The notes: generated by a model not told the origin, from the sequence alone. Positions 1 through 64,000 are shown, numbered from the stretch's first letter. The stretch: 64,000 nucleotides of DNA from Planctomycetota bacterium (GCA_965223265.1 OZ244999.1:1536001-1600000); one strand, 5' to 3'. Numbers and translations: made by a program.

Positions 1-2
1 TC

Positions 3-677
3 GTCATCGTCGGACAGGACGGGCTCGTGGCCAACGTCGCGAAGTATCTCCAGGGTCAGCCGGTCATCGGAGTAAATCCCGACCCGAGCCGCTACGACGG
101 CATCCTCTGCCCGCATCGAGCAGAGATCTTGGGCGCGGCGCTCGACTGGGCCGCCAATCCGAGCGCTACTGAGTTCCGCCTGCAGCGGCGCGTCCTCGCT
201 CAGGCTGTGCGCGAGGACGGTCAACGCTTGCTCGGGCTCAACGAGGTGTTCGTCGGGCACCGAACCCATCAATCTGCGCGTTATGAGCTTCACGTCGACG
301 ATCACAAGGAGAGACAATCGTCGTCGGGTCTGGTCTGTGCCACGGGCACGGGGAGTACCGGTTGGGCTCGGTCGATCGCCGAGCAGCGAGGCATTCATGA
401 GTTGCCGCAGCCGGAGCTCGATGCCCTTGCGTGGTTCGTCCGCGAGCCGTTCCCGTCGGTGGCTACGGGAACGGACCTAGATCACGGGGTTTTGCACGGC
501 GGCGACCAATTGACCGTCTGTTCGAGCATGGAGACGGGCGGGGTTGTGTTCGCCGACGGGATCGAGACGGACGCGCTCGAGTTCGTCGACGGCCAGACGG
601 TGACGATCAGCGTCGCGCCTGAGCGGCTGCACGTCGTCGTCGCAGCTCAGCCTGTTGCCGCAGGGGCGAGCAGCTGA
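3..677 (+). CDS. ATP-NAD kinase-like protein (5' truncated by window edge)
   Basis: Frame is open from nt 3: VIVGQDGLVANVAKY (GGDG-like motif), GLNEVFVG (NE motif), SSGLVCATGTGSTGW (TPTGSTAY-like). Confidence 0.8.
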   Translation, partial: VIVGQDGLVANVAKYLQGQPVIGVNPDPSRYDGILCPHRAEILGAALDWAANPSATEFRLQRRVLAQAVREDGQRLLGLNEVFVGHRTHQSARYELHVDDHKERQSSSGLVCATGTGSTGWARSIAEQRGIHELPQPELDALAWFVREPFPSVATGTDLDHGVLHGGDQLTVCSSMETGGVVFADGIETDALEFVDGQTVTISVAPERLHVVVAAQPVAAGASS

Positions 678-939
678 ACGCGAGACGGGTGTCGAGCGCC
701 AACTGCAGCGCGAGGAGCGGCGGGTGAGCCGGCAGCGGAACACGCCACGGGTTCATGAGAAAGAACCTTTCACTGCGTTGCGGCATCCAAGTTGCGCCAC
801 AGCACAGGCTCGATTTCGTCAGATGACAGGAATCGTGTTTGGAGAGACTTCGGCTCCGGCCTATACTTGGCCGCGGAGGGATTCTTGCGACGGGTCGTCG
901 AGTAGGGTTGTGGGCTGCGAGGGTGGGGAAGGAGCGGTG

Positions 940-3430
940 ATGCGAGAACTTTCATCCGCCATTTCCGCCGGAACCCTTTGCCGATTTCGCTGCGCTACGT
1001 TGGCCATCGGCATTTTCACAGTAGAAGCGAGTGGCCTCGACGCAGCCGACGCACCCTTTCGACGTGGTGATGCGAACGTCGATGGCGTGGTCGACCTCGC
1101 CGATGGCGTGCGCATTCTCGGGGCGCTGTTCCTCGGCGACGGCGATTTCACGTGCGAGGACGCGCTCGATGCCGATGACTCGGGCGTGCTGGATCTCTCG
1201 GACGCGATTTATCTTCTGCGGCATCTGTTTGCTGGAACACCGGCGCCGCCAACGCCCGGAATAGAGAACTGCGGTTTGGACTTCCTGGGGCGCGACTCGC
1301 TGTCGTGCGATGAGTATCGTCCGGCAGATGCATCGCTAGCGTGTCACGCACGAGCTGCTGAAGACGTGTTGCCGTTGCCGCTGTTTCTCGCGAACTCGCC
1401 AACACCACCACTCGCGATTTGTGACTTCAACGGCGACGAACAGCTCGACATCCTCTCGACCTCCGAGAGGCAGTTGGAGATCCGTTTCGGAGTTCCAGGG
1501 CGCCGTCTCAGCGCTCCGCAGCTCGTAGATGACGTCGATGCGCGCTCCCTGGCTCGCGTCATGTGCGCTGACCTCGATGGCGTCGACGGCGTCGATGTTG
1601 TCCGCTACGGCACCTGGCGCTACCGCGTTCTCTCCAACGACGGTAGTGGTCGCTTTCGTTTGACCGATGGTCGTCCTGTCTTCGGTCAAGCATCTCGAAT
1701 TCAGCTGGAAGCTGGGGTCGCTGTTGACGTCAATCGAGACGATGTCTTGGACCTCGTCTTTTTCGCGGGTTCGACGACCGCTCAAAGGCTAACGATCGAG
1801 AGTCTCGTCGTTGTCGTTGGGATTCCTGGCGGAGGATTCGAGCTGCCGGTCTACCCCACACTCCCTTCACCGACGCGAGTGGCGCCGCAGCGCGCGCTTG
1901 TCAGCGCGGATTTCGACGGCGATAACCTGGAGGACGTGGCTTTCCTCGAACAAGGTGCAGGTTTTGGCGTGCTCCTGCTGCTCAACAACGGTGACACGAC
2001 GTTTCTTCCGAAGAGCGTTCCTACGTTCGAGACTCAGACTTCGCTCGTGACCGGGGATTTTGATGGTGACGGCCGTATCGATCTGGCCGCAACAACGCAG
2101 ACCGGGAAGCTGAGTCTCCTCCGCGGCAATGGAACCGGCGAGTTCGCGGAGGAGATTCTCTACGACGATCCAGCCAACTCCTTCACGGATCTTTTCGCAA
2201 CGGAACCGGACGAACAGGGGCTGCGTGAGGTCGTCGCCGTTGGAACAGAAACTGTGATCTTTCAGAACGGCCCAGATGGATTCGAGCCCACCTCGTCGCT
2301 TTCCTCGATTCCGTTCCCACTGGACGCCGCCGACCTGGACGGAGACGATCGACTTGACTTCGTGACCGCGGGTAGCACTGGTTTCTCCGTCCTCTTCAGC
2401 GATGCGCGCGAGGCGTTTAGTATTTCCCGGATTCGCAGCGATCCCGCGCAGTCACTTCACCTCGCCGACGTTGATCGGGATGGAGCCCCCAGATCTAATC
2501 GTGACGTCCATCAGGGCCGTCGATGTGTTTCTCAATCAAGACGGAAGCTTTTCCGGGCCGCCCACGTCGCATGCGCTCGCAAGCGCGGGCCGCTTTTCGA
2601 TCTGCGCGGACGTTGATGGTGACCAGCTGCAAGATGTGGTCGTGGTGCATGATCCGAGCACTTCCGAAGTGACCGTGTTCCTCGCGAGCGGCAAGAGCTC
2701 GCTGACGGAGCTGCCTGCGATCCGCGTCGGACTGAGTATCACCGCGATTCAAGCCGGAGACTTGGACGGTGACGGACTGGTCGATCTCGCGCTCGTTGCC
2801 GACAACCGAATCACTGCACTGTGGGGTCGTGGCAATGGCTCTTTCGATGGACCTTTTTTGGATGACTTCCGCGGCGTGGCGTCGATGGCACTCGGGGATG
2901 CTGACGGCGATGGCACGACTGAAATCGTGGCTTCCTACGCCGGCGGCGTTGTGAGAACGTTTCGCGCCGCTGGAGCTCGCTTGGAACTCGTCGGAGAGGA
3001 ATCTTTCATTGGTCGATCTTCAAGCGCGATCGAACTGGCGGATATGAACGGGGATGGACGGCAAGATCTTATCCTGCAGATGGAGGATCGCATTGACGTG
3101 AGATTGGGCGATGGCAGCGGGACTTTTGCCGACGGCCTGCTACGAACAGCGAGTGTCAGGGACTTTTTTCTTCTCGGCATGCCGCTACCGCAAGAGCTGC
3201 AAATCGTAGATGTGGACCAAGACGGGATTTTGGATGTGGTCTCGCCCTTCGCCGCCGATGGCTTGTTTCTTCTACGCGGACAAGGCGACGGTGGGTTTCG
3301 GCAACCAGGTTTTTTTGGCTGTTGTCGTAGGCTCGTAGCGTTCGAGGATCTCGACAGAAATGGCCGTCTCGACGTCGTTTCGACTGACGACGCGGCTAGC
3401 ATTACCGTGTATCTTGATCACCGCCAGTGA
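940..3430 (+). pseudogene. Dockerin-like + FG-GAP/VCBS repeat secreted protein, split by a one-base insertion at about 2486-2490
   Basis: ATG 940 with GGAAGGAG RBS; RGDANVDG..DLAD / DADDSG..DLSDAIYLL dockerin; many DxDGDG repeats. ORFs 655..2616 and 2402..3430 join at GGAGCCCCCAGAT (DGAP|DLIVT), collinear with the intact paralog 5206..7701. Confidence 0.8.
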
Positions 3431-3520
3431 TTTGATGCTCGGGTGGGCTCGTCGATTGGAGCCGCGAGGTGTTGACAAATCGTCGTACATGCACGCGAAC
3501 GACACCCGAGTGCTCTCAGC

Positions 3521-5041
<1,521 letters not shown>

Positions 5042-5205
5042 CTATGTCCTTGTGTTCGCTCAGGGCTGCATTCGATCGACTCTACTCGAGCACGGCAAAG
5101 GTGATTGGAGACCTGGAACCGGATCGCCTATATTGGCTGTGGAGGATGTTGCTGGACGGGTCGCAGAGGTGGCGTTGTGGTCCTGGGTGCTGGGAGGGAG
5201 CGACG

Positions 5206-7701
5206 ATGCCTGCGATTTCATGCGCTGAGGTAGTTGATTTTGTTCGGACGATTCGTTGCTTGAGGGGGTTCGTGCTAGCGACGACAACTTCGTTCGCCGT
5301 TGGCCTGGCACTCGAGATTCATTCCGCCGACGCACCTTTTCGGCGTGGCGACGCCAACGCCGACGGCGTCGTCGACCTCGGTGACGGCGTGCGCATCCTC
5401 GGCGCGCTCTTTCTCGGCGAGGGCGACGTGACGTGCGAGGACGCGCTCGACGCCGACGACTCAGGCGTGCTGGATCTCTCGGATGCGATTTATCTTCTGC
5501 GACATCTCTTTGCTGGCACACCTGCGCCGCCGACGCCGGGAATTCGAGAGTGCGGCTTTGACTTTGTCGGACGAGATGAGCTTTCGTGCGAGGAGTACCT
5601 GCCGCCGGACAGCTCGCTGGCTTGCAGCGCAAGGTTGCCCGAGGTTCTGCTGCCGCTGCCGACGTTTTTCTCCGGTCCCCGGGTGTTCGGTGAGTTCACT
5701 CCCAGTTCGCCGTTGGTCGTCTCTGACTTCAATGCCGACGGGCTCAAAGACGTCGTCTCGAACCTGGGATCAAAGCTGGAGATTCGGTTTGCCCTTGACG
5801 GGGGGCGGCTGTCGTTTCCGCAAACCGTTGACTCCGCGCTCTCGTCTCCTGCCTCCACGTCTTGCGTCGACATAGACGGTGTCCACGGTGAGGACTTCGT
5901 TCGCTACGACAACCAGACGTTTCGCGTCCTCGTCAACGAACCAGGCGGCACCTTTCGAGTAACAGAAAATCGTCAGGTGTTCAGCGTCACTTCAGGTCTG
6001 CGGCTTCAAGGAGGCGTCGAGATCGACGTGGATGTCGACGGAGTGTTCGATCTTTTTTTTCTCGGCGCCGCGGTGCAGGGGCGCGCGACCGAACGTCTCG
6101 TCACTGCTCGTGGAATGGGCGGAGGGCGATTCGAGCGACCGATCTACCAGTCGATCCCTTCGACAGGCCGTTCAGTTTCGGAGCGAGGCATTGTCAGTGC
6201 GGACTTTGACGTCGACGGATTTCCTGACATCGCTTTCATCGATCGCCGAACCAGGAATCTTACACTGTTGGTGAACCAGGGAGACTTAACGTTCTACGTC
6301 CTCGACCTTCCGACGAATCTACGGCTGCAAACGATTGCGACCTCGGACGTCGACAGTGACGGGGTCGCGGACATCGTAGGGGCGAGCTCCACCGGAAAAG
6401 TTGCGGTGCTCTACGGAGACGGACGAGGCTTGTTCGTCGAACAACTGTTTTTTGACGACCCTGCGATTGGGTTCAGAGAACTGCACATGATCGACTCAGA
6501 CGGAGGAGGTAAGACTGCGGTGGTTGCGGCTAGTGACGAGGCGCTCGTCTTCGAGGTGCAGCGTGGAGGGCTTGCGCTGACGGGCAGTCTCCCTGCCGTC
6601 CACGGTGCCATCGCGTTCAATGATTTGGACAGTGACGATCGAATCGACGTGCTCACGGACGCCTTCGCTGGTACGTCAGTTTTTTTGGGAGCCGACGCCG
6701 ATGGGTGGCGTGTCGACCGCTACGGGCCGAGCGCGGGCGTCCGATCGATCCACGTAGTTGACTTTGACGGCGATCGCGCTGACGACTTGATCATGACGAC
6801 ATTTGCAGAACTGCACTCGTTCCGCAACCAGGGCAACGGGCAGTTCGTGCCGGCGAGCTCGCAGTCGATTCCTGGCAATCACCTTGCGGTCCTCGCTGAT
6901 CTCGACGCGGACCGATCGCCCGATGTGCTTGTGGCACATGCAGCCGGTGTGATCGTCCTACTCGCCAGCAATACCCCTGGATTCTTCGAGGAGTTTCCCG
7001 CAGTCGACGTCGGTGGGGCCGTTCGCGCGATGGTACCCGCTGACCTTGACGGTGACGGTGTGGTGGATTTGGCCATGATCGTCGAGAACCGACTAAGAAT
7101 CCTCATGGGGCGCGGCGACGGGACTTTCGATCGCTTGATCGCCGACGATCCGAGGGGCGTGACGGCGATTGCCGCTCGCGAGGCGAGCGGCAATCGAAAG
7201 GCGGAGCTCTTTGTTGCGTCGCCAACCAGAATGCTGCGCATCTTTCGCGGTGACGGCGCCCGGTTGGCTCTCGCTGAAGAGTTTCGACTCGCCCGCCGGG
7301 CAACTGCGATCGACCTCGGTGACATGAATGGAGACGGCATCTCGGACCTCATCTTGGACACCGGACCTTGGCTCGAAGTGAGGTTGGGCGATGCCGAGGG
7401 CTCGTTCTCCTCCCATGAGCCAGAGGTTTTTCACTTCGGCGAGTTTTTGGATTGGATTCCGCCGGCGCGTGGAAGGCAAGTGGTGGATCTTGATCGCGAC
7501 GGCAAGATGGACCTGTGTCTGTTTCTGCCGACACACACGGCGGTACTGCGCGGGCAGGGAGATGGTCGCTTTGGGCAGCCGGAGTTCTTCGGCTGCTGCG
7601 GTGAGCACGTCCTGTTCGGTGATCTGGATGGCAACGGTCGCTTAGATGTCGTGTCGAGGCGATTCGGGCGGACGACTGTGTATCTGGATCAACGGCAGTA
7701 G
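5206..7701 (+). CDS. Dockerin-like + FG-GAP/VCBS repeat secreted protein
   Basis: ATG 5206 after GGGAGGGAG; RGDANADG dockerin pair; more than 10 D(F/L)DGDG..D repeats; ends FGDLDGNGRLDVVS..TVYLDQRQ. Confidence 0.88.
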   Translation: MPAISCAEVVDFVRTIRCLRGFVLATTTSFAVGLALEIHSADAPFRRGDANADGVVDLGDGVRILGALFLGEGDVTCEDALDADDSGVLDLSDAIYLLRHLFAGTPAPPTPGIRECGFDFVGRDELSCEEYLPPDSSLACSARLPEVLLPLPTFFSGPRVFGEFTPSSPLVVSDFNADGLKDVVSNLGSKLEIRFALDGGRLSFPQTVDSALSSPASTSCVDIDGVHGEDFVRYDNQTFRVLVNEPGGTFRVTENRQVFSVTSGLRLQGGVEIDVDVDGVFDLFFLGAAVQGRATERLVTARGMGGGRFERPIYQSIPSTGRSVSERGIVSADFDVDGFPDIAFIDRRTRNLTLLVNQGDLTFYVLDLPTNLRLQTIATSDVDSDGVADIVGASSTGKVAVLYGDGRGLFVEQLFFDDPAIGFRELHMIDSDGGGKTAVVAASDEALVFEVQRGGLALTGSLPAVHGAIAFNDLDSDDRIDVLTDAFAGTSVFLGADADGWRVDRYGPSAGVRSIHVVDFDGDRADDLIMTTFAELHSFRNQGNGQFVPASSQSIPGNHLAVLADLDADRSPDVLVAHAAGVIVLLASNTPGFFEEFPAVDVGGAVRAMVPADLDGDGVVDLAMIVENRLRILMGRGDGTFDRLIADDPRGVTAIAAREASGNRKAELFVASPTRMLRIFRGDGARLALAEEFRLARRATAIDLGDMNGDGISDLILDTGPWLEVRLGDAEGSFSSHEPEVFHFGEFLDWIPPARGRQVVDLDRDGKMDLCLFLPTHTAVLRGQGDGRFGQPEFFGCCGEHVLFGDLDGNGRLDVVSRRFGRTTVYLDQRQ

Positions 7702-7849
7702 GAAGTTGTGGGTCCGTCCCGTGTCATGGACGATCGCGGTCGAACGAAATCCTCCTTTCGGCGGCTGTTGGGAAAATACCAGCAGGGCGCCGGTCGCGAA
7801 GGGTAACGCCCCAACCGCTGGCCCCAACGGCGGCGTGACCATCGCTAAA

Positions 7850-9592
7850 CTATTTATTCTCCCCATCCCGTGTCGGTGTACCATCCGTGTGCGGCGACTC
7901 CTTCGCTTGCCGCGCCTTGGCGCGTTCTTCCGACAGCGCCGGACTCCAAGAGCTGCCGCGGCGAAAGAGCGCACCTTCCGTGAGTTGCCACGGCGGGTCG
8001 AAGCTCATCGGCCGGCGTCCAGCCGCCCAGACCGTGCCGCGTCGAATGAGAGCTGCGGCGCGGCGTACGGACTCGTCGGCATGACCAAGGACCGTCTGGA
8101 ACACTCTCCCTTCACCATAGCTATATGCCCAAGCCAGCGGTTCATCTCTCTTGGTGACGTTCGAGTGCGCCGTGACCAGTGGCACGATCGGTAGCTCTCC
8201 TTCCTGCCGAAAGTAGAGTTCGTCGAGTGTGTCGAAGGCCTTCAAGTCGCGCGTGATGGGATGCTCGGTTTCGGGCACCACTTCAACGCGAAACTCGCCG
8301 TAGGGATCGTGGCCGCTGCGCCCCTCGCCGTGCATCCAAACGCGACGGACGATGCGGCGAAACTCGGGCCAGTCGGTGTCGCTGCGCGTTGGCAGCGTGG
8401 CGTTGAAGGCGCCGTTGGCGTAGTGAACGACAGCCAGGCCGCCGCCTTCGCTCAGGTACTTGATGAAACCGGTTTTGGCCGCGTCCGATAGCCCTGGACG
8501 GTCCCAGTTCGAGTAGTTCAATACGAGCACGTCGTATGCTGAGATTCTCTCGGTGGCGAGATCCTCGATCTCCTCCGAGACTTCGACCCGCACGTAGGGG
8601 TTTTGCTCAAGCGCCACAAGCAGCGCTGCGGCCACCGGACGCCACTTGTGGCCGGGGAAATTGTGTCCCGTCAGAATGAGCGCTTTGATCGGCGTGTCGA
8701 TGCTAGAGCTGACGCCGCCGGCGGGCACCTTTGCGCCGGAGCTCCAAACAATTGCATTCAGGATTAAACGGCGAAAGTCGTCGTTCCACCAGTTGCTGAA
8801 AAAGTGTCCGCCAGTGAATCCAAAGCCGCGCCCACCGTCGGTTCGCTCCACGGCCCAACCGACCGTCCACTCAAGAGCGTCCTGCGGTGCTGCCGCGGCG
8901 ATGGGAACGAGGCGTGGGTCCTGGTCACGAAAGCGAATGTTGTGATAGAACTCTTCGCGGACGACAAACGGCTGGACGCCGCGACAGATAGGGTGCCGCT
9001 CGCGCGGGAGCGTAACGTGCCACTCCTTCGTCGTGATGGCGGAGTACCACTTCCTTGGACCCGTTCCGGTTTCATAGTCGAAGTAGCCGCCGACCCACTC
9101 TGTGATCTTGTCGTGAACACGAACTGGGTTGAATGTGCTCCAGTGAAATTGCACCAGGCCGCAGCCACGCTGCATGTGTCGTTCTAACTGCTGCAAGCGA
9201 TCACCGACATAGAGAGGGTGATCTTCCCCGCGATGATCACCGCCGTCTGAGATGAGGACGATGGTGTCAGCGTCGTCGAGTGCCGACGGCTCCTGGGGCC
9301 AGCCCTTGAAGTAGACCTCCGTGGTGACGTCTTTCAAATTGCGCGAGGTGTCGAGGAGGTGCTTCAGCAGGATGACGCTCTTTTCGTACTCGTGCGATGT
9401 TTTTGCATGGCCGGTGATCGGGCCGGCGATGAGCACGATCTTTCGCATCGCCTGGGCCTCCGATTTGAGACTCACTAAGGGAAAAAGAAGAAGGCAAAGG
9501 CCGACGATCGCCGACCTGAGCCAGCGGATTGTCGGCTGGCGGGACGCAGCGAGAGAAGGAGCTGGTGGGGAGGGGGGGTGACGTCGCGGCAT
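7850..9592 (-). CDS. Tandem ThuA-like (class I glutamine amidotransferase-fold) domain secreted protein
   Basis: Signal peptide, then two ThuA-type domains (KIVLIAG..H..HEY, GGRGFGFTGGH; ALILTG..H.W, HPIT..DELY, GRVFQTVLGH). Confidence 0.82.
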   Translation of the reverse strand: MPRRHPPSPPAPSLAASRQPTIRWLRSAIVGLCLLLFPLVSLKSEAQAMRKIVLIAGPITGHAKTSHEYEKSVILLKHLLDTSRNLKDVTTEVYFKGWPQEPSALDDADTIVLISDGGDHRGEDHPLYVGDRLQQLERHMQRGCGLVQFHWSTFNPVRVHDKITEWVGGYFDYETGTGPRKWYSAITTKEWHVTLPRERHPICRGVQPFVVREEFYHNIRFRDQDPRLVPIAAAAPQDALEWTVGWAVERTDGGRGFGFTGGHFFSNWWNDDFRRLILNAIVWSSGAKVPAGGVSSSIDTPIKALILTGHNFPGHKWRPVAAALLVALEQNPYVRVEVSEEIEDLATERISAYDVLVLNYSNWDRPGLSDAAKTGFIKYLSEGGGLAVVHYANGAFNATLPTRSDTDWPEFRRIVRRVWMHGEGRSGHDPYGEFRVEVVPETEHPITRDLKAFDTLDELYFRQEGELPIVPLVTAHSNVTKRDEPLAWAYSYGEGRVFQTVLGHADESVRRAAALIRRGTVWAAGRRPMSFDPPWQLTEGALFRRGSSWSPALSEERAKARQAKESPHTDGTPTRDGENK

Positions 9593-9627
9593 GATTCTCA
9601 CAAAAAATAAGGATCGGCGCTGCACTA

Positions 9628-9849
9628 CTACGGTCTTCGCAGCCACTGCCAGAGCCACAGGGCGAGTGTCAGCAGGACCGAAATGACGATGCAAGTAACG
9701 ATTGGAAAGTAGATTCTAAAGTTCTCTGACTCGATCCGAAGGTCGCCAGGGAGCCCTTTGAACCCGGCCTTGCCCAACCCCCAAATGAGGGCGCCGATGA
9801 TGGCGAGGGCCACAGCGAGGAGAACGATGGTCTTACCGATCTGTTCCAC
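9628..9849 (-). CDS. DUF2905 family small membrane protein
   Basis: GTG 9849 with GAGG RBS; GLPGDLRIE..NFRIYFPIVTCIVISVLLTL is the family signature. Confidence 0.85.
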   Translation of the reverse strand: MEQIGKTIVLLAVALAIIGALIWGLGKAGFKGLPGDLRIESENFRIYFPIVTCIVISVLLTLALWLWQWLRRP

Positions 9850-11407
9850 GACCTGAGTCCTCGTCGATTGCCTGCAGCGGGAAGATCTCGGAGCGCGTGT
9901 GCTGTGCCGCAAGGATTTTTCTCGCTTGCGCGACAATCTCGCTGTGTTCTCTCGCGATGTTGTGGGTTTCCCCCGGATCCTCTTCGAGGTCGTAGAGCTC
10001 TATCTGGAGGTTGCCGCTGTCGATCCCCTGACGCACAGCTTTCCAGCGGCCGAAACGAACTGACTGCTGGCCACCGTAGCCCTGAAACTCGCGATAGAGA
10101 AACGGTCGAGGCGGCTGCGGTTCGTTCCGTAGAGTCGGTGCGAAGCTAATGCCATCGATGCCAGCCGGCGCCGCGATTCCTACGATCTCCGCGATCGTTG
10201 GCAGGAAATCTTCGAAGCCGACGACGCGGTCTGTCGTAGTTCCCGCGATTGTTTTTCCAGGCCAGCGAACGACGAGCGGCACGCGGATGCCACCCTCATA
10301 AAGCGAGCCTTTCAGCCCGCGCAACTTGCCGACGCTAGCAAAGAAATCGTAGTCGACCTCCTCCTTGAGGTGCGTCGTGCCGTTGTCTGAGGTGAACATG
10401 ACGACCGTATTCTCTGTCAATTCGAGCTCATCGATGAGGCCCAGAAGCTTGCCGACTGATCGATCCATGTGCGTGATCATGGCGGCGTAGGCGGCCCGCG
10501 GCGTGAAGTGTGGTGTGTAGCCACCATCGGGACGAGTGAACGGTGGATCGTGCCAGCCGAGTGCGAGATAGGGTGACAGATGCTCCTGCGGGATATGCAG
10601 TGCGAGGTGAGGGATGACCGTTGGATAGAAGAGAAAGAACGGGCGGTCTTTGTTGTCGCGGACGAACTTCAGCGCGGCGTCGCGAATGCGATCTGGCGCG
10701 TAGTCTGACCCTTGAAAACTTGCGTAGCTCTTCGGGTCATTTGGTGGCGCGCCCGCAGGCAGCGATGCATGGCCGGGGACTGAAGGGGTGTTCTCCAGTG
10801 CGACGCGCTGCTGGTCGCTCCAAAGATACGACGGATAGTAGCTATGAGCGTGGCGCTGGCAGTTGTATCCGAAAAAGCGCTGAAATCCTTGGCGCAGCGG
10901 ATCGCCTTCCGATTGCGGTGGCCCGAGGCCCCATTTGCCGAAAGCACCGCTTGTGTAACCCGCGCTTGCGAGCGTTTCTGCAACCGTCACTTCCTGGCTC
11001 GGAAGCGGGGTCTGCCCTTCCGGTCGCTCCGCACGATTGTTACGGATCCACGCATGACCGGGATGCTTCCCAGTCATGAGCACGCATCGCGACGGTGCGC
11101 ACACCGCGTTTCCCGAGTAGGCCTGTGTGAAGCGCAGGCCACTCGAAGCGAGACGATCGATGTTGGGTGTGCGGATCTTCTTCTGGCCATAGCAACCCAG
11201 CTCGCGATAGCCGAGATCGTCGGCGACGATGAGGACAACATTCGGCGGTCGCACGTCAGGGAGTGCTCGCGGCGTCACGAGGAGAAGGAGCGTCCACAGA
11301 ATAGAGAAGAAGGTCGCGATCGCTGGCTCGTCCTCGAAGCGCTGCCTCAGTCTGAGAGGAAGCGGCGACGAGCGGGAGTCGTGCGAATTGAGCTGTGTTC
11401 GGTGCAT
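9833..11407 (-). CDS. Arylsulfatase (formylglycine-dependent sulfatase)
   Basis: PNVVLIVADDLGY, CAPSR (CxPxR) motif, GKWGLG, FTSDNG, KGSLYEGGIRVP, ELYDL..DPGE. Confidence 0.93.
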   Translation of the reverse strand: MHRTQLNSHDSRSSPLPLRLRQRFEDEPAIATFFSILWTLLLLVTPRALPDVRPPNVVLIVADDLGYRELGCYGQKKIRTPNIDRLASSGLRFTQAYSGNAVCAPSRCVLMTGKHPGHAWIRNNRAERPEGQTPLPSQEVTVAETLASAGYTSGAFGKWGLGPPQSEGDPLRQGFQRFFGYNCQRHAHSYYPSYLWSDQQRVALENTPSVPGHASLPAGAPPNDPKSYASFQGSDYAPDRIRDAALKFVRDNKDRPFFLFYPTVIPHLALHIPQEHLSPYLALGWHDPPFTRPDGGYTPHFTPRAAYAAMITHMDRSVGKLLGLIDELELTENTVVMFTSDNGTTHLKEEVDYDFFASVGKLRGLKGSLYEGGIRVPLVVRWPGKTIAGTTTDRVVGFEDFLPTIAEIVGIAAPAGIDGISFAPTLRNEPQPPRPFLYREFQGYGGQQSVRFGRWKAVRQGIDSGNLQIELYDLEEDPGETHNIAREHSEIVAQARKILAAQHTRSEIFPLQAIDEDSGRGTDR

Positions 11408-11492
11408 CTCTGGCTCTGTTACGCTTTTGAGCTCGTCATGTTTGAGGGAAACGCCCCTTCCGCACAGTGGAGGCGCATAGGGTTTTCTTTTT

Positions 11493-11590
11493 CTCTGCGC
11501 ACCTCTGCGTCCTCCGTGGTGAAAACTCTTTGGGACTCGATGTCACTGCGAGAAAGATGTTCACCGCAGAGTTCGCAGAGGAGCGCAGAG
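11493..11590. repeat. Imperfect 31-bp inverted repeat built from CTCTGCG/CGCAGAG units
   Basis: Arms 11493-11523 and 11560-11590 match 26/31 as reverse complements; lies in a divergent intergenic region. Confidence 0.75.
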
Positions 11591-11782
11591 TGAAAAGGTT
11601 GAGGTTTTGTGCAGCCATCGAGTCGAGCGGGTGGTGGGGTGAGGTGAACCAGCGGACTCACTCACACCAACACCCATATATAACGTCTCAGCGACGCCAG
11701 AAGTAGGCGTCGTTGCTGCGTTTCGATGCAGCTCGGTGGCAGCGGATTCCCCGCGGTGGCGCAATGCGGTATGCTCCACGCC

Positions 11783-13537
11783 ATGAAATCGAGCTCAAGC
11801 AAGAAGATGCCCTCCGTCGCGAGTTTCCGCCACGTCTTTCAGTCGATCATTTGGCCCCGTAGAGGTCGCATCGCGATCGGCCTTCTTCTCATCTTCATCA
11901 ACCGTCTCAGTGGGCTTGTGCTTCCCGGGTCGACTCGCGTCCTCGTCGACCAAGTGATTCCTGAAGAGAACTTGCGACTGCTCGGCCAACTGCTCGGTTT
12001 CGTTGGCGGCGCGATCATTTTCCAGGCGGTGTCGTCGTTTCTGCTGACACGATTTGTTGGCATCGAGGCGCAGCATCTCATCTCCGAGCTTCGCGCGCAG
12101 GTGCAGCAGCATGTCATCCGGCTGCCCGTGAGCTACTTTGACAGCACGAAGTCTGGCGCCCTTGTCTCCCGCATCATGACCGATGTCGCTGGCGTGAGGA
12201 ATTTGGTCGGTACGGGACTTGTGCAGCTCATCGGCGGCACGCTGACGTCGGCAGTGGCATTCTGCTTGATGGTACAAATCGATGCCTTCATGACACTGAT
12301 CGCGCTGATCCCGCTCGGCATCTTCGGGGTCGTCTCGATGAAGGCGTTTGCCGTTGTGCGGCCGGTCTTTCGTGAGCGCGGCGTGATCAATGCTGAAGTC
12401 ACCGGTCGACTCACGGAGTCCCTCGGCGGCATCCGCGTCATCAAAGGATTTAACGCCGAGGATCGAGAGGAACGCATCTTCGAGGCTGGAGTCGAGCGCA
12501 TCTACCAGAACGTCCGCAGGTCGATGACGGCGACGAGTCTGGTCACGTGCTCGGGCACTCTGCTTATGGGTGTCGTCAGTGTCATTCTCATGGGTTTTGG
12601 CGGCGAGCGCATCATATCGGCCGAACTGAAGATGGGTGAATTCGTCTCGTTGACCCTCTACCTCGGTTTTCTCGTCACGCCAATCATGCAGATGGCCAAC
12701 ATCGGCACACAGATCACCGAGGCGTTTGCTGGACTCGATCGCATGAACGAGGTGCTGTCGCTCGAGACGGAGGGGCGCGACCCGAACCGCACCATCGAAC
12801 TCAAGGAGATCGGCGAGATTCGTTTTCGCGACGTGTCCTTCGCGTACGAGAACGGAAAGGATGTGCTCAGAAGCATAGACTTCGTCGCGGCTCCGGGCTC
12901 GGTGACTGCGCTCGTCGGCAGTTCGGGTTCGGGGAAGACCACGCTCGCAGGGCTCGCGGCGTCGTTTCTGACCCCGTCGAGCGGCGTGGTTGAGGTCGAT
13001 GGGGTCGATCTGTCGCGTGTGACAGTCGACAGCTACCGCTCTCGTCTCGGCGTCGTACTGCAGGATGACTTCCTTTTCGAAGGGACCATCCGTGAGAACA
13101 TCCTCTTCGGTCGTCCCGATGCCAGTAACGAAGATTTGCTTGAGGCTACGCGCGTCGCGTACGTCGATGAGTTCACCGAGCGTTTCGATGATGGACTTGA
13201 CACCTTGATCGGAGAGCGTGGTGTGAAACTCTCGGGTGGGCAGCGGCAAAGAGTCGCCATCGCGCGAGCTCTGCTTGCTGACCCGACGGTGTTGATCCTG
13301 GACGAAGCGACCTCAAACCTGGATGCCGAGAGCGAGCGGTATATCCAGAAGAGCCTCACAGAGCTGATGCGCGGCCGCACCACGTTCGTCATCGCGCATC
13401 GCCTCAGCACCATCCGCATCGCCGATCAGATCCTGGTGATCGAAGGCGGTGAGATCGTCGAACGAGGGACTCATGACACACTGATCGCCGAGGAGGGGCG
13501 ATACCATGAGCTGTACACGTATCAGGCGCGTATTTGA
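11783..13537 (+). CDS. ABC transporter, fused permease/ATP-binding (MsbA/Sav1866-like exporter)
   Basis: N-terminal TM domain; Walker A GSSGSGKT, LSGGQRQR signature, ILDEATSNLD, IAHRLST. Confidence 0.93.
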   Translation: MKSSSSKKMPSVASFRHVFQSIIWPRRGRIAIGLLLIFINRLSGLVLPGSTRVLVDQVIPEENLRLLGQLLGFVGGAIIFQAVSSFLLTRFVGIEAQHLISELRAQVQQHVIRLPVSYFDSTKSGALVSRIMTDVAGVRNLVGTGLVQLIGGTLTSAVAFCLMVQIDAFMTLIALIPLGIFGVVSMKAFAVVRPVFRERGVINAEVTGRLTESLGGIRVIKGFNAEDREERIFEAGVERIYQNVRRSMTATSLVTCSGTLLMGVVSVILMGFGGERIISAELKMGEFVSLTLYLGFLVTPIMQMANIGTQITEAFAGLDRMNEVLSLETEGRDPNRTIELKEIGEIRFRDVSFAYENGKDVLRSIDFVAAPGSVTALVGSSGSGKTTLAGLAASFLTPSSGVVEVDGVDLSRVTVDSYRSRLGVVLQDDFLFEGTIRENILFGRPDASNEDLLEATRVAYVDEFTERFDDGLDTLIGERGVKLSGGQRQRVAIARALLADPTVLILDEATSNLDAESERYIQKSLTELMRGRTTFVIAHRLSTIRIADQILVIEGGEIVERGTHDTLIAEEGRYHELYTYQARI

Positions 13538-13564
13538 ATTGCGATGCTGCGCTCGACGCGCGTG

Positions 13565-13633
13565 GTGGACCGTGACACGGACGAACGGAGGCGGAGGCGG
13601 AGACGGAAACAGTGGGAGTCGGTCACGGTCCAC
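13565..13633. repeat. 12-bp perfect inverted repeat enclosing short GGAGGC-type hexamers
   Basis: GTGGACCGTGAC 13565-13576 and GTCACGGTCCAC 13622-13633. Confidence 0.65.
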
Positions 13634-13653
13634 GCCCACGCTCACAAGACCGG

Positions 13654-13681
13654 ACGGCACACGGAGTGTGCCTGCTACTTT
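13654..13681 (-). repeat. GTAG-type REP element (copy 1)
   Basis: Reverse complement is AAAGTAGCAGGCACACTCCGTGTGCCGT, identical to 54244-54271; hairpin GGCACAC-TCC-GTGTGCC. Confidence 0.85.
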
Positions 13682-13686
13682 GGGAG

Positions 13687-13752
13687 ACGCCCACGCAAAC
13701 GCCCACGCAAACGCCCACGCCCACGCAAACGCAAACGCAAACGCAAACGCAA
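13687..13752. repeat. Hexamer tandem repeat (ACGCCC/ACGCAA) x11
   Basis: 11 consecutive units: 4 ACGCCC and 7 ACGCAA. Confidence 0.9.
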
Positions 13753-13815
13753 CGCATCACGCCGTCGCGCCCGACTCCTCGTGCCGACGCCTACGCACCG
13801 CCGATCGGAGCTTCC

Positions 13816-14655
13816 ATGGCCATGAGCATCATCGACTGCCACGCCCACATTTATTCCCCGGACGAGAAACGCTACCAGCCGAAGGATGATCCGCTCCGCG
13901 TGCCTGGGGGCAAGGCGTCGATTGATGACTTGCGCAAGACGAGTCTAGAGCACGGCGTCGTCGCCGTCCGTGCTGTGCAGACGGTTTCGTTCTACGGCTA
14001 TGACAACCGTTACCTCTGCGACGCGGCGAAGGCGAACCCGAAGTGGGTTGCAGGGGTGTGCACGCTCAATCCGGACGACCCGCACAGTCCTGGCCTCATG
14101 GGGGAGTTCGTGCGTGAGTACGGCGTGCGCACACTTCGCAGCATCCCCGGGCCCAAGAGTAAGAGCTTTGACGACGACGGTGTGCGCGCACTCTGGAAGA
14201 CGTGTGCGGACCTCGGCGCCACCGTCGACATCTTCCTTATGCGACTTGAATGGGTCGAGGGCGCGGAGAAACTGCTGCAGGAGTTTCCCAAGATGACCGT
14301 GGGTTTTGATCACTGCATGGACCTCAAGCCGGGTCCTCTCTATGAGAAGACGCTCCAGGAGGTGCTGAGGCTTTCAAAATATGAGAACCTCTATCCGAAG
14401 GTCGATTTCATCAGCACGGGAACTCAGAAAGGGTACCCCGGCGAAGATCTTCACGAGGCTGCTCTGAAGATCATCGATACCTATGGATCTGAGCGTTGCG
14501 TGTGGGGGAGCAACTTCCCGAACGCCTTGTGGACTCCGAAGATGACCTACGCGGAGCACCTCAAAATCTTTACGCACGAACTGCCTTTGAACGAAGAGGA
14601 TCGTGAACAGGTTCTTGGAGGCACGGCGCGCCGGTTGTGGTTCCCGCATCTGTGA
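13816..14655 (+). CDS. Amidohydrolase family protein (Amidohydro_2, lactonase-like)
   Basis: ATG 13816 after GGAG; IIDCHAHIY metal motif, FDHC, ERCVWGSNFP, LGGTARRLW. Confidence 0.88.
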   Translation: MAMSIIDCHAHIYSPDEKRYQPKDDPLRVPGGKASIDDLRKTSLEHGVVAVRAVQTVSFYGYDNRYLCDAAKANPKWVAGVCTLNPDDPHSPGLMGEFVREYGVRTLRSIPGPKSKSFDDDGVRALWKTCADLGATVDIFLMRLEWVEGAEKLLQEFPKMTVGFDHCMDLKPGPLYEKTLQEVLRLSKYENLYPKVDFISTGTQKGYPGEDLHEAALKIIDTYGSERCVWGSNFPNALWTPKMTYAEHLKIFTHELPLNEEDREQVLGGTARRLWFPHL

Positions 14656-14844
14656 CAGGAGCTGTGCGGGCATGACGGAGGTTCTTTTCGCGATTCTTCC
14701 GCGCGTGGCGGCATCGTAGTGTTGGGTTCTCAGTTGCAAGTCGGGTGCTGGAGAATCTGCGAATGGTAGCTATGATCGGGGAGATGACAACACGTGATTT
14801 CCACGTGCGATGCAACGAGACGTTCGTAAAGACAAGACGCTCCA

Positions 14845-16029
14845 TTGAGAATCCTCTTCCTAGGAACGCTGACGCCGCATCCCAGTGGGAGCGCCGTCAT
14901 GAACGGTCAGATCTTAACGGGGCTGGCGTCGCGAGGGCATCAGATCCAGGCCCTGGCTCCGTTTGAAGCAGAGGCGTACGAGCGCATGGGAGGACGCGCT
15001 GGCATGCTCGATGGCGTCGACGTGACGCCGCTTTTCGTCCCCTTTGCCCCGACGAGCATTCGATTGATTTCGGCGGAGTACCGCGAGTTTGAACGGCGCG
15101 AGGTCGAGTCGAAGCTGCCGGGCTTGATTGCGCGTGGCCGACCGCAGGTGGCGTTTTTTGGTCGAGAATCGTACGCCGAGTACCTACCGATGGTTTATTC
15201 TTATGGGTTGCCTTCGGCGCTGGTCACGCACTTCGGCGCTTCGCCAACGGATGCGCTGGAGTCTAAGTCCTCAGCATACTCGCAGGAACTCGGTGCACAC
15301 CTCCGGGAGGCAAGCGCTGTCGTTGCCGTCGCCGCGCATCAGGCCGAAGCGTGGCACCGGGTCGGGCTCCGCAACGTCCGTCTGATTCGTAACTCCATCG
15401 ATACTGAACTCTTCTCACCCACACCGAAGGATCGTTCGCTGCTTCGAGAGCTCCGCATCGATGATGACGCTGCTGTGGTTCTTCACGCCTCGAACTTCAA
15501 AGCCGAAAAGCGCCCCGGGGATCTCATCAGGTCAGCGGGCGTGGCGCTGCAGAGCCATCCGAGGCTGGTGTACATTGTCGTCGGCGAAGGCAATCTTCGC
15601 CGCGAGACTGAGACGATGTGCGAGCAGCTGGGGCTCGCGGATCGGTTTCGATTCGTGGGTTGGGTGAACCGCGAGACGTTCCCATCGTATCTCAGTCTTG
15701 CCGACGCGGTTGTGATGCCTTCGGAGATCGAGGCCCTGTCGTTGGCACTTCTCGAGGCACAGGCCTGCGGTAAGGTGGTTGTCGCGAGCGACATCCCCGG
15801 CTCGCGCGAAGCCATCGTCCACGGCGAAACGGGGCTTCTGTTTCGACTGGGCGACGTCGACGACATGGCGAAGAAGACGTTGCTCGCGGCGAGCGACCCG
15901 GAGCTGCGAGCGCGCATCGGCCGGCGAGCGAGAGAGAGTGTGTGCGCCCGCCCGCTAGCTCGCGTCGTCGATGAATACATCGAACTTTTTGAAGAGTTGG
16001 CGGGCAGAGCCGACGCGAATCTAGCGTGA
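14845..16029 (+). CDS. Glycosyltransferase family 4
   Basis: TTG start MRILFL; NSIDT..F, K..EK, ADAVVMPSEIEALSLALLEAQACGKVVVASD (EX7E motif). Confidence 0.9.
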   Translation: MRILFLGTLTPHPSGSAVMNGQILTGLASRGHQIQALAPFEAEAYERMGGRAGMLDGVDVTPLFVPFAPTSIRLISAEYREFERREVESKLPGLIARGRPQVAFFGRESYAEYLPMVYSYGLPSALVTHFGASPTDALESKSSAYSQELGAHLREASAVVAVAAHQAEAWHRVGLRNVRLIRNSIDTELFSPTPKDRSLLRELRIDDDAAVVLHASNFKAEKRPGDLIRSAGVALQSHPRLVYIVVGEGNLRRETETMCEQLGLADRFRFVGWVNRETFPSYLSLADAVVMPSEIEALSLALLEAQACGKVVVASDIPGSREAIVHGETGLLFRLGDVDDMAKKTLLAASDPELRARIGRRARESVCARPLARVVDEYIELFEELAGRADANLA

Positions 16030-16178
16030 TCCCAGCCACAAGACGATAAATGTGAGAGCTCGGCATGCGCGTCTCTCCCGGTCATCGGTCCTGGGTCCTG
16101 GGCGATGCCAGTCACTCTTAGAGTTCAAGATCTTTCGGTTGACAGGTCATGGCGGCGTGGGACCAGAACTCGGCTAGA

Positions 16179-17021
16179 TCAGTCGCTCTCCCACTTGGCG
16201 CGAAACTTACCGGAGATCGTCACCGTCTCGACAGCGGCCTCGTCTTCTGATGAGTAAATCATGTTCTCACCGGTGAACGTGCCTTCGACGTAACCGTCTG
16301 CGCCCACAGGGGAAAACTCGATCCGTAGCTGCGGTAGCTCGGCCTCCGAAAGCACGCTGATCGTCGGTGTGAGGCCGAAGACGAGGAGCGGGCCTTGCGC
16401 GTCCGTCGTGAGGTCGACAGTTCTCCCGAGAAGCTCCTCGGGTCGTTCGAGGTGCATGCGCCACTGGATGCTTGCCAGTGGCGTCTCGTCGTATTCCGTT
16501 TTGAAGATGTCGGATCCGAATTCGATCAAATGGTCGCCTTCCGCATTGATCGAGAAGCAGCCCAGTCGGATGTGTTCGAGCTCGTACTCCTCTGCCCCGA
16601 CGGAGAGACTCAAGTACGAATCGTCGCCGGCGAGCGAAACTCCCATCGGTCCAAGAAGTGAAAAGAGAAGGACCGCGAAGTAAGTCAGCTCGCACCCGAG
16701 AGGTACCTTCACCAGGTGTGGATTATTCTTGCCGGCGCGGTACACCGCATCTGGACGCAGAATTCCAAGGGTACCCACGACTCCCTCGTACGCGATGATG
16801 GCGCAGAGGATCCAGGCCATGAGGGAGAAGTTGGGCCAGAACACGTTCCACATCAGAATGGAAAGGAGAGCGAGCGTCACAACTACCAGGCCCGCACGCT
16901 TTCCCGTGTTCGCGCCTTGTTGTTCCTCTAAGATGTCGTCGCTGCTCCTAAGAAAACATGCCCGGAAGAGGGTTGAGACGAAGAGTAGGACGATGGGGAG
17001 AACGATGAACTTATCGGGCAT
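16179..17021 (-). CDS. Hypothetical membrane protein (about 4 TM segments plus an acidic C-terminal beta domain)
   Basis: ATG 17021 with AAGGAG RBS; several hydrophobic segments, then a soluble domain. Confidence 0.65.
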   Translation of the reverse strand: MPDKFIVLPIVLLFVSTLFRACFLRSSDDILEEQQGANTGKRAGLVVVTLALLSILMWNVFWPNFSLMAWILCAIIAYEGVVGTLGILRPDAVYRAGKNNPHLVKVPLGCELTYFAVLLFSLLGPMGVSLAGDDSYLSLSVGAEEYELEHIRLGCFSINAEGDHLIEFGSDIFKTEYDETPLASIQWRMHLERPEELLGRTVDLTTDAQGPLLVFGLTPTISVLSEAELPQLRIEFSPVGADGYVEGTFTGENMIYSSEDEAAVETVTISGKFRAKWESD

Positions 17022-17278
17022 GGGTGGCTCCTTTGCCGTCGCGGGTAACGCAACCCGCTCGCCGCGGTCGATCTGGACGCAAAGAGTCCCTTCTTTGTTC
17101 GCAGTGCTTTTCCAGTGATAGCTAGAAAACGGCAATGCAGAGGAATCTCTTGATCCATTTCTTGCGGCGGGCAGCCACTCGAGACCTTTTCGGCTCATTG
17201 GCGAGGGCGAGGAGACCTCTTGAGAGTATCTTGAGCCGCCTGCCGGCTATGCCAACTGCTCCGAATGTGTATACTCGA

Positions 17279-20200
17279 TTAGCCCTCTGACTTGAGCCAG
17301 GCGATCAGGTCGGCCATCGCTTGAGGGTCGAGGAGCTTTTCGACACCGTCGGGCATGAGGGAAACGCTCGAGCTCTCGAGGCGTGCGATTTCTTGGCGGA
17401 GCAAAACTTCGTCGGAGCGCTCTGGCACCTTCAAGCGGATGGTCGTGGGTGTTTCCTCGGCGATGACGCCGGTGAGGACTCTTCCGATACGCGTGATGGC
17501 GGTGTACTGAGTAAACTCTGGATCGACCTCCCGATTGGGATCGAGGATGCTCTGAAGTAAGAACGAAATCGGCTTTTCGCCGATGCTTTCGAGGTCGGGA
17601 CCGATCTGTCGTCCTTCGCCACGCAATCGGTGGCAAACTGCGCAGTGCTTGCGAAATAGAGCGGCGCCTCTGCCCGGGTTGCCGTTGAGCGTCTCGGCGA
17701 CGGCGTACTCTCTGATGACCGCATCGCGGTCAGCGTGTGCGGCGGTGAAGAGCTTTTGGGCTTTCTCACGAACCGTTGGCATGCGGTGTTGAAGCAGGAG
17801 CTGCTGCTGCGCGAGACCGATTTCTCCGGTTGAAATCGCATCGGTGGAGAGCGCATCGAGGAGCGTCTGCAGCCACTCCTCGCGCGTCGCAAGAACCGCG
17901 AGGACGGCCGTGCGTAGGTTCGGCGCATGCGTCTTCCAGCTGGCGAGAAGAATCTCCGAAACCTCCCGCTGTCCCGTACGCGCGAGCGACTCGACAGCGG
18001 CCAACTGCAGTGACGGTGGTGCCTGTGGGTGCAGTTGCTGGCCGAGCAACTCGAGATCTGCGCCAATTTCTGAGAGTCCTCGACCGAGAGGTCCAGCGGC
18101 GACCACGCGTTCCTCGACGCTCGTGTTTTTGCTCACAAGCGTGCGGCGCGCCGTAGCGTACAGGTTTTCAAGTCGTCGAATTGAACGCTGCAAATCCGGT
18201 CCGGACTGCTCGAAAAGCTGAGCGAGAGATGTGTCCTGGCGCCCCAGAGAATTCAGGAGAGCCGTCACCGCACGGAATTGCCACGCTGAGTATCGAGCCT
18301 GATGTCCGGTTGCGTCTATCGGTTGCGAAATCTCGTCGAGAGCAAGTGTCAGCGCCATCTCATCGCGTAGCGCGGCTGCGAGTCCGATCCAACGTTCGAG
18401 GATGCGGGCGGACGGAGCCTCGTTCCTGTCGGTGAGTAGAGCTGCCATCATGCTCGTGGCGTGAGGAACCGCCGAACTCATCACGGCCGTCTGCACGTCT
18501 TCGTCCTCGGGGTCGCGGAGAGCCAATCGAACGAGTGCCGGCCCGGCACGACCGTCGCGCCACTCACCGAGGGTGAAGGCGAGCTGGTAGCGCACGGAAA
18601 GATCGGGGTCGCCGACCGTGTCGAGAACAGCGCTCGCAAGCTCACGCCAGGGCGGTGAGTCTCTGGACGCGGGATCCTCCCAAAGTGATGCTTGGCGAAG
18701 AAAGGATTCGCTCAGCTTGAGCGCGTGCGACCGCAGAGAGGCATGTTCATCTCGCAGCGCTACGGAGAGAACCTCTGGCGACAACGTGTCGAGGCTATAC
18801 AGTACGTAGAGAGCCTGAAGGCGTGCCTCGGGGCGCATGCTCCGTCTCACGATCTCCTTGAGCGGCTCGATCGCCGCACGGTCGTTCTTCGTCACTAGCA
18901 ATCTCTGAGCCGTGTCGCGTTGCCAGCCATTGGGGTGTTCGAGAGCTGCCACGAGACCTGCGGTATCCAACTGATCAAGACGAGGCACCTGCCGCAGGTT
19001 CGCACACCGTGGGAAGACACGATAAATACGCCCGCGGTCATCGCCTGCACGGAAGTCAAGAAGCTCGCGGAGATCTGCCGGATAGTATTCTTCGTGCTCG
19101 ATGATCAACCGATACATGTCAACGACGTAAAGCGCGCCATCGGGACCGGTTTTTGTCTGCGTTGGACGGAACCAGTTGTCGGTCGAAGCGAGGAACTCGC
19201 GCTGCTCTTCGCCGCGTGCGCGCTCAGCTCGAAAGCTCACGCCGTCGGGCACCAGGTGCATGCGGCGGACGATGCTCTTGTCGACTTCGCCAATGAAGAT
19301 GTCGCTCTCAAACTCATCACCGAACAGCTCGTCGCGATAGGGGTTGAGACTGCAAGGAGCCGTCACTTGGCCCAGGGGTTGCCCCATCTGTGGCCGCGCC
19401 AGAAGCCGAGTGCGCCGGTGGATGCGCCTGAGAGGGAGCGGGTCGGCGAGGTCGCGGCGCGTGCGCGTCGCCGGTAGGTGCGGATTCCGCCTCAAATAGT
19501 GATCCGGCAGGAAAAAGTGCCAGCCCCAGTTGGCGTAGGTGTTACCGAACCAGTTGCCCCAGTCGTCGCGGTGGCGACCGAACTCGGTGACGCCGGGTTC
19601 GGTGACGAGCTCCCCGGTCTCCGGTCGGATACGGAAGTCGCGCCGATGGATGTCAACGATTTCGCCGGTGAGAAGCGACGTGACCTTGCCACCGCTTCCT
19701 CCACTGGCGCAGTAGAGCCAGCCGTCGAGTCCATACTCGAATCCGTTGACGCGGTGCTGCTGGTTGCCCAGGGCGAATCCGGTGAAGAGGACGCGCTGCG
19801 TGTCTGCTCTCCCATCGCCGTCGTTGTCTTCGGCGTAGAGGATGTCGGGAGCGGCGCTGATGAGTGCGCCACGGCGCCAGGGCATCACGCCGGAGGGAAA
19901 GTTGAGCTTGTCAGCGAAGACGCTCGAGCGGTCATACTTGCCGTCGCCGTCGTCGTCGGTGAGAACGCGGACGGCGCCGCCCGGCTCCCCCTTGCCATCC
20001 ATACCTAGGGGATAGTCACGCATCTCGACCACCCAGAGTTTGCCGTCGGCGGCCCATTCTATAGCGATCGGGTCCTGAACCAGGGGCTCGGCGGCCACCA
20101 GTTCGACCTGAAACTCCGGCGCCACTTCGATCGTTTGAAGCGACTCCTGCGGCGACAGTGGGGGAGGCAGAAGACCGCTCACGAGTTCGTCGAAGGAGCG

Positions 20201-22147
20201 ACTTTCGGTGTGGTGGTCTAGGTGCCCAGTATCCTCGTTTTGGATCCACATCCTGCCCTTTGCAAACCAGACTCCGTTGTTGCGGTAGTTACCATCGCGC
20301 ACGATCATCGGTACCTCACCGACTTCACCGCGGCGTCCCTCGGACACCGGTCGCGTCCAACCGACGTGATCGAAGGCGCGCAGCACGCCCGGTGCCGGGA
20401 TGTACAGGTTGATCGAGTACCGCTCGGCATTCGAAAAGATCACGTCGTCGAAGCCGTCGGCGTTGAGGTCCACGAAGCGGAGCCCCGCGTCACGCCCCCG
20501 AGCGTCGACGATGGCCGTGCCGCGCGGCAGCGAAAAACTCTTCTTCTGCCAGACTCTATTCTCAGCAGACCAGGCGAACACCGCGTTCTGCGACTCGTTG
20601 CCGACGACGAGCTCGCAGCGTCCATCGTTGTCGACGTCCCGCAAGCGCACGCCACGATCCCGGCCGCGACTGCCAGTCAAGATGGGCTCGCCTTCTTCCA
20701 GGTGGAGTCCCCAGAGAAGCTCAGGCGCCTCGACCCAGCGTCTGCCTTCGAATCGCCAAGCGCCCTTGGTGCGTTCGCTGCGAACGAGCATCATGGCCGC
20801 GCCGTCAGAGTCGACGACACCGAAGCGGACGCCGCTGTCTGCTCGATGGCCTGCGTCGTCCGCTGCACCCGCGGACGACGAGACAATCGCGGTCGGAAAG
20901 TCCGATGTCGTCCACGCCCTGGACTCGGCGTTCCAGACTCGCGTCTGTCGCATCTCTTCATTGCCGATGATGACGTCGAGGAATCCATCGTCGTCCAGAT
21001 CTAAGACACGTACGCCGTTGTCCCTAGCGTCTGCCGCGCGGAGTGGCTGACCAGCAAGCAGGTGTTTCTCGAGTCGATCCCTAGCTTCGCCGAGGGTCAA
21101 GAACTTCACTTTGCGGCCGTGTTGTTTCGTGGCGTGATCGATGAGAGCGATGATCTCTTCGGGCTCACACTTGCCGTGCGGATGAAAGACCAGTGTCATC
21201 ACGCCCTGCTTGAGGACGGTGGCATCCAGCGCCGCCTTCCAGTCGCGCACGGTGTGGCGTCCGTGCGCGGGGATGTAGAAGTCCGCCTGGTGATCTCCGG
21301 GGATGGTGCACGGAAACTCCCACGCCAGTCGAGCGACGACGTAGGGATAGGGGTAGTTCGAGATGTGGTTGACGTAAACGTAGTTTTTGCGTCCGACGAT
21401 CGGGACTTCTCCGGTGGTGTATTTGGCGAAGCGCTCCTTGCCGTCTTCGTCAACGACGAGGCTATGCGGTAGGTCCGGGTCTTCCGACGTGAAGAGATGG
21501 TGGACCGTCGAACTGATCTCAAGAAAATGACCAGCAGCGGTGACGCGATTGAAAATCTCGGTGTAGAACCGTGGGCTGTGGGTGTTCCAAACGTCGGAGC
21601 AGGGGCCGCGGTATGCTACTGGCCGAGCGTCGGGGATCTGCCACAGCCGGTCGGTGCAGTCGTCGACGTTATGACGCGCACGTTCGAGGTCGCCGCTGTG
21701 AAGCAGCGGGCAGGGATGCTCGATCGTGTGTGTCTCCAGACTCAAGCCTTCGTCAAGCCACGTCTGAAGCTGTGGATCATCTGGCGGCACCGACAGAGTG
21801 AAAACACTCACCGGCGCGCGGCCATCGATCTTCTTGAGGCGTTCGAGAATTGGGCGCAGGAAGGCCTCGAACTTCGCGGTCTCACTCAGGTCGTCGATCG
21901 AGAGGACGACCACAGCCTCGACCCCTTCTTCGCCGACCCACTGCGGCGTCACCAGGCGTGGGAAACGATGCGAGGGGTAGTACGGGTCACAGAAGGCGTC
22001 GAGGTACGCTAACCGGTTGCCGTCGGTGGCGTTCACCACCGACGCGTTGGTCGCGAGCGTTAACAGCAGTGCGGTGAAAAGGAGGCGCGGGACTCGATCG
22101 CTGCTGTTCGGAGCTTCTCGCCGTGGAGTCTTGGCAAGAACAAGCAT
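17279..22147 (-). CDS. PVC-type heme-binding CxxCH multidomain protein: polysaccharide deacetylase-like, FG-GAP-like repeats, membrane-bound dehydrogenase propeller, HEAT-like repeats, cytochrome c
   Basis: Signal peptide; VVLSIDD..ETHTIEH (NodB-like); DLDDDGFLD repeats; LSPQESL..ELVAAEPLVQDP..VVEMRDYP; WFRP..GPDGALYVVDMYR; C-terminal CAVCH..GPDL..SLMPDG. Confidence 0.88.
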   Translation of the reverse strand: MLVLAKTPRREAPNSSDRVPRLLFTALLLTLATNASVVNATDGNRLAYLDAFCDPYYPSHRFPRLVTPQWVGEEGVEAVVVLSIDDLSETAKFEAFLRPILERLKKIDGRAPVSVFTLSVPPDDPQLQTWLDEGLSLETHTIEHPCPLLHSGDLERARHNVDDCTDRLWQIPDARPVAYRGPCSDVWNTHSPRFYTEIFNRVTAAGHFLEISSTVHHLFTSEDPDLPHSLVVDEDGKERFAKYTTGEVPIVGRKNYVYVNHISNYPYPYVVARLAWEFPCTIPGDHQADFYIPAHGRHTVRDWKAALDATVLKQGVMTLVFHPHGKCEPEEIIALIDHATKQHGRKVKFLTLGEARDRLEKHLLAGQPLRAADARDNGVRVLDLDDDGFLDVIIGNEEMRQTRVWNAESRAWTTSDFPTAIVSSSAGAADDAGHRADSGVRFGVVDSDGAAMMLVRSERTKGAWRFEGRRWVEAPELLWGLHLEEGEPILTGSRGRDRGVRLRDVDNDGRCELVVGNESQNAVFAWSAENRVWQKKSFSLPRGTAIVDARGRDAGLRFVDLNADGFDDVIFSNAERYSINLYIPAPGVLRAFDHVGWTRPVSEGRRGEVGEVPMIVRDGNYRNNGVWFAKGRMWIQNEDTGHLDHHTESRSFDELVSGLLPPPLSPQESLQTIEVAPEFQVELVAAEPLVQDPIAIEWAADGKLWVVEMRDYPLGMDGKGEPGGAVRVLTDDDGDGKYDRSSVFADKLNFPSGVMPWRRGALISAAPDILYAEDNDGDGRADTQRVLFTGFALGNQQHRVNGFEYGLDGWLYCASGGSGGKVTSLLTGEIVDIHRRDFRIRPETGELVTEPGVTEFGRHRDDWGNWFGNTYANWGWHFFLPDHYLRRNPHLPATRTRRDLADPLPLRRIHRRTRLLARPQMGQPLGQVTAPCSLNPYRDELFGDEFESDIFIGEVDKSIVRRMHLVPDGVSFRAERARGEEQREFLASTDNWFRPTQTKTGPDGALYVVDMYRLIIEHEEYYPADLRELLDFRAGDDRGRIYRVFPRCANLRQVPRLDQLDTAGLVAALEHPNGWQRDTAQRLLVTKNDRAAIEPLKEIVRRSMRPEARLQALYVLYSLDTLSPEVLSVALRDEHASLRSHALKLSESFLRQASLWEDPASRDSPPWRELASAVLDTVGDPDLSVRYQLAFTLGEWRDGRAGPALVRLALRDPEDEDVQTAVMSSAVPHATSMMAALLTDRNEAPSARILERWIGLAAALRDEMALTLALDEISQPIDATGHQARYSAWQFRAVTALLNSLGRQDTSLAQLFEQSGPDLQRSIRRLENLYATARRTLVSKNTSVEERVVAAGPLGRGLSEIGADLELLGQQLHPQAPPSLQLAAVESLARTGQREVSEILLASWKTHAPNLRTAVLAVLATREEWLQTLLDALSTDAISTGEIGLAQQQLLLQHRMPTVREKAQKLFTAAHADRDAVIREYAVAETLNGNPGRGAALFRKHCAVCHRLRGEGRQIGPDLESIGEKPISFLLQSILDPNREVDPEFTQYTAITRIGRVLTGVIAEETPTTIRLKVPERSDEVLLRQEIARLESSSVSLMPDGVEKLLDPQAMADLIAWLKSEG

Positions 22148-22369
22148 GTGGAATCTCCTGGCGATCGATTGGAGGCGTTTTTTCCGCGGCGGAGGATCGG
22201 CGGGAGCATCCTATTCGCTGACGCGCAGGAGTTGAAGATTAGGAGGCAAGTTGCAGAAGGTCTGGCGGCCGTCGATGACCTATCAGTCTCCCAGATGGGC
22301 TCCGCTGCGAAGGAATTTCCAGAATTTCAGACGATTCTGTCCAGATCGGCGGTCATACAAGAGAGTGCC

Positions 22370-22858
22370 ATGGATCTTGAAATCGCCTACGACGCATACG
22401 CTGCGCAGCTTTACCGACACGCCCTGGCGATCACCGGACAACAGGCGGACGCTGAGGACGTCGTGCAGAGCGTCTTCGTCAAGCTCGCGCGTCGTCGGCG
22501 GCAAAGCCCGATCGCTGACCTCGAGGCGTACCTGCACGCAGCCGTCAGGCGGACAGCGCACGACAGCGTGACGCGGCGGCGCGCCTGGGATCGGTGGCTG
22601 CAGCGTCAGTCGACTCCGGGTGCCGAGTTGGGGCTCGTCGTTGCGAACAATGGAGCGCCTCCAGATGAAACCGAAAGCCTCAACCGCGCACTCGCTCGCC
22701 TCCCTCCGGAACAGCGTGAGGTCGTTCTCCTCCACGTCTACGAAGGCAAAACGTTTCGCCGCATCGGGGAGCTGCTCGCGATCTCTCCGGACACTGCTTC
22801 GTCCCGTTACCGCTACGCGCGTGAAAAGCTGAAGGAGTGGCTACATGGACTTGAATGA
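22370..22858 (+). CDS. ECF RNA polymerase sigma-70 factor
   Basis: DAEDVVQSVFVK (region 2); LARLPPEQREVVLLHVYEGKTFRRIGELLAISPDTASSRYRYA (region 4). Confidence 0.92.
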   Translation: MDLEIAYDAYAAQLYRHALAITGQQADAEDVVQSVFVKLARRRRQSPIADLEAYLHAAVRRTAHDSVTRRRAWDRWLQRQSTPGAELGLVVANNGAPPDETESLNRALARLPPEQREVVLLHVYEGKTFRRIGELLAISPDTASSRYRYAREKLKEWLHGLE

Positions 22859-23225
22859 GCACCTTGCCAAATTTCGCGGCGTGGAGCCGCCGGCGGAGTT
22901 TAAGGAGCAGATCCTCGCCGCGTGCACTACGAGGGAGCGCAGACGGACGGTGTTCGGCGCAGCGATGTTGATGGCTTGTTTCGCTCTTTTGATCGGAGTC
23001 AACATTCGAATTGACTTTGGGCGTGACGCTGCGATCAAGCAACTGCGAGGGAGTATGCCAGTGAGCTCTCATCTGTTTTCTACTCCTGTTTTTGCCGTCA
23101 ATCGGAGCGCGTCGGAGTGGGAAAGTCGCCGATTTGTACGCGTTCAGTCGTTGGACGTACGCGATCAGGCCGCCGACGAGGTTTGGATTGTGATGCGGCA
23201 GCGTTTGCAGGAGGACGAACTATGA
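22845..23225 (+). CDS. Putative anti-sigma factor (single TM)
   Basis: Overlaps the sigma gene stop; L..F...EPPAEFKEQIL N-terminus followed by one TM helix. Confidence 0.6.
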   Translation: MDLNEHLAKFRGVEPPAEFKEQILAACTTRERRRTVFGAAMLMACFALLIGVNIRIDFGRDAAIKQLRGSMPVSSHLFSTPVFAVNRSASEWESRRFVRVQSLDVRDQAADEVWIVMRQRLQEDEL

Positions 23226-24484
23226 GCGGCTTAAGAGTCACCACGCCAAATTCAACGCCGCGCAAGCGGAAGACTCGCAAGGTCGTTTGGCTCGTTCTTT
23301 TTGTCCTTGTAGCCTACGGACTCTGGACTGTTTGGCATGCACGGGCCAGCTCGCGTTTGAGTCAAGCTGTAGCCGAGGCGAAACGTTCGGGTCTACTTCT
23401 CTCGTTTGAGGAACTCCTCGAAGGACTCGAGAGATTCGGAGGTCAACCTGCGCCGGAAGAGAATGCCGCGCCGCTCTACGAAGCGGCGATCGCACTCATG
23501 AAGGGGCTCGAGGAACCAGAGGACGGCTGGGAAGAGCGAGCCGAGGACGGTGGCCCGAGTGCAGCCGCCGAGCGACTTCTTCCGCGCTACGAAGAGGTGT
23601 TTCGGGTTGTCGAAGCGGCGTCCAAACGTCCACGCTGTGTGTTTGATCTCGCCTGGAGGAGGGGCTTCAACGTTCTGCTGCGGCACCTGACGGGACTGCG
23701 GGAGATATCATACGTCTATCGCCAACGGATTGCGCTGCGAGCCCGGGCCGGTGACATTGAAGGCGCGCTACAGGACACCAAAGCGCTCTTCTCGTTAGCG
23801 CGTGCCCTGCGGGAGGAGCCGATCGTGTTGAGCCAGCTCGTCCGCGTGGCGATCTCGAGAGTCGCCCTCCACGAGCTCAAGACTTTGTTGCCGCAGTGCG
23901 AGTCGGCGACGGCGGCGCTCGAGAAGCTCGAGATCGATGCGGCGCGCGGCGCGATGGCATTCGCGCTTCATGGGGAGGCGCACTCAGTTGTTGTCCTGAG
24001 CGAAAAGATGACAAGCGATGTGTTGACCGTCATCGGTTCGCGCCCTGCGTGGTGGTTGCGATTCAACGAGTTCATGAAACCGTACTTGCTGAACGATGCC
24101 GCGTACATGCTCGAGGCGCTGGGCCGAATCCGCGACGTCTACAAGGAAGACTCATATCCAGAGGCGCTCGAGCGAGCTGCGCTCGAGTTGGAAGAAGTCT
24201 GCGCGGGAGGTGGGTATGTCGCCGACAAACTGCTACCGCACTACAACCATTGGGTTCACCGTTCCGAGGCACGCCTAGCATCGACAATCGCCCTAGCGCA
24301 GCTCGCAGCACGTTTTCTCGACCACCGGCGTGCACATGGCGACTACCCGAGCGGCGTAGAGTCGTTTGGCGAAGCAGCTGTGGATCCCATGAGCGGCGAA
24401 CCGTTCGTGTTGCAACGCGATGAGGCCGGCTGGGTGCTGAAGAGCCCGACGGACGCTGAGGTCTCTTGGCCGCTCGAGGATTGA
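23222..24484 (+). CDS. Membrane-anchored hypothetical protein, similar to 3554..5041
   Basis: ATGA overlap; N-terminal TM; EENAAPLY, EEPIVLSQLVRVA, HRRAHGDYP..VDPMSGEPF. Confidence 0.78.
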   Translation: MSGLRVTTPNSTPRKRKTRKVVWLVLFVLVAYGLWTVWHARASSRLSQAVAEAKRSGLLLSFEELLEGLERFGGQPAPEENAAPLYEAAIALMKGLEEPEDGWEERAEDGGPSAAAERLLPRYEEVFRVVEAASKRPRCVFDLAWRRGFNVLLRHLTGLREISYVYRQRIALRARAGDIEGALQDTKALFSLARALREEPIVLSQLVRVAISRVALHELKTLLPQCESATAALEKLEIDAARGAMAFALHGEAHSVVVLSEKMTSDVLTVIGSRPAWWLRFNEFMKPYLLNDAAYMLEALGRIRDVYKEDSYPEALERAALELEEVCAGGGYVADKLLPHYNHWVHRSEARLASTIALAQLAARFLDHRRAHGDYPSGVESFGEAAVDPMSGEPFVLQRDEAGWVLKSPTDAEVSWPLED

Positions 24485-24510
24485 ATGAAGGCCTGCGAGA
24501 CCGCCACTGA

Positions 24511-25968
24511 CTATTCCGCGTCGGCATCCGGTTGTCGCGCGGTGACATCCTGCTTCGCTGCGCTCACCAGCGTGAGAGAAATGTCGCGGCTATGGCTTCC
24601 CAGCTGCATATGTGGCTCGCCGGGACCGTGAACAGTGATGAGGCCGCGCACATCTCGAATCCCGAGTTCGCTGTTCGTCGGTTCGAGGAAGAGCGCCGGG
24701 CGCGGCAGTGAGTCGTAGACGTGACAGTCTTCGAACACGATGCCGCCGAAGTCCTTGGAGACGTGCGGCCGGCGCACCTGCAGATGGATTGGCACCCGGG
24801 CAGGCCAATGTCCCGGATGGGAGACCAGCCAGGGACTGCGAAAGTTGCAGTTGATGAATCGCAGCTCCGCTCGCGCGGCTGATTTGTCGAAGATGCGAAC
24901 GCTCTCCTTGCCGGTGTTCTCAACGGTGCAGTTGACGAACTCTATGAATCCACCCGGGCCGTCATCGCGGACCGCGGCGACGCTGATGCCAGACCAGCCG
25001 TGAGATTTGTCATCACGACCGATTCCTTGTGCTACGCCGTCAGGTCGACGGGCGGTCAGAGTTTTACGCATCAGGCAGTTTTCGAACCGGATCGACAGAT
25101 CCGGTGCGTCGCCGTGCAGATTCTTCGGATAGACGAGGACTTCGTGACCTTCGTTGTTTTCGAAGAGGCAGTTACGGATGACGATGTTCACCAGGCTCTG
25201 CTCGGCGCCGTCCGGCTCGAGGTCGAGCCCGGCACCCGGTGCCGTGCCCCAGGTGTTCGCAAAGACGCAGCGTTCGACGACGAGGTTCTCAGCGCTGATG
25301 ACGCTCATGCCTTGACGATGGTTGTCGAAGCAGGTCACGTCACGAATCACCACGTCGCGCGTGAGCTTCTTCCCGGCGCCGCCATCGATGTAGATGCCGT
25401 CACCGCCGCTGCTCTCGATGCGTACCCCCTCGACGAGCACGTTTGTGCAGCCGCGCAGCGAGAGTCCCATGCGCCACTCGGCTTTCGGGTACGGAGGTTT
25501 CATGTAGTCGCGCTTGCGCATGCGGAGCGTAGCGCCATAGCCGCGGAGGACAACGTTCTGTGCGGCGCGCGCGGTGAACAGCGAGTCGCCGCCGCCGAGA
25601 AACGCGCCTTTCTTTGCCAGGATGACGACACCGGGCTCCAAGTAGACCTCTTGATCGGATCGCAGCTGGAGTGGGCGGACAATCCACGGTGCGCCCATGT
25701 ACGGAATCTTCACGCGTTTGGCGCCTGAATCGAGCGCACCTTGGATGGCGTCCGTCACATCCTCTTTGTTGAAGCCCCACCAAGCAGTGTTGGCCTCCAT
25801 CTGCTCGCCAGAGCGCACTCGAGCGATGGCCTGCCGGTTGGCGGCGTTCTCCGCGTTCGCTTGAGTCTCCGAACCGGCACTGTGCACTGCGGTGAAGGGG
25901 GCTACGACCACAACGATCCAGCTGTGAAATCTTGAGAGGCCTGCCTTGGAGATGTGTTTTCTCATCAT
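24511..25968 (-). CDS. Right-handed parallel beta-helix (pectate lyase-like) secreted protein
   Basis: DVTDAIQGALDSG, NVLVEGVRIESSGGDGIY, NHRQGMSVIS, GLDLEP, NIVIRNCLFENN repeats. Confidence 0.85.
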   Translation of the reverse strand: MMRKHISKAGLSRFHSWIVVVVAPFTAVHSAGSETQANAENAANRQAIARVRSGEQMEANTAWWGFNKEDVTDAIQGALDSGAKRVKIPYMGAPWIVRPLQLRSDQEVYLEPGVVILAKKGAFLGGGDSLFTARAAQNVVLRGYGATLRMRKRDYMKPPYPKAEWRMGLSLRGCTNVLVEGVRIESSGGDGIYIDGGAGKKLTRDVVIRDVTCFDNHRQGMSVISAENLVVERCVFANTWGTAPGAGLDLEPDGAEQSLVNIVIRNCLFENNEGHEVLVYPKNLHGDAPDLSIRFENCLMRKTLTARRPDGVAQGIGRDDKSHGWSGISVAAVRDDGPGGFIEFVNCTVENTGKESVRIFDKSAARAELRFINCNFRSPWLVSHPGHWPARVPIHLQVRRPHVSKDFGGIVFEDCHVYDSLPRPALFLEPTNSELGIRDVRGLITVHGPGEPHMQLGSHSRDISLTLVSAAKQDVTARQPDADAE

Positions 25969-26167
25969 ACGAGTTGCCTTCTCGCGTTAGCGATGTCAGT
26001 CGCGAGCCGCACGCACGAGCGCGCCGGCTACCATACTCACGATCGTTACACGCGTCATAGCCTGCAAACGGTGGGCGAAGCGAACGAGCCCGACCGGGCG
26101 CGCCGATCAAATCGCTATCGATTCATACGAGCGTCATGCTACTGCTCGTGGAGGCGCGTGCGAAGAC

Positions 26168-28021
26168 TCAAAACTTCGCGCGCAGCTGAAACTGCACCTT
26201 GTGGGCGGCGTCTTGGTCGTCGCGATCGAAAGCGTCGTCGGGCTCGAAGCGTCCGAGAACGAGCTCGGCGTTGAGCCAGCGTTTGTAGCGATAGCCGAAA
26301 ACCAGATCGATTTCCCAGCCGAGGTATCGGTGTTCGCCTTCGGGGTCGGCGTCGAGATCTGACTCACCCAGATCTTCAGAAGCTTCGTCTTGATGGTAGG
26401 TATGAAAGACGACGTCGATGGAGAAGTCGCGGACGGGCCGAATGCCCGCTCCCATCGTCGTGACGACGAGATTAGAGAGCTCAGGGTCGACGACTTCGCC
26501 GTAATAGCGAAAGCTCGTGACGCCACCGAACTTGGCGTTGTTGTCCTGGAGGCCGGTCTGGCGAAAAGCGACAGTGTCGCCGTCGTTATCGATCCGACCT
26601 GTGGCATAGGCGACGCCGAGCGTGAGCGTCGGCCTTAGAGGTGCGTCCACGACGTACGAAACTCCAGTGTCGATCGCGTATCCGTCGATGGGAGTGGAGT
26701 CATGTTCGCCGCGCGCTGCCGCGAGTTCGATCCAGTGCCTCAGGCCGTAGCGCGGCCTGCCCCACGATCTCAGTCCGATGACGAGAGGATTGAACTCTTC
26801 GTCTGAGGCATCCGTTCGACTGACGAAATAGCCGCTCAGGAAATGAGATGGGTTCAGGTGATATCTCAGGAGACCGATCGCGTTGAACGTGTCCTCGGTG
26901 TCGTTTCGGTCTTCGAGCAGTTCATGTTCACGGCCGGCACTCATCGACAACTCGAGGGACCACGGTCCGTCGCGCGCGTGCATGCGCACACCGTCGAGGA
27001 CTTCGTCGTAGATCCACTCCCGTTCTTCGTCGAAGTCCTGGCGACCCGCTTGGACGGCGAAGACGTCGGTGAGTGCGTGAAAAACGTAGGCCCGCGACAG
27101 GCGATGCTGGTATGTGGTCTCCTCGTGTCTCTCCCTGCGCAGTTGCTCTCTGATGCCGAACGTGCCCTCAAGAAAGACGAACGAACGCTCCTCGTTGAAG
27201 CGCCAAAGAGCGTCGAGTTTGATCTCGTTTTGAAAGATCTGTTTGTCGCGCTTTCGGTCGCGGTCGAGGTCGCGTTCATCTTCAGCGCGACCGCGGAACA
27301 TATACTGTCCTCCGAACATGAGGTCAGGCGTTGGCCGAATGCTGAAGACGACGGCCTTTTGTTCGTCTTGAAGAAACGTCTGGAGCGGGTCGGAACTGCC
27401 TGGCTCGTCATCGATCGCGTCGTCCAGTAGGTTCACGCGCGTCTCACGAGACGGCTGCACGGCGAGGCTGCCAACGGTGATGGAATTCTCTTCGGCCGGT
27501 GCCCCTACCTGCCCTAAGACTTTGAAGCGGTCCCGCGGCTGCATGCGGCGAATCGTGCGTGCGAAGAGGGAGCCATCCGGTTTGACGCGAGCTTTGACAC
27601 GGACCCAGTCGCCCGCCACGACCGGAAAACGCGGCACGACGGTTCTCTCTTCCGTCTCGAACTCTGTGTCGCCATCGACGGCAACCCTTTCGCCGAGGAT
27701 TTCGAACGAGGTGGCGTCCGTCGTCACGTCCGTCGGTACTGGGGCGGTGAGTTCAACCTTGTCGGCCGAGAAGCCTTCCTCAAAGGGGGCTTCTTCAATC
27801 TCATCGACTTCGGAGACTTGGCCATCTCCTGTCACCTGCCCTTTGACTTCCACCCACATCCCGGGCACGACTTGTTCCACATCTTTGGGCGTGTCCAAAT
27901 CTGGGTGGGCGCAGCTTCCCAGGAAGCCTGCGACGAAGGTTACGAGCGTGACGAAAAGGGAAACTCCGTGGCGAGAGGCCGACGGCGCGCGCTGCGTGAC
28001 ATGGACTCGGTGTTGCAACAT
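26168..28021 (-). CDS. Alginate-export (AlgE-like) outer-membrane beta-barrel with N-terminal lipoprotein signal and DUF5666-like repeats
   Basis: FLGSC lipobox; GMWVEVKG / GDWVRVKA..DGSLFA repeats; GRQDF..EREWIYD, FRQTGLQDN..YYGE..PELSNL, LGWEIDL; terminal Phe. Confidence 0.8.
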   Translation of the reverse strand: MLQHRVHVTQRAPSASRHGVSLFVTLVTFVAGFLGSCAHPDLDTPKDVEQVVPGMWVEVKGQVTGDGQVSEVDEIEEAPFEEGFSADKVELTAPVPTDVTTDATSFEILGERVAVDGDTEFETEERTVVPRFPVVAGDWVRVKARVKPDGSLFARTIRRMQPRDRFKVLGQVGAPAEENSITVGSLAVQPSRETRVNLLDDAIDDEPGSSDPLQTFLQDEQKAVVFSIRPTPDLMFGGQYMFRGRAEDERDLDRDRKRDKQIFQNEIKLDALWRFNEERSFVFLEGTFGIREQLRRERHEETTYQHRLSRAYVFHALTDVFAVQAGRQDFDEEREWIYDEVLDGVRMHARDGPWSLELSMSAGREHELLEDRNDTEDTFNAIGLLRYHLNPSHFLSGYFVSRTDASDEEFNPLVIGLRSWGRPRYGLRHWIELAAARGEHDSTPIDGYAIDTGVSYVVDAPLRPTLTLGVAYATGRIDNDGDTVAFRQTGLQDNNAKFGGVTSFRYYGEVVDPELSNLVVTTMGAGIRPVRDFSIDVVFHTYHQDEASEDLGESDLDADPEGEHRYLGWEIDLVFGYRYKRWLNAELVLGRFEPDDAFDRDDQDAAHKVQFQLRAKF

Positions 28022-28036
28022 GGTGCAGGAGGCTCT

Positions 28037-29230
28037 TCAGGAAGGCGATACAATGTTGAGTGTGGCGAACGCGTTCAGCGCACGCTGCAGAAGCTTGGCG
28101 GCGAGATCTTGCTGCAGCGGTCTGAGTGCGTAGACCGCGGCAAGACGTGAGCGCACCAGTGCCCGGATGACCCCGACCCGTGCGTCGCTCGGGTCATACC
28201 GGAGCGTTGTGAGCAAGTGTTCACTACTTTGGAGGAGACTCGCGGCGCATCGTGGATACTGCAGCGAGCGCAGCAGCAAATGCTCCGAGAGGTTGACAGC
28301 GTCAAAGCACGGATCACCACGGTGCACGTCGTCGAGGTCGATGAGGAAGAGATCTCGTCCGTTGACGAAGCACTGTTTGTCATGCAGATCCCCGTGGACG
28401 AGGCCCTCTCCGAAGGGCTCGGCTTCCGGTAGGCCTCTCACGAGCTCCGTCAGGCGATCCACTTTCGGATTTGCCTCCGCCGCTCGGGAAATCTGTCTCA
28501 AGGTGGCGCCACGTTCGTGCTCGAACGTGCGCCGCGTGAGCTCGGTTGCCGGTGCGAATGACGCGAGTCCATGGCAAACGTCGACGAGAAGTGCAGGGGA
28601 TACCGATTCTTCATTCTTGATGAGGTCGTGAACCGATCGACCTGGGCATGCTTCCGTGAGGTAGCACTGAGCCTTGGAGGAAGAGCCCACTGGTAGGGCG
28701 AAGTGCACGTGGCCCACGGTGCTCGGCAGCGCCTGGAGGGATTCCGCTGCCCGGTCGAAAGCTGAGCGCTTGAGAACTTTGAGATAGAAATCGTGGCATT
28801 CCCCGTGTTCGTCGACCAGCTGCAAGTTGTAGACGGCGCGCCGCCTCGGATGGTAGGCGATCAGGCGTGCGCTGCCGGCGGCGATGCTGTGGAGCTTCGA
28901 CTCGTGGTCACGAAGCGTCAACCCACCCTCTTCGAGTAGCCGACAGCCGCATAGTTTGTCGTCGTCGGCTGGTGTGAGCGTCTCCAAGTGCGGTGCACGC
29001 TTCTCCTTTGCCGATCGATCTGCTTCTCTCTGCGATAGCGTGAACACCGCTGGCTCGGCGCTTCTCGGTCGCACCACGACCGCTGCTTCTTCGCTTCCCA
29101 GAGGGCGAGTGAGAACGGAGGGAGGGCCATCTCTTGTGTCGAAGCGCTGCAGAAAATCGAGTCCAGCAGGACTGGAGAGCCACGCCGACAGACGGCTGAT
29201 CGGAGTGGACGTGAATTTGCCGGCTGTCAC
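28037..29230 (-). CDS. Aminoglycoside phosphotransferase (APH)-like kinase
   Basis: GTGA overlap with GGAGG RBS; YHPRRRAV, FYLK, LVHGDLHDKQ, LIDLDD, GDPCFD. Confidence 0.82.
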   Translation of the reverse strand: MTAGKFTSTPISRLSAWLSSPAGLDFLQRFDTRDGPPSVLTRPLGSEEAAVVVRPRSAEPAVFTLSQREADRSAKEKRAPHLETLTPADDDKLCGCRLLEEGGLTLRDHESKLHSIAAGSARLIAYHPRRRAVYNLQLVDEHGECHDFYLKVLKRSAFDRAAESLQALPSTVGHVHFALPVGSSSKAQCYLTEACPGRSVHDLIKNEESVSPALLVDVCHGLASFAPATELTRRTFEHERGATLRQISRAAEANPKVDRLTELVRGLPEAEPFGEGLVHGDLHDKQCFVNGRDLFLIDLDDVHRGDPCFDAVNLSEHLLLRSLQYPRCAASLLQSSEHLLTTLRYDPSDARVGVIRALVRSRLAAVYALRPLQQDLAAKLLQRALNAFATLNIVSPS

Positions 29231-30528
29231 ACACCCTCCAGTACTTGACGTGCCCGCGTCACGAGTGTGTGTGACGCAGCGACCCAATCGCCTTGCAGTC
29301 GGCGTAGCGGTGCAAGCGAGAGGCGGAGAAGAGCGCAGGCCTCGAACCATCGCAGCTCCTCGCGCGGCAATTGCCCCCCGGCTTCTTTGTAGCCGTCCAT
29401 CAAGATCTGCAGAGCGGAGTTCGGGAGGTGCTCCGCATCGAGTGTGGCATGAGCTGAGAAGCTAGCGAGGTCGTAGGCCGCTGGTCCGAGACAGGTGCGA
29501 TCGAAGTCGACGAGTCCGGGTACGTCTGCGTCGAACAGGAATTGATCAGCGTGGAGGTCGCCGTGCAAAAGCCTCTGCATCGACGGTGACGGTATCGTCG
29601 CTGACAAAACCTCAGCGAGATCTTCGATCTGTTCGCTCAACCCTTGATTGATTGCGGCGAAGTCTGCCGCTGTTTGGTAGACACGATCGAGCTCGTTGAC
29701 TGGAAGGATCTGAGACTCAACCGTGGTGGGGGGGAGGGCGGCGTGAACTGCTGCGAGCAATCGGCCGGCGCTGATAAGCTTCTCTTGGCGCGCGACTCCT
29801 TTGGTGCGTAAGTTTTGGCCCTTGAGTTCGCACTCCAGCGCGAAGTGTGGCTCACTGACGAGACGTTCGGGGCAGCGGACGCCGTGTGCGCGCACCGCTT
29901 TCATCGCGTCGCCCGCGCCAACACCGCAGGCCCCAGTGTGTACGCGCGCGTAGAGATTAACGTGGCGCGCGCATGCGTCACCCTGCATGCACGCCAGACT
30001 CCACCGGAGAACGGCGCGTCGCTCGGGCTTATAGCGTAGGACGTCGAGGTGGCTGCGTCTTTTACCGATGCGTTCGTGTCGCTCTTCGGGGCTCGCGCTT
30101 CGCTCCACGAGCAGGCGGCGAAAACGACCCAGTCGCACGAGGTGCCGCAGACGCGAGAGCATGCGGTCGACGGGGAACGCCAGCAGAAGGACCTCGTGCT
30201 CTTCGTCGAGCGTCACCGGCCGCAAGCCCGAATACATTCGGAGTCGGCGATCGTGGAAACGTTCCGCCTCGGAGCGGAGGCGAGCGAGGGGCGCCGCACG
30301 GACGGTTAAGAACGTTTGTGCCACTTCCTCGTTCAGTCGGATCTCGAGACGCCACCCGACAAGTGCTCCGTGCTGCCCCTTGAAACGTAAGTAGTACGGC
30401 TTCAAAGAGTGCACTTCTCCTGCGTCGACGACGCGCTCAGCGATGTATGCTCGCATCGCACTCGAGTCGAGAGCCAGTTCGAGCCCCTTGAGCGAGCCGC
30501 TCCAGTCGCCGTGAATCACCGTAGTCAT
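29227..30528 (-). CDS. Aminoglycoside phosphotransferase (APH)-like kinase
   Basis: AFPVD, RYKPERRAV, LLHGDLHADQ, LVDFD, GPAAYDLASF. Confidence 0.85.
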   Translation of the reverse strand: MTTVIHGDWSGSLKGLELALDSSAMRAYIAERVVDAGEVHSLKPYYLRFKGQHGALVGWRLEIRLNEEVAQTFLTVRAAPLARLRSEAERFHDRRLRMYSGLRPVTLDEEHEVLLLAFPVDRMLSRLRHLVRLGRFRRLLVERSASPEERHERIGKRRSHLDVLRYKPERRAVLRWSLACMQGDACARHVNLYARVHTGACGVGAGDAMKAVRAHGVRCPERLVSEPHFALECELKGQNLRTKGVARQEKLISAGRLLAAVHAALPPTTVESQILPVNELDRVYQTAADFAAINQGLSEQIEDLAEVLSATIPSPSMQRLLHGDLHADQFLFDADVPGLVDFDRTCLGPAAYDLASFSAHATLDAEHLPNSALQILMDGYKEAGGQLPREELRWFEACALLRLSLAPLRRLQGDWVAASHTLVTRARQVLEGV

Positions 30529-32366
30529 AGCTTCACCTGAGGCGTGCCTGGTCGTTCCGCGTCGAAGGGGAATCCAGACGTTACAGCGTCCGCGTTTGTC
30601 ACCTCGCGCGCTTCGAGCTCTCGAACACTGCCGTCTTCGAAGAGAATCACCCGGTCGACACGCCGCAGAATCTGTGCGCGGTGTGTGATGATGAGAACGG
30701 TGCGCTGTCGCAGCGTCGCGAGAACTTCAGACGACATGAGGGTTTCCGCGTCCGCGTCGAGTGCACTCGACGGCTCATCGAGAATGACGATCGGCGATCG
30801 CCTCAAGAGAGCGCGCGCGACAGCGACGCGTTGCCTCTGACCTCCCGAGAGCGCTGATCCTCGCTCGCCCACGCGAGTCTCCATGCCGCGCGGCAGACGA
30901 TTCGCGAACGCTGCCACTCCACTGCTCACAGCGGCCTTGACGATTTCTTCGTGCGAAGCTTCGGGGCGTCCCAGCTGCACGTTCTCATAGAGCGTGCCGT
31001 CGAAGAGGACGGAGTCTTGAAAGACGACGCTCACTTGGGCGCGTACTTCTTCGACTCCGAGGTCTTGGACATCGTAGCCATCGATCAGGACGCGTCCGGA
31101 GCTCGGAACGCGCAACCTAGGGATCAAGGATACGAAGGTGCTCTTGCCCGAGCCGTTCGCGCCTATGAGTGCAACGTGTTCACCGGCTGCGATGTTGAGA
31201 TTGATCGAGCGTAAAACAGGACAAGAATCTTCATGTGCAGGCTCATAGCTGAACGAAACTTCTGAGAAACGAATCTCTCGCCCCGAGCTCGGAGTCGGCA
31301 GAGTCGCCTGCTCGGTGGCTGCCGCAGTCTCACGGCAGGCGTCACGCGCGCTGAGGATTTCGATCAGACGTTCGCCGCTCGCGGCGGATTTCAACAGTTT
31401 CGAGCTGCGGTGAACCATGCCGCGCACCGGCTTGTAGAGCGAGCGAGCGTACGAGAGAACGACGAGGAGCTCACCCGCGGTGAGCGCGTCGTCAAGAACG
31501 CGATACGTGCCGACGAGGAGGATGAGTGCCGTGGAGCCTGAGAGCGACACCTCGGTCCAGCGACTCATGGCCCCTTCCATGCGGACCGCGGCGAGTCCCG
31601 CCTTCAGACTCTTGCGATTCTGTCTGGCGAATCGTCTTGTCGTTTCGGCTGCGAGGTCGTAGCCCTGCACAACTTCAACTGCGCCGAGCGACTCGCCCAT
31701 GACCGCGGCGATCTTGCCCTCTTTGCGGCGCTGGCGCGAGGCCGCTTGTTTGAGCCGTTTGCCGTAAAACGCGACCACGACCGCCACGGCCGGCAACACC
31801 AGAACCGTGACGACGGTCAGGCGGACGTCAAGCAGCAGCATGACGGAAATCGTTCCGACCACGACGAGCGCCTGTTGGACGAGTGTAAAAGCTCCCTCGA
31901 CCAGAAATTCCCGCATCATCGACGTGTCTCCGGTCAGCCGTGCGAGCAGGTCGCCCGAGCGATGTCGGTCGTGGTATTCGAGCGGCAGCTCCATGAGGAT
32001 GCGGTGGACGTCGACGCGAATGTCAGCCACGACCTGTTGTCCGACGCGAGCCAGAAGGATCGTCTTCGCGTAGGCACACGCTCCGCCGATTGCGGTCGCG
32101 CCAAGAAGCGCGGCGCACGAGAGCAGAAGCAGAGTGGTGCGGGAATCCTGCAGGGAACGAGGAAGAAGGTCGAGCGGTTGAGCGAGAATCACTTGATCGA
32201 TCACAACCTTGATCGGCCACGGTCGCAGCATCTCGAAGACGATGAAGCCAAACGTCGCAAGGGCTGCGAGCGCCAGCGATGACCGGTAGGGGCGAGCATA
32301 AGGCCAAAGTCGGCGAAACGCCGCTGCCATCAACTGTCGGCGGGAGCTCGCTCCGGCATCGTTCAC
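30525..32366 (-). CDS. ABC transporter, fused permease/ATP-binding exporter
   Basis: PWPIKVVID TM region; GANGSGKS, LSGGQRQR, ILDEPSSALD, ITHR. Confidence 0.92.
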   Translation of the reverse strand: MNDAGASSRRQLMAAAFRRLWPYARPYRSSLALAALATFGFIVFEMLRPWPIKVVIDQVILAQPLDLLPRSLQDSRTTLLLLSCAALLGATAIGGACAYAKTILLARVGQQVVADIRVDVHRILMELPLEYHDRHRSGDLLARLTGDTSMMREFLVEGAFTLVQQALVVVGTISVMLLLDVRLTVVTVLVLPAVAVVVAFYGKRLKQAASRQRRKEGKIAAVMGESLGAVEVVQGYDLAAETTRRFARQNRKSLKAGLAAVRMEGAMSRWTEVSLSGSTALILLVGTYRVLDDALTAGELLVVLSYARSLYKPVRGMVHRSSKLLKSAASGERLIEILSARDACRETAAATEQATLPTPSSGREIRFSEVSFSYEPAHEDSCPVLRSINLNIAAGEHVALIGANGSGKSTFVSLIPRLRVPSSGRVLIDGYDVQDLGVEEVRAQVSVVFQDSVLFDGTLYENVQLGRPEASHEEIVKAAVSSGVAAFANRLPRGMETRVGERGSALSGGQRQRVAVARALLRRSPIVILDEPSSALDADAETLMSSEVLATLRQRTVLIITHRAQILRRVDRVILFEDGSVRELEAREVTNADAVTSGFPFDAERPGTPQVKL

Positions 32367-33724
32367 GGCGATCTGTCTCCAATCGCATCGGCGACATGAC
32401 TCTTTGTCCCGTGGTGCGCAACGCGCGACAGTTTCTCGGCCGCTGGTCGAGAGATGCTGTCGTCGTGGCTGGGGTCGACGTCGCCCGATTGGGTAGAATC
32501 CCAGCCGAGAAGTTCGAGTAACTCACTCGCTAGGCGCCGCCACGTGAAGCGATGGAGCGCGTAGCGTTGAGCTCGAGCAGCGAGCGCCAACCGTCGCGGT
32601 GTGTCGTCGACAAGACGGTGGAGCGCGGAGACGAAAGCCTCGACGCAGCTAGGTGCGAACAGCTCGACGAGTGGCTGATCGGGGTTTCCCGCAACGATCT
32701 CTCGCACCGGCTCCGTGTCGCTGGCGAGCACCGCCGTGCCGGCTGCCATGGCCTCGACGATCTTGAGCGGCGAGAAATATGTTGGGCTCTCCTTGGTGTA
32801 AGGGGCGACGGCGATGTCGGCGGCGCGAAGAATGCCGGGGATCGACTCGTGAGGCACTGCGCCGTCGAAGACGATCGTGCCGCGTTGATTTCTTGCGTAC
32901 TCGCGGACGACGTTTTTGAGCGGTCCATCGCCGACGATCCAAAGGCCGAGTCGCCGCGACTTGGCGGCCATGTGGAACGCATCGAGGAGAAAATCTATTC
33001 CGTGCCACGGTTTGAGAGAGCCGGCGAACACGAGCACTGTCCGGCCGCGAAGGGATTCAGGAACGTTTGCGGCTCTGGAACCATCGGCCTTGGAACTATC
33101 GGTTTTGGAAGCCTCGACGAAGGCGTCTCCGACGCCGTTGTGAAAGACCCGGATACGCTCCCGCTCCACTCCTTCGTCCTCGAGCAGGCGTGCCAGAACG
33201 TCGGAGACAGCGATGACCCAATCGGCGGAGAGGAGCGTATCGCGTGCCAAACCGCGTGCTCCGGCCGACAATTCAAGTCCGCGGAAGGCGGAAGCTTCGA
33301 ACCATAGAGGTGAGTTGACTTCGAGTATGTGCGGGATTTGTGCGGTGCGTGCGTAGACGGATCCCGCGATCCCGAAGAGGGAGAAGCGTTCGTAGACCGC
33401 GTCGTGTGGCCCACGGGAGCGGAGTGCATCGAACACGACAGACTGATTCGCCAGCAATCTCGTCTCTCGTTCGAGGAGCGATTTTGATTTCGCCGCGAGA
33501 CTGAGAGTGACGGCCTGATTGGGCTCGGAGTGCTGAAACCGTCGCGCCATATGGATGTCGAGGTCGACACCGCGGCAGGCGAGCGCATGGGCCATCTCGC
33601 GAAAGTGCACCGACGCTCCCTTGGTGCCATCGGGGGGGATTCCCGGGTCAGTCGTCATGTAAGCGAGCCGAGGTCGTTCGACGGGGTGGTGCCCCCTTTC
33701 TCCCGGTGGTTGCGCGCTGCTCAC
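32363..33724 (-). CDS. Glycosyltransferase family 4
   Basis: DPGIP..GTKGASVH, VYERFSL, LEVNSPL, FAGSLKPWHG, YFSPLKIVEAMAAG. Confidence 0.9.
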   Translation of the reverse strand: MSSAQPPGERGHHPVERPRLAYMTTDPGIPPDGTKGASVHFREMAHALACRGVDLDIHMARRFQHSEPNQAVTLSLAAKSKSLLERETRLLANQSVVFDALRSRGPHDAVYERFSLFGIAGSVYARTAQIPHILEVNSPLWFEASAFRGLELSAGARGLARDTLLSADWVIAVSDVLARLLEDEGVERERIRVFHNGVGDAFVEASKTDSSKADGSRAANVPESLRGRTVLVFAGSLKPWHGIDFLLDAFHMAAKSRRLGLWIVGDGPLKNVVREYARNQRGTIVFDGAVPHESIPGILRAADIAVAPYTKESPTYFSPLKIVEAMAAGTAVLASDTEPVREIVAGNPDQPLVELFAPSCVEAFVSALHRLVDDTPRRLALAARAQRYALHRFTWRRLASELLELLGWDSTQSGDVDPSHDDSISRPAAEKLSRVAHHGTKSHVADAIGDRSP

Positions 33725-34971
33725 GGTGCGACTCCGGCGGCACCGACAGGTTGGCGTTCGGCGAACAGTGCGGCCAGTCGCCCGACGTTGCGGCGTAAAT
33801 CGAATTCCGCCTCGGCGCGACGTCTGCCGTTTTCTGCCAGCTGCCGGCGGCGCTCATCGTCGCGTAAGAGGCTGGAGATCGCTGCGCTCAGCGAGGCAAC
33901 GTCGTCGCACGGCACGATCACCCCAGCGTCCCCACCGGCAAGGATTTCCTCGACACCTGCGACCGGGGTGCTGACGACCGGAAGGCCCGCAGCGAGCGCC
34001 TCGAGGAGGATCGTTGGCAGCGCGTCACGATTGCCGTCGTTTCCGACTGTGCACGGTAGTGCTGTTAACGTCGCCTGCGAGAGCAAGTCCCGCACCTCGT
34101 CGTGCGTGCGCGCACCGAGCAGCTCGACGTTGGTAGCGCCGGTCTCCTCCGTGAGCTTCTCGAGTCGCTCTCGCTCCTCGCCCTCGCCGACGATGAGGAC
34201 GCGGAGCTTCGGATGCGCTTTCGCCAACCGCGCCGAGGCACGGATGAGGACGTGGAAGCCTTTCTTTTCGACCAGTCGGCCAACACCCAGGACGATCTGG
34301 GGAGTCGCCTCGGTGACGTGCGGGGCGTCGCGCGCATCGGGATGGAAGACGTTGAGATCGACGCCGTTGTAGAGACGCTTCACGTCGAGAGTGGTACCCC
34401 GCAGCAACTTCTCGCGCACGTGGGCTTGGTTGGCGTCGCACACGGTCACGGCGAAGCTTGCGTCGCGCACCAGCCGTTGAAACGCCTTGGGGTTGACCGT
34501 GTCGCGATAGATATCTTTGGCATGGCACGTGAACGAGTAAGGCTGACCTGTGATGGCGTGCGCTACACGAGCGACTTGCGTCGCCACAGTGGCGAAGTGA
34601 GCATGCAAGTGTTCGATACCGCGCCTTTGCGCCTCAATGGCGAGCAAGACGCCCCAGCGCAGCCTGGGCCACGGGTTGTCTGGGTGTTCGTCAAGAAGTT
34701 CGGCGAGAACCTCAAAGATCTCATCGCGGCGGCTGCGAAACAGATCGATGTGCGCGCCCAGCGTCCGTGCCATCGACGCAGCCTTCGGGTCCGGCATGTA
34801 GACGACGGAACCTTTGAATTCGCAGACGCCTGGATGAAACAGGCCGTCGTCGGGGCGATGGATCGAGAAGACGGTGACGTTATGTCCCCGCCGCTCGAGT
34901 TCGAGAAGTTCGTTGAGGATGAACGTCTCCGAGAGGCGCGGATATTTCTTTAGGACGTAACCGATGTTCAC
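33721..34971 (-). CDS. Glycosyltransferase family 4 (WcaL-like)
   Basis: YVLKKYPRLSETFILNE, HLHAHFA, HAKDIY, VGRLVEKKG, DALPTILLEALAAG. Confidence 0.92.
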   Translation of the reverse strand: MNIGYVLKKYPRLSETFILNELLELERRGHNVTVFSIHRPDDGLFHPGVCEFKGSVVYMPDPKAASMARTLGAHIDLFRSRRDEIFEVLAELLDEHPDNPWPRLRWGVLLAIEAQRRGIEHLHAHFATVATQVARVAHAITGQPYSFTCHAKDIYRDTVNPKAFQRLVRDASFAVTVCDANQAHVREKLLRGTTLDVKRLYNGVDLNVFHPDARDAPHVTEATPQIVLGVGRLVEKKGFHVLIRASARLAKAHPKLRVLIVGEGEERERLEKLTEETGATNVELLGARTHDEVRDLLSQATLTALPCTVGNDGNRDALPTILLEALAAGLPVVSTPVAGVEEILAGGDAGVIVPCDDVASLSAAISSLLRDDERRRQLAENGRRRAEAEFDLRRNVGRLAALFAERQPVGAAGVAP

Positions 34972-35017
34972 GGCGAGCCTCCTTGCGGTAGCGGGGAGAA
35001 AAAAACCCTCTGGGACG

Positions 35018-36340
35018 TCATATCGACGAAGCTTTCGCTGCCTCCACGCGTTCAGTCAGGAGTGCCGCCGCGACGTCGGCGCCGTTGAACGTGAAGCCGC
35101 AAGCCGTCGGCTCTGGGGGAGGGGAATCGAGCCGTTCGCTGATGGCCTGGGCGATGGCGCTGGGATTTTGAAGATCGTCGGGTCGTAAAACTTTCGCGAG
35201 TCCGAGTCGCTCCAAACGTGTGGCGCGCTCGAGCTGTTCTTCGCGTGGCGTACAGCGTGGTGTGATGAGAAGACGCTTCTTGAATGCCAACGCTTCGTAG
35301 ACAGAGTTGTAGCCGCCCATCCCGATGATCAAATCTGCGGCGGCGACGAGCTCTTCCAAGTCGCGCCGTGTCCGCATGAGTGAAAGCCGGGGGTCGCGCC
35401 GTGTGACACGTTCGAGTCGTTGGCGTTTCGAACAGCTCATGAGAGGGCCTGTGACGATGTCCGCCGAGAGGTTGCGATGGCGCAGAGGGCCTCGAAGCGC
35501 CGCGATCGTCGCCCGCAGGACGCCGTATGCATCGCCTCCTCCTCCGGCGCAGACGAGAAGACGTGGCGAGCCTGCGAGAGGCTCAACATGCGGGTCAGCG
35601 AGGGTCGGCGACGCTGGTGGCGACACGATTCCGACGTACGTGAGTTTGTCTGCGAGCGATTGCGGCAGGTCGTATTCTTGGGCGACGTCGAAGAACTCGC
35701 GCAGCCCGTAGACAACGATGTCATCGTAGAGCTGCATCCATTCGAGAGTCTTTCCGGAGAGCTCGAGCTTGCCGCGATGAGGCGAGTCGATGATGTCGCG
35801 CATGCCGAGGACGACGCGGGCTGCAGGGTCGCGCCCTTGTGCGGCACGCAGGGGTGCGATCAATTCGCCGAGAACGCCGCCGGGGGCATGGTCGACGACG
35901 ACGAGGTGTGGCCGAAACTCAGTCCAAGCGGCAAGAATGATCTCTTGTCGTAGAGTGAGCGCTTTATCTGCTGACAATCCGAGACGCCTGGGAACGTAGT
36001 CGCCGCGGCCGTCCTTGGTGAACGAGGGGAGTTTGATGAAGTCGGTGCGATGCGGCAGTCGGAACAGGTCAGGGCGCGGCGAACCGGTGACGCAAAGGAT
36101 GGTTGTCTCCGGATTGCGGTCGGCGAGTGCCTGCGCAACAAGAGTCGTGCGGCGGTAGTGCCCGAGGCCGTACGAGTCGTGGCTGAACAGGAGGACGCGG
36201 CTTGCCGGACGCGGGAGACGGAGGCGGCTCTTCGTTGTCCTGCGCTTTTCGGGCGGAGCCTGAGCGATCCTCGGTGACTCCAGAGTCGCGTCGTTTCGTG
36301 CAACTCGTCGGTCGGCGGGGGCGTGAGTTTCAAGTGTCAC
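35018..36340 (-). CDS. Predicted glycosyltransferase, COG4671 / GT28-like fold (start uncertain)
   Basis: LFSHDSYGLGHYRR, VVDHAPGG, LGMRDIID, GGGGD, GMGGYNSVYE, PR...REEQL.RA. Confidence 0.88.
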   Translation of the reverse strand: MTLETHAPADRRVARNDATLESPRIAQAPPEKRRTTKSRLRLPRPASRVLLFSHDSYGLGHYRRTTLVAQALADRNPETTILCVTGSPRPDLFRLPHRTDFIKLPSFTKDGRGDYVPRRLGLSADKALTLRQEIILAAWTEFRPHLVVVDHAPGGVLGELIAPLRAAQGRDPAARVVLGMRDIIDSPHRGKLELSGKTLEWMQLYDDIVVYGLREFFDVAQEYDLPQSLADKLTYVGIVSPPASPTLADPHVEPLAGSPRLLVCAGGGGDAYGVLRATIAALRGPLRHRNLSADIVTGPLMSCSKRQRLERVTRRDPRLSLMRTRRDLEELVAAADLIIGMGGYNSVYEALAFKKRLLITPRCTPREEQLERATRLERLGLAKVLRPDDLQNPSAIAQAISERLDSPPPEPTACGFTFNGADVAAALLTERVEAAKASSI

Positions 36341-36796
36341 AGCGGGAGCCTCGACGGGGAATGGGTGATCAAGGGCGAGCGCGCTGCGTGACCGTGACGA
36401 CGGCAGGGCGAACGACCGTGGTCTCCGGTCGCCCCTCGCAGATTTGGGAATATATTCCCAAAACAATCTGGAGTCAAGTGATTCTAGGAGCTTTCCTGCT
36501 TTGGCAGGCTGCTAAGGCCTTTCGAACCGTCGCCGAGTGTGGCGCGGTGCCCGGTGCCCATCGCCGGCCGTCGTGGCGATCTGGGCGGTGTCGTCGTCCC
36601 AGGGCGGACTCGATAGCTAGTTGAGAGCCGCGCCGTGCGATTTACGCTGTCGGCGGAGACGATCGCGCTACGGCGACGGGAGCGCTGAACGGATACGATT
36701 CAGCGCACTGAATACTTACCACGACCCGGGGGATTGAGGTTTGGACGACGGGGTGTGATGGGGCGAGGAGCGACGTCGGCCGAGTCGCCACTCGAA

Positions 36797-37345
36797 TCAT
36801 GCGTCGACGACGATGGTGTCGGCGATGAAATCGTGGATGCACCTTTTGTCGCGGCGAAAGATGAAGAGCAGATCAACGAAGATCAAAAGGTTGAGTCCAG
36901 GCACGATAGCCAGAATCCATAGCGGCACAACTCGTCGCGTAAAGATGCGTCCAAGTGTGGCTTGGCTACCGTCCGAGCGCACGATCTTGATGCTCAAAAC
37001 AGCCTTTCCCAGAGTTTGGGCTCGTGTGTGGAGAAGGTACCCATGGAAGAGCAGAAAAAGAACCAAGCCCACACAGTTGAGACCGAGATCGCGATTGAAG
37101 TCTGGCTTGATAGCCGGGAAATCGTCATACAACCCCGCCCACAGCGCGATCGGAAACACTACGGAGGACATGATCAAGGAGTCGATGAGCGCTGCCCCCA
37201 GTCGTCTCATGCGAGTGGCGAGTCGGTGTTGTTGATCCTCGTCGACGCTCGCAAGCTGTTCGGGCGCCGAATACGGGTTCTCCTCGTTGCCAGAAGTGGC
37301 GTCATGCAGTTCATTCGTCACAGAGGATGCCCTCGATATGTTCAC
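36797..37345 (-). CDS. RDD family membrane protein
   Basis: ENPYSAP, LAT..RRLGAALID, QTLGK....IKIV, KRCIHDFIADTIVV. Confidence 0.9.
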   Translation of the reverse strand: MNISRASSVTNELHDATSGNEENPYSAPEQLASVDEDQQHRLATRMRRLGAALIDSLIMSSVVFPIALWAGLYDDFPAIKPDFNRDLGLNCVGLVLFLLFHGYLLHTRAQTLGKAVLSIKIVRSDGSQATLGRIFTRRVVPLWILAIVPGLNLLIFVDLLFIFRRDKRCIHDFIADTIVVDA

Positions 37346-37382
37346 CGGACGGTGGAGCGGGGGTCAGAGAGTCCCCGAATCC

Positions 37383-38747
37383 CTAAACCAGCTCGCGCAT
37401 CGGATCGTGGTGATCGATCAGGTACTGCGGCCGGCCATTGTGGTCCGGAATCGTCGTCGTCGTGACATCGATTCCCAGCGCCTGATAGACCGTCGCGAAC
37501 ACTTCTTGCATGTGGACGGGGCGATCGAGCGCGGCTTCTGCAAGCCGGTTCGTCGACCCGATGACCTGCCCGGTTTTCAGACCGCCGCCGGCGAGAAGTG
37601 CTGCGTGAACACGCGGCCAGTGGTCGCGTCCGGCACTCTTGTTGATGCGTGGCGTGCGCCCGAACTCGCCCCAGACGAGGACGGTCACGTCGCGATCGAG
37701 ACCTCGTTGATGGAGGTCGTCCACCAAAGCGGCGACGCCCTGGTCGAGTAGCGGCACGACCTTGCGCGCACTCGAGAAGTTGCCGCCATGCCAGTCAAAG
37801 TGGGCGAAGCTGCAGGTGACGCATCGCGCTCCCGCCTCGACGGCTCGCCGCGCCATGAGGAAGCGCGACATGAGCGCCTGGTAGCCCATGCTGAGCGAGT
37901 AGCCGAGCACCTTGGGATCGTCGATGCCGTAGCGCTCGCGGACCTTGACATCCTCTCGCTCAAGGTCGAGCGCTTCGACGAGCTTTGATGACGTCAGCAC
38001 GCCCAGGGCCTGCTCCGTATAGGTGTCGTAGCCGCCGCCAGCGCTCGCCTGCTGATCGACGTCGCGCCGAAACCGATCGAGCGACGCCAGCAGTTGGCCG
38101 CGCGCTCCGAAGCGCTTCGAACTCACGCCCTCGACGAGCTTCATGTTCTCGATCGTCTCGCCGTCCGGGCGGAACGGGGCGTGCGCGTGGCCCAGGAAGC
38201 CGGGCCCTTTGATGTTCCATGGGTTGTGCGCCATCTTCAGCGATAGATCGACGTAGGGCGGTACCGACTGATCGACCGGGCCGTAGAGGCGCGAAAGGCT
38301 GGAACCCATCGATGGCCAGCCTCCGGGAGGCTGCGGGCTGCCAGCGTGACGGCCCGTGCAGCACTCGAACGCGTCGTGGCGACCGTCGGAGCCGACGAGT
38401 GAACGGATGATGGCAAACTTGTCCATCATCGACGCGACTCGCGGCATGAGCTCGCTGATTTCGATCCCCGGCACGTTCGTCTTGATCGGGTTGAACTCGC
38501 CGCGGAATTCGCGCGGTGCATCCGGCTTCAAATCGAACATGTCCTGGTGCGGGGCGCCGCCTGCCAGGAAGATCATGATCACGGATTTATGCGACGGTCG
38601 CGACGCTGTGCGTGCGCTCGCGGCGCTCTCGGCGCGGAGGATCTGCGGCAGCGACAAGCCGCCCATCGCCAGGCCGCCAATCTGTAAAAAAGATCGGCGC
38701 GGCAGCCGGTCGCACAGTGTGATGGGTTGGCCTTCGATCCTCAGCAT
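37383..38747 (-). CDS. DUF1501 family protein (Tat-like signal)
   Basis: PRRSFLQIG; FLAGG..HQDMFDLKP, ARRAVEAG, DWH, WGEFGRTP.IN..GRDHWP. Confidence 0.92.
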   Translation of the reverse strand: MLRIEGQPITLCDRLPRRSFLQIGGLAMGGLSLPQILRAESAASARTASRPSHKSVIMIFLAGGAPHQDMFDLKPDAPREFRGEFNPIKTNVPGIEISELMPRVASMMDKFAIIRSLVGSDGRHDAFECCTGRHAGSPQPPGGWPSMGSSLSRLYGPVDQSVPPYVDLSLKMAHNPWNIKGPGFLGHAHAPFRPDGETIENMKLVEGVSSKRFGARGQLLASLDRFRRDVDQQASAGGGYDTYTEQALGVLTSSKLVEALDLEREDVKVRERYGIDDPKVLGYSLSMGYQALMSRFLMARRAVEAGARCVTCSFAHFDWHGGNFSSARKVVPLLDQGVAALVDDLHQRGLDRDVTVLVWGEFGRTPRINKSAGRDHWPRVHAALLAGGGLKTGQVIGSTNRLAEAALDRPVHMQEVFATVYQALGIDVTTTTIPDHNGRPQYLIDHHDPMRELV

Positions 38748-38896
38748 ACGATTCGCTCCGAAAAGTCAGCCCGCGCCGTCGTTCCGGGGACGGCGATTTC
38801 TTCCGCATGCCAGGCTAACATCACCGTCACCGCGACTGCAATCGGAGATTAGGGCGGGGCTTACAGAATTTGTAGTCCCTCGGCGCCCAATTTGAG

Positions 38897-38933
38897 CTGC
38901 CGGGCGCGGGGCGGGTGGCGCCGCGCCCGGCAG
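38897..38933. other. 13-bp perfect GC-rich stem-loop in a divergent intergenic region
   Basis: CTGCCGGGCGCGG 38897-38909 and CCGCGCCCGGCAG 38921-38933, 11-nt loop, no U tract. Confidence 0.55.
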
Positions 38934-39015
38934 AGCTTGAAATCAATCGGGCCGTCCGGCAGCTTAGAAGCTCCCCAGATCGAGTCGAGCCACGCGAGCA
39001 CCGGAGCCACGCGCC

Positions 39016-40383
39016 ATGAGCGACCACCACGAACCGCAGCCGTCCTCGCCGCCGGCGGCGACGGCGAGTTTTTCCCGTCGCCGTTTGCTAGCCGCTGGTG
39101 CGGCGGGACTTGCAGGCAGTGTCGGCGGTGCCCTCTCGACTTTCGGCACAGCGCGCCCCGCGAGTGCGGCGCCGGCGGCGACGCGGCCGCAGATTGCTGC
39201 GCTCGTGACTGAGTATCGCAAGTATTCGCACGGGCAAAACATCGTCGACCGCTTTCTCGGCGGCTACGGTTGGGAGAGCGGCTGGCGTCATCCAGAGATG
39301 GATGTCGTGGCGCTCTACGTCGATCAGTTTCCAGAGTCCGACCTCAGCCGCGAGCGTGTGGCTCGCTACCCTGGGCTGAAGCTGTACCCGTCCATCGAGG
39401 CGGCACTCACGCAAGGCGGCAAGCGCTTGGCGGTCGACGGCGTTCTCCTGATCGCCGAGCACGGGCGGTACCCCAAGAACGAGAAGGGGCAGACGCTTTG
39501 GCCGCGCTACGAGTTTTTCCGCCAGACTGTCGACGTCTTCCGGGCCAGCCGGCGCAGCGTCCCGCTCTTCTGCGACAAGCACCTGTCGTGGAAGTGGGAG
39601 TGGGCCAAGGAGATGGTGGACACCAGCCACGAGCTCGGCTTTCCGATGTTTGCGGGATCATCTTTGCCGGTCTGTCGTCGCATCCCCTCGATCGATTTGC
39701 CCTGGGGCGCGGAGGTTGAAGAAATCGTCAGCGTCGGTGTCGGCGGCATCGACGGCTATGACATCCACTCGCTCGAGGCGATGCAGTGTCTCGTCGAGAG
39801 ACGTCGCGGGGGTGAAACCGGTGTCGTGTGGATCGAAGCGCTACGCGGCGATCGCGTTTGGGAGGCGATGCGTGCTGGTTCTTTCGCGCAGGGCGGGTGG
39901 GATCCACGTCTCTTCGAGGCGTGCCTGTGCCGGAGCCTGACGCTCAAGCCCGCCGATGAGACGCGACGCCACACCTATCCGACGCCGGAGGAGATTCCAC
40001 ATCTCGTTGACTCGCCGCCTGTCGCCTATCGCTTCGAATACGCCGACGGCTTGCGTGCGACCATGCTGCTCGTCGAAGGGCTCGTCGGCGACATCACGGC
40101 CGCCGCGCGTCTGAAAGGCGAGCGCGATCCCTTCTCGGTGCTGTTCTATCTCGGCGCAGGACATGGCACGCAGCCGAATTTCTTCAATCCGCTCAGTCTC
40201 CACATGGAGAACCTCATCGCCACCGGCAAGTCCCCGTATCCAGTGGAGCGGACGCTGCTGACGACCGGACTGACAGCAGCCGGTGTCGAATCGCTGTGGC
40301 GTGGGCAGAAGCGCATGGAGACGCCACACCTGGCGGCGGTGCAGTATCAAGTAGGCAAAGAATCGACGTTTCGGAGAACGTGA
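39016..40383 (+). CDS. Tat-exported hypothetical protein, distant Gfo/Idh/MocA-like oxidoreductase
   Basis: SRRRLLAAG Tat motif; VDGVLLIAEHG.YP, DKHLS, AGSSLP, PVERTLL. Confidence 0.75.
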   Translation: MSDHHEPQPSSPPAATASFSRRRLLAAGAAGLAGSVGGALSTFGTARPASAAPAATRPQIAALVTEYRKYSHGQNIVDRFLGGYGWESGWRHPEMDVVALYVDQFPESDLSRERVARYPGLKLYPSIEAALTQGGKRLAVDGVLLIAEHGRYPKNEKGQTLWPRYEFFRQTVDVFRASRRSVPLFCDKHLSWKWEWAKEMVDTSHELGFPMFAGSSLPVCRRIPSIDLPWGAEVEEIVSVGVGGIDGYDIHSLEAMQCLVERRRGGETGVVWIEALRGDRVWEAMRAGSFAQGGWDPRLFEACLCRSLTLKPADETRRHTYPTPEEIPHLVDSPPVAYRFEYADGLRATMLLVEGLVGDITAAARLKGERDPFSVLFYLGAGHGTQPNFFNPLSLHMENLIATGKSPYPVERTLLTTGLTAAGVESLWRGQKRMETPHLAAVQYQVGKESTFRRT

Positions 40384-41582
40384 TGGCCGGCGCGCAGCGA
40401 AAGAAGTTGGCGATCGTGACGACGTTCTGGGACTGGCGGAGCCACGCCAATCACATGAGCGAGCGCTTCCTCAGCGGCTATCCGCGCGATGGCAAGTGGC
40501 ACCGCCCGGCGATGGATGTCGTCAGCGCGTTCGTCGACCAGCAGCCCGAGGATGACGATCTCAGCCGACAGCGCGCCAAGGAGCACAACTTCAAGATCTA
40601 TCCGACGATCGCCGAAACGCTGCGGGTCGGCGGTGACAAACTTGGCGTCGATGCGGTTCTTTTAATCGCCGAGCACGGCGACTATCCGGACAACGAGAAG
40701 GGGCAGAAACTCTATCCACGCTACGAGTTTTTCTCGGAGATCGTCGACGTATTCCGAGCCGACGGACGTGCCGTCCCGGTCTTCAACGACAAACACCTTT
40801 CGTACAGCTTCGAAAAAGCAAAGCGCATGGTGGAAGCGTCGAAGGAGCTTGAGTTTCCATTTCTTGCCGGCTCATCGCTCCCGGTGACGTTTCGCTTACC
40901 ACCGGTTGAGCTGCCGATGGAGTGCGAGCTCGAAGACGCACTCATGATCGGAGTCGGCGGCTCGGATGCGATGGACTACCACGCGCTCGAGGCGATGCAG
41001 TGCATGGTCGAGCGGCGCCGCGGCGGTGAGACGGGCGTGAAGGCAGTGCAGCTGATCGACGGCAGTGAAGTGTGGCGCGCCGGAAAGGATGGTCGCTGGT
41101 CGCGGCGGCTCCTCGAGGCGGCGACGGCGCGCTCGGATTCGCGCAGCGGCATTGGCAAGAGCGATGGACGGCCGCAGAATTGGGCGCACAGCGGTGAGCT
41201 CGAGGAGCTCGTGGAGAGCCCCGCTGCGTACTTCATTGAGTACAACGATGGTTTTCGCGCCACGCTGTTGATGCTCAACGGCGCGGTGCAGGATTTCACG
41301 TTTGCTGCGAAGGTGCGGGGCGTCTCTGATCTGCAGTCGACCCAGTTCTTGTTGCCGCCGCGACCGAACGTGACCTATTCCGCGTGCCTCATGGGAAAGG
41401 TCGAGGAGATGATCCTCGAGAACCGCGCGCCGTATCCGGTGGAGCGCACGCTGCTCGTCAGTGGTACGCTGGAGCGTTGCCTGCAGTCGCGACTGCAGGG
41501 GCACCGGCGCATTCTCACCCCAGAGCTGGACGTGACCTATCGCGCGCCTGCGGCATCCCAGTTTTGCGCCGCTCTGGGCTAA
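40383..41582 (+). CDS. Paralog of the upstream Gfo/Idh/MocA-like protein, without a signal peptide
   Basis: TGATG stop/start overlap; same motifs (LLIAEHGDYP.NEKGQ, DKHLS, AGSSLP, LEAMQCMVERRRGGETGV). Confidence 0.75.
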   Translation: MAGAQRKKLAIVTTFWDWRSHANHMSERFLSGYPRDGKWHRPAMDVVSAFVDQQPEDDDLSRQRAKEHNFKIYPTIAETLRVGGDKLGVDAVLLIAEHGDYPDNEKGQKLYPRYEFFSEIVDVFRADGRAVPVFNDKHLSYSFEKAKRMVEASKELEFPFLAGSSLPVTFRLPPVELPMECELEDALMIGVGGSDAMDYHALEAMQCMVERRRGGETGVKAVQLIDGSEVWRAGKDGRWSRRLLEAATARSDSRSGIGKSDGRPQNWAHSGELEELVESPAAYFIEYNDGFRATLLMLNGAVQDFTFAAKVRGVSDLQSTQFLLPPRPNVTYSACLMGKVEEMILENRAPYPVERTLLVSGTLERCLQSRLQGHRRILTPELDVTYRAPAASQFCAALG

Positions 41583-41807
41583 GCGGCATGGCGGGGGCCG
41601 CCCTTGGTCGTCACTAAGTGATGGTGAATAGGCTCGTGAGAACACGAATTCGTGCATCTCGGGCATGTCCAATTGCGGAAGGGCTGTGTAAAAAGCGGTG
41701 AGAAGCCAATTCACGAACCTCGCAGAGCTCTGGAAACCGGTCAACCTGGTCAGGGACTCGCGGTACAATCGTCGGCGATCCGATCGTCTTGAGACTTGCC
41801 GAACATC

Positions 41808-44276
41808 ATGAAAACTCCGTCACGCCCGGGGCGCGTCCGTCGCCTCCTACCGATCCTGCTGCCGCTTGTCTTTCTGTCCCTCTCTCCCGCAGTCCGCGCT
41901 GACGCGAAGCGCGTCGACTTCGCGCGCCAGATTCTGCCGCTCCTCTCCGAGAAGTGTTTCGTTTGCCATGGACCCGACACCCGGGAGAAGGATCTGGTTC
42001 GTCTTGACTCCGAAGCTGGAGCGACGCGTGACCTCGGCGGCTACCGCGCGATCGATCGTCGCAACCCCGACAAAAGTGAAATCCTTGCGCGCATCCACGA
42101 TGCCGATAGCCCGATGCCGCCGAGCGACTCGGGGAAGAAGCTGACTGACGATGAGCGCACGCTTCTGCGCCGCTGGATCGAACAAGGCGGCGACTACGCG
42201 ACGCATTGGGCTTTCGTCCCCCCCGTCAAACAGGCGCCTCCGGGTGGCGACGCCGCGCGGGGCCGCGAGATCGATGCGTTCATCGGCGCCCGCCTCGCTG
42301 ACGCCGGCGTTGACTTCGCACCGGAGGCCGACCGCGCCACCTTGGCTCGCAGACTCGCTCTGACGCTCACCGGGCTGCCGCCGAAGCCGGATCAACTCGC
42401 CGCGTTTCTCGCGGACGAACGGCCGGACGCTGACGCACGCTTCGTCGAAACTCTCCTCGCCAGTCCAAGCTACGGCGAACATCAAGCGCGTTATTGGCTC
42501 GACGCCGTGCGCTATGGCGACACCCACGGCCTCCACCTCGACAATCGGCGCGGCATCTACCCTTATCGCGATTGGGTCGTCCACGCGTTCAATCGCAACC
42601 TGCCATTCGACAAGTTTATCACCTGGCAACTTGCCGGTGACCTGCTCCCGAGACCGACGCTCGAGCAGCGCGTTGCCACTGGCTTCGTGCGCATGAATCC
42701 GACGACCTCCGAGGGCGGCGCCATTCCCGAGGAGTTCCAGGCCAAGAATAACTTCGACCGCACCGAGAACCTGGGCACGGTGCTCCTCGGCATGAGTCTG
42801 ATCTGCGCTCGCTGCCACACACACAAGTACGACCCGATCCCGCAGACGGAGTACTACCGCCTCTTCGCGTTCTTCAACAGCACCGCCGAAAAATCGATGG
42901 ACGGTAATTCGTACACCTACGAGCCCGTCCTCAAAGCACCTTCGAACCAGGCACAGTGGGCGCGCTGGAAACTTCTCGAAGATGCCCGTACCGAACTTTT
43001 TGCCTCGGTGAAGTCTGCTTTCAACGCCGGACGCACTCCCGGAGACCGTGCAGCGAACACGTGGCGCGACGCCAGCCGTGATGAGCGTTTGGCGCTGCTC
43101 GCAGATCCTTCCAGTCCTTTCGCCTCTTTAGACCTGGCGGACGAAGCGTCGAGACTCACCCAGGCGATGAGCGAGCTGGCGGAGGGCTTCACTACGACTC
43201 TCGTCGCCGCTGACCTCGAATCGCCGCGCGAAACGTTCGTCCTCAGTCGTGGCGAGTACAACTTGCCGACCGGCGAACCGCTGCAGCCCGATGTCCTCTC
43301 AGTCATGGGAAGTTTTCCCGACGGCGCACCGCGCAATCGCTTGGGGCTGGCACGCTGGCTCACGTCACCTGGGCATCCCCTGGTGGCTCGCGTTTTGGTG
43401 AATCGCATCTGGCAGCGTGTCTTCGGGGCCGGACTTGTTCGCACTCCTGAGGACTTCGGCCTCCAGGGTCAGCAGCCCACGCATCCTGAGCTCCTCGACT
43501 GGCTCGCCATCGAGTTTCAGGAGAGCGGCTGGGATCTGAGGCACATGCTGCGGCTCATGGTCCACAGTCGCACGTTCCGGCAGAGCTCAGCATGGCGAGA
43601 GGATCTTGACGACCCTGAGAATCAGCTCTTCGCACGAGGGCCGCGCTATCGCCTCGATGCCGAAGTCATCCGCGATCTCGCGCTCTGGGCGAGCGACCTC
43701 CTTGATCCTGAGATGGGCGGCGAAGGCGTCAAACCGTACCAACCAGGCGGGCTTTGGAAGGCGCTCGCACACCCTAGCAGTAACACCAAGGAATACAAAC
43801 GTGACACGGGCGAAAAGATTTACCGCCGTAGTCTCTACGTCTATTGGAAGCGCACCAGCCCGCATCCGATGATGACGCTCTTCGATGCGCCGAGTCGCGA
43901 GGCCAGCTGCGTCAGGCGCTCGCGAACCAACACGTCGCTGCAGTCGCTCGGTCTCTTCAACGAGACGCAGCGTGTTGAGGTGTCGCGCGCGCTCGCGCAG
44001 CGTCTCTTGACCGAAGCGGCGGATGTCGACGCTCGTCTAAACCTTCTCTTCGCGTTTCTCGCTTCGCGCGAGCCGAGTGATCGCGAGCGGACTGTGTGCA
44101 TGTCGCTCTACGAACGAAGTCGTGCGCGCTACCAAGCTGCGAACGGCGACGCGCTCGCACTCCTCTCCGTCGGCGAGGCACCGCGCGACGAAACTCTCGA
44201 TGCGGCAGAGCACGCCGCGTGGACGCAAGTGGCGATCACCGTGCTTTCAAGCGACGTGGCGCTTCTTCTCTACTGA
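41808..44276 (+). CDS. Planctomycete cytochrome c + DUF1549 (PSCyt2) + DUF1553 (PSD1) protein
   Basis: VDFARQILPLLSEKCFVCHG, HWAF.PP, WLD.VRYGD, CARCHTHKYDP, PTHPELLDWLA, RRSLY. Confidence 0.93.
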   Translation: MKTPSRPGRVRRLLPILLPLVFLSLSPAVRADAKRVDFARQILPLLSEKCFVCHGPDTREKDLVRLDSEAGATRDLGGYRAIDRRNPDKSEILARIHDADSPMPPSDSGKKLTDDERTLLRRWIEQGGDYATHWAFVPPVKQAPPGGDAARGREIDAFIGARLADAGVDFAPEADRATLARRLALTLTGLPPKPDQLAAFLADERPDADARFVETLLASPSYGEHQARYWLDAVRYGDTHGLHLDNRRGIYPYRDWVVHAFNRNLPFDKFITWQLAGDLLPRPTLEQRVATGFVRMNPTTSEGGAIPEEFQAKNNFDRTENLGTVLLGMSLICARCHTHKYDPIPQTEYYRLFAFFNSTAEKSMDGNSYTYEPVLKAPSNQAQWARWKLLEDARTELFASVKSAFNAGRTPGDRAANTWRDASRDERLALLADPSSPFASLDLADEASRLTQAMSELAEGFTTTLVAADLESPRETFVLSRGEYNLPTGEPLQPDVLSVMGSFPDGAPRNRLGLARWLTSPGHPLVARVLVNRIWQRVFGAGLVRTPEDFGLQGQQPTHPELLDWLAIEFQESGWDLRHMLRLMVHSRTFRQSSAWREDLDDPENQLFARGPRYRLDAEVIRDLALWASDLLDPEMGGEGVKPYQPGGLWKALAHPSSNTKEYKRDTGEKIYRRSLYVYWKRTSPHPMMTLFDAPSREASCVRRSRTNTSLQSLGLFNETQRVEVSRALAQRLLTEAADVDARLNLLFAFLASREPSDRERTVCMSLYERSRARYQAANGDALALLSVGEAPRDETLDAAEHAAWTQVAITVLSSDVALLLY

Positions 44277-44330
44277 ACGACTGAGTTTTTGACTCCTCAA
44301 CGAATAGAGGTTTAACCACTCGAGCCAGAC

Positions 44331-45854
44331 ATGCTTCAAAACGATCCACTGCGCGAGCACGAGTTGATGATCACGCGGCGCATGCTCTTCGGCCACACCG
44401 CTCTTGGCCTTGGCACGGCTGCGATGGCTGGTTTTCTGTCGCAAGATTTGCGCGCGTCGCAGAAAGCAGTTGCGCCAAAAGAGACACCCGATGCAGGGAT
44501 GCATCACGCCGCAGCGGCGAAGCGCGTGATCTACCTTTTCATGAGCGGCGGCCCGAGTCACCACGATCTGTGGGATTACAAACCCAAGCTCAAGGACCTC
44601 TACGGCAAGCAGCTTCCCGATCACGTGCGCGACGGTCAGCGCGTCACGGGCATGACGGCGCGCCAGAAGAGTGGCCTGCCGATTGCGCCATCGAAGTACA
44701 AGTTCACGAGGCATGACAACAACGACCGTGGCGTTTGGATCAGCGAGCTCCTGCCGCACACGGCGACGGTGGCGCGCGAGCTCTGCGTCGTCCACTCGAC
44801 GTTCACCGAGGCGATCAACCACGACCCCGCGGTCACCTATATCCAGACGGGTAGTCAGATCCCCGGGCGTCCAAGTCTTGGCGCTTGGCTCAGCTACGGG
44901 CTCGGCCGCATGAATGACAACCTTCCCGGCTACATCGTCATGCACGCCCACAGTCGTCACGCCGAGCAAAGCCTCTTCAACCGCCTCTGGGGAACCGGGT
45001 TCATGCCTTCGGACCACCAAGGCATCCTCCTGCGCAGCCAAGGCGATCCGGTGCTCTATCTGAACAATCCGGCAGGTGTCAGCCGCGAAGACCGCCGCGC
45101 ACAGCTCGACGCGCTCGCCGCAATCAACCAAGAGCAGTACGAGCGTTTCGGCGACCCGGAAGTGCTGGCGCGCGTCCGCCAGCATGAGATGGCGTACCGC
45201 ATGCAGGCGTCTGTACCCGAGCTCATGGACGTGTCATCCGAGAGCGAATCGACGTTCCAGCTCTACGGCGAGGAGGCGAGGACGCCCGGCACGTTCGCAG
45301 CGTGCTGCCTAAGCGCGCGTCGACTTGCCGAGCGCGGCGTGCGCAATATCCAGATCTTCCATCGCGGTTGGGATGCGCATGGAAATCTTGCTGGCGAGCA
45401 TGAGTCGCAGTGCCGAGATGTCGACCAAGGGTGTGCGGCGCTGATCAAGGACCTCAAGCAGCGCGGCATGCTCGACGACACGCTGGTGATCTGGGGCGGC
45501 GAGTTCGGCCGCACGGTTTACTGCCAAGGAAATCTCACGCGCCAAAACTACGGTCGCGACCATCACCCGCGCTGCTTCACCGTCTGGCTTGCAGGCGGCG
45601 GTATCAAGGCAGGCATCACTTATGGCCGTACGGACGACTACGCCTACAACATTTGCGACGCCGACGGCAACACACTGTCGCCGCAGCCGACGAAAGAGAA
45701 GTGGACGCCCGGCACGATGCACATCCACGACCTCAACGCGACCATCCTTCACCTCCTCGGCATCGACCATGAGCGGCTCACGTACCGCTACCAGGGAAGG
45801 GACTTCCGGCTGACCGACGTGCATGGGCATGTGATTCACGACATCATCGCGTAG
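44331..45854 (+). CDS. DUF1501 family protein (partner of the upstream DUF1553 protein)
   Basis: ITRRMLF; IYLFMSGGPSH.DLWDYKP, RRLAERGVR, GWDAH, GGEFGRT, GRDHHP, RLTDVHG. Confidence 0.93.
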   Translation: MLQNDPLREHELMITRRMLFGHTALGLGTAAMAGFLSQDLRASQKAVAPKETPDAGMHHAAAAKRVIYLFMSGGPSHHDLWDYKPKLKDLYGKQLPDHVRDGQRVTGMTARQKSGLPIAPSKYKFTRHDNNDRGVWISELLPHTATVARELCVVHSTFTEAINHDPAVTYIQTGSQIPGRPSLGAWLSYGLGRMNDNLPGYIVMHAHSRHAEQSLFNRLWGTGFMPSDHQGILLRSQGDPVLYLNNPAGVSREDRRAQLDALAAINQEQYERFGDPEVLARVRQHEMAYRMQASVPELMDVSSESESTFQLYGEEARTPGTFAACCLSARRLAERGVRNIQIFHRGWDAHGNLAGEHESQCRDVDQGCAALIKDLKQRGMLDDTLVIWGGEFGRTVYCQGNLTRQNYGRDHHPRCFTVWLAGGGIKAGITYGRTDDYAYNICDADGNTLSPQPTKEKWTPGTMHIHDLNATILHLLGIDHERLTYRYQGRDFRLTDVHGHVIHDIIA

Positions 45855-45985
45855 GCGGCTCTTCTCGAGCACGAGTTTGCACCGAATAGCACGCCTCCTT
45901 TTTCTGCGTCGTAGGCATACCCCCTGTGATAGGGTGATGGTGGGTTAGGAGCCACCATCTTCTGGGCGAAGCAGGAGCAGACGCG

Positions 45986-48900
45986 ATGAAACGATGGAGA
46001 GCGTCCGGTCGGTTTTTCCTTGCTGCGTTGCTTTTCCTTATGTCGTCAGCGCCCGTCACCGCTCAGAGTTATCTGCCCGGCGACGCGAACGACGACGGGG
46101 CCGTCGACATCAGCGATCCGATCAACGTTTTGATCTACCTTTTCGCTGGTCCGTTCGAGCTGCGCTGCCCGAACGCCGCCGATGCGAACGCTGATGACAG
46201 CGTCAATCTTTCGGACGCCATTTGGCTCTTGCAGAGTCTCTTTCGTAACGGCAGCCCACCCATCGCAAAGCCTGGCGAAGACTGCAGTGGCGACGGTACG
46301 GACGATCTTGACGACACCGTGGCGGGCGACATCTTCGACAACACGACGTTCCTCTACAGTGGCCTGCAGCCGGTGCAGATCGGTGTCGCTCCCGGGACGA
46401 TCGACAAGCTGCGCGTGACCGTGATTCGCGGCACAGTTGCGGATGAAAGCGGGCCACTCGCCGGAGTCGAGGTCACGGTCATGGACCACGCCGAGCTAGG
46501 CTACACGTTCTCTCAGAGCGATGGCTGGTTCAGCTTGGCGGCGAACGGCGGCGGACGGCTGACGCTCGTCTTTAGGAAGTCGGGCTACATGCCGGTCCAT
46601 CGAGCGGTGGATGTCGGTTGGCGCGAGTACACGTTCACCGACGACGTCTTCATGAAACCCTACGACAGCGAAGTCACAGCGATTACGCTCGGCGCGGGAG
46701 TGATGCAGGTGGCGCGCGGCAGCATCTCCACAGATGCTCATGGTCCGCGCCAGGCGACGCTGCTTGTGCCCCCAGGAACAACGGCGACGATGCATCTCCC
46801 GGGCCCGCCGCCGACGCAGCAGGCGCTGGCGACGATGAACGTACGCCTCACCGAGTACACGACGGGCCAGAATGGCCCCGACGCGATGCCCGCCGGCCTG
46901 CCGCCGACCACCGCGTACACGTACGCGATCGAACTCAGCGCCGACGAGGCGGTGGCTGCTGGGGCGACGTCGGTCGAGTTCAACCAAGCGGTGATCGTGT
47001 ACGTGGAGAATTTCCACGATTTCGAGATCGGTCAGGCCGGTCCTTTAGGCTTTTACGATCGCGACGCGGGCCAATGGGTGCCCATGCCGGACGCGGTCAT
47101 TCTCGAAATGGTCGGAGAATCCGGAGGCATGGCCCAGCTCGATCTGAGCGGCGACGGCAGCGAAGATTCAGAGCTCTACGCCGCGGTGGGAATTACCGAC
47201 GCGGAGCGGGCGAAGCTGGCAGAGCTCTACAGTGCACCCGAGCAGCTCTGGCGCATGGCCGTGACGCACTTCTCGGCGTTTGACCTCAACTGCGGCTTTG
47301 TCGAACTACTCGAGTGCATTGCCGGCAGGGGGGACTGTTCGCCGCTTCTTGAGCCGTTTTCAACCGGCGACAAGGACGACACGTGCAGGCTCCCGGGGTC
47401 GACGATCGAGATCCAAAACCAGATTCTTGGCCAGCGCATTCCGATCAAGGGAACGCCCTATTCCCTGCACTACCAGAGCGATCGCATGCCTGGCTTTGAG
47501 GCCGCATACCGGCTCGAGATCCCTGTGATCGGTGACTACACGCTGCCGGCGAACATCGAAGACGTCATTGTCGATATTTGGGTGGCCGGCAAGCGCGAGA
47601 GTTTCGAGGTGCTTTCGGAGCTCAACTGCCCAGGGCAGCTGGTGTGCACCGGGCCCTACAACTTTTCATGGACTTGGGATGGCAAAGGCCTCTTCGATCT
47701 GCCGTTTCAAGGCGCGCAAGAGGCGGTGGTGCGACTCGGCTACCGGTTTCTGCGCGATTACGCCACCTGGCCGTTCGAGACGGGGGCGGCGACCTTCGCT
47801 GCTTGGCCCGAAGGTACTGAGGTCGTCGACGAGGGCAGCTCGTCGGAGTACCAGAAGTACACCGCATGGACGACGTTCAGGGTTGGCGTCGGCGCTTGGA
47901 GCAACACACCGCTCGGGCTCGGCGGGTTCAGCATCGATGTGAATCACAGCTACAGCCCGTCAAGGCGCACACTCCACCTCGGTGATGGCCGCCGCCGCAG
48001 TAACACCGGTACGGGCGGGGTGATTGATTTCTTTGCTGGCGGGCAGGCGGGTGGCACCAGTGAAGACGACGGCATCTCGGCACTCGAAGCCAATATTGGC
48101 AACGCGCCGGCTGGCATGGCTTTTGCCCCTGACGGCACGCTCTATCGACCGGTGGAGACCGGGCTCAACACGAGTATCCGGCGGATCGACCCCGACGGCA
48201 CTGTCTTCCACGTGACGAAGAAGACGCGCTTTTCGGACTGCGACTCGGAAGGCGATGGAGGGCCTGCGATCCTCGCTGAGGTCTGCGGTGCCGAGGACGT
48301 CGCGATCGGGCCAGACGGCAGCCTTTACATCGCGGAGACCGACGCGAACAAGATCCGCGTCATTGATGCGAACGGTATTATCTCCACTTTTGCGGGCACC
48401 GGCGCGGACGTGTATGCGGGCGACGGCGGACCGGCGCTTGCAGCAAGCTTCACGCGTCCGCGTCGCATCGCCATCGGTCCCACCGGCGATATTTTCGTTC
48501 TGGATGAGATGACTCCTTCTGACGCCGTGGTTCGGAGGATCAGCCCCGCGGGCATCATCACACGCGTCGCCGGCGGGGGCAGCACCGTCGCTGATAGTGG
48601 GTTCGCTCTCAACCTTGATTTCAGCGGCTCGTTCGGCGTCGACATCGATGTGAGTTCCGATGGAATTCTGTACATTGCGGGGCCCTATTGGTCGGTCTAC
48701 CGCGTCTTGCCGGATGGCAACGCATCGATCGCGGCCGGTCAGCTCCTCGACCCCGGAGCCTCGGGCGATTTCGGGCAAGCGACCCAAGCCAGGCTCCGGC
48801 CGCAGGCGATCCACGTCGACCGCGATGGTGCGCTCTACATCGCCGTACAGGATGTCAACCAATTCGCTTCGGGCTCGCAGCCCGGTGTGCGCCGCGTCGG

Positions 48901-51900
48901 ACCGGACGGCATCATCACGACGGTGGTTGGCGGTCCCGACGAGGACGGCGACTGCCGTCCAGCGTGCAATGTGCCCGGAGTCGCCACCGGGGCGGAGCTT
49001 CAAAGCGCTGCGATCCAGACGGTAACGATTGCGCCGGACGGAGACCTGTACTTGGCGAGTAGCAACCGCATCTATCGCGTCGGCCTGGCACTCCCCGGTG
49101 CAGCGAGCGACGAGTTCACGGTCGCCTCCGAAGATGGTCAAGAGGTCTACGTCTTCGACGCGCGCGGCCGCCACTTGTTCACTCGCGACGCCTTCACAGG
49201 TGTCGATCTGTACACGTTCATGTATGACGGGGAAGGCCGCCTCACTAAGATCATCGACGTCGACGGCCTCGAGACCGAGATCTTTCGCGGCACCGGCGTC
49301 ACCATCATCGGACCCCACGGGCATACGACGACGCTTAAGGATGCCGACGAGAACGGTTTCTTTCAGACGGTTTCATTACCGGAGCCGATTTCGGGAGACT
49401 ACCAGCTCGAGTACGACGGCGGGGGTCTCCTGATACGGTTCACGTATCCCAACGGGAACGAGAGGACCTACGGCTACAGCGACGGTACCGAACCGCACGG
49501 CTTCGCCGGCCTCCTCGAGGAAGCGACCGATGCACTCGGCACGCGGACGTTCACGCGCAACAACTTTGGCGACACGAGCGGCTTCGGTGTGGTCGTCAAT
49601 CATGCCGAGGCGCCGAGCGATAGCTTGTCGGTCGTCGAAGAGCACGCCGACGGCAGCGAAACGTGGACAAACACCACGCCGGACGTCCGGCAGACGGTCA
49701 TCGAGCTCGGCATGAACGGTGTCACCCGGACGACCCTTAGCGACGGGTCTGTGGTGACCCTTACCGCTGGCCCCGATCCTCGCTTCGGCATGCAGTCGCC
49801 GGTGGTGAACGAGTTGGAAATCGCGACTGGGACGCGCGTTTTCAACCTCCAGACTGCCCGGGCGGTCACGCTGTCCAACTCCACCGATCCGTTCAGCCTA
49901 GAGACATGGACGGAGACGACGTGCATCAACGGCGCCGTCGATAGCTCGACGTGCGTTGGCGCTGACAGCGGCGTCACCACGGAGTTCAACGCCACGGGGC
50001 CGGTCAATACGATCGTCCGCACAACGAACGCAGGACGCGTCAGTGTCACCGAGCTCGACGCTGCCGGTCGGCCGACCGCGCTGGCTGTGGTTTCCGCTTC
50101 GGTTCCCGTAGCGGACGTAACGTTCGACTACAACGATGGGGCGATCGATCCGCTCAAGCGAGGTCAGCTCACTGCGGTTACGTTTTCAAGCGGCGGCGAG
50201 CAGCGGGTCTACTCGTTCACGTACGATGCTGACGGCAATCCTCAGACGATGACCGACCCGCTGAGCCGCACGGTGACTCTGATACCGGACGGCGCGACGC
50301 GCATTGTCGGCCAGCAGCGTCCGGACTCAAGTGTGGTTGCCTACAGCTATGACGGCAGCGACAACGTCACAAGCATCGACCCGCCGGGCGAGAACGTCAG
50401 CAACCTGCACACGTTTGAGTTCAACGGGGTCGACTTCCTGCAGACCTACACTGCTCCGAGCGTCGGCCTCTCGAGCCATGAGAACAGATTTGACCTCAAC
50501 GGCGATCGCCAGCTCGATCTCATCACGCTCAACGATGGTGGGGCGGAGTCGACGATCGACCCGGGCTATGACCTGTTTGGTCGTCTCTGGTTCATAGCGC
50601 TCAGTCCGAACGGTGGGTCGTCGTGGAGCTTGCAGTACAGCTATGTCGCGAGCGGCCCGGATCTCGGCAAGCTCGAGACTGTGAATACCACCAGGGACGA
50701 AGTCACGATCACATACAGTTACGATGGTGCCTTTGTGGACAGCGTCGAGTGGAGTGGGGCGGGCATTCCCGGCACTCACAGCGTAACGTACGCATACGAC
50801 AACGCATTTCGCATCACCAGCGAGCAAGTCGACCAAGAGGCCGTGGTGAGCTTTCAATACGGCGATGCCGACGGACTGTTGACCAGCGCGGGCGCGCTCG
50901 GGCTGATCCGCGATAGCGACACGGGGATCCTGACCGGGACCACCCTGAGCGCTGATGGCGCCATGGTCAGCGACACCGTCGTCGTCACGCCGTTCGGCGA
51001 GCTCGCGAGCTACACGGCTCAGCACTCGAGTGCTGGCGTGCTCTATGACGTGAGTTACACGCACGATGCAAGCGGTCGCATCGAAGGGAAGAGCGAGACC
51101 ATTCTGGGTGCGACCACCTATTACGGTTACATCTATGACGCCGCCGGTCGACTCGATCGGGTTTACCAGGGGAGTGTAGCGCCGTGTGACCCGCCAGCCA
51201 GCTGCACGCTCGCAGCGGACTATGCCTATGACGCCAACGGCAACCGCGATCCAGGCAGCTGCACCTACGATCTGCAAGACCGGCTCACGGGCTGTGGCGC
51301 GACCACGTACACGTACACCGACTGGGGGGCTCTAGCAGCGAAGACCGATGGGACGGGTACCACGAGTTACGTTTACGATCTCTTAGGGAACCTACGCAGC
51401 GTGGCAGCACCGGGGGCTGCGGTGATTGACTACGTCATCGACGGCGAGGGTCGGCGCATCGGCAAGAAGCTCGACGGCACGCTCGAAAAGGTGTGGCTCT
51501 ACCGCGACGACCTCAACCCGGTCGCTGAGCTTGACGGCAGCGGCAACGCTCAAGCGATTTTCGTCTACGGCACGAAACTTCACGTCCCAGACTACATGGT
51601 GAAGGTCAGCGGTCCTGACGCGGGAACCTATCGCCTGGTCACCGACCACCTCGGCAGCGTGCGCCTGGTCGTCGATGTGGCGACGGGCGCGGTCGCGCAG
51701 CGGCTAGACTACGATGCGTTCGGCGTTGTGCTGCAGGACACGAGTCCAGGCTTTCAGCCCTTCGGGTTCGCTGGCGGACTCTATGATCCCGACACCGGGT
51801 GGGTGCGTTTTGGCGCGCGCGACTACGCGCCGGACATCGGACGCTGGACGGACAAGGATCCCATCGGATTCGAGGGACAGGACACGAACCTTTACGCCTA

Positions 51901-52303
51901 CGCGGGGAGTGATCCGCTCAACCGGATCGATCCGGAGGGGACGGTGCCGGTGCCTGTGTTAGTTGGTGCAGGAGTGTTCTTTGTCGGCGACATCATCTAC
52001 CAGCTGGCGACCAACGGACCTTGCGAGGAGTTCAGCTACGTCGAGTTGGCCGCAGCGACCGCTGCCGGGGCTGGTGGTGGATATCTCTTCCACGTCGTTC
52101 GCGCTGCCATCGCAGCACCTACTGCAGCCGAGCTCGGGAGACGAGCCGCCGAGGCGGAGCGGCGTGGACAGCTGCGAGCGCTCGAAAAAACCATCGGCAA
52201 GCAGCTCCGACAGTCGGAGAAGTTCATCCGAGAAAACGGCAAACCCGTCTATGAGGCGGTTGACGACGCGGTCAAGAAGTGGGGGAAAGACATCTACAAG
52301 TGA
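45986..52303 (+). CDS. Bacterial teneurin-like RHS/YD-repeat protein with N-terminal dockerin and C-terminal cargo domain
   Basis: AGGAG RBS, signal peptide, GDANDDG dockerin, TTR-like VIRG..DG.FSLAANGG, FN-plug LHYQSDR, NHL GDGGPA repeats, YD repeats, RHS core PFGFAGGLYD..DPIG..NLYAY..DPLNRIDPEG. Confidence 0.92.
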   Translation: MKRWRASGRFFLAALLFLMSSAPVTAQSYLPGDANDDGAVDISDPINVLIYLFAGPFELRCPNAADANADDSVNLSDAIWLLQSLFRNGSPPIAKPGEDCSGDGTDDLDDTVAGDIFDNTTFLYSGLQPVQIGVAPGTIDKLRVTVIRGTVADESGPLAGVEVTVMDHAELGYTFSQSDGWFSLAANGGGRLTLVFRKSGYMPVHRAVDVGWREYTFTDDVFMKPYDSEVTAITLGAGVMQVARGSISTDAHGPRQATLLVPPGTTATMHLPGPPPTQQALATMNVRLTEYTTGQNGPDAMPAGLPPTTAYTYAIELSADEAVAAGATSVEFNQAVIVYVENFHDFEIGQAGPLGFYDRDAGQWVPMPDAVILEMVGESGGMAQLDLSGDGSEDSELYAAVGITDAERAKLAELYSAPEQLWRMAVTHFSAFDLNCGFVELLECIAGRGDCSPLLEPFSTGDKDDTCRLPGSTIEIQNQILGQRIPIKGTPYSLHYQSDRMPGFEAAYRLEIPVIGDYTLPANIEDVIVDIWVAGKRESFEVLSELNCPGQLVCTGPYNFSWTWDGKGLFDLPFQGAQEAVVRLGYRFLRDYATWPFETGAATFAAWPEGTEVVDEGSSSEYQKYTAWTTFRVGVGAWSNTPLGLGGFSIDVNHSYSPSRRTLHLGDGRRRSNTGTGGVIDFFAGGQAGGTSEDDGISALEANIGNAPAGMAFAPDGTLYRPVETGLNTSIRRIDPDGTVFHVTKKTRFSDCDSEGDGGPAILAEVCGAEDVAIGPDGSLYIAETDANKIRVIDANGIISTFAGTGADVYAGDGGPALAASFTRPRRIAIGPTGDIFVLDEMTPSDAVVRRISPAGIITRVAGGGSTVADSGFALNLDFSGSFGVDIDVSSDGILYIAGPYWSVYRVLPDGNASIAAGQLLDPGASGDFGQATQARLRPQAIHVDRDGALYIAVQDVNQFASGSQPGVRRVGPDGIITTVVGGPDEDGDCRPACNVPGVATGAELQSAAIQTVTIAPDGDLYLASSNRIYRVGLALPGAASDEFTVASEDGQEVYVFDARGRHLFTRDAFTGVDLYTFMYDGEGRLTKIIDVDGLETEIFRGTGVTIIGPHGHTTTLKDADENGFFQTVSLPEPISGDYQLEYDGGGLLIRFTYPNGNERTYGYSDGTEPHGFAGLLEEATDALGTRTFTRNNFGDTSGFGVVVNHAEAPSDSLSVVEEHADGSETWTNTTPDVRQTVIELGMNGVTRTTLSDGSVVTLTAGPDPRFGMQSPVVNELEIATGTRVFNLQTARAVTLSNSTDPFSLETWTETTCINGAVDSSTCVGADSGVTTEFNATGPVNTIVRTTNAGRVSVTELDAAGRPTALAVVSASVPVADVTFDYNDGAIDPLKRGQLTAVTFSSGGEQRVYSFTYDADGNPQTMTDPLSRTVTLIPDGATRIVGQQRPDSSVVAYSYDGSDNVTSIDPPGENVSNLHTFEFNGVDFLQTYTAPSVGLSSHENRFDLNGDRQLDLITLNDGGAESTIDPGYDLFGRLWFIALSPNGGSSWSLQYSYVASGPDLGKLETVNTTRDEVTITYSYDGAFVDSVEWSGAGIPGTHSVTYAYDNAFRITSEQVDQEAVVSFQYGDADGLLTSAGALGLIRDSDTGILTGTTLSADGAMVSDTVVVTPFGELASYTAQHSSAGVLYDVSYTHDASGRIEGKSETILGATTYYGYIYDAAGRLDRVYQGSVAPCDPPASCTLAADYAYDANGNRDPGSCTYDLQDRLTGCGATTYTYTDWGALAAKTDGTGTTSYVYDLLGNLRSVAAPGAAVIDYVIDGEGRRIGKKLDGTLEKVWLYRDDLNPVAELDGSGNAQAIFVYGTKLHVPDYMVKVSGPDAGTYRLVTDHLGSVRLVVDVATGAVAQRLDYDAFGVVLQDTSPGFQPFGFAGGLYDPDTGWVRFGARDYAPDIGRWTDKDPIGFEGQDTNLYAYAGSDPLNRIDPEGTVPVPVLVGAGVFFVGDIIYQLATNGPCEEFSYVELAAATAAGAGGGYLFHVVRAAIAAPTAAELGRRAAEAERRGQLRALEKTIGKQLRQSEKFIRENGKPVYEAVDDAVKKWGKDIYK

Positions 52304-52330
52304 TAGAGGAGTCGTCGTAGCTTCGTCTCC

Positions 52331-52358
52331 AAAGTAGCAGGCACGCTCCGCGTGCCGT
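52331..52358 (+). repeat. GTAG-type REP element (copy 2, compensatory variant)
   Basis: AAAGTAGCAGGCACGCTCCGCGTGCCGT; stem GGCACGC/GCGTGCC. Confidence 0.85.
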
Positions 52359-52505
52359 AGCCGAAGACCGAGCGGTCGCCACCGACTCCAAAGCTGATGC
52401 CTTCGCATCCACATTGGCCGCGGCCGATAGCAGTTATCTTGGGGTTCCGTTCCATGACGCCTTCGCGCTGAGCGCGAAGGTCGGTTTCTGGGGCGAATGC
52501 CCTTG

Positions 52506-53633
52506 TTACCGAGCGTCCCCTCGGTCGAACACCGCGCGCGCATACTCCGCGCTCGCTAGGTCGAGCTGCTGCTGCGCCACGACAGGCAGCGCGATCTTCG
52601 TGCCGCCGAAGTTGTCGGTGACGTGTTCGACTTTTTCCGCGCCAGCGAGCACCGTGGTGATCTCCGGGCGGGAGAGTGCCCAGGCGATGCAGACCTGCGC
52701 ACGCGTTGCACCGATGTCGCGGGCGACCGCATCGAGCGCGTCGCGGACTTTCTCCATCGGGTTCCCTGGTTCGATCGGGCGCATTAGCCGGCCTTCCGAA
52801 AGAGGGCTGAACGCCATGATGCCGAGGTTGCCGTGGCGAATGAGCGGAAAGAGCTCCTTTTCGGCGAAGATGCCGCGGTCCCCTGCGGCGATGTTGTAGT
52901 AGTCCTGCAGGCTCGCCAGGGGCGCGAATCCTGGCTCGCGGCTCTTCGCGATCATGGCGGCGATCGATGCGGGCGGGTGATTTGAAACGCCCCAGTAGCG
53001 AATCTTGCCTGACTTGACGAGGGCGCTCATCGACTCGACGATCTCTTCGGGTGGGGTGACGTCATCAGGACCGTGCAGCGAATAGATATCGATGGAATCG
53101 GTGCCGAGACGCCGGAGGCTGCCTTCGCAGTGCTTGAAGAGGCGCTCGCGCGTGAATGGCATGCGAGGAGTGTCGGGTCCATCCGTTTCAGGAATCTTGG
53201 TCGAAATGACGATGCGATCCCTTTTGCCCTTCACGGCGACGCCGAGGAGCTCTTCGGCTCCGCCCCAGCCGTAAGCTTCAGCAGTGTCGAAGAAGTTCAC
53301 GCCGATGTCGATGGCGTGTTCGAGCACACGCCGACCGAGCTCGTTTTCTTTGCTGCGTCCCTTCGGTCCCATCTCCCGAAACGCCGTCCCTTGGCAGAGT
53401 CGCGAAACGTAGAGGTCGGTGTGGCCGTAGCGAACGCGATCGCCGCTGGATCCACTGGAGAAGTGGCGGCAGCCGCTCAGTCCGCCGACGAACGCTGCGC
53501 CGGCCAATGCGGCGCAGGATTTCAGGAAGTCGCGACGGTCGGCGCTGGCGGGCCGCTGTTCTCGCGGCGAGCGCGCTGGCGCGGTGGTGGATTGTTTCGT
53601 GTCGGTCGTCGGGCGGTGAGTCGTCTCGGTCAT
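52506..53633 (-). CDS. Aldo/keto reductase with Tat (lipoprotein-like) signal
   Basis: DRRDFLK..LSGC; FFDTAEAYG, ISTK, SLRRLGTDSIDIYSLH, GKIRYWGVSN, FSPLSEG. Confidence 0.9.
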   Translation of the reverse strand: MTETTHRPTTDTKQSTTAPARSPREQRPASADRRDFLKSCAALAGAAFVGGLSGCRHFSSGSSGDRVRYGHTDLYVSRLCQGTAFREMGPKGRSKENELGRRVLEHAIDIGVNFFDTAEAYGWGGAEELLGVAVKGKRDRIVISTKIPETDGPDTPRMPFTRERLFKHCEGSLRRLGTDSIDIYSLHGPDDVTPPEEIVESMSALVKSGKIRYWGVSNHPPASIAAMIAKSREPGFAPLASLQDYYNIAAGDRGIFAEKELFPLIRHGNLGIMAFSPLSEGRLMRPIEPGNPMEKVRDALDAVARDIGATRAQVCIAWALSRPEITTVLAGAEKVEHVTDNFGGTKIALPVVAQQQLDLASAEYARAVFDRGDAR

Positions 53634-53774
53634 GTCAGGTCCCGTTGAAGGTCCGTAGGCAGCGTGCGTGAGGAGGTTGACCTTACTTATGCCACCTGGC
53701 TGCTGGCGTCAACGGTGAACCAGGAGCGCTCAACGGTATACCCCCCAAAAGAAGCACATGCCGTCACGCATCGC

Positions 53775-54149
53775 TCACGACGTGACGTCCCCCGGCGACC
53801 TGGCTTGTGGAGCCACCTCTTCACCCGAGCGCCGCAGCCGACCGGTGATGAGCAGCGGCCAGACGACGACTCCTACGGCGGTTGCCCCCAGCAGTCCGCA
53901 CTCGCCGAACCAGTTCGCGTAGACGATCTGCCTGTATTCGTACAGCGGTTGGCATCCATCGTCACCGCAGGCGAATCCCATGGCCACCGGCGACCTGGCG
54001 AAAGCAAACTCCCGTTTGTGGAGAATCCCGCTGGAGGTCTGTCCAAAGTCCTCGACCGGCGGAAAGAGAACACTCAGAAGGAGCAAGCATCCGGCCATCG
54101 CGAGGAGCGCTCTTTGGCCGAACCCGAGTTGAAGAAGGAATCGTCGCAT
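53775..54149 (-). CDS. Small hypothetical 2-TM membrane protein
   Basis: ATG 54149 with GGAGG RBS; two hydrophobic helices flanking a loop (LFPP..CGDDGC). Confidence 0.55.
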   Translation of the reverse strand: MRRFLLQLGFGQRALLAMAGCLLLLSVLFPPVEDFGQTSSGILHKREFAFARSPVAMGFACGDDGCQPLYEYRQIVYANWFGECGLLGATAVGVVVWPLLITGRLRRSGEEVAPQARSPGDVTS

Positions 54150-54243
54150 CGTTCGTGCCTCCAGGAAACTGAATCGAACTCTACCTCTCAAGACGGTCGA
54201 GGCAGGCGGTTTCTTAGTCTCGAGTTTTTCGCTTCTGCGCAGC

Positions 54244-54317
54244 AAAGTAGCAGGCACACTCCGTGTGCCGTTCCCTCTTTTCTCCGGCCACGGCCCACAG
54301 AGTGTGCCTGCTACTTT
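54244..54317. repeat. Inverted REP doublet (REPIN-like; copies 3 and 4)
   Basis: 54244-54271 forward REP and 54290-54317 reverse REP (2 mismatches), 18-nt spacer. Confidence 0.85.
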
Positions 54318-54567
54318 CAGTTTGTCCGCAGCCACTCTCACGGGCAGCTCGTAGGGCAATCCACGCGTGTCGCCGCGTGTTCTCGACCTGCATTTACGTG
54401 GACTCTTGCGCCGTTCAGGGGTGTAGAATGGCGTCACAAAACCTCACGCGTCCCAGTCCCAGCTAGCCGACTTCATGGCGGGCTCGGATAGGTGTGGGCG
54501 CGCCTCTGCCGAATGACCGAAGTTCCGTCTGATCATCGTCACTCGAGTTCTCGATAGGAGATGATTC

Positions 54568-55482
54568 ATGCGCACCTCACAAGCGATCGGCATCTTGGGA
54601 GCGACCTTGCTCTCCGTGTTTCCTACGCGCGGCGGCAGCTCACTCAAGGCGCAGACGACGTTCGTGCGCGGCGACGTCGACGTCGACGGATCTCTCAGTG
54701 TGACTGACGCCGTGCGCATCCTGCGGCATCTCTTTGCAACGCGGCCGGTCCAGCTCGACTGTGCCGACGCGGCGGATGTTGATGACAACGGGCGTCTGCA
54801 GGTGACCGATGCGATCGCGCTGCTGAGTTTTCTTTTCGCCAGCGGCACCGAGCTGGCAGCGCCGTTTCCCACCTGTGGTGCGGATCTCACTCTTGATGAC
54901 TTGGGGTGTGAGTTCGCGCCGCCGTGCGGGGAATTGTCCTTCGCGGGCCTGCCACTCAAAGGAGACGGCCTCTTTTTCGTCGTCGATCGATCCGGATCGA
55001 TGCAGGACGAGGGAGAGTTAGCGATCGCCAAGCGAGAACTTGTCCGCACCTTGAGCCACCTTCCGCCTGACTATGAATTCAGCATTGTTTTCTTCGACCA
55101 AGGGCTCGTTCAGTTTCCGGCGGACGGGAGTCCATTCTCCGCCACGCCTGAGAACATCGAGGCTGCCGTTGAGTGGGTCGCTTCCGTTCCGGGCAGCGGC
55201 GGCACGTGTCCACAGCGGGGGCTCCTGAGCGCTTTAGACACCGCGACGAGGTCGACGGCAGACCAAAAGGAGATCGTCTTCGTCGGCGACGGCGGCGCCG
55301 TGTGCGGCGGCGACAACGAGTTTTTGCATCTGCAGGAGACGCTTTCCGTGGTCGGTGAGCAGAACACCGAGGGCGTGACGATCGACAGCGTCGGCATCCT
55401 CGACCTCGGCGTCACCCAGCGGGAGTTTTTGCGAAAACTCGCCGCGCAAAACGGCGGCGAATTTGTGCAGTTCTCGCTCTAG
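54568..55482 (+). CDS. Dockerin-like + von Willebrand factor A domain secreted protein
   Basis: Signal peptide; FVRGDVDVDG..TDAV / DVDDNG..TDAI; FVVDRSGSM (MIDAS DxSxS), GGT, VGDG, LRKLAAQNGG. Confidence 0.88.
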   Translation: MRTSQAIGILGATLLSVFPTRGGSSLKAQTTFVRGDVDVDGSLSVTDAVRILRHLFATRPVQLDCADAADVDDNGRLQVTDAIALLSFLFASGTELAAPFPTCGADLTLDDLGCEFAPPCGELSFAGLPLKGDGLFFVVDRSGSMQDEGELAIAKRELVRTLSHLPPDYEFSIVFFDQGLVQFPADGSPFSATPENIEAAVEWVASVPGSGGTCPQRGLLSALDTATRSTADQKEIVFVGDGGAVCGGDNEFLHLQETLSVVGEQNTEGVTIDSVGILDLGVTQREFLRKLAAQNGGEFVQFSL

Positions 55483-55528
55483 GACGACCCGCGCCGCAGC
55501 ATTGAGCAGCTCTCGATCGAGGGGCGCA

Positions 55529-56005
55529 ATGAAACGCCAACGCAACTCCGCTCTCGTTTGGTGGTTGCTCGTTTGCCCATTTCTCATTCTGCGTCTTCTT
55601 GCTGGCGAGCAGCCGGCGATTGCGGGGCCGAGTCCAATGCGTCCGCTTCTGCTGGCCCTCGCTGGCGCGTTCCTTGGAAGCTTCATCCTTTTTGGCCTCA
55701 TCGCGTTTGTCTTCGGGATTTCCGCCATGAGTCTACCGTGCCGCCAAAAGCTCGCGGCTTTACGTTGGCGAGTTGTCGGCACGCTAGGGATGGGGTTGTC
55801 CTATGGAGCTGGCGGGGCAGCCTGGGAGTTTTCAGACAAATTGGACTTCCCGCACAACCTGACCGTACTTCTCGTTGTCAGCGTTGTCATTGGCTTCTTC
55901 ACAACCGAGTGCGGGCAGGCGCTTCTGCGCATCCAAAGAATCAACCGGCGTCTGTGGGGGCAAGATCTTCACGGCGAGCCAACGGAGACGGAACGCAACC
56001 CGTAG
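55529..56005 (+). CDS. Hypothetical membrane protein, homologous to the C-terminal TM domain of 57770..58792 and 61196..62308
   Basis: PCRQKLAALRWRV..LSYGA..FTTE..ALLRIQRINRRLW matches the paralogs. Confidence 0.72.
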   Translation: MKRQRNSALVWWLLVCPFLILRLLAGEQPAIAGPSPMRPLLLALAGAFLGSFILFGLIAFVFGISAMSLPCRQKLAALRWRVVGTLGMGLSYGAGGAAWEFSDKLDFPHNLTVLLVVSVVIGFFTTECGQALLRIQRINRRLWGQDLHGEPTETERNP

Positions 56006-56044
56006 GCGACTGATCGTTCCGGTTGGCGGTGGCATTTCCCGCGC

Positions 56045-56211
56045 TTAACAGCCGGTTGAAAAAGTCATTCGGCCGAGAAACTGGCCTCTTCACGCCCAGA
56101 TCGACCGCGGCGAGCCTCGAAAATCTCGGAGATTACCTGCGTTCGCCGCGACCGATCTGGACGCGAAGCGACCAGTTTTCGACTCGAAGCACTTTTTCAA
56201 CAGGCTGTTAA
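56045..56211. mobile_element. Non-autonomous miniature inverted-repeat element (MITE)
   Basis: Ends TTAACAGCCGGTTGAAAAAGT and ACTTTTTCAACAGGCTGTTAA (20/21 inverted match, TTAA at both ends); long internal imperfect inverted repeat; no coding capacity. Confidence 0.8.
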
Positions 56212-56663
56212 CACGCAACGAGCGCTGTTCGGACGAATTCCGAGTTCGTTGTGAGACTCGACGGAAGCGACGCTCGGCGCTCCGCGCGAGGACTTTCGGC
56301 AACGCAGCCTCCCTCGGGCCGGAGTCTGAGCGATCGGACGAGCTCGTAGCTCAGGCGATCGATTCCACCCCAGAAGGAACTGCGCCTGACTCTCAGCGAC
56401 GATTTTTCACTTTCCTCGTGGTTCTTTTCCCCACACGATAAAGATCCACGCGGCAGTTCATTTCGGTGCGGCGATGGGTGTCCGAGTGTGACGCCCCCAA
56501 AAATCATGGGCGGAATGAAAACGGGGGACAGGCTGTGTGAGGAAAGGCGGAGTTTTTTCGACTTCGTACCTCGCCTCATCGTGGACGTTCACGCGCCGCT
56601 TGCCGCAGGACGGACAGGGCACACGGTCGATTTCGAGTGAGCAGCTACCGGCACAGGAGACAG

Positions 56664-57773
56664 ATGAAACGCCAAGGCAACTGGACTCTCATTTGGATGT
56701 TTATTCTGTTCAACTTTGTCCTTCTGTTTGACCTGTATTTGAGACGACGCGACACGACGGACATGCTGTCCGACTTCTCGCGCACCAAGATCGAAGCGAC
56801 GGTGGAGACACTGCGGAGCCGGCTCGAATTTCTCGAACTGGGCATGCAGTTTCTTGCGGCGAACAACTCCGGCACAGCCACCGGAGGTACTACGGCAGGC
56901 CCAATCGCACCGGTGGGCGCGACGCCGTCTGGAGGACAGAACGACCCTCTGGATGCGAGCCCTGTTTCATCGAACCCGCCCGGAGGCGTTGATGCAGCGG
57001 CACTCGCAGGAATTCAACTGCCGGCGGATCCGACGCGCGAGCAGGTCGTCGACTACGTGCGCAGGATCTGTGAAGTCTCGAGTCGACAGACGCGGTTTAC
57101 GTCCAGTGATCCGCAGATTTGGCTGTTGTCACGCGTTGGGCCTGAGAACTTTCATGTTCTCCTCCAGTTCTATGACCGTCAGCTATCCATCTACTTCGAT
57201 CGTGTGCTTGGCGCTTTTGCACGCGAGGAGCACAAGCAAGCTGTAATCGAAGCCTTGCGCCTTAAGAGCGGTTTGGTCCGTCTCGTCGTCGAAATGGGGT
57301 GGGAGGCCGATGCGCGTGAAGTCTTGTTCAGCGAGCTCAAGCGCCAGCCGAGCGACCTGCCAACGGACTGGATCAAGGCGGTCGCGCGACTCCCCAATCC
57401 GCCGTATGACGATCTGCTCGAGTATCTTCGGACGGGTCTCAACAAGAGATATACGTACGAAGCGTTGGAGACGCTTCCGAAGATCGATCTCGACGCATCG
57501 ATCGCTGATGTGTGGAAGCGACGCGAGGGCCGCGATGGGGAACTTGCGGCGATCGCGATGGCGCATGGTCACACAGAGGCGATCGGGGAATTGATCGAGG
57601 CGCTGCCGTTCGAGCATCCGTACCGGCGCCACCGTTTGCTGGAGGCGATCTATCGCCACCTACCCGTCCGTGGTGGCGAAAAAGAGATCACCGCATGGTT
57701 CCACAAGCACAAGGACCGTTTGAGGTGGGATGCGGGTGAGCGAGAGTACGTCACCGAAGGAGAAGACCCGTGA
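56664..57773 (+). CDS. Hypothetical membrane-anchored helical protein (type A, copy 1)
   Basis: ATG 56664 with AGGAGA RBS; N-terminal TM, short coiled coil, Pro/Gly linker, domain strongly similar to 60129..61199. Confidence 0.8.
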   Translation: MKRQGNWTLIWMFILFNFVLLFDLYLRRRDTTDMLSDFSRTKIEATVETLRSRLEFLELGMQFLAANNSGTATGGTTAGPIAPVGATPSGGQNDPLDASPVSSNPPGGVDAAALAGIQLPADPTREQVVDYVRRICEVSSRQTRFTSSDPQIWLLSRVGPENFHVLLQFYDRQLSIYFDRVLGAFAREEHKQAVIEALRLKSGLVRLVVEMGWEADAREVLFSELKRQPSDLPTDWIKAVARLPNPPYDDLLEYLRTGLNKRYTYEALETLPKIDLDASIADVWKRREGRDGELAAIAMAHGHTEAIGELIEALPFEHPYRRHRLLEAIYRHLPVRGGEKEITAWFHKHKDRLRWDAGEREYVTEGEDP

Positions 57774-58792
57774 CGCGGTATCGGGGTCGTGGTAGGTCAC
57801 GGCCAGCGAGCGCCGCGCACACTGGGATCCCCTGGGGGCGAACGGGTTTTCTGCGTGCCAGCGTGCTTTGCGCTCTGATCGCGTTTTTTTGGGGGACCGC
57901 TTGCGCGCCAAGTCCCATTGAGGGCGGCGGTCTTTTTGGCCCTCGTTTTCGGATCACCAACCTCTTTGGTTGGGTTGCATTCGAGAGAGATGATTGGCGG
58001 CGAATGAGCAGGCGCCAAAAAAAGCGGGTGGCGAGGCCGGGCGGGCCAGAGATCAGCTGCTCGCTAAGCGCTCCCAAGGAGGGCTCGACGAGCATGAGGC
58101 AGGCACCCGCCATGGTCTATGTGACGGAGATCCCCTTCACCTCACGCGGCGTCACCTTGGCGAATTACCTAGCGTTCTTTAAGCACTGCGGCTTATCAGT
58201 GAGCGCGGTCAACCTCGGACAGGCGAACGGTTTCCTCGTTCAAGGGGCTGGCGGTCCGATCGCGACCGGGCTTCCGGGGTATGTCTCCGAAGTGTTTTTG
58301 ATCCCTTCGGGAGACAAAGTGGTGCGGATTGACTGTGCCGCGGCGCCGGAGCGCTACCGCGAGTTCAAGTCGAAGTTCCAGGCGATCCTCGCGACGTTTC
58401 AGTGGGTGACTGGCGGCTACGTTCCCGGCAGCCTCCAGTTGCTGGGTCAGAGTCAAGAGCGCAAGCTTCAGGTGCGCCTCGCCGCTTGGTTTGCTGGAAT
58501 CGGAGGCCTCGCTGGAGTCATCGCGCTGATGGTCGGATGTACTGCCATGGGTCGGCCGTGTCGTCAGAGGCTCGTGGCCTTGCATTGGCGCGTCATCGTC
58601 ATGCTGGTGATGGTGTTGTCCTTCGGCGCTGCCGCATCTGCCGAGTTTCTTCCGTATGGCGATTGGGACTTTCGCGGCGGTCTTGCCGTGCCTCTTGCGC
58701 TTTGTGTTTTTCTCGGCACCTTCACCGTAGAGTCTTCGAAGGCGCTGCTGCGCCTCCGCAGAATCAACCGCCGTCTATGGAGTTCTTCGTGA
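57770..58792 (+). CDS. Hypothetical protein, PsbP/DcrB-like domain plus C-terminal TMs (type B, copy 1)
   Basis: GTGA overlap; GTAC lipobox-like motif; KVVRIDC....RY.EF...FQAILATFQW; three TM helices; paralog of 61196..62308. Confidence 0.75.
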   Translation: MTRYRGRGRSRPASAAHTGIPWGRTGFLRASVLCALIAFFWGTACAPSPIEGGGLFGPRFRITNLFGWVAFERDDWRRMSRRQKKRVARPGGPEISCSLSAPKEGSTSMRQAPAMVYVTEIPFTSRGVTLANYLAFFKHCGLSVSAVNLGQANGFLVQGAGGPIATGLPGYVSEVFLIPSGDKVVRIDCAAAPERYREFKSKFQAILATFQWVTGGYVPGSLQLLGQSQERKLQVRLAAWFAGIGGLAGVIALMVGCTAMGRPCRQRLVALHWRVIVMLVMVLSFGAAASAEFLPYGDWDFRGGLAVPLALCVFLGTFTVESSKALLRLRRINRRLWSSS

Positions 58793-59005
58793 CAGGTTCA
58801 CGCTTTTTCGTCGACGGACCTCGGCCAGCGTCACTTGAAAACGCGACAGATCGGCGCTATCACCAAGGGGTGCTTCGGGGGAGCGTGAGATCGAGACACC
58901 GCGATAGGAAGTCGTGACGCGGAGTGAACGTCAAGGAACGCGTACGATGCGAGTCGAGACGAACACACGTTCCATCATGTCGGCCGAGCACGAAAGGAGG
59001 CACCG

Positions 59006-59899
59006 ATGGCGAGCGAAGGCGGCAGGCCGAGTCGCGGCGATCTAACCCCCGAGACTATGGTTGAGAGGCCCTCGCGTAATCATCGGCGGCCTGCGATTCT
59101 TCTCGTCGTCGTGGTGTCGATGCCTCTCGCAGCGCTTCTCTTGTTCATGGCCAAGCAGAGCTTCGATCGCTCGGTGAGTCGCGCGCTCGGTGAAGGGCTC
59201 GCGGACACTGCGTCCCGCGCGAAGGAAGCGATTTCGCGTTGGGACGGGGAGGACTGGCAGAAAGTGTATCGAGCCGCTGGAGCCGTTTTCGATTTGACGA
59301 CTCTGGGCAAGGAGGTCGAGCGGCTGCCCTTACCCTGCAGTGCATTCGACCAAGTGGTCACGGCGACGAAACGGACTCTTCGTCAGGAGGACGTCTTGAC
59401 CGCGGCGTTGACGCATTGGATGCGACAGGACCTCCTCGAGAGGGTGGAGGCACCGTCGACCAGCGCAAGGCCTTTGGCGGATCTCGCCACCCTAGAAATC
59501 CTTGAGTTTGCTCGCCGGCAGAGCCTCGGCGAGAAAGGACGGGCGGAGCTCGGGCGAGCAGAGCACGCGGTCGCGCGTGCAGTGGCAGCTGCTCCGATTC
59601 ATTGGCGGCCTCGTTTTCTACAAGCCGCGCTGAAGTACCTGGAGTCATACGGTAAGCCGCATCATGACGAGGCGATTCGCGCGTTCGAGGAGCTCCTGGA
59701 TCGCCAGGCATCCGAGCCGCGGCGAGACGAACACGTCTGGACCTATCTTTTCCTCGGGAATCTCTATCTCGAAGCGCGCTCGAGGATCGAGGCACGGGAG
59801 ATTTGGCAGAGGGGACTGGAGGTTTTTCCCGAGGACGATCGGCTTTCCGGTCGTCTTCAGCAGTATCCATCGCACTCTTCCACGAGCCGAGGTCTTTGA
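59006..59899 (+). CDS. Membrane-anchored tetratricopeptide-repeat protein
   Basis: GGGAGG RBS; N-terminal TM; YLFLGNLY....EAREIWQRGLEVFP TPR consensus. Confidence 0.75.
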   Translation: MASEGGRPSRGDLTPETMVERPSRNHRRPAILLVVVVSMPLAALLLFMAKQSFDRSVSRALGEGLADTASRAKEAISRWDGEDWQKVYRAAGAVFDLTTLGKEVERLPLPCSAFDQVVTATKRTLRQEDVLTAALTHWMRQDLLERVEAPSTSARPLADLATLEILEFARRQSLGEKGRAELGRAEHAVARAVAAAPIHWRPRFLQAALKYLESYGKPHHDEAIRAFEELLDRQASEPRRDEHVWTYLFLGNLYLEARSRIEAREIWQRGLEVFPEDDRLSGRLQQYPSHSSTSRGL

Positions 59900-60128
59900 G
59901 AACTGAGAGCTATCGAAGATCTTGCCTTGAGTTGTTCCGCGGGTGCCGCGAGTCGAAGGGAGCAACATGCGTCGAGCGCTTCTTCAGAGTATGGCTACTG
60001 GATTATCTATGAGCTCCCGCGGCGGCGACCTTCTTGTGCCGTCGGTTTGCTCGCAGACGCTTCGGAGAATACGTGGCGAGCTTGGTTGAGACGTTCGCGA
60101 CCAAATCTGAAAGGAAGGGGGCATCCGA

Positions 60129-61199
60129 ATGGATCCAGAACGCGAGAAAACCGAGTTGAGCAGCCAACGGCAGCGAAACGGTACTAAACTGAGGCCCAGT
60201 GCGAATTTGGTCTGGGCGTTCTGTCTGTGCCTCATCGTCATTCTGTTCGACGGCTATACGAGACGTCGCGATACGCAGCCAGACTTTTCGCTGCGGCTCG
60301 AGCAGTCAGCGATGCAATCACTTCAGAGTCGACTCGAGTTTCTTGAAATAGGAATGCGGTTCGCTACGGCAGACAAGACGAAATTAGCCGCGAACGGCTC
60401 AGGGGGGCCCGATCTGGCGGCGTTAGCGAAAATCCAGCCACCCGTCGATCGGTCACGGGAGCAGCTCGAAGAGTACGTGCGCAAGATCTGTGAGGTCTCG
60501 AGTCGGCAGACGCGATTCAGCTTTCGCGATCCGCAGGTTTGGCTGTTGTCACAGGTGGGGCCGGAGAACTTTGACGTCCTCCTCGAGTTCTATGACCGTC
60601 GCTTATCGTATTACTTCAATCGCGTGCTCGGCGCGTTCGCACGCGAAGAGCACAAGCAAGCTGTGATCGACGCGATGCGGTCCTCGTCTCGTCAGGATTT
60701 GGTCAGCCTCGTCATCGAGAAGGGCTGGGAAGCGGATGCGCGCGAATCCTTGATCAGCAAACTTGAGAGTCAGCCGCGCTACCTTCCGCCGGACTGGATC
60801 AAGGCGATCGCGCGGCTGCCCGATCCGCCGTACGAAGATTTGTTCGAGTATCTTCGGACGGGTATGAATAAGACACAAACATACGAAGCATTGGAATCGC
60901 TTCCAAATATCGATCTCGATGCGTCGATCGCAGACGTGTGGGCACGACGCGAGGGTAGCGACGCGGATCTTGCCGCGATCGCGTTGGCACACGGTCATAC
61001 GGACGCGATCGGGGAATTGATCGGGGAGTTGCCTCTAGCACTCCCGACCGATCGACGACGCCTACGCGAGACGATCGAACGTCATGTGCCGGTTCGCGGT
61101 GGCATCGCAGAAATGACCGCGTGGTTCGAGGTGCACAAGGATCTCCTGAGGTGGGATGCGGGTGAAAGGGAGTACTACATCGAGGGAGACGAACGGTGA
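60129..61199 (+). CDS. Hypothetical membrane-anchored helical protein (type A, copy 2)
   Basis: YVRKICEVSSRQTRF..DPQVWLLSQVGPENF..LGAFAREEHKQAVI nearly identical to copy 1. Confidence 0.8.
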   Translation: MDPEREKTELSSQRQRNGTKLRPSANLVWAFCLCLIVILFDGYTRRRDTQPDFSLRLEQSAMQSLQSRLEFLEIGMRFATADKTKLAANGSGGPDLAALAKIQPPVDRSREQLEEYVRKICEVSSRQTRFSFRDPQVWLLSQVGPENFDVLLEFYDRRLSYYFNRVLGAFAREEHKQAVIDAMRSSSRQDLVSLVIEKGWEADARESLISKLESQPRYLPPDWIKAIARLPDPPYEDLFEYLRTGMNKTQTYEALESLPNIDLDASIADVWARREGSDADLAAIALAHGHTDAIGELIGELPLALPTDRRRLRETIERHVPVRGGIAEMTAWFEVHKDLLRWDAGEREYYIEGDER

Positions 61200-62308
61200 G
61201 GCGGTATCCGGGGCGCAAAAGGTCGCGGCCGCTCGCTCGTTGGCTTCTTGGACGACGGCGGGCGTTCCGCTCCACTCGGCGGCGCGGACCTGACGGCCGC
61301 TCAGGTTTAACGTCAACGCTGAACCGCTCGGCGGCGATGCTGCCGATCGCCACAACGAGCAAGATCTGCCGGCTACGTAGGGCAATTTCGCGTGTCATCG
61401 TGCTTTGCGCTGCGATTCCGACGCTGGGAACTGCCTGCGCGCCACGCTCCATCGAAGGCGGTGGCCCTGTTGGCCAGCGTTTTCGGATTGACAACGTCTA
61501 CGGTTGGACTGTTTTTCAACGGGATGATCGGGGACGAGCGAAAGAGCGTCAAGACAAGCTGTTGGTGAGACCAGATCGGCCTCAGATCAGCTGCTCGCTG
61601 AGTGCTCCCAAGGGCTTCACGAGAACGAGGCGGACACCCGCCATGGTCTACGTCACGGAGACTTCTTTCCCCCCACTTTACGTCACATTGGCAGATTACA
61701 TGGAGTTCTTCGAGCACTGTGGCTTGACTGTGAGCGCGGTCGACGTCGGGCAGGCAAGTGGTTTCCGCATTCAAGGGGCTGGCGGTCCGATCGCGACCGG
61801 GCTTCCGGGGTATGTCTCCGACGTGTTTTTGATCCCGTCCGGAAACAAGGTCGTGCGAATCGACTGCGCTGCGACGCCAGAGCGCTACGGCGAGTTCAAG
61901 CCGAAGTTCCAGTCGATTCTTGCGACCTTTCAGTGGCTGCCCGGCGGCCTGCGGTTGCCGGGTCAGAGTCAAGAGCGCAAGCTTCAGGTGCAGCTCGCTG
62001 CTTGGTTTGCTGGAAGCGGAGCCTTGTTTGGCGTCGTCGCATTCATCTTTCATTTCGCTGCGATCAATTCATCATGTCGCGAGAAACTCCCGGCCTTGCG
62101 ATGGCACGTCATCGGCATGCTGGTGATGGTGTTGTCCTTTGGTGCAGCTGCCGCGTTTTTCGTGTTTTTCCCAGATGATTGGGATTTTCGCGGCCGTCTT
62201 GCCGCGCCTCTTGCGCTTTGTGTCTTTCTCGGCACCTTCACCATAGAGTCTTCGAAGGCGCTTTTGCGCATCCGCAGGATCAACCGTCGTCTATGGAGTC
62301 CTTCGTGA
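61196..62308 (+). CDS. Hypothetical protein, PsbP/DcrB-like domain plus TMs (type B, copy 2)
   Basis: GTGA overlap; shares a 52-nt identical stretch (61770-61821 vs 58239-58290) with copy 1. Confidence 0.75.
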   Translation: MRRYPGRKRSRPLARWLLGRRRAFRSTRRRGPDGRSGLTSTLNRSAAMLPIATTSKICRLRRAISRVIVLCAAIPTLGTACAPRSIEGGGPVGQRFRIDNVYGWTVFQRDDRGRAKERQDKLLVRPDRPQISCSLSAPKGFTRTRRTPAMVYVTETSFPPLYVTLADYMEFFEHCGLTVSAVDVGQASGFRIQGAGGPIATGLPGYVSDVFLIPSGNKVVRIDCAATPERYGEFKPKFQSILATFQWLPGGLRLPGQSQERKLQVQLAAWFAGSGALFGVVAFIFHFAAINSSCREKLPALRWHVIGMLVMVLSFGAAAAFFVFFPDDWDFRGRLAAPLALCVFLGTFTIESSKALLRIRRINRRLWSPS

Positions 62309-62366
62309 CCGACAAATGCAATGAGCTGAGACGGCAGTCTCACAATCTGGCAACGACGAACCGAGT

Positions 62367-63140
62367 ATGAACACGCATAGCGACGACGCAACGACAGAGT
62401 CTGAGTCCTACCGCCCGGATCATCTTCTACAATTCGGGGCCTGCCTCGTCATTGCGGCTGTGATTTCGACCTTGGTTGTCGCTGTGAGTCGTCATGGCTA
62501 CGAGGCGCCTGTCGGGGTGAAGATGATGTTCTTCTTGGCTTTTCTCGCCGAGGACAATGGGCTTGAGAACGCGACAGCGTTTTTGGTTCTACGCTTCGCA
62601 TCTGTCGCGCTGTGGATTCTTGTTCCGAGTTTTCTTTTTCTGGCGATTGCCACAGGCCGTCAGGTGCTTCGCTTCTCGCTCGTGATGTTCTGTGGTTTGG
62701 TGACGGCTGCGTTTGTCGGCGGCTGGAGCGCGTTTGATCCATCCGACGAGGCGTTCTTTCGGCGGAGCGTGAGACGGCACGTCGGTCAGGTCTTCGATCG
62801 TGCGGAGGGCCAGTTTGCTCACATTGTCGTGGGTCAACCCAGCGATCCGACGATGCAGAACTCACTCGTGGAAGTGTCGCTCCTTAAGGAGGACGGCGCG
62901 CGTTTTCATGTGCGACGGATGAGAGACCCTGCAACCGGACGTCTGATCGGACCGAACGGCGGATTCTTCTTGTTGCCGTCGCGCATGATGAGGCGCGGTC
63001 GTGTGGAGATTTGTTGGTATGATCGGACTCCGGCGATGCAGAACCGTGAAGTCCTGCTGGAAGTGAAGGCCGGTGCCCGATTGGAGACGGAAATCGTAGA
63101 ATGCCGTTTTGGGCAGACTGTCGCGGCGGTCGCTGAGTGA
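62367..63140 (+). CDS. Hypothetical membrane protein
   Basis: 257-aa ORF; 3-4 N-terminal hydrophobic segments and a soluble C-terminal domain; co-oriented with the array. Confidence 0.65.
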   Translation: MNTHSDDATTESESYRPDHLLQFGACLVIAAVISTLVVAVSRHGYEAPVGVKMMFFLAFLAEDNGLENATAFLVLRFASVALWILVPSFLFLAIATGRQVLRFSLVMFCGLVTAAFVGGWSAFDPSDEAFFRRSVRRHVGQVFDRAEGQFAHIVVGQPSDPTMQNSLVEVSLLKEDGARFHVRRMRDPATGRLIGPNGGFFLLPSRMMRRGRVEICWYDRTPAMQNREVLLEVKAGARLETEIVECRFGQTVAAVAE

Positions 63141-63181
63141 ACCACCACCGAGTTGACCATGTCGCGGCGAAGTGAGGTTTC

Positions 63182-63814
63182 GTGTCGATCCGTGAACGAC
63201 TTCGTCGACCTGAGACGCTCCTGGGAATTCTCGCGGTCATCATTCTGGCGGTGATCGTGTGGAGAGTCGTCGGGAGCTATCTCCTGGCGCCGAAGCCCGG
63301 TCAACTCGGCGCACGGCTTGTTCCTGTGCGCTTGAAACACACTGTTTTGACCAGGGAACACAATCCCTTCGGCAAGAAACACTCCAGCGTTACCGAGGAG
63401 GAGGATCCCGAGGGATCAATATTCGTCATCGATTACGGTCCGGTGCAGCATGAAAAACTACACTTCCCGAGCCCAATTCAGGAATTGCTGAAGCGAGATA
63501 GTGGGAACCTCTACGAGACTGACACGGCCCGGGTATTTCACTCATGGCAGCAAGATCAGTTGGCGTATGCCCCGACGATTGTGGGCACGTTCCGCTCCTG
63601 GGATGGGCTCTACTACGAATGGAAAATCGAGATCACTCCCGCGATTCTCCGTCCTGGTACGAAAACGGTTGACTACTCGGTGTTCATCCTGGTTTCGGGC
63701 CGAAGGACCTACGAAATCAAAGTCTCGGCGACCCACGATTACACCGGCGACGATGGGAACGGCACGACAGAGGTGGAGTGGTACGGGCCACTTCGAGTCC
63801 ACGAGCGCCAGTAA
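63182..63814 (+). CDS. Hypothetical single-TM protein
   Basis: GTG start after GAGG; TM LLGILAVIILAVIVW; beta-rich C-terminal domain. Confidence 0.65.
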   Translation: MSIRERLRRPETLLGILAVIILAVIVWRVVGSYLLAPKPGQLGARLVPVRLKHTVLTREHNPFGKKHSSVTEEEDPEGSIFVIDYGPVQHEKLHFPSPIQELLKRDSGNLYETDTARVFHSWQQDQLAYAPTIVGTFRSWDGLYYEWKIEITPAILRPGTKTVDYSVFILVSGRRTYEIKVSATHDYTGDDGNGTTEVEWYGPLRVHERQ

Positions 63815-64000
63815 GCGAGGCGCGACGCGATACTCGCTTCCCTCACGCCCCGGAGCCTTGACTGTCACGTTACTTCGTCGCCACCACGAGAAGCCGCGCA
63901 TCTGAATGACCCTCGTCGCCCGCTTGGTCGGCGACTGGAATCCGCAGGCCGCAAATCGCCAGAGCGTTTGCAACGCTGCCTTTTCGCCCTTGACTCTCCA

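Follow-up and report, generated by a model that had tools for sequence, protein, structure and literature searches.

Background

Bacterial teneurin-like proteins (TLPs) were described in 2026 as polymorphic toxins, on the basis of cryo-EM structures together with toxicity and immunity assays (PMC13018210, Nat Commun 2026), and the core architecture of the protein analysed here is therefore already known. In that study a TLP is defined by three HMMs, for the FN-plug, the NHL propeller and the YD-shell, and the variable modules at the N-terminus are presumed to control display at the surface. An immunity gene lies immediately downstream of 'almost all' TLPs, and the hydrophobic cargo of a Bacillus TLP permeabilises E. 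coli when directed to the periplasm. A non-cellulosomal surface assembly of cohesins and dockerins, the 'Planctosome', has separately been hypothesised for freshwater Planctomycetes from domain architectures (PMC6461901, ISME J 2019).

A teneurin-like gene in a planctomycete

A 64-kb window, the whole stretch of DNA analysed, contains a gene of this type in a planctomycete, whereas the six phyla listed in PMC13018210 do not include planctomycetes. The gene and its segments are as follows.

45986..52303, plus strand: whole TLP gene, ATG start, 2105 aa and stop codon (ORF list, translation)
45986..46063, plus strand: Sec-type (SPI-like) signal peptide, residues 1-26 (read from the translation by eye)
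46070..46321, plus strand: dockerin-like tag, residues 29-112, two Ca-loop/helix repeats with Cys61 and Cys100 (HMM, alignment, AF2/Foldseek)
46403..46654, plus strand: TTR-like domain, residues 140-223 (Pfam TTR_TEN1-4, E 3e-22)
46655..47365, plus strand: insertion between TTR and FN-plug ('TIP'), residues ~224-460 (unbroken alignment to the Bacillus TLP; boundaries approximate)
47366..47995, plus strand: FN-plug region, residues ~461-670 (alignment to the Bacillus TLP; C467-x3-G471/S472 site, the slash marking the cleavage point)
48023..49105, plus strand: NHL beta-propeller, residues ~680-1040 (Pfam TEN_NHL, E 1.4e-19, and NHL repeat; boundaries approximate)
49118..51709, plus strand: YD/RHS-repeat shell, residues ~1045-1908 (Pfam TEN_YD-shell, E 3.2e-26; RHS_repeat, E 2.1e-15)
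51710..51940, plus strand: RHS-associated core with two DPxG motifs (NCBIfam Rhs_assc_core, residues 1909-1985, E 3.5e-20)
51941..52300, plus strand: C-terminal domain (cargo), residues 1986-2105, 120 aa (hydropathy, after the DPEG motif)

A single open reading frame spans exactly 45986..52303 on the plus strand, stop codon included, and its GC content by codon position (0.63/0.49/0.76) agrees with that of the neighbouring genes. The best PDB sequence match of the 2105-aa product is the 'Teneurin-like protein' of Bacillus (9pt5_A/9ifo_A, E 8e-242), and animal teneurins in the PDB also match (E about 1e-60). There are at least 617 TLP homologues; in the best 120, the 119 proteins other than the TLP itself are 37-46% identical to it and differ in their N-termini, and C-termini likewise vary between homologues. 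The PDB match, together with the Pfam and NCBIfam domains, indicates that the protein is almost certainly a bacterial TLP, as the original prediction from the DNA sequence had claimed, and every sequence string quoted in that prediction is found in the translation. The possibility of a chance open frame or decayed pseudogene draws just on the orphan C-terminal domain and the absent Pfam FN-plug match, and is effectively refuted by the homologues, the PDB match and the codon-position GC; the frame stays open over 2105 codons, TLP homology runs end to end and the catalytic motifs are conserved, so that the probability of this reading is negligible.

The segments follow the predicted teneurin order, with TTR, NHL and YD shell recognised by Pfam and the RHS core by NCBIfam. 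The leader, MKRWRASGRFFLAALLFLMSSAPVTA/QS, was read by eye as a basic n-region and a hydrophobic core (FFLAALLFLM) followed by VTA/QS; cleavage is guessed to fall after VTA, and the same reading of the leader finds no lipobox Cys. Upstream of the FN-plug, the TTR domain is followed by an insertion of roughly 235 aa, for which the domain name 'TIP' comes from PMC13018210; residues 224-460 align with the insertion of the Bacillus TLP, and no Pfam model matches them. The original prediction was silent on this insertion and on the character of the C-terminal domain.

The predicted FN-plug stands by alignment but not by its Pfam model, which gave no match to the protein. The stretch aligns unbroken with residues 365-942 of the solved Bacillus TLP (E 3e-123), C-x3-G/S site included, and of the three domains that define a TLP two are thus identified by Pfam and the FN-plug solely via alignment to the solved TLP. 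C467, G471 and S472 correspond to C719, G723 and S724 of the Bacillus protein, and the homologue alignment shows almost no variation at G471 and S472. The RHS core carries the DPxG motifs D1958-P-I-G and D1982-P-E-G and, given the role of this motif (in full PxxxxDPxG) in PMC13018210, is by analogy the predicted site of C-terminal autoproteolysis. Both autoproteolysis motifs are intact, the FN-plug having its C-x3-G/S and the RHS core its DPIG...DPEG, and cleavage itself is a prediction.

The closest solved relative, the Bacillus inaquosorum TLP (9pt5/9ifo; PMC13018210), has the same order of TTR, insertion, FN-plug, NHL, YD shell and RHS core, both autocleavage motifs, a Sec leader and a hydrophobic cargo. 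The planctomycete protein also has a Cys beside the point where the FN-plug would be cut and one Cys in its cargo, in keeping with the C719-C2216 disulfide of the Bacillus TLP. Metazoan teneurins (teneurin-2, PDB 6FB3) share homology in the FN-plug, NHL and YD-shell (E about 1e-60, with the teneurin-2 alignment beginning at residue 639) and the TTR_TEN1-4 match, but the planctomycete protein has no intracellular domain, TM helix, EGF repeats or ABD/Tox-GHH C-terminus. The RHS cleavage motif, absent in mammalian teneurins (PMC13018210), is kept in the planctomycete TLP.

Three other classes were considered and rejected. A metazoan-type teneurin (type II TM, EGF, ABD/Tox-GHH) does not fit a protein in which a cleavable leader precedes the dockerin-like module and no EGF, TM or Tox-GHH families are found. 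A T6SS Rhs effector does not fit because a Sec leader is present instead, and no PAAR, VgrG or other loading Pfam family occurs in the protein or the 43 window ORFs scanned. A Tc toxin BC component would be expected to show Pfam matches of the SpvB and TcdB mid-domain type and to have a TcA partner, and no such matches occur in the protein or the scanned window ORFs; similarity to TcdB2-TccC3 is confined to the RHS core (E 4.5e-4). WapA is a further Sec-dependent RHS example, a YD/RHS shell toxin held at the surface by an N-terminal binding module without T6SS or Tc; the teneurin modules TTR, FN-plug and NHL are missing from it, and it attaches to the cell wall, whereas a protein cohesin receptor is proposed here. 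A display route that uses neither T6SS nor Tc, which the original prediction had put forward, is not new in itself, given the display role presumed for the variable N-termini of TLPs (PMC13018210) and the example of WapA.

An N-terminal tag with a probable dockerin fold

The N-terminal modules of other TLPs are Ig/Big, PKD, adhesin, lipoprotein or S-layer modules, whereas here the module is a dockerin-like tag, located, as predicted, in the place of the TM/EGF tether of animal teneurins. Two loops, DANDDGAVDISD and DANADDSVNLSD, occupy residues 33-44 and 66-77 and are each followed by a helix, giving the duplicated Ca2+-loop and helix (F-hand) of about 60-70 aa that characterises dockerins. 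The tag-family consensus is FxRGDxNxDG..D(I/L)SD...L..LF.G....C.DA.D.NDDG..D.SD...LL..LF, then further Cys, and the tag alignment has an invariant Cys. Pfam Dockerin_1 falls narrowly below its curated gathering cut-off of 22.9 bits (20.6 bits for the whole protein, 22.7 for the isolated module), and the model has no match at E<=0.05 to the same tag in the proteins P0107, P0115 and L044.

Searched against the PDB, the tag-family profile matches cellulosomal dockerins in 20 of 22 cases (best E 9e-8), the other two being EF-hand Ca2+-binding carrier proteins. The AF2 model, with pLDDT >=90 over the first 60 residues, superposes on solved dockerins with TM 0.65-0.83 (target-normalised) and rmsd 1.7-2.8 A, and the top ~30 Foldseek matches are dockerins. 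The model points to a dockerin fold as very probable, and the predicted two-loop dockerin withstood the profile and structure comparisons (PDB profile and AF2/Foldseek) that could have contradicted it. The tag is a Cys-containing dockerin of a planctomycete subtype and is the new element of this TLP, while the core architecture had already been characterised (PMC13018210).

Spread of the tag and a candidate cohesin partner

Four proteins within the window carry the tag: the TLP and three other secreted proteins, listed here.

1057..1317, plus strand: same tag on an FG-GAP protein, ORF 655..2616 (motif scan, alignment)
5338..5598, plus strand: same tag on a second FG-GAP protein, a paralogue of the first, ORF 4999..7701 (motif scan, alignment)
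54661..54915, plus strand: same tag on a VWA-domain protein, immediately behind its signal peptide, ORF 54568..55482 (Dockerin_1 22.5 bits, VWA domains)

The real start of ORF 655..2616 is probably an internal Met. Matches of the tag HMM to both FG-GAP proteins arise by construction, because their sequences were in the training alignment. In the database, the tag profile matches at least 1864 proteins at E<=1e-5. Within a smaller set of 13 matches, ten carry the tag C-terminal to unrelated domains, such as LTD with endonuclease, LTD with lactamase_B, an FG-GAP protein and a lactonase propeller, and six of these ten have no Pfam family listed; judged from such sequences, the tag behaves as a general module. 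The count of architectures foreseen in the original prediction was made, and the pairing of dockerin and TLP is not unique to this gene: it occurs in nine others of the best TLP homologues, eight of 119 being matched by the tag profile and the ninth, P0101, having a Pfam dockerin that the profile misses. The profile also matches one of 74 genome loci.

The tag family is linked to cohesins. Pfam Cohesin is present in 29 of the best 120 of the at least 1864 tag proteins, and 77 of the 120 carry either Pfam Cohesin or a homologue of the cohesin-like domains of one such protein, P0204, a figure that overstates the sharing of tag and cohesin because the 120 are ranked by summed score and hence enriched in multi-tag adaptors. 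Cohesin-bearing tag proteins often have a Doc-Coh-Coh-Doc adaptor layout, and no cell anchor was found for this adaptor family. P0204 itself consists of a leader, a tag, a beta-sandwich, a Cohesin domain (Pfam, 32.8 bits where the cut-off is 24.1) and a second tag. Its AF2 model (pLDDT 84.5) best matches the adaptor-scaffoldin cohesin dyad 3l8q (E 2e-12), and also resembles single cohesins from cohesin-dockerin complexes (TM 0.66-0.79). P0204 and the TLP (P0001) are each recorded on a single contig of 9,179,496 bp, and on the sole basis of this shared figure P0204 is probably a candidate cohesin partner encoded in the genome of the TLP, which suggests that the genome holds a candidate for the binding partner presupposed by the original prediction. 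Within the 64-kb window no cohesin was detected (43 ORFs Pfam-scanned, 15 re-scanned at E<=0.05).

Cellulosomal type I dockerins and cohesins (3l8q, 4fl4, 2vn5) share the two-repeat Ca-loop/helix fold, and P0204 resembles their adaptor-scaffoldin dyad. Cellulosomal cargo, however, is glycoside hydrolases rather than a toxin carrier, and the present system has no cellulolytic context, an N-terminal tag, conserved Cys within and after the module, and adaptors with dockerins at both ends. The 'Planctosome' differs in that peptidases are anchored via a lamin-tail-domain protein in another lineage, and PMC6461901 describes neither toxin carriers nor a Doc-Coh-Coh-Doc family.

Cohesin docking is plausible on circumstantial grounds, namely the co-occurrence of tag and cohesin and the apparent presence of P0204 on the same contig, and the chance that the tag binds a cohesin in vivo is put at about even from these sequence data. 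Alternatively, the tag could be a mere Ca2+-binding EF-hand-like module for stability or folding, or could have a different ligand from cohesin, for instance a glycan, with the TLP released in soluble form. The sub-threshold Dockerin_1 score, the two EF-hand matches, the window without a cohesin and the very large number of tag proteins would suit such a module, but it is unlikely given the fusion of the tag family to cohesins by both counts above, the resemblance of the tag to dockerins from cohesin complexes and the cohesin-dyad protein with the same tag that appears on the same contig.

The C-terminal cargo and its genomic surroundings

The 120 aa past the DPEG motif match the small polymorphic cargo of TLPs, which averages about 15 kDa in PMC13018210, and would be enclosed by the shell. 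The domain comprises a hydrophobic helix rich in Gly, another but weaker hydrophobic stretch and a basic helical tail, and it has a single Cys, C2013. Hydropathy reaches 1.94 over residues 1986-2004, and the hydrophobic start covers the first 19-24 residues. No Pfam family was matched, and HMMER against 1.84 billion representatives returned the cargo itself and one weak repetitive match only.

52304..52505, no strand: intergenic gap before the convergent gene (ORF list, 25-aa minimum)

The TLP gene is followed by this 202-nt gap and then by a convergent aldo/keto reductase gene, and no credible immunity ORF was found downstream among ORFs of at least 25 aa in the gap. The only downstream plus-strand ORF, 52414..52899, is antisense to the aldo/keto reductase gene and has an atypical codon-position GC (0.49/0.67/0.78). 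A hairpin, GGCACGC-TCC-GCGTGCC, lies at 52340-52356 (RNA fold z-score -2.2). In 37 of 41 related loci, by comparison, a plus-strand ORF starts -30 to +200 nt from the TLP stop. The locus differs from that of the Bacillus TLP in having no immediate downstream immunity gene and a cargo without detectable relatives, and this combination is atypical for a TLP toxin.

By analogy with the Bacillus cargo, the domain may tentatively be regarded as a membrane-active toxin, at somewhat less than even probability. A protein that is mainly an adhesin or cell-cell recognition molecule like animal teneurins, with a C-terminal domain that is structural or membrane-inserting rather than toxic, would account for the absent immunity gene. 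The convergent neighbour and missing plus-strand candidate, set against the close ORF in most related loci, agree with this, as does a cargo without toxin family or relatives, and a role in cell-to-cell communication is left open in PMC13018210. Such a protein is nonetheless improbable, since both motifs for freeing an encapsulated cargo are intact, the tested TLP cargos of like size are toxic, one of them hydrophobic (PMC13018210), and an immunity gene may sit elsewhere or be needless if the producer has no target.

A proposed route of toxin display

The best explanation as a whole, held with moderate confidence, is that the TLP is a Sec-exported polymorphic-toxin carrier of the RHS/YD class whose tag would dock on cohesin adaptors and whose cargo would act on membranes. 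If the solved Bacillus TLP is a guide, the cargo of 120 aa would be cut off and retained inside the shell. After export, the tag would dock, probably in a Ca2+-dependent manner, on the cohesins of Doc-Coh-Coh-Doc adaptors such as P0204, which could bind one another and other tagged exoproteins, among them the FG-GAP and VWA proteins of this window and, in other places, nucleases and enzymes of lactamase fold. In that case the toxin carrier would be lodged in a protein mesh associated with the cell instead of being launched by a T6SS or Tc apparatus, and its hydrophobic Gly-rich cargo would most likely target membranes, as the Bacillus cargo does.

A more speculative and rather doubtful extension is that some planctomycetes run a non-cellulosomal cohesin-dockerin 'weapon rack', a self-assembled, cell-associated adaptor mesh into which any tagged exoprotein, a TLP included, could be plugged. 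After the two autocleavages, the dockerin-bearing N-fragment could stay linked to the cargo through a C467-C2013 disulfide, comparable to C719-C2216 of the Bacillus TLP, and the toxin would be tethered to the scaffold until release at the target. If true, this would amount to contact-dependent toxin display without an injection machine.

Gene, domain architecture and family of the teneurin-like protein

The gene at 45986..52303 on the plus strand, reported as encoding a bacterial teneurin-like protein (TLP), is a single frame of 2105 codons with an ATG start, and its GC content per codon position (0.63/0.49/0.76) is like that of the adjoining genes. A chance ORF was excluded as an explanation. 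A Sec leader had been predicted at the N-terminus, which on reading by eye looks like one, MKRWRASGRFFLAALLFLMSSAPVTA being followed at the cleavage point by QS. The predicted teneurin-like order of segments was recovered for the most part by Pfam and NCBIfam models, with TTR_TEN1-4 at residues 140-223 (E 3e-22), TEN_NHL, TEN_YD-shell (3.2e-26), RHS repeats and an RHS-associated core at residues 1909-1985 (NCBIfam). The FN-plug was not matched by its Pfam model, either on the whole protein or on the isolated region, but was located by an unbroken alignment of residues 109-696 to residues 365-942 of the structurally solved Bacillus TLP (E 3e-123), which spans the TTR domain, an insertion of ~235 aa and the FN-plug. 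The whole protein aligns to the Bacillus TLP at E 8e-242 and to animal teneurins at about 1e-60. The cleavage motifs are kept at C467-x3-G471/S472 (the slash marks the cleavage point), DPIG at 1958 and DPEG at 1982, and, as judged by sequence, the protein is a homologue of the TLPs with their cleavage motifs in place.

The TLP family has been characterised, with cryo-EM structures of the Bacillus TLP and autocleavage at two sites, in the FN-plug and in the RHS core (PMC13018210, Nat Commun 2026). The hydrophobic cargo of the Bacillus TLP permeabilises E. coli once exported, and other cargos have other activities (PMC13018210). Display independent of T6SS and Tc, which the original prediction had put forward for this protein, is already in print, as are the teneurin-like architecture and the toxin nature of the family. 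The same study states that the mechanism of delivery and release is unknown, places TLPs at the surface from sequence inference only, and names six phyla with TLPs, a list from which Planctomycetota is absent (PMC13018210). At least 617 relatives came out of a homologue search with the window TLP. The best 120 homologues include 119 other proteins, which share 37-46% identity across most of their length and differ in their N-terminal modules (PKD, Big, cadherin-like, Kelch, FG-GAP, PASTA and others). Scanning species genomes gave 405 confirmed TLP stretches, from which 74 loci were kept, all of them in genomes other than the source genome of the window. By their titles, these loci belong to Myxococcota, Gammaproteobacteria, Actinomycetota, Acidobacteriota, Planctomycetota (L020, L029, L044 and the Scalinduaceae locus L053), Lentisphaerae, Gemmatimonadales and others.

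The N-terminal tag has a dockerin fold

Residues 29-112 form a Cys-containing tag in which a helix follows each of two Asp-rich loops. The tag alone scores 22.7 bits against Pfam Dockerin_1, for which the cut-off is 22.9. A first module search returned 13 proteins, ten with the tag C-terminal to unrelated domains and three with multiple copies, and an alignment of 16 modules has a clear consensus, in which one Cys between the repeats is invariant and more Cys follow the repeats. In an AF2 model from this alignment, pLDDT is 90 or higher across the first 60 residues, and Foldseek matches to the model are all dockerins down to a rank of about 32, mostly from cohesin complexes (TM 0.65-0.83, target-normalised; rmsd 1.7-2.8 A), with E-values of only 0.01-0.1, in keeping with a domain of 60 residues. 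A profile of the tag family against PDB sequences matched dockerins in 20 of 22 cases (best E 9e-8), the other two being EF-hand carrier proteins. The N-terminal module predicted to be a dockerin therefore has a dockerin fold. In the window, the tag also stands right after the leader in two paralogous FG-GAP proteins and one VWA protein.

Few TLPs carry the tag, yet it recurs among them. Its HMM matches eight of the 119 other proteins among the best homologues, two with the same tag subtype (P0107, P0115) and six with weaker, classical dockerins (P0024, P0037, P0043, P0062, P0073, P0091), and one of the 74 genome loci (L044, a Planctomycetota MAG); a Pfam dockerin was also found in the homologue P0101, and a Pfam cohesin in P0035. 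In P0107, P0115 and L044 the order is leader, tag, PKD domain and TLP; the window TLP is without a PKD domain, and the tag is therefore its only display module. The cohesin of P0035 is N-terminal (Pfam Cohesin, 25.4 bits), and in P0091 the dockerin is accompanied by Ig/PASTA modules, the cargo being a colicin D; TLPs have therefore acquired cohesin-dockerin parts on more than one occasion.

No dockerin-tagged TLP and no planctomycete TLP was found in literature on dockerins and cohesins in Planctomycetes, bacterial teneurins and RHS polymorphic toxins. The word 'dockerin' occurs zero times in the text of PMC13018210 and in none of five supplementary text files; its Supplementary Fig. 1c, where the N-terminal modules are drawn, may be relevant here. 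The sole link found between cohesin/dockerin and polymorphic toxins is a brief remark on PT-TG toxins (PMC13483458). For peptidases of other planctomycetes, a hypothetical 'planctosome' built from cohesins and dockerins has been put forward (PMC6461901).

A candidate cohesin partner

With the tag-alignment profile, 1864 or more proteins were retrieved at E<=1e-5. Among 120 listed tag proteins, a list that favours multi-tag proteins because it is ranked by summed score, Pfam Cohesin is present in 29, and cohesin-like domains, by Pfam or by homology to the beta-sandwiches of the protein P0204 at E<=1e-5, are present in 77. Tags and cohesins thus co-occur. A large group of ~530-600 aa has the order leader, tag, beta-sandwich, cohesin and tag (an alignment of 35 sequences, A3). 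P0204 is a 599-aa protein with this dockerin-cohesin-cohesin-dockerin (Doc-Coh-Coh-Doc) order, scoring 32.8 bits against Pfam Cohesin (cut-off 24.1) and 29.9 bits against Dockerin_1. Its source is given as one contig of 9,179,496 bp, which is also the length given for the contig of the window TLP gene, and the two genes appear to share a contig. Its AF2 model (mean pLDDT 84.5) has two beta-sandwiches with a helical module on either side. It is most similar to 3l8q, a cohesin dyad from an adaptor scaffoldin (E 2e-12), and many single cohesins are also matched at TM 0.66-0.79. In the window, no cohesin was found among 43 ORFs scanned, nor in 15 unannotated ORFs re-scanned at E<=0.05.

Co-folding of P0204 residues 141-505 with the tag gave scores of 0.09, 0.33 and 0.13 (mark 0.32), which were counted neither for nor against binding. 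The tag could instead be merely a Ca-binding module, the window TLP being released in soluble form; this reading is considered unlikely. Docking on a cohesin is preferred. Given the features of P0204 and the co-occurrence of tags with cohesins, the source genome probably holds a candidate socket to which the tag would bind, and the tag family is linked to cohesins in evolution.

Outside the window, the wider group of such proteins (P0204, P0121, P0122, P0187, P0209, P0140 and the A3 sequences) is mostly named as Planctomycetota by its sources and has a leader, a dockerin-like tag, one to three cohesin-like sandwiches and a further tag; in P0140, four tags alternate with three cohesins. Proteins of this kind could self-polymerise. 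No published description of the Doc-Coh-Coh-Doc family was found in literature on cohesin-dockerin in Planctomycetota and on polymorphic toxins.

The cargo and its locus

The cargo (residues 1986-2105) starts with a strongly hydrophobic Gly-rich stretch (hydropathy up to 1.94), followed by a weaker second hydrophobic stretch and a basic helical tail. Pfam at E<=10 returned noise only (DUF7937 at 0.058, PT-VENN at 0.13), a protein atlas gave a best score of 0.88, below the level that counts, and a HMMER search of 1.84 billion representatives yielded the window TLP itself, one repetitive match and nothing else. By analogy with the hydrophobic Bacillus cargo, the cargo may, with modest confidence, be a membrane-active toxin. 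The window cargo has a single Cys, C2013, which calls to mind the C719-C2216 disulfide of the Bacillus TLP; a corresponding disulfide may be present in the window TLP. A similar hydrophobic Gly-rich start lies just after the RHS cleavage motif in several unrelated cargos, at the TLP C-terminal ends of L029 (~15500-15890) and L045 (~15400-15740) and in the window (51941-52010), with sequences such as IPVIVGLAALAG and LIPVLVGAAEGG in other loci and VPVPVLVGAGVFF in the window TLP. This common start may be a pre-toxin or membrane-entry helix.

The window carries families typical of planctomycetes (PSCyt1/PSCyt2/PSD1, DUF1501, DUF7133), and a PSCyt/DUF1501 gene pair lies upstream of the TLP gene. 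Downstream are:

52506..53633, minus strand: convergent aldo/keto reductase gene with a twin-arginine leader, after a 202-nt gap
52414..52899, plus strand: sole plus-strand ORF past the TLP stop

Matching immunity genes are described downstream of 'almost all' TLPs (PMC13018210). None is seen here, because the sole plus-strand ORF is antisense to the reductase gene and atypical in GC by codon position. The 3' end is complete in 41 related loci, and in 37 of these a plus-strand ORF of at least 50 aa starts -30 to +200 nt from the TLP stop, a mechanical count that includes some chance ORFs. An absent immunity gene and an orphan cargo would fit a protein that acts mainly as an adhesin, which is judged improbable, more so than soluble release; a displayed toxin is the reading retained.

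Scans for consensus promoters and terminators around the TLP gene gave nothing useful. A GC-rich hairpin (GGCACGC-TCC-GCGTGCC, core 52340-52356) lies between the convergent TLP and reductase genes, within a longer fold at 52304..52420 (-41.2 kcal/mol, z -2.2) without a T-run, and may be a terminator for both genes.

Other features of the window

A distance of 1.5 kb separates the two tag-bearing FG-GAP paralogues, at 655..3430 and 4999..7701 on the plus strand. The first is in two overlapping frames with about 43-45% identity to its 900-aa paralogue, 655..2616 aligning to residues 20-594 and 2402..3430 to residues 596-900, which suggests a frameshift near 2402-2616, from either a pseudogene or a sequencing error. 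The tag-bearing VWA protein gene (54568..55482, plus strand) heads a same-strand run of ORFs up to about 63800, which are without a Pfam family except for one TPR protein (59006..59899); the run may be a Bat-like VWA/TPR cluster. A long minus-strand cluster at 24511..36466 resembles a locus for making and exporting exopolysaccharide; it encodes four glycosyltransferases, an ABC exporter, two APH-like kinases, an alginate-export-like outer-membrane protein and a beta-helix protein. The minus-strand gene at 17279..22147 encodes a 1622-aa protein with FG-GAP, DUF7133 (E 3e-145), HEAT repeats and a cytochrome c domain, and is adjoined by a divergent ECF-type sigma factor gene at 22148..22858.

Proposed display mechanism and significance

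In the mechanism taken as the most likely, the window TLP would be exported by Sec, and its shell would fold round the cargo with double autocleavage. The tag would then dock, in a Ca2+-dependent manner, on the cohesins of Doc-Coh-Coh-Doc adaptors, which could in principle bind each other and the remaining tag-bearing exoproteins, so placing the TLP at the surface. A trigger would then free the cargo at a putative target.

If the tag does not bind, the window TLP would simply be a further TLP, with an unusual Ca-binding module at its N-terminus. A dockerin as sole N-terminal module, together with an apparent cohesin-dyad adaptor in the genome, offers a simple and testable display mechanism, and the open question of TLP display gains a concrete domain pair. 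If true, this would extend TLPs to a planctomycete-like host, join polymorphic toxins to the little-studied non-cellulosomal cohesin-dockerin systems of Planctomycetota, and point to a large, undescribed family of Doc-Coh-Coh-Doc proteins.
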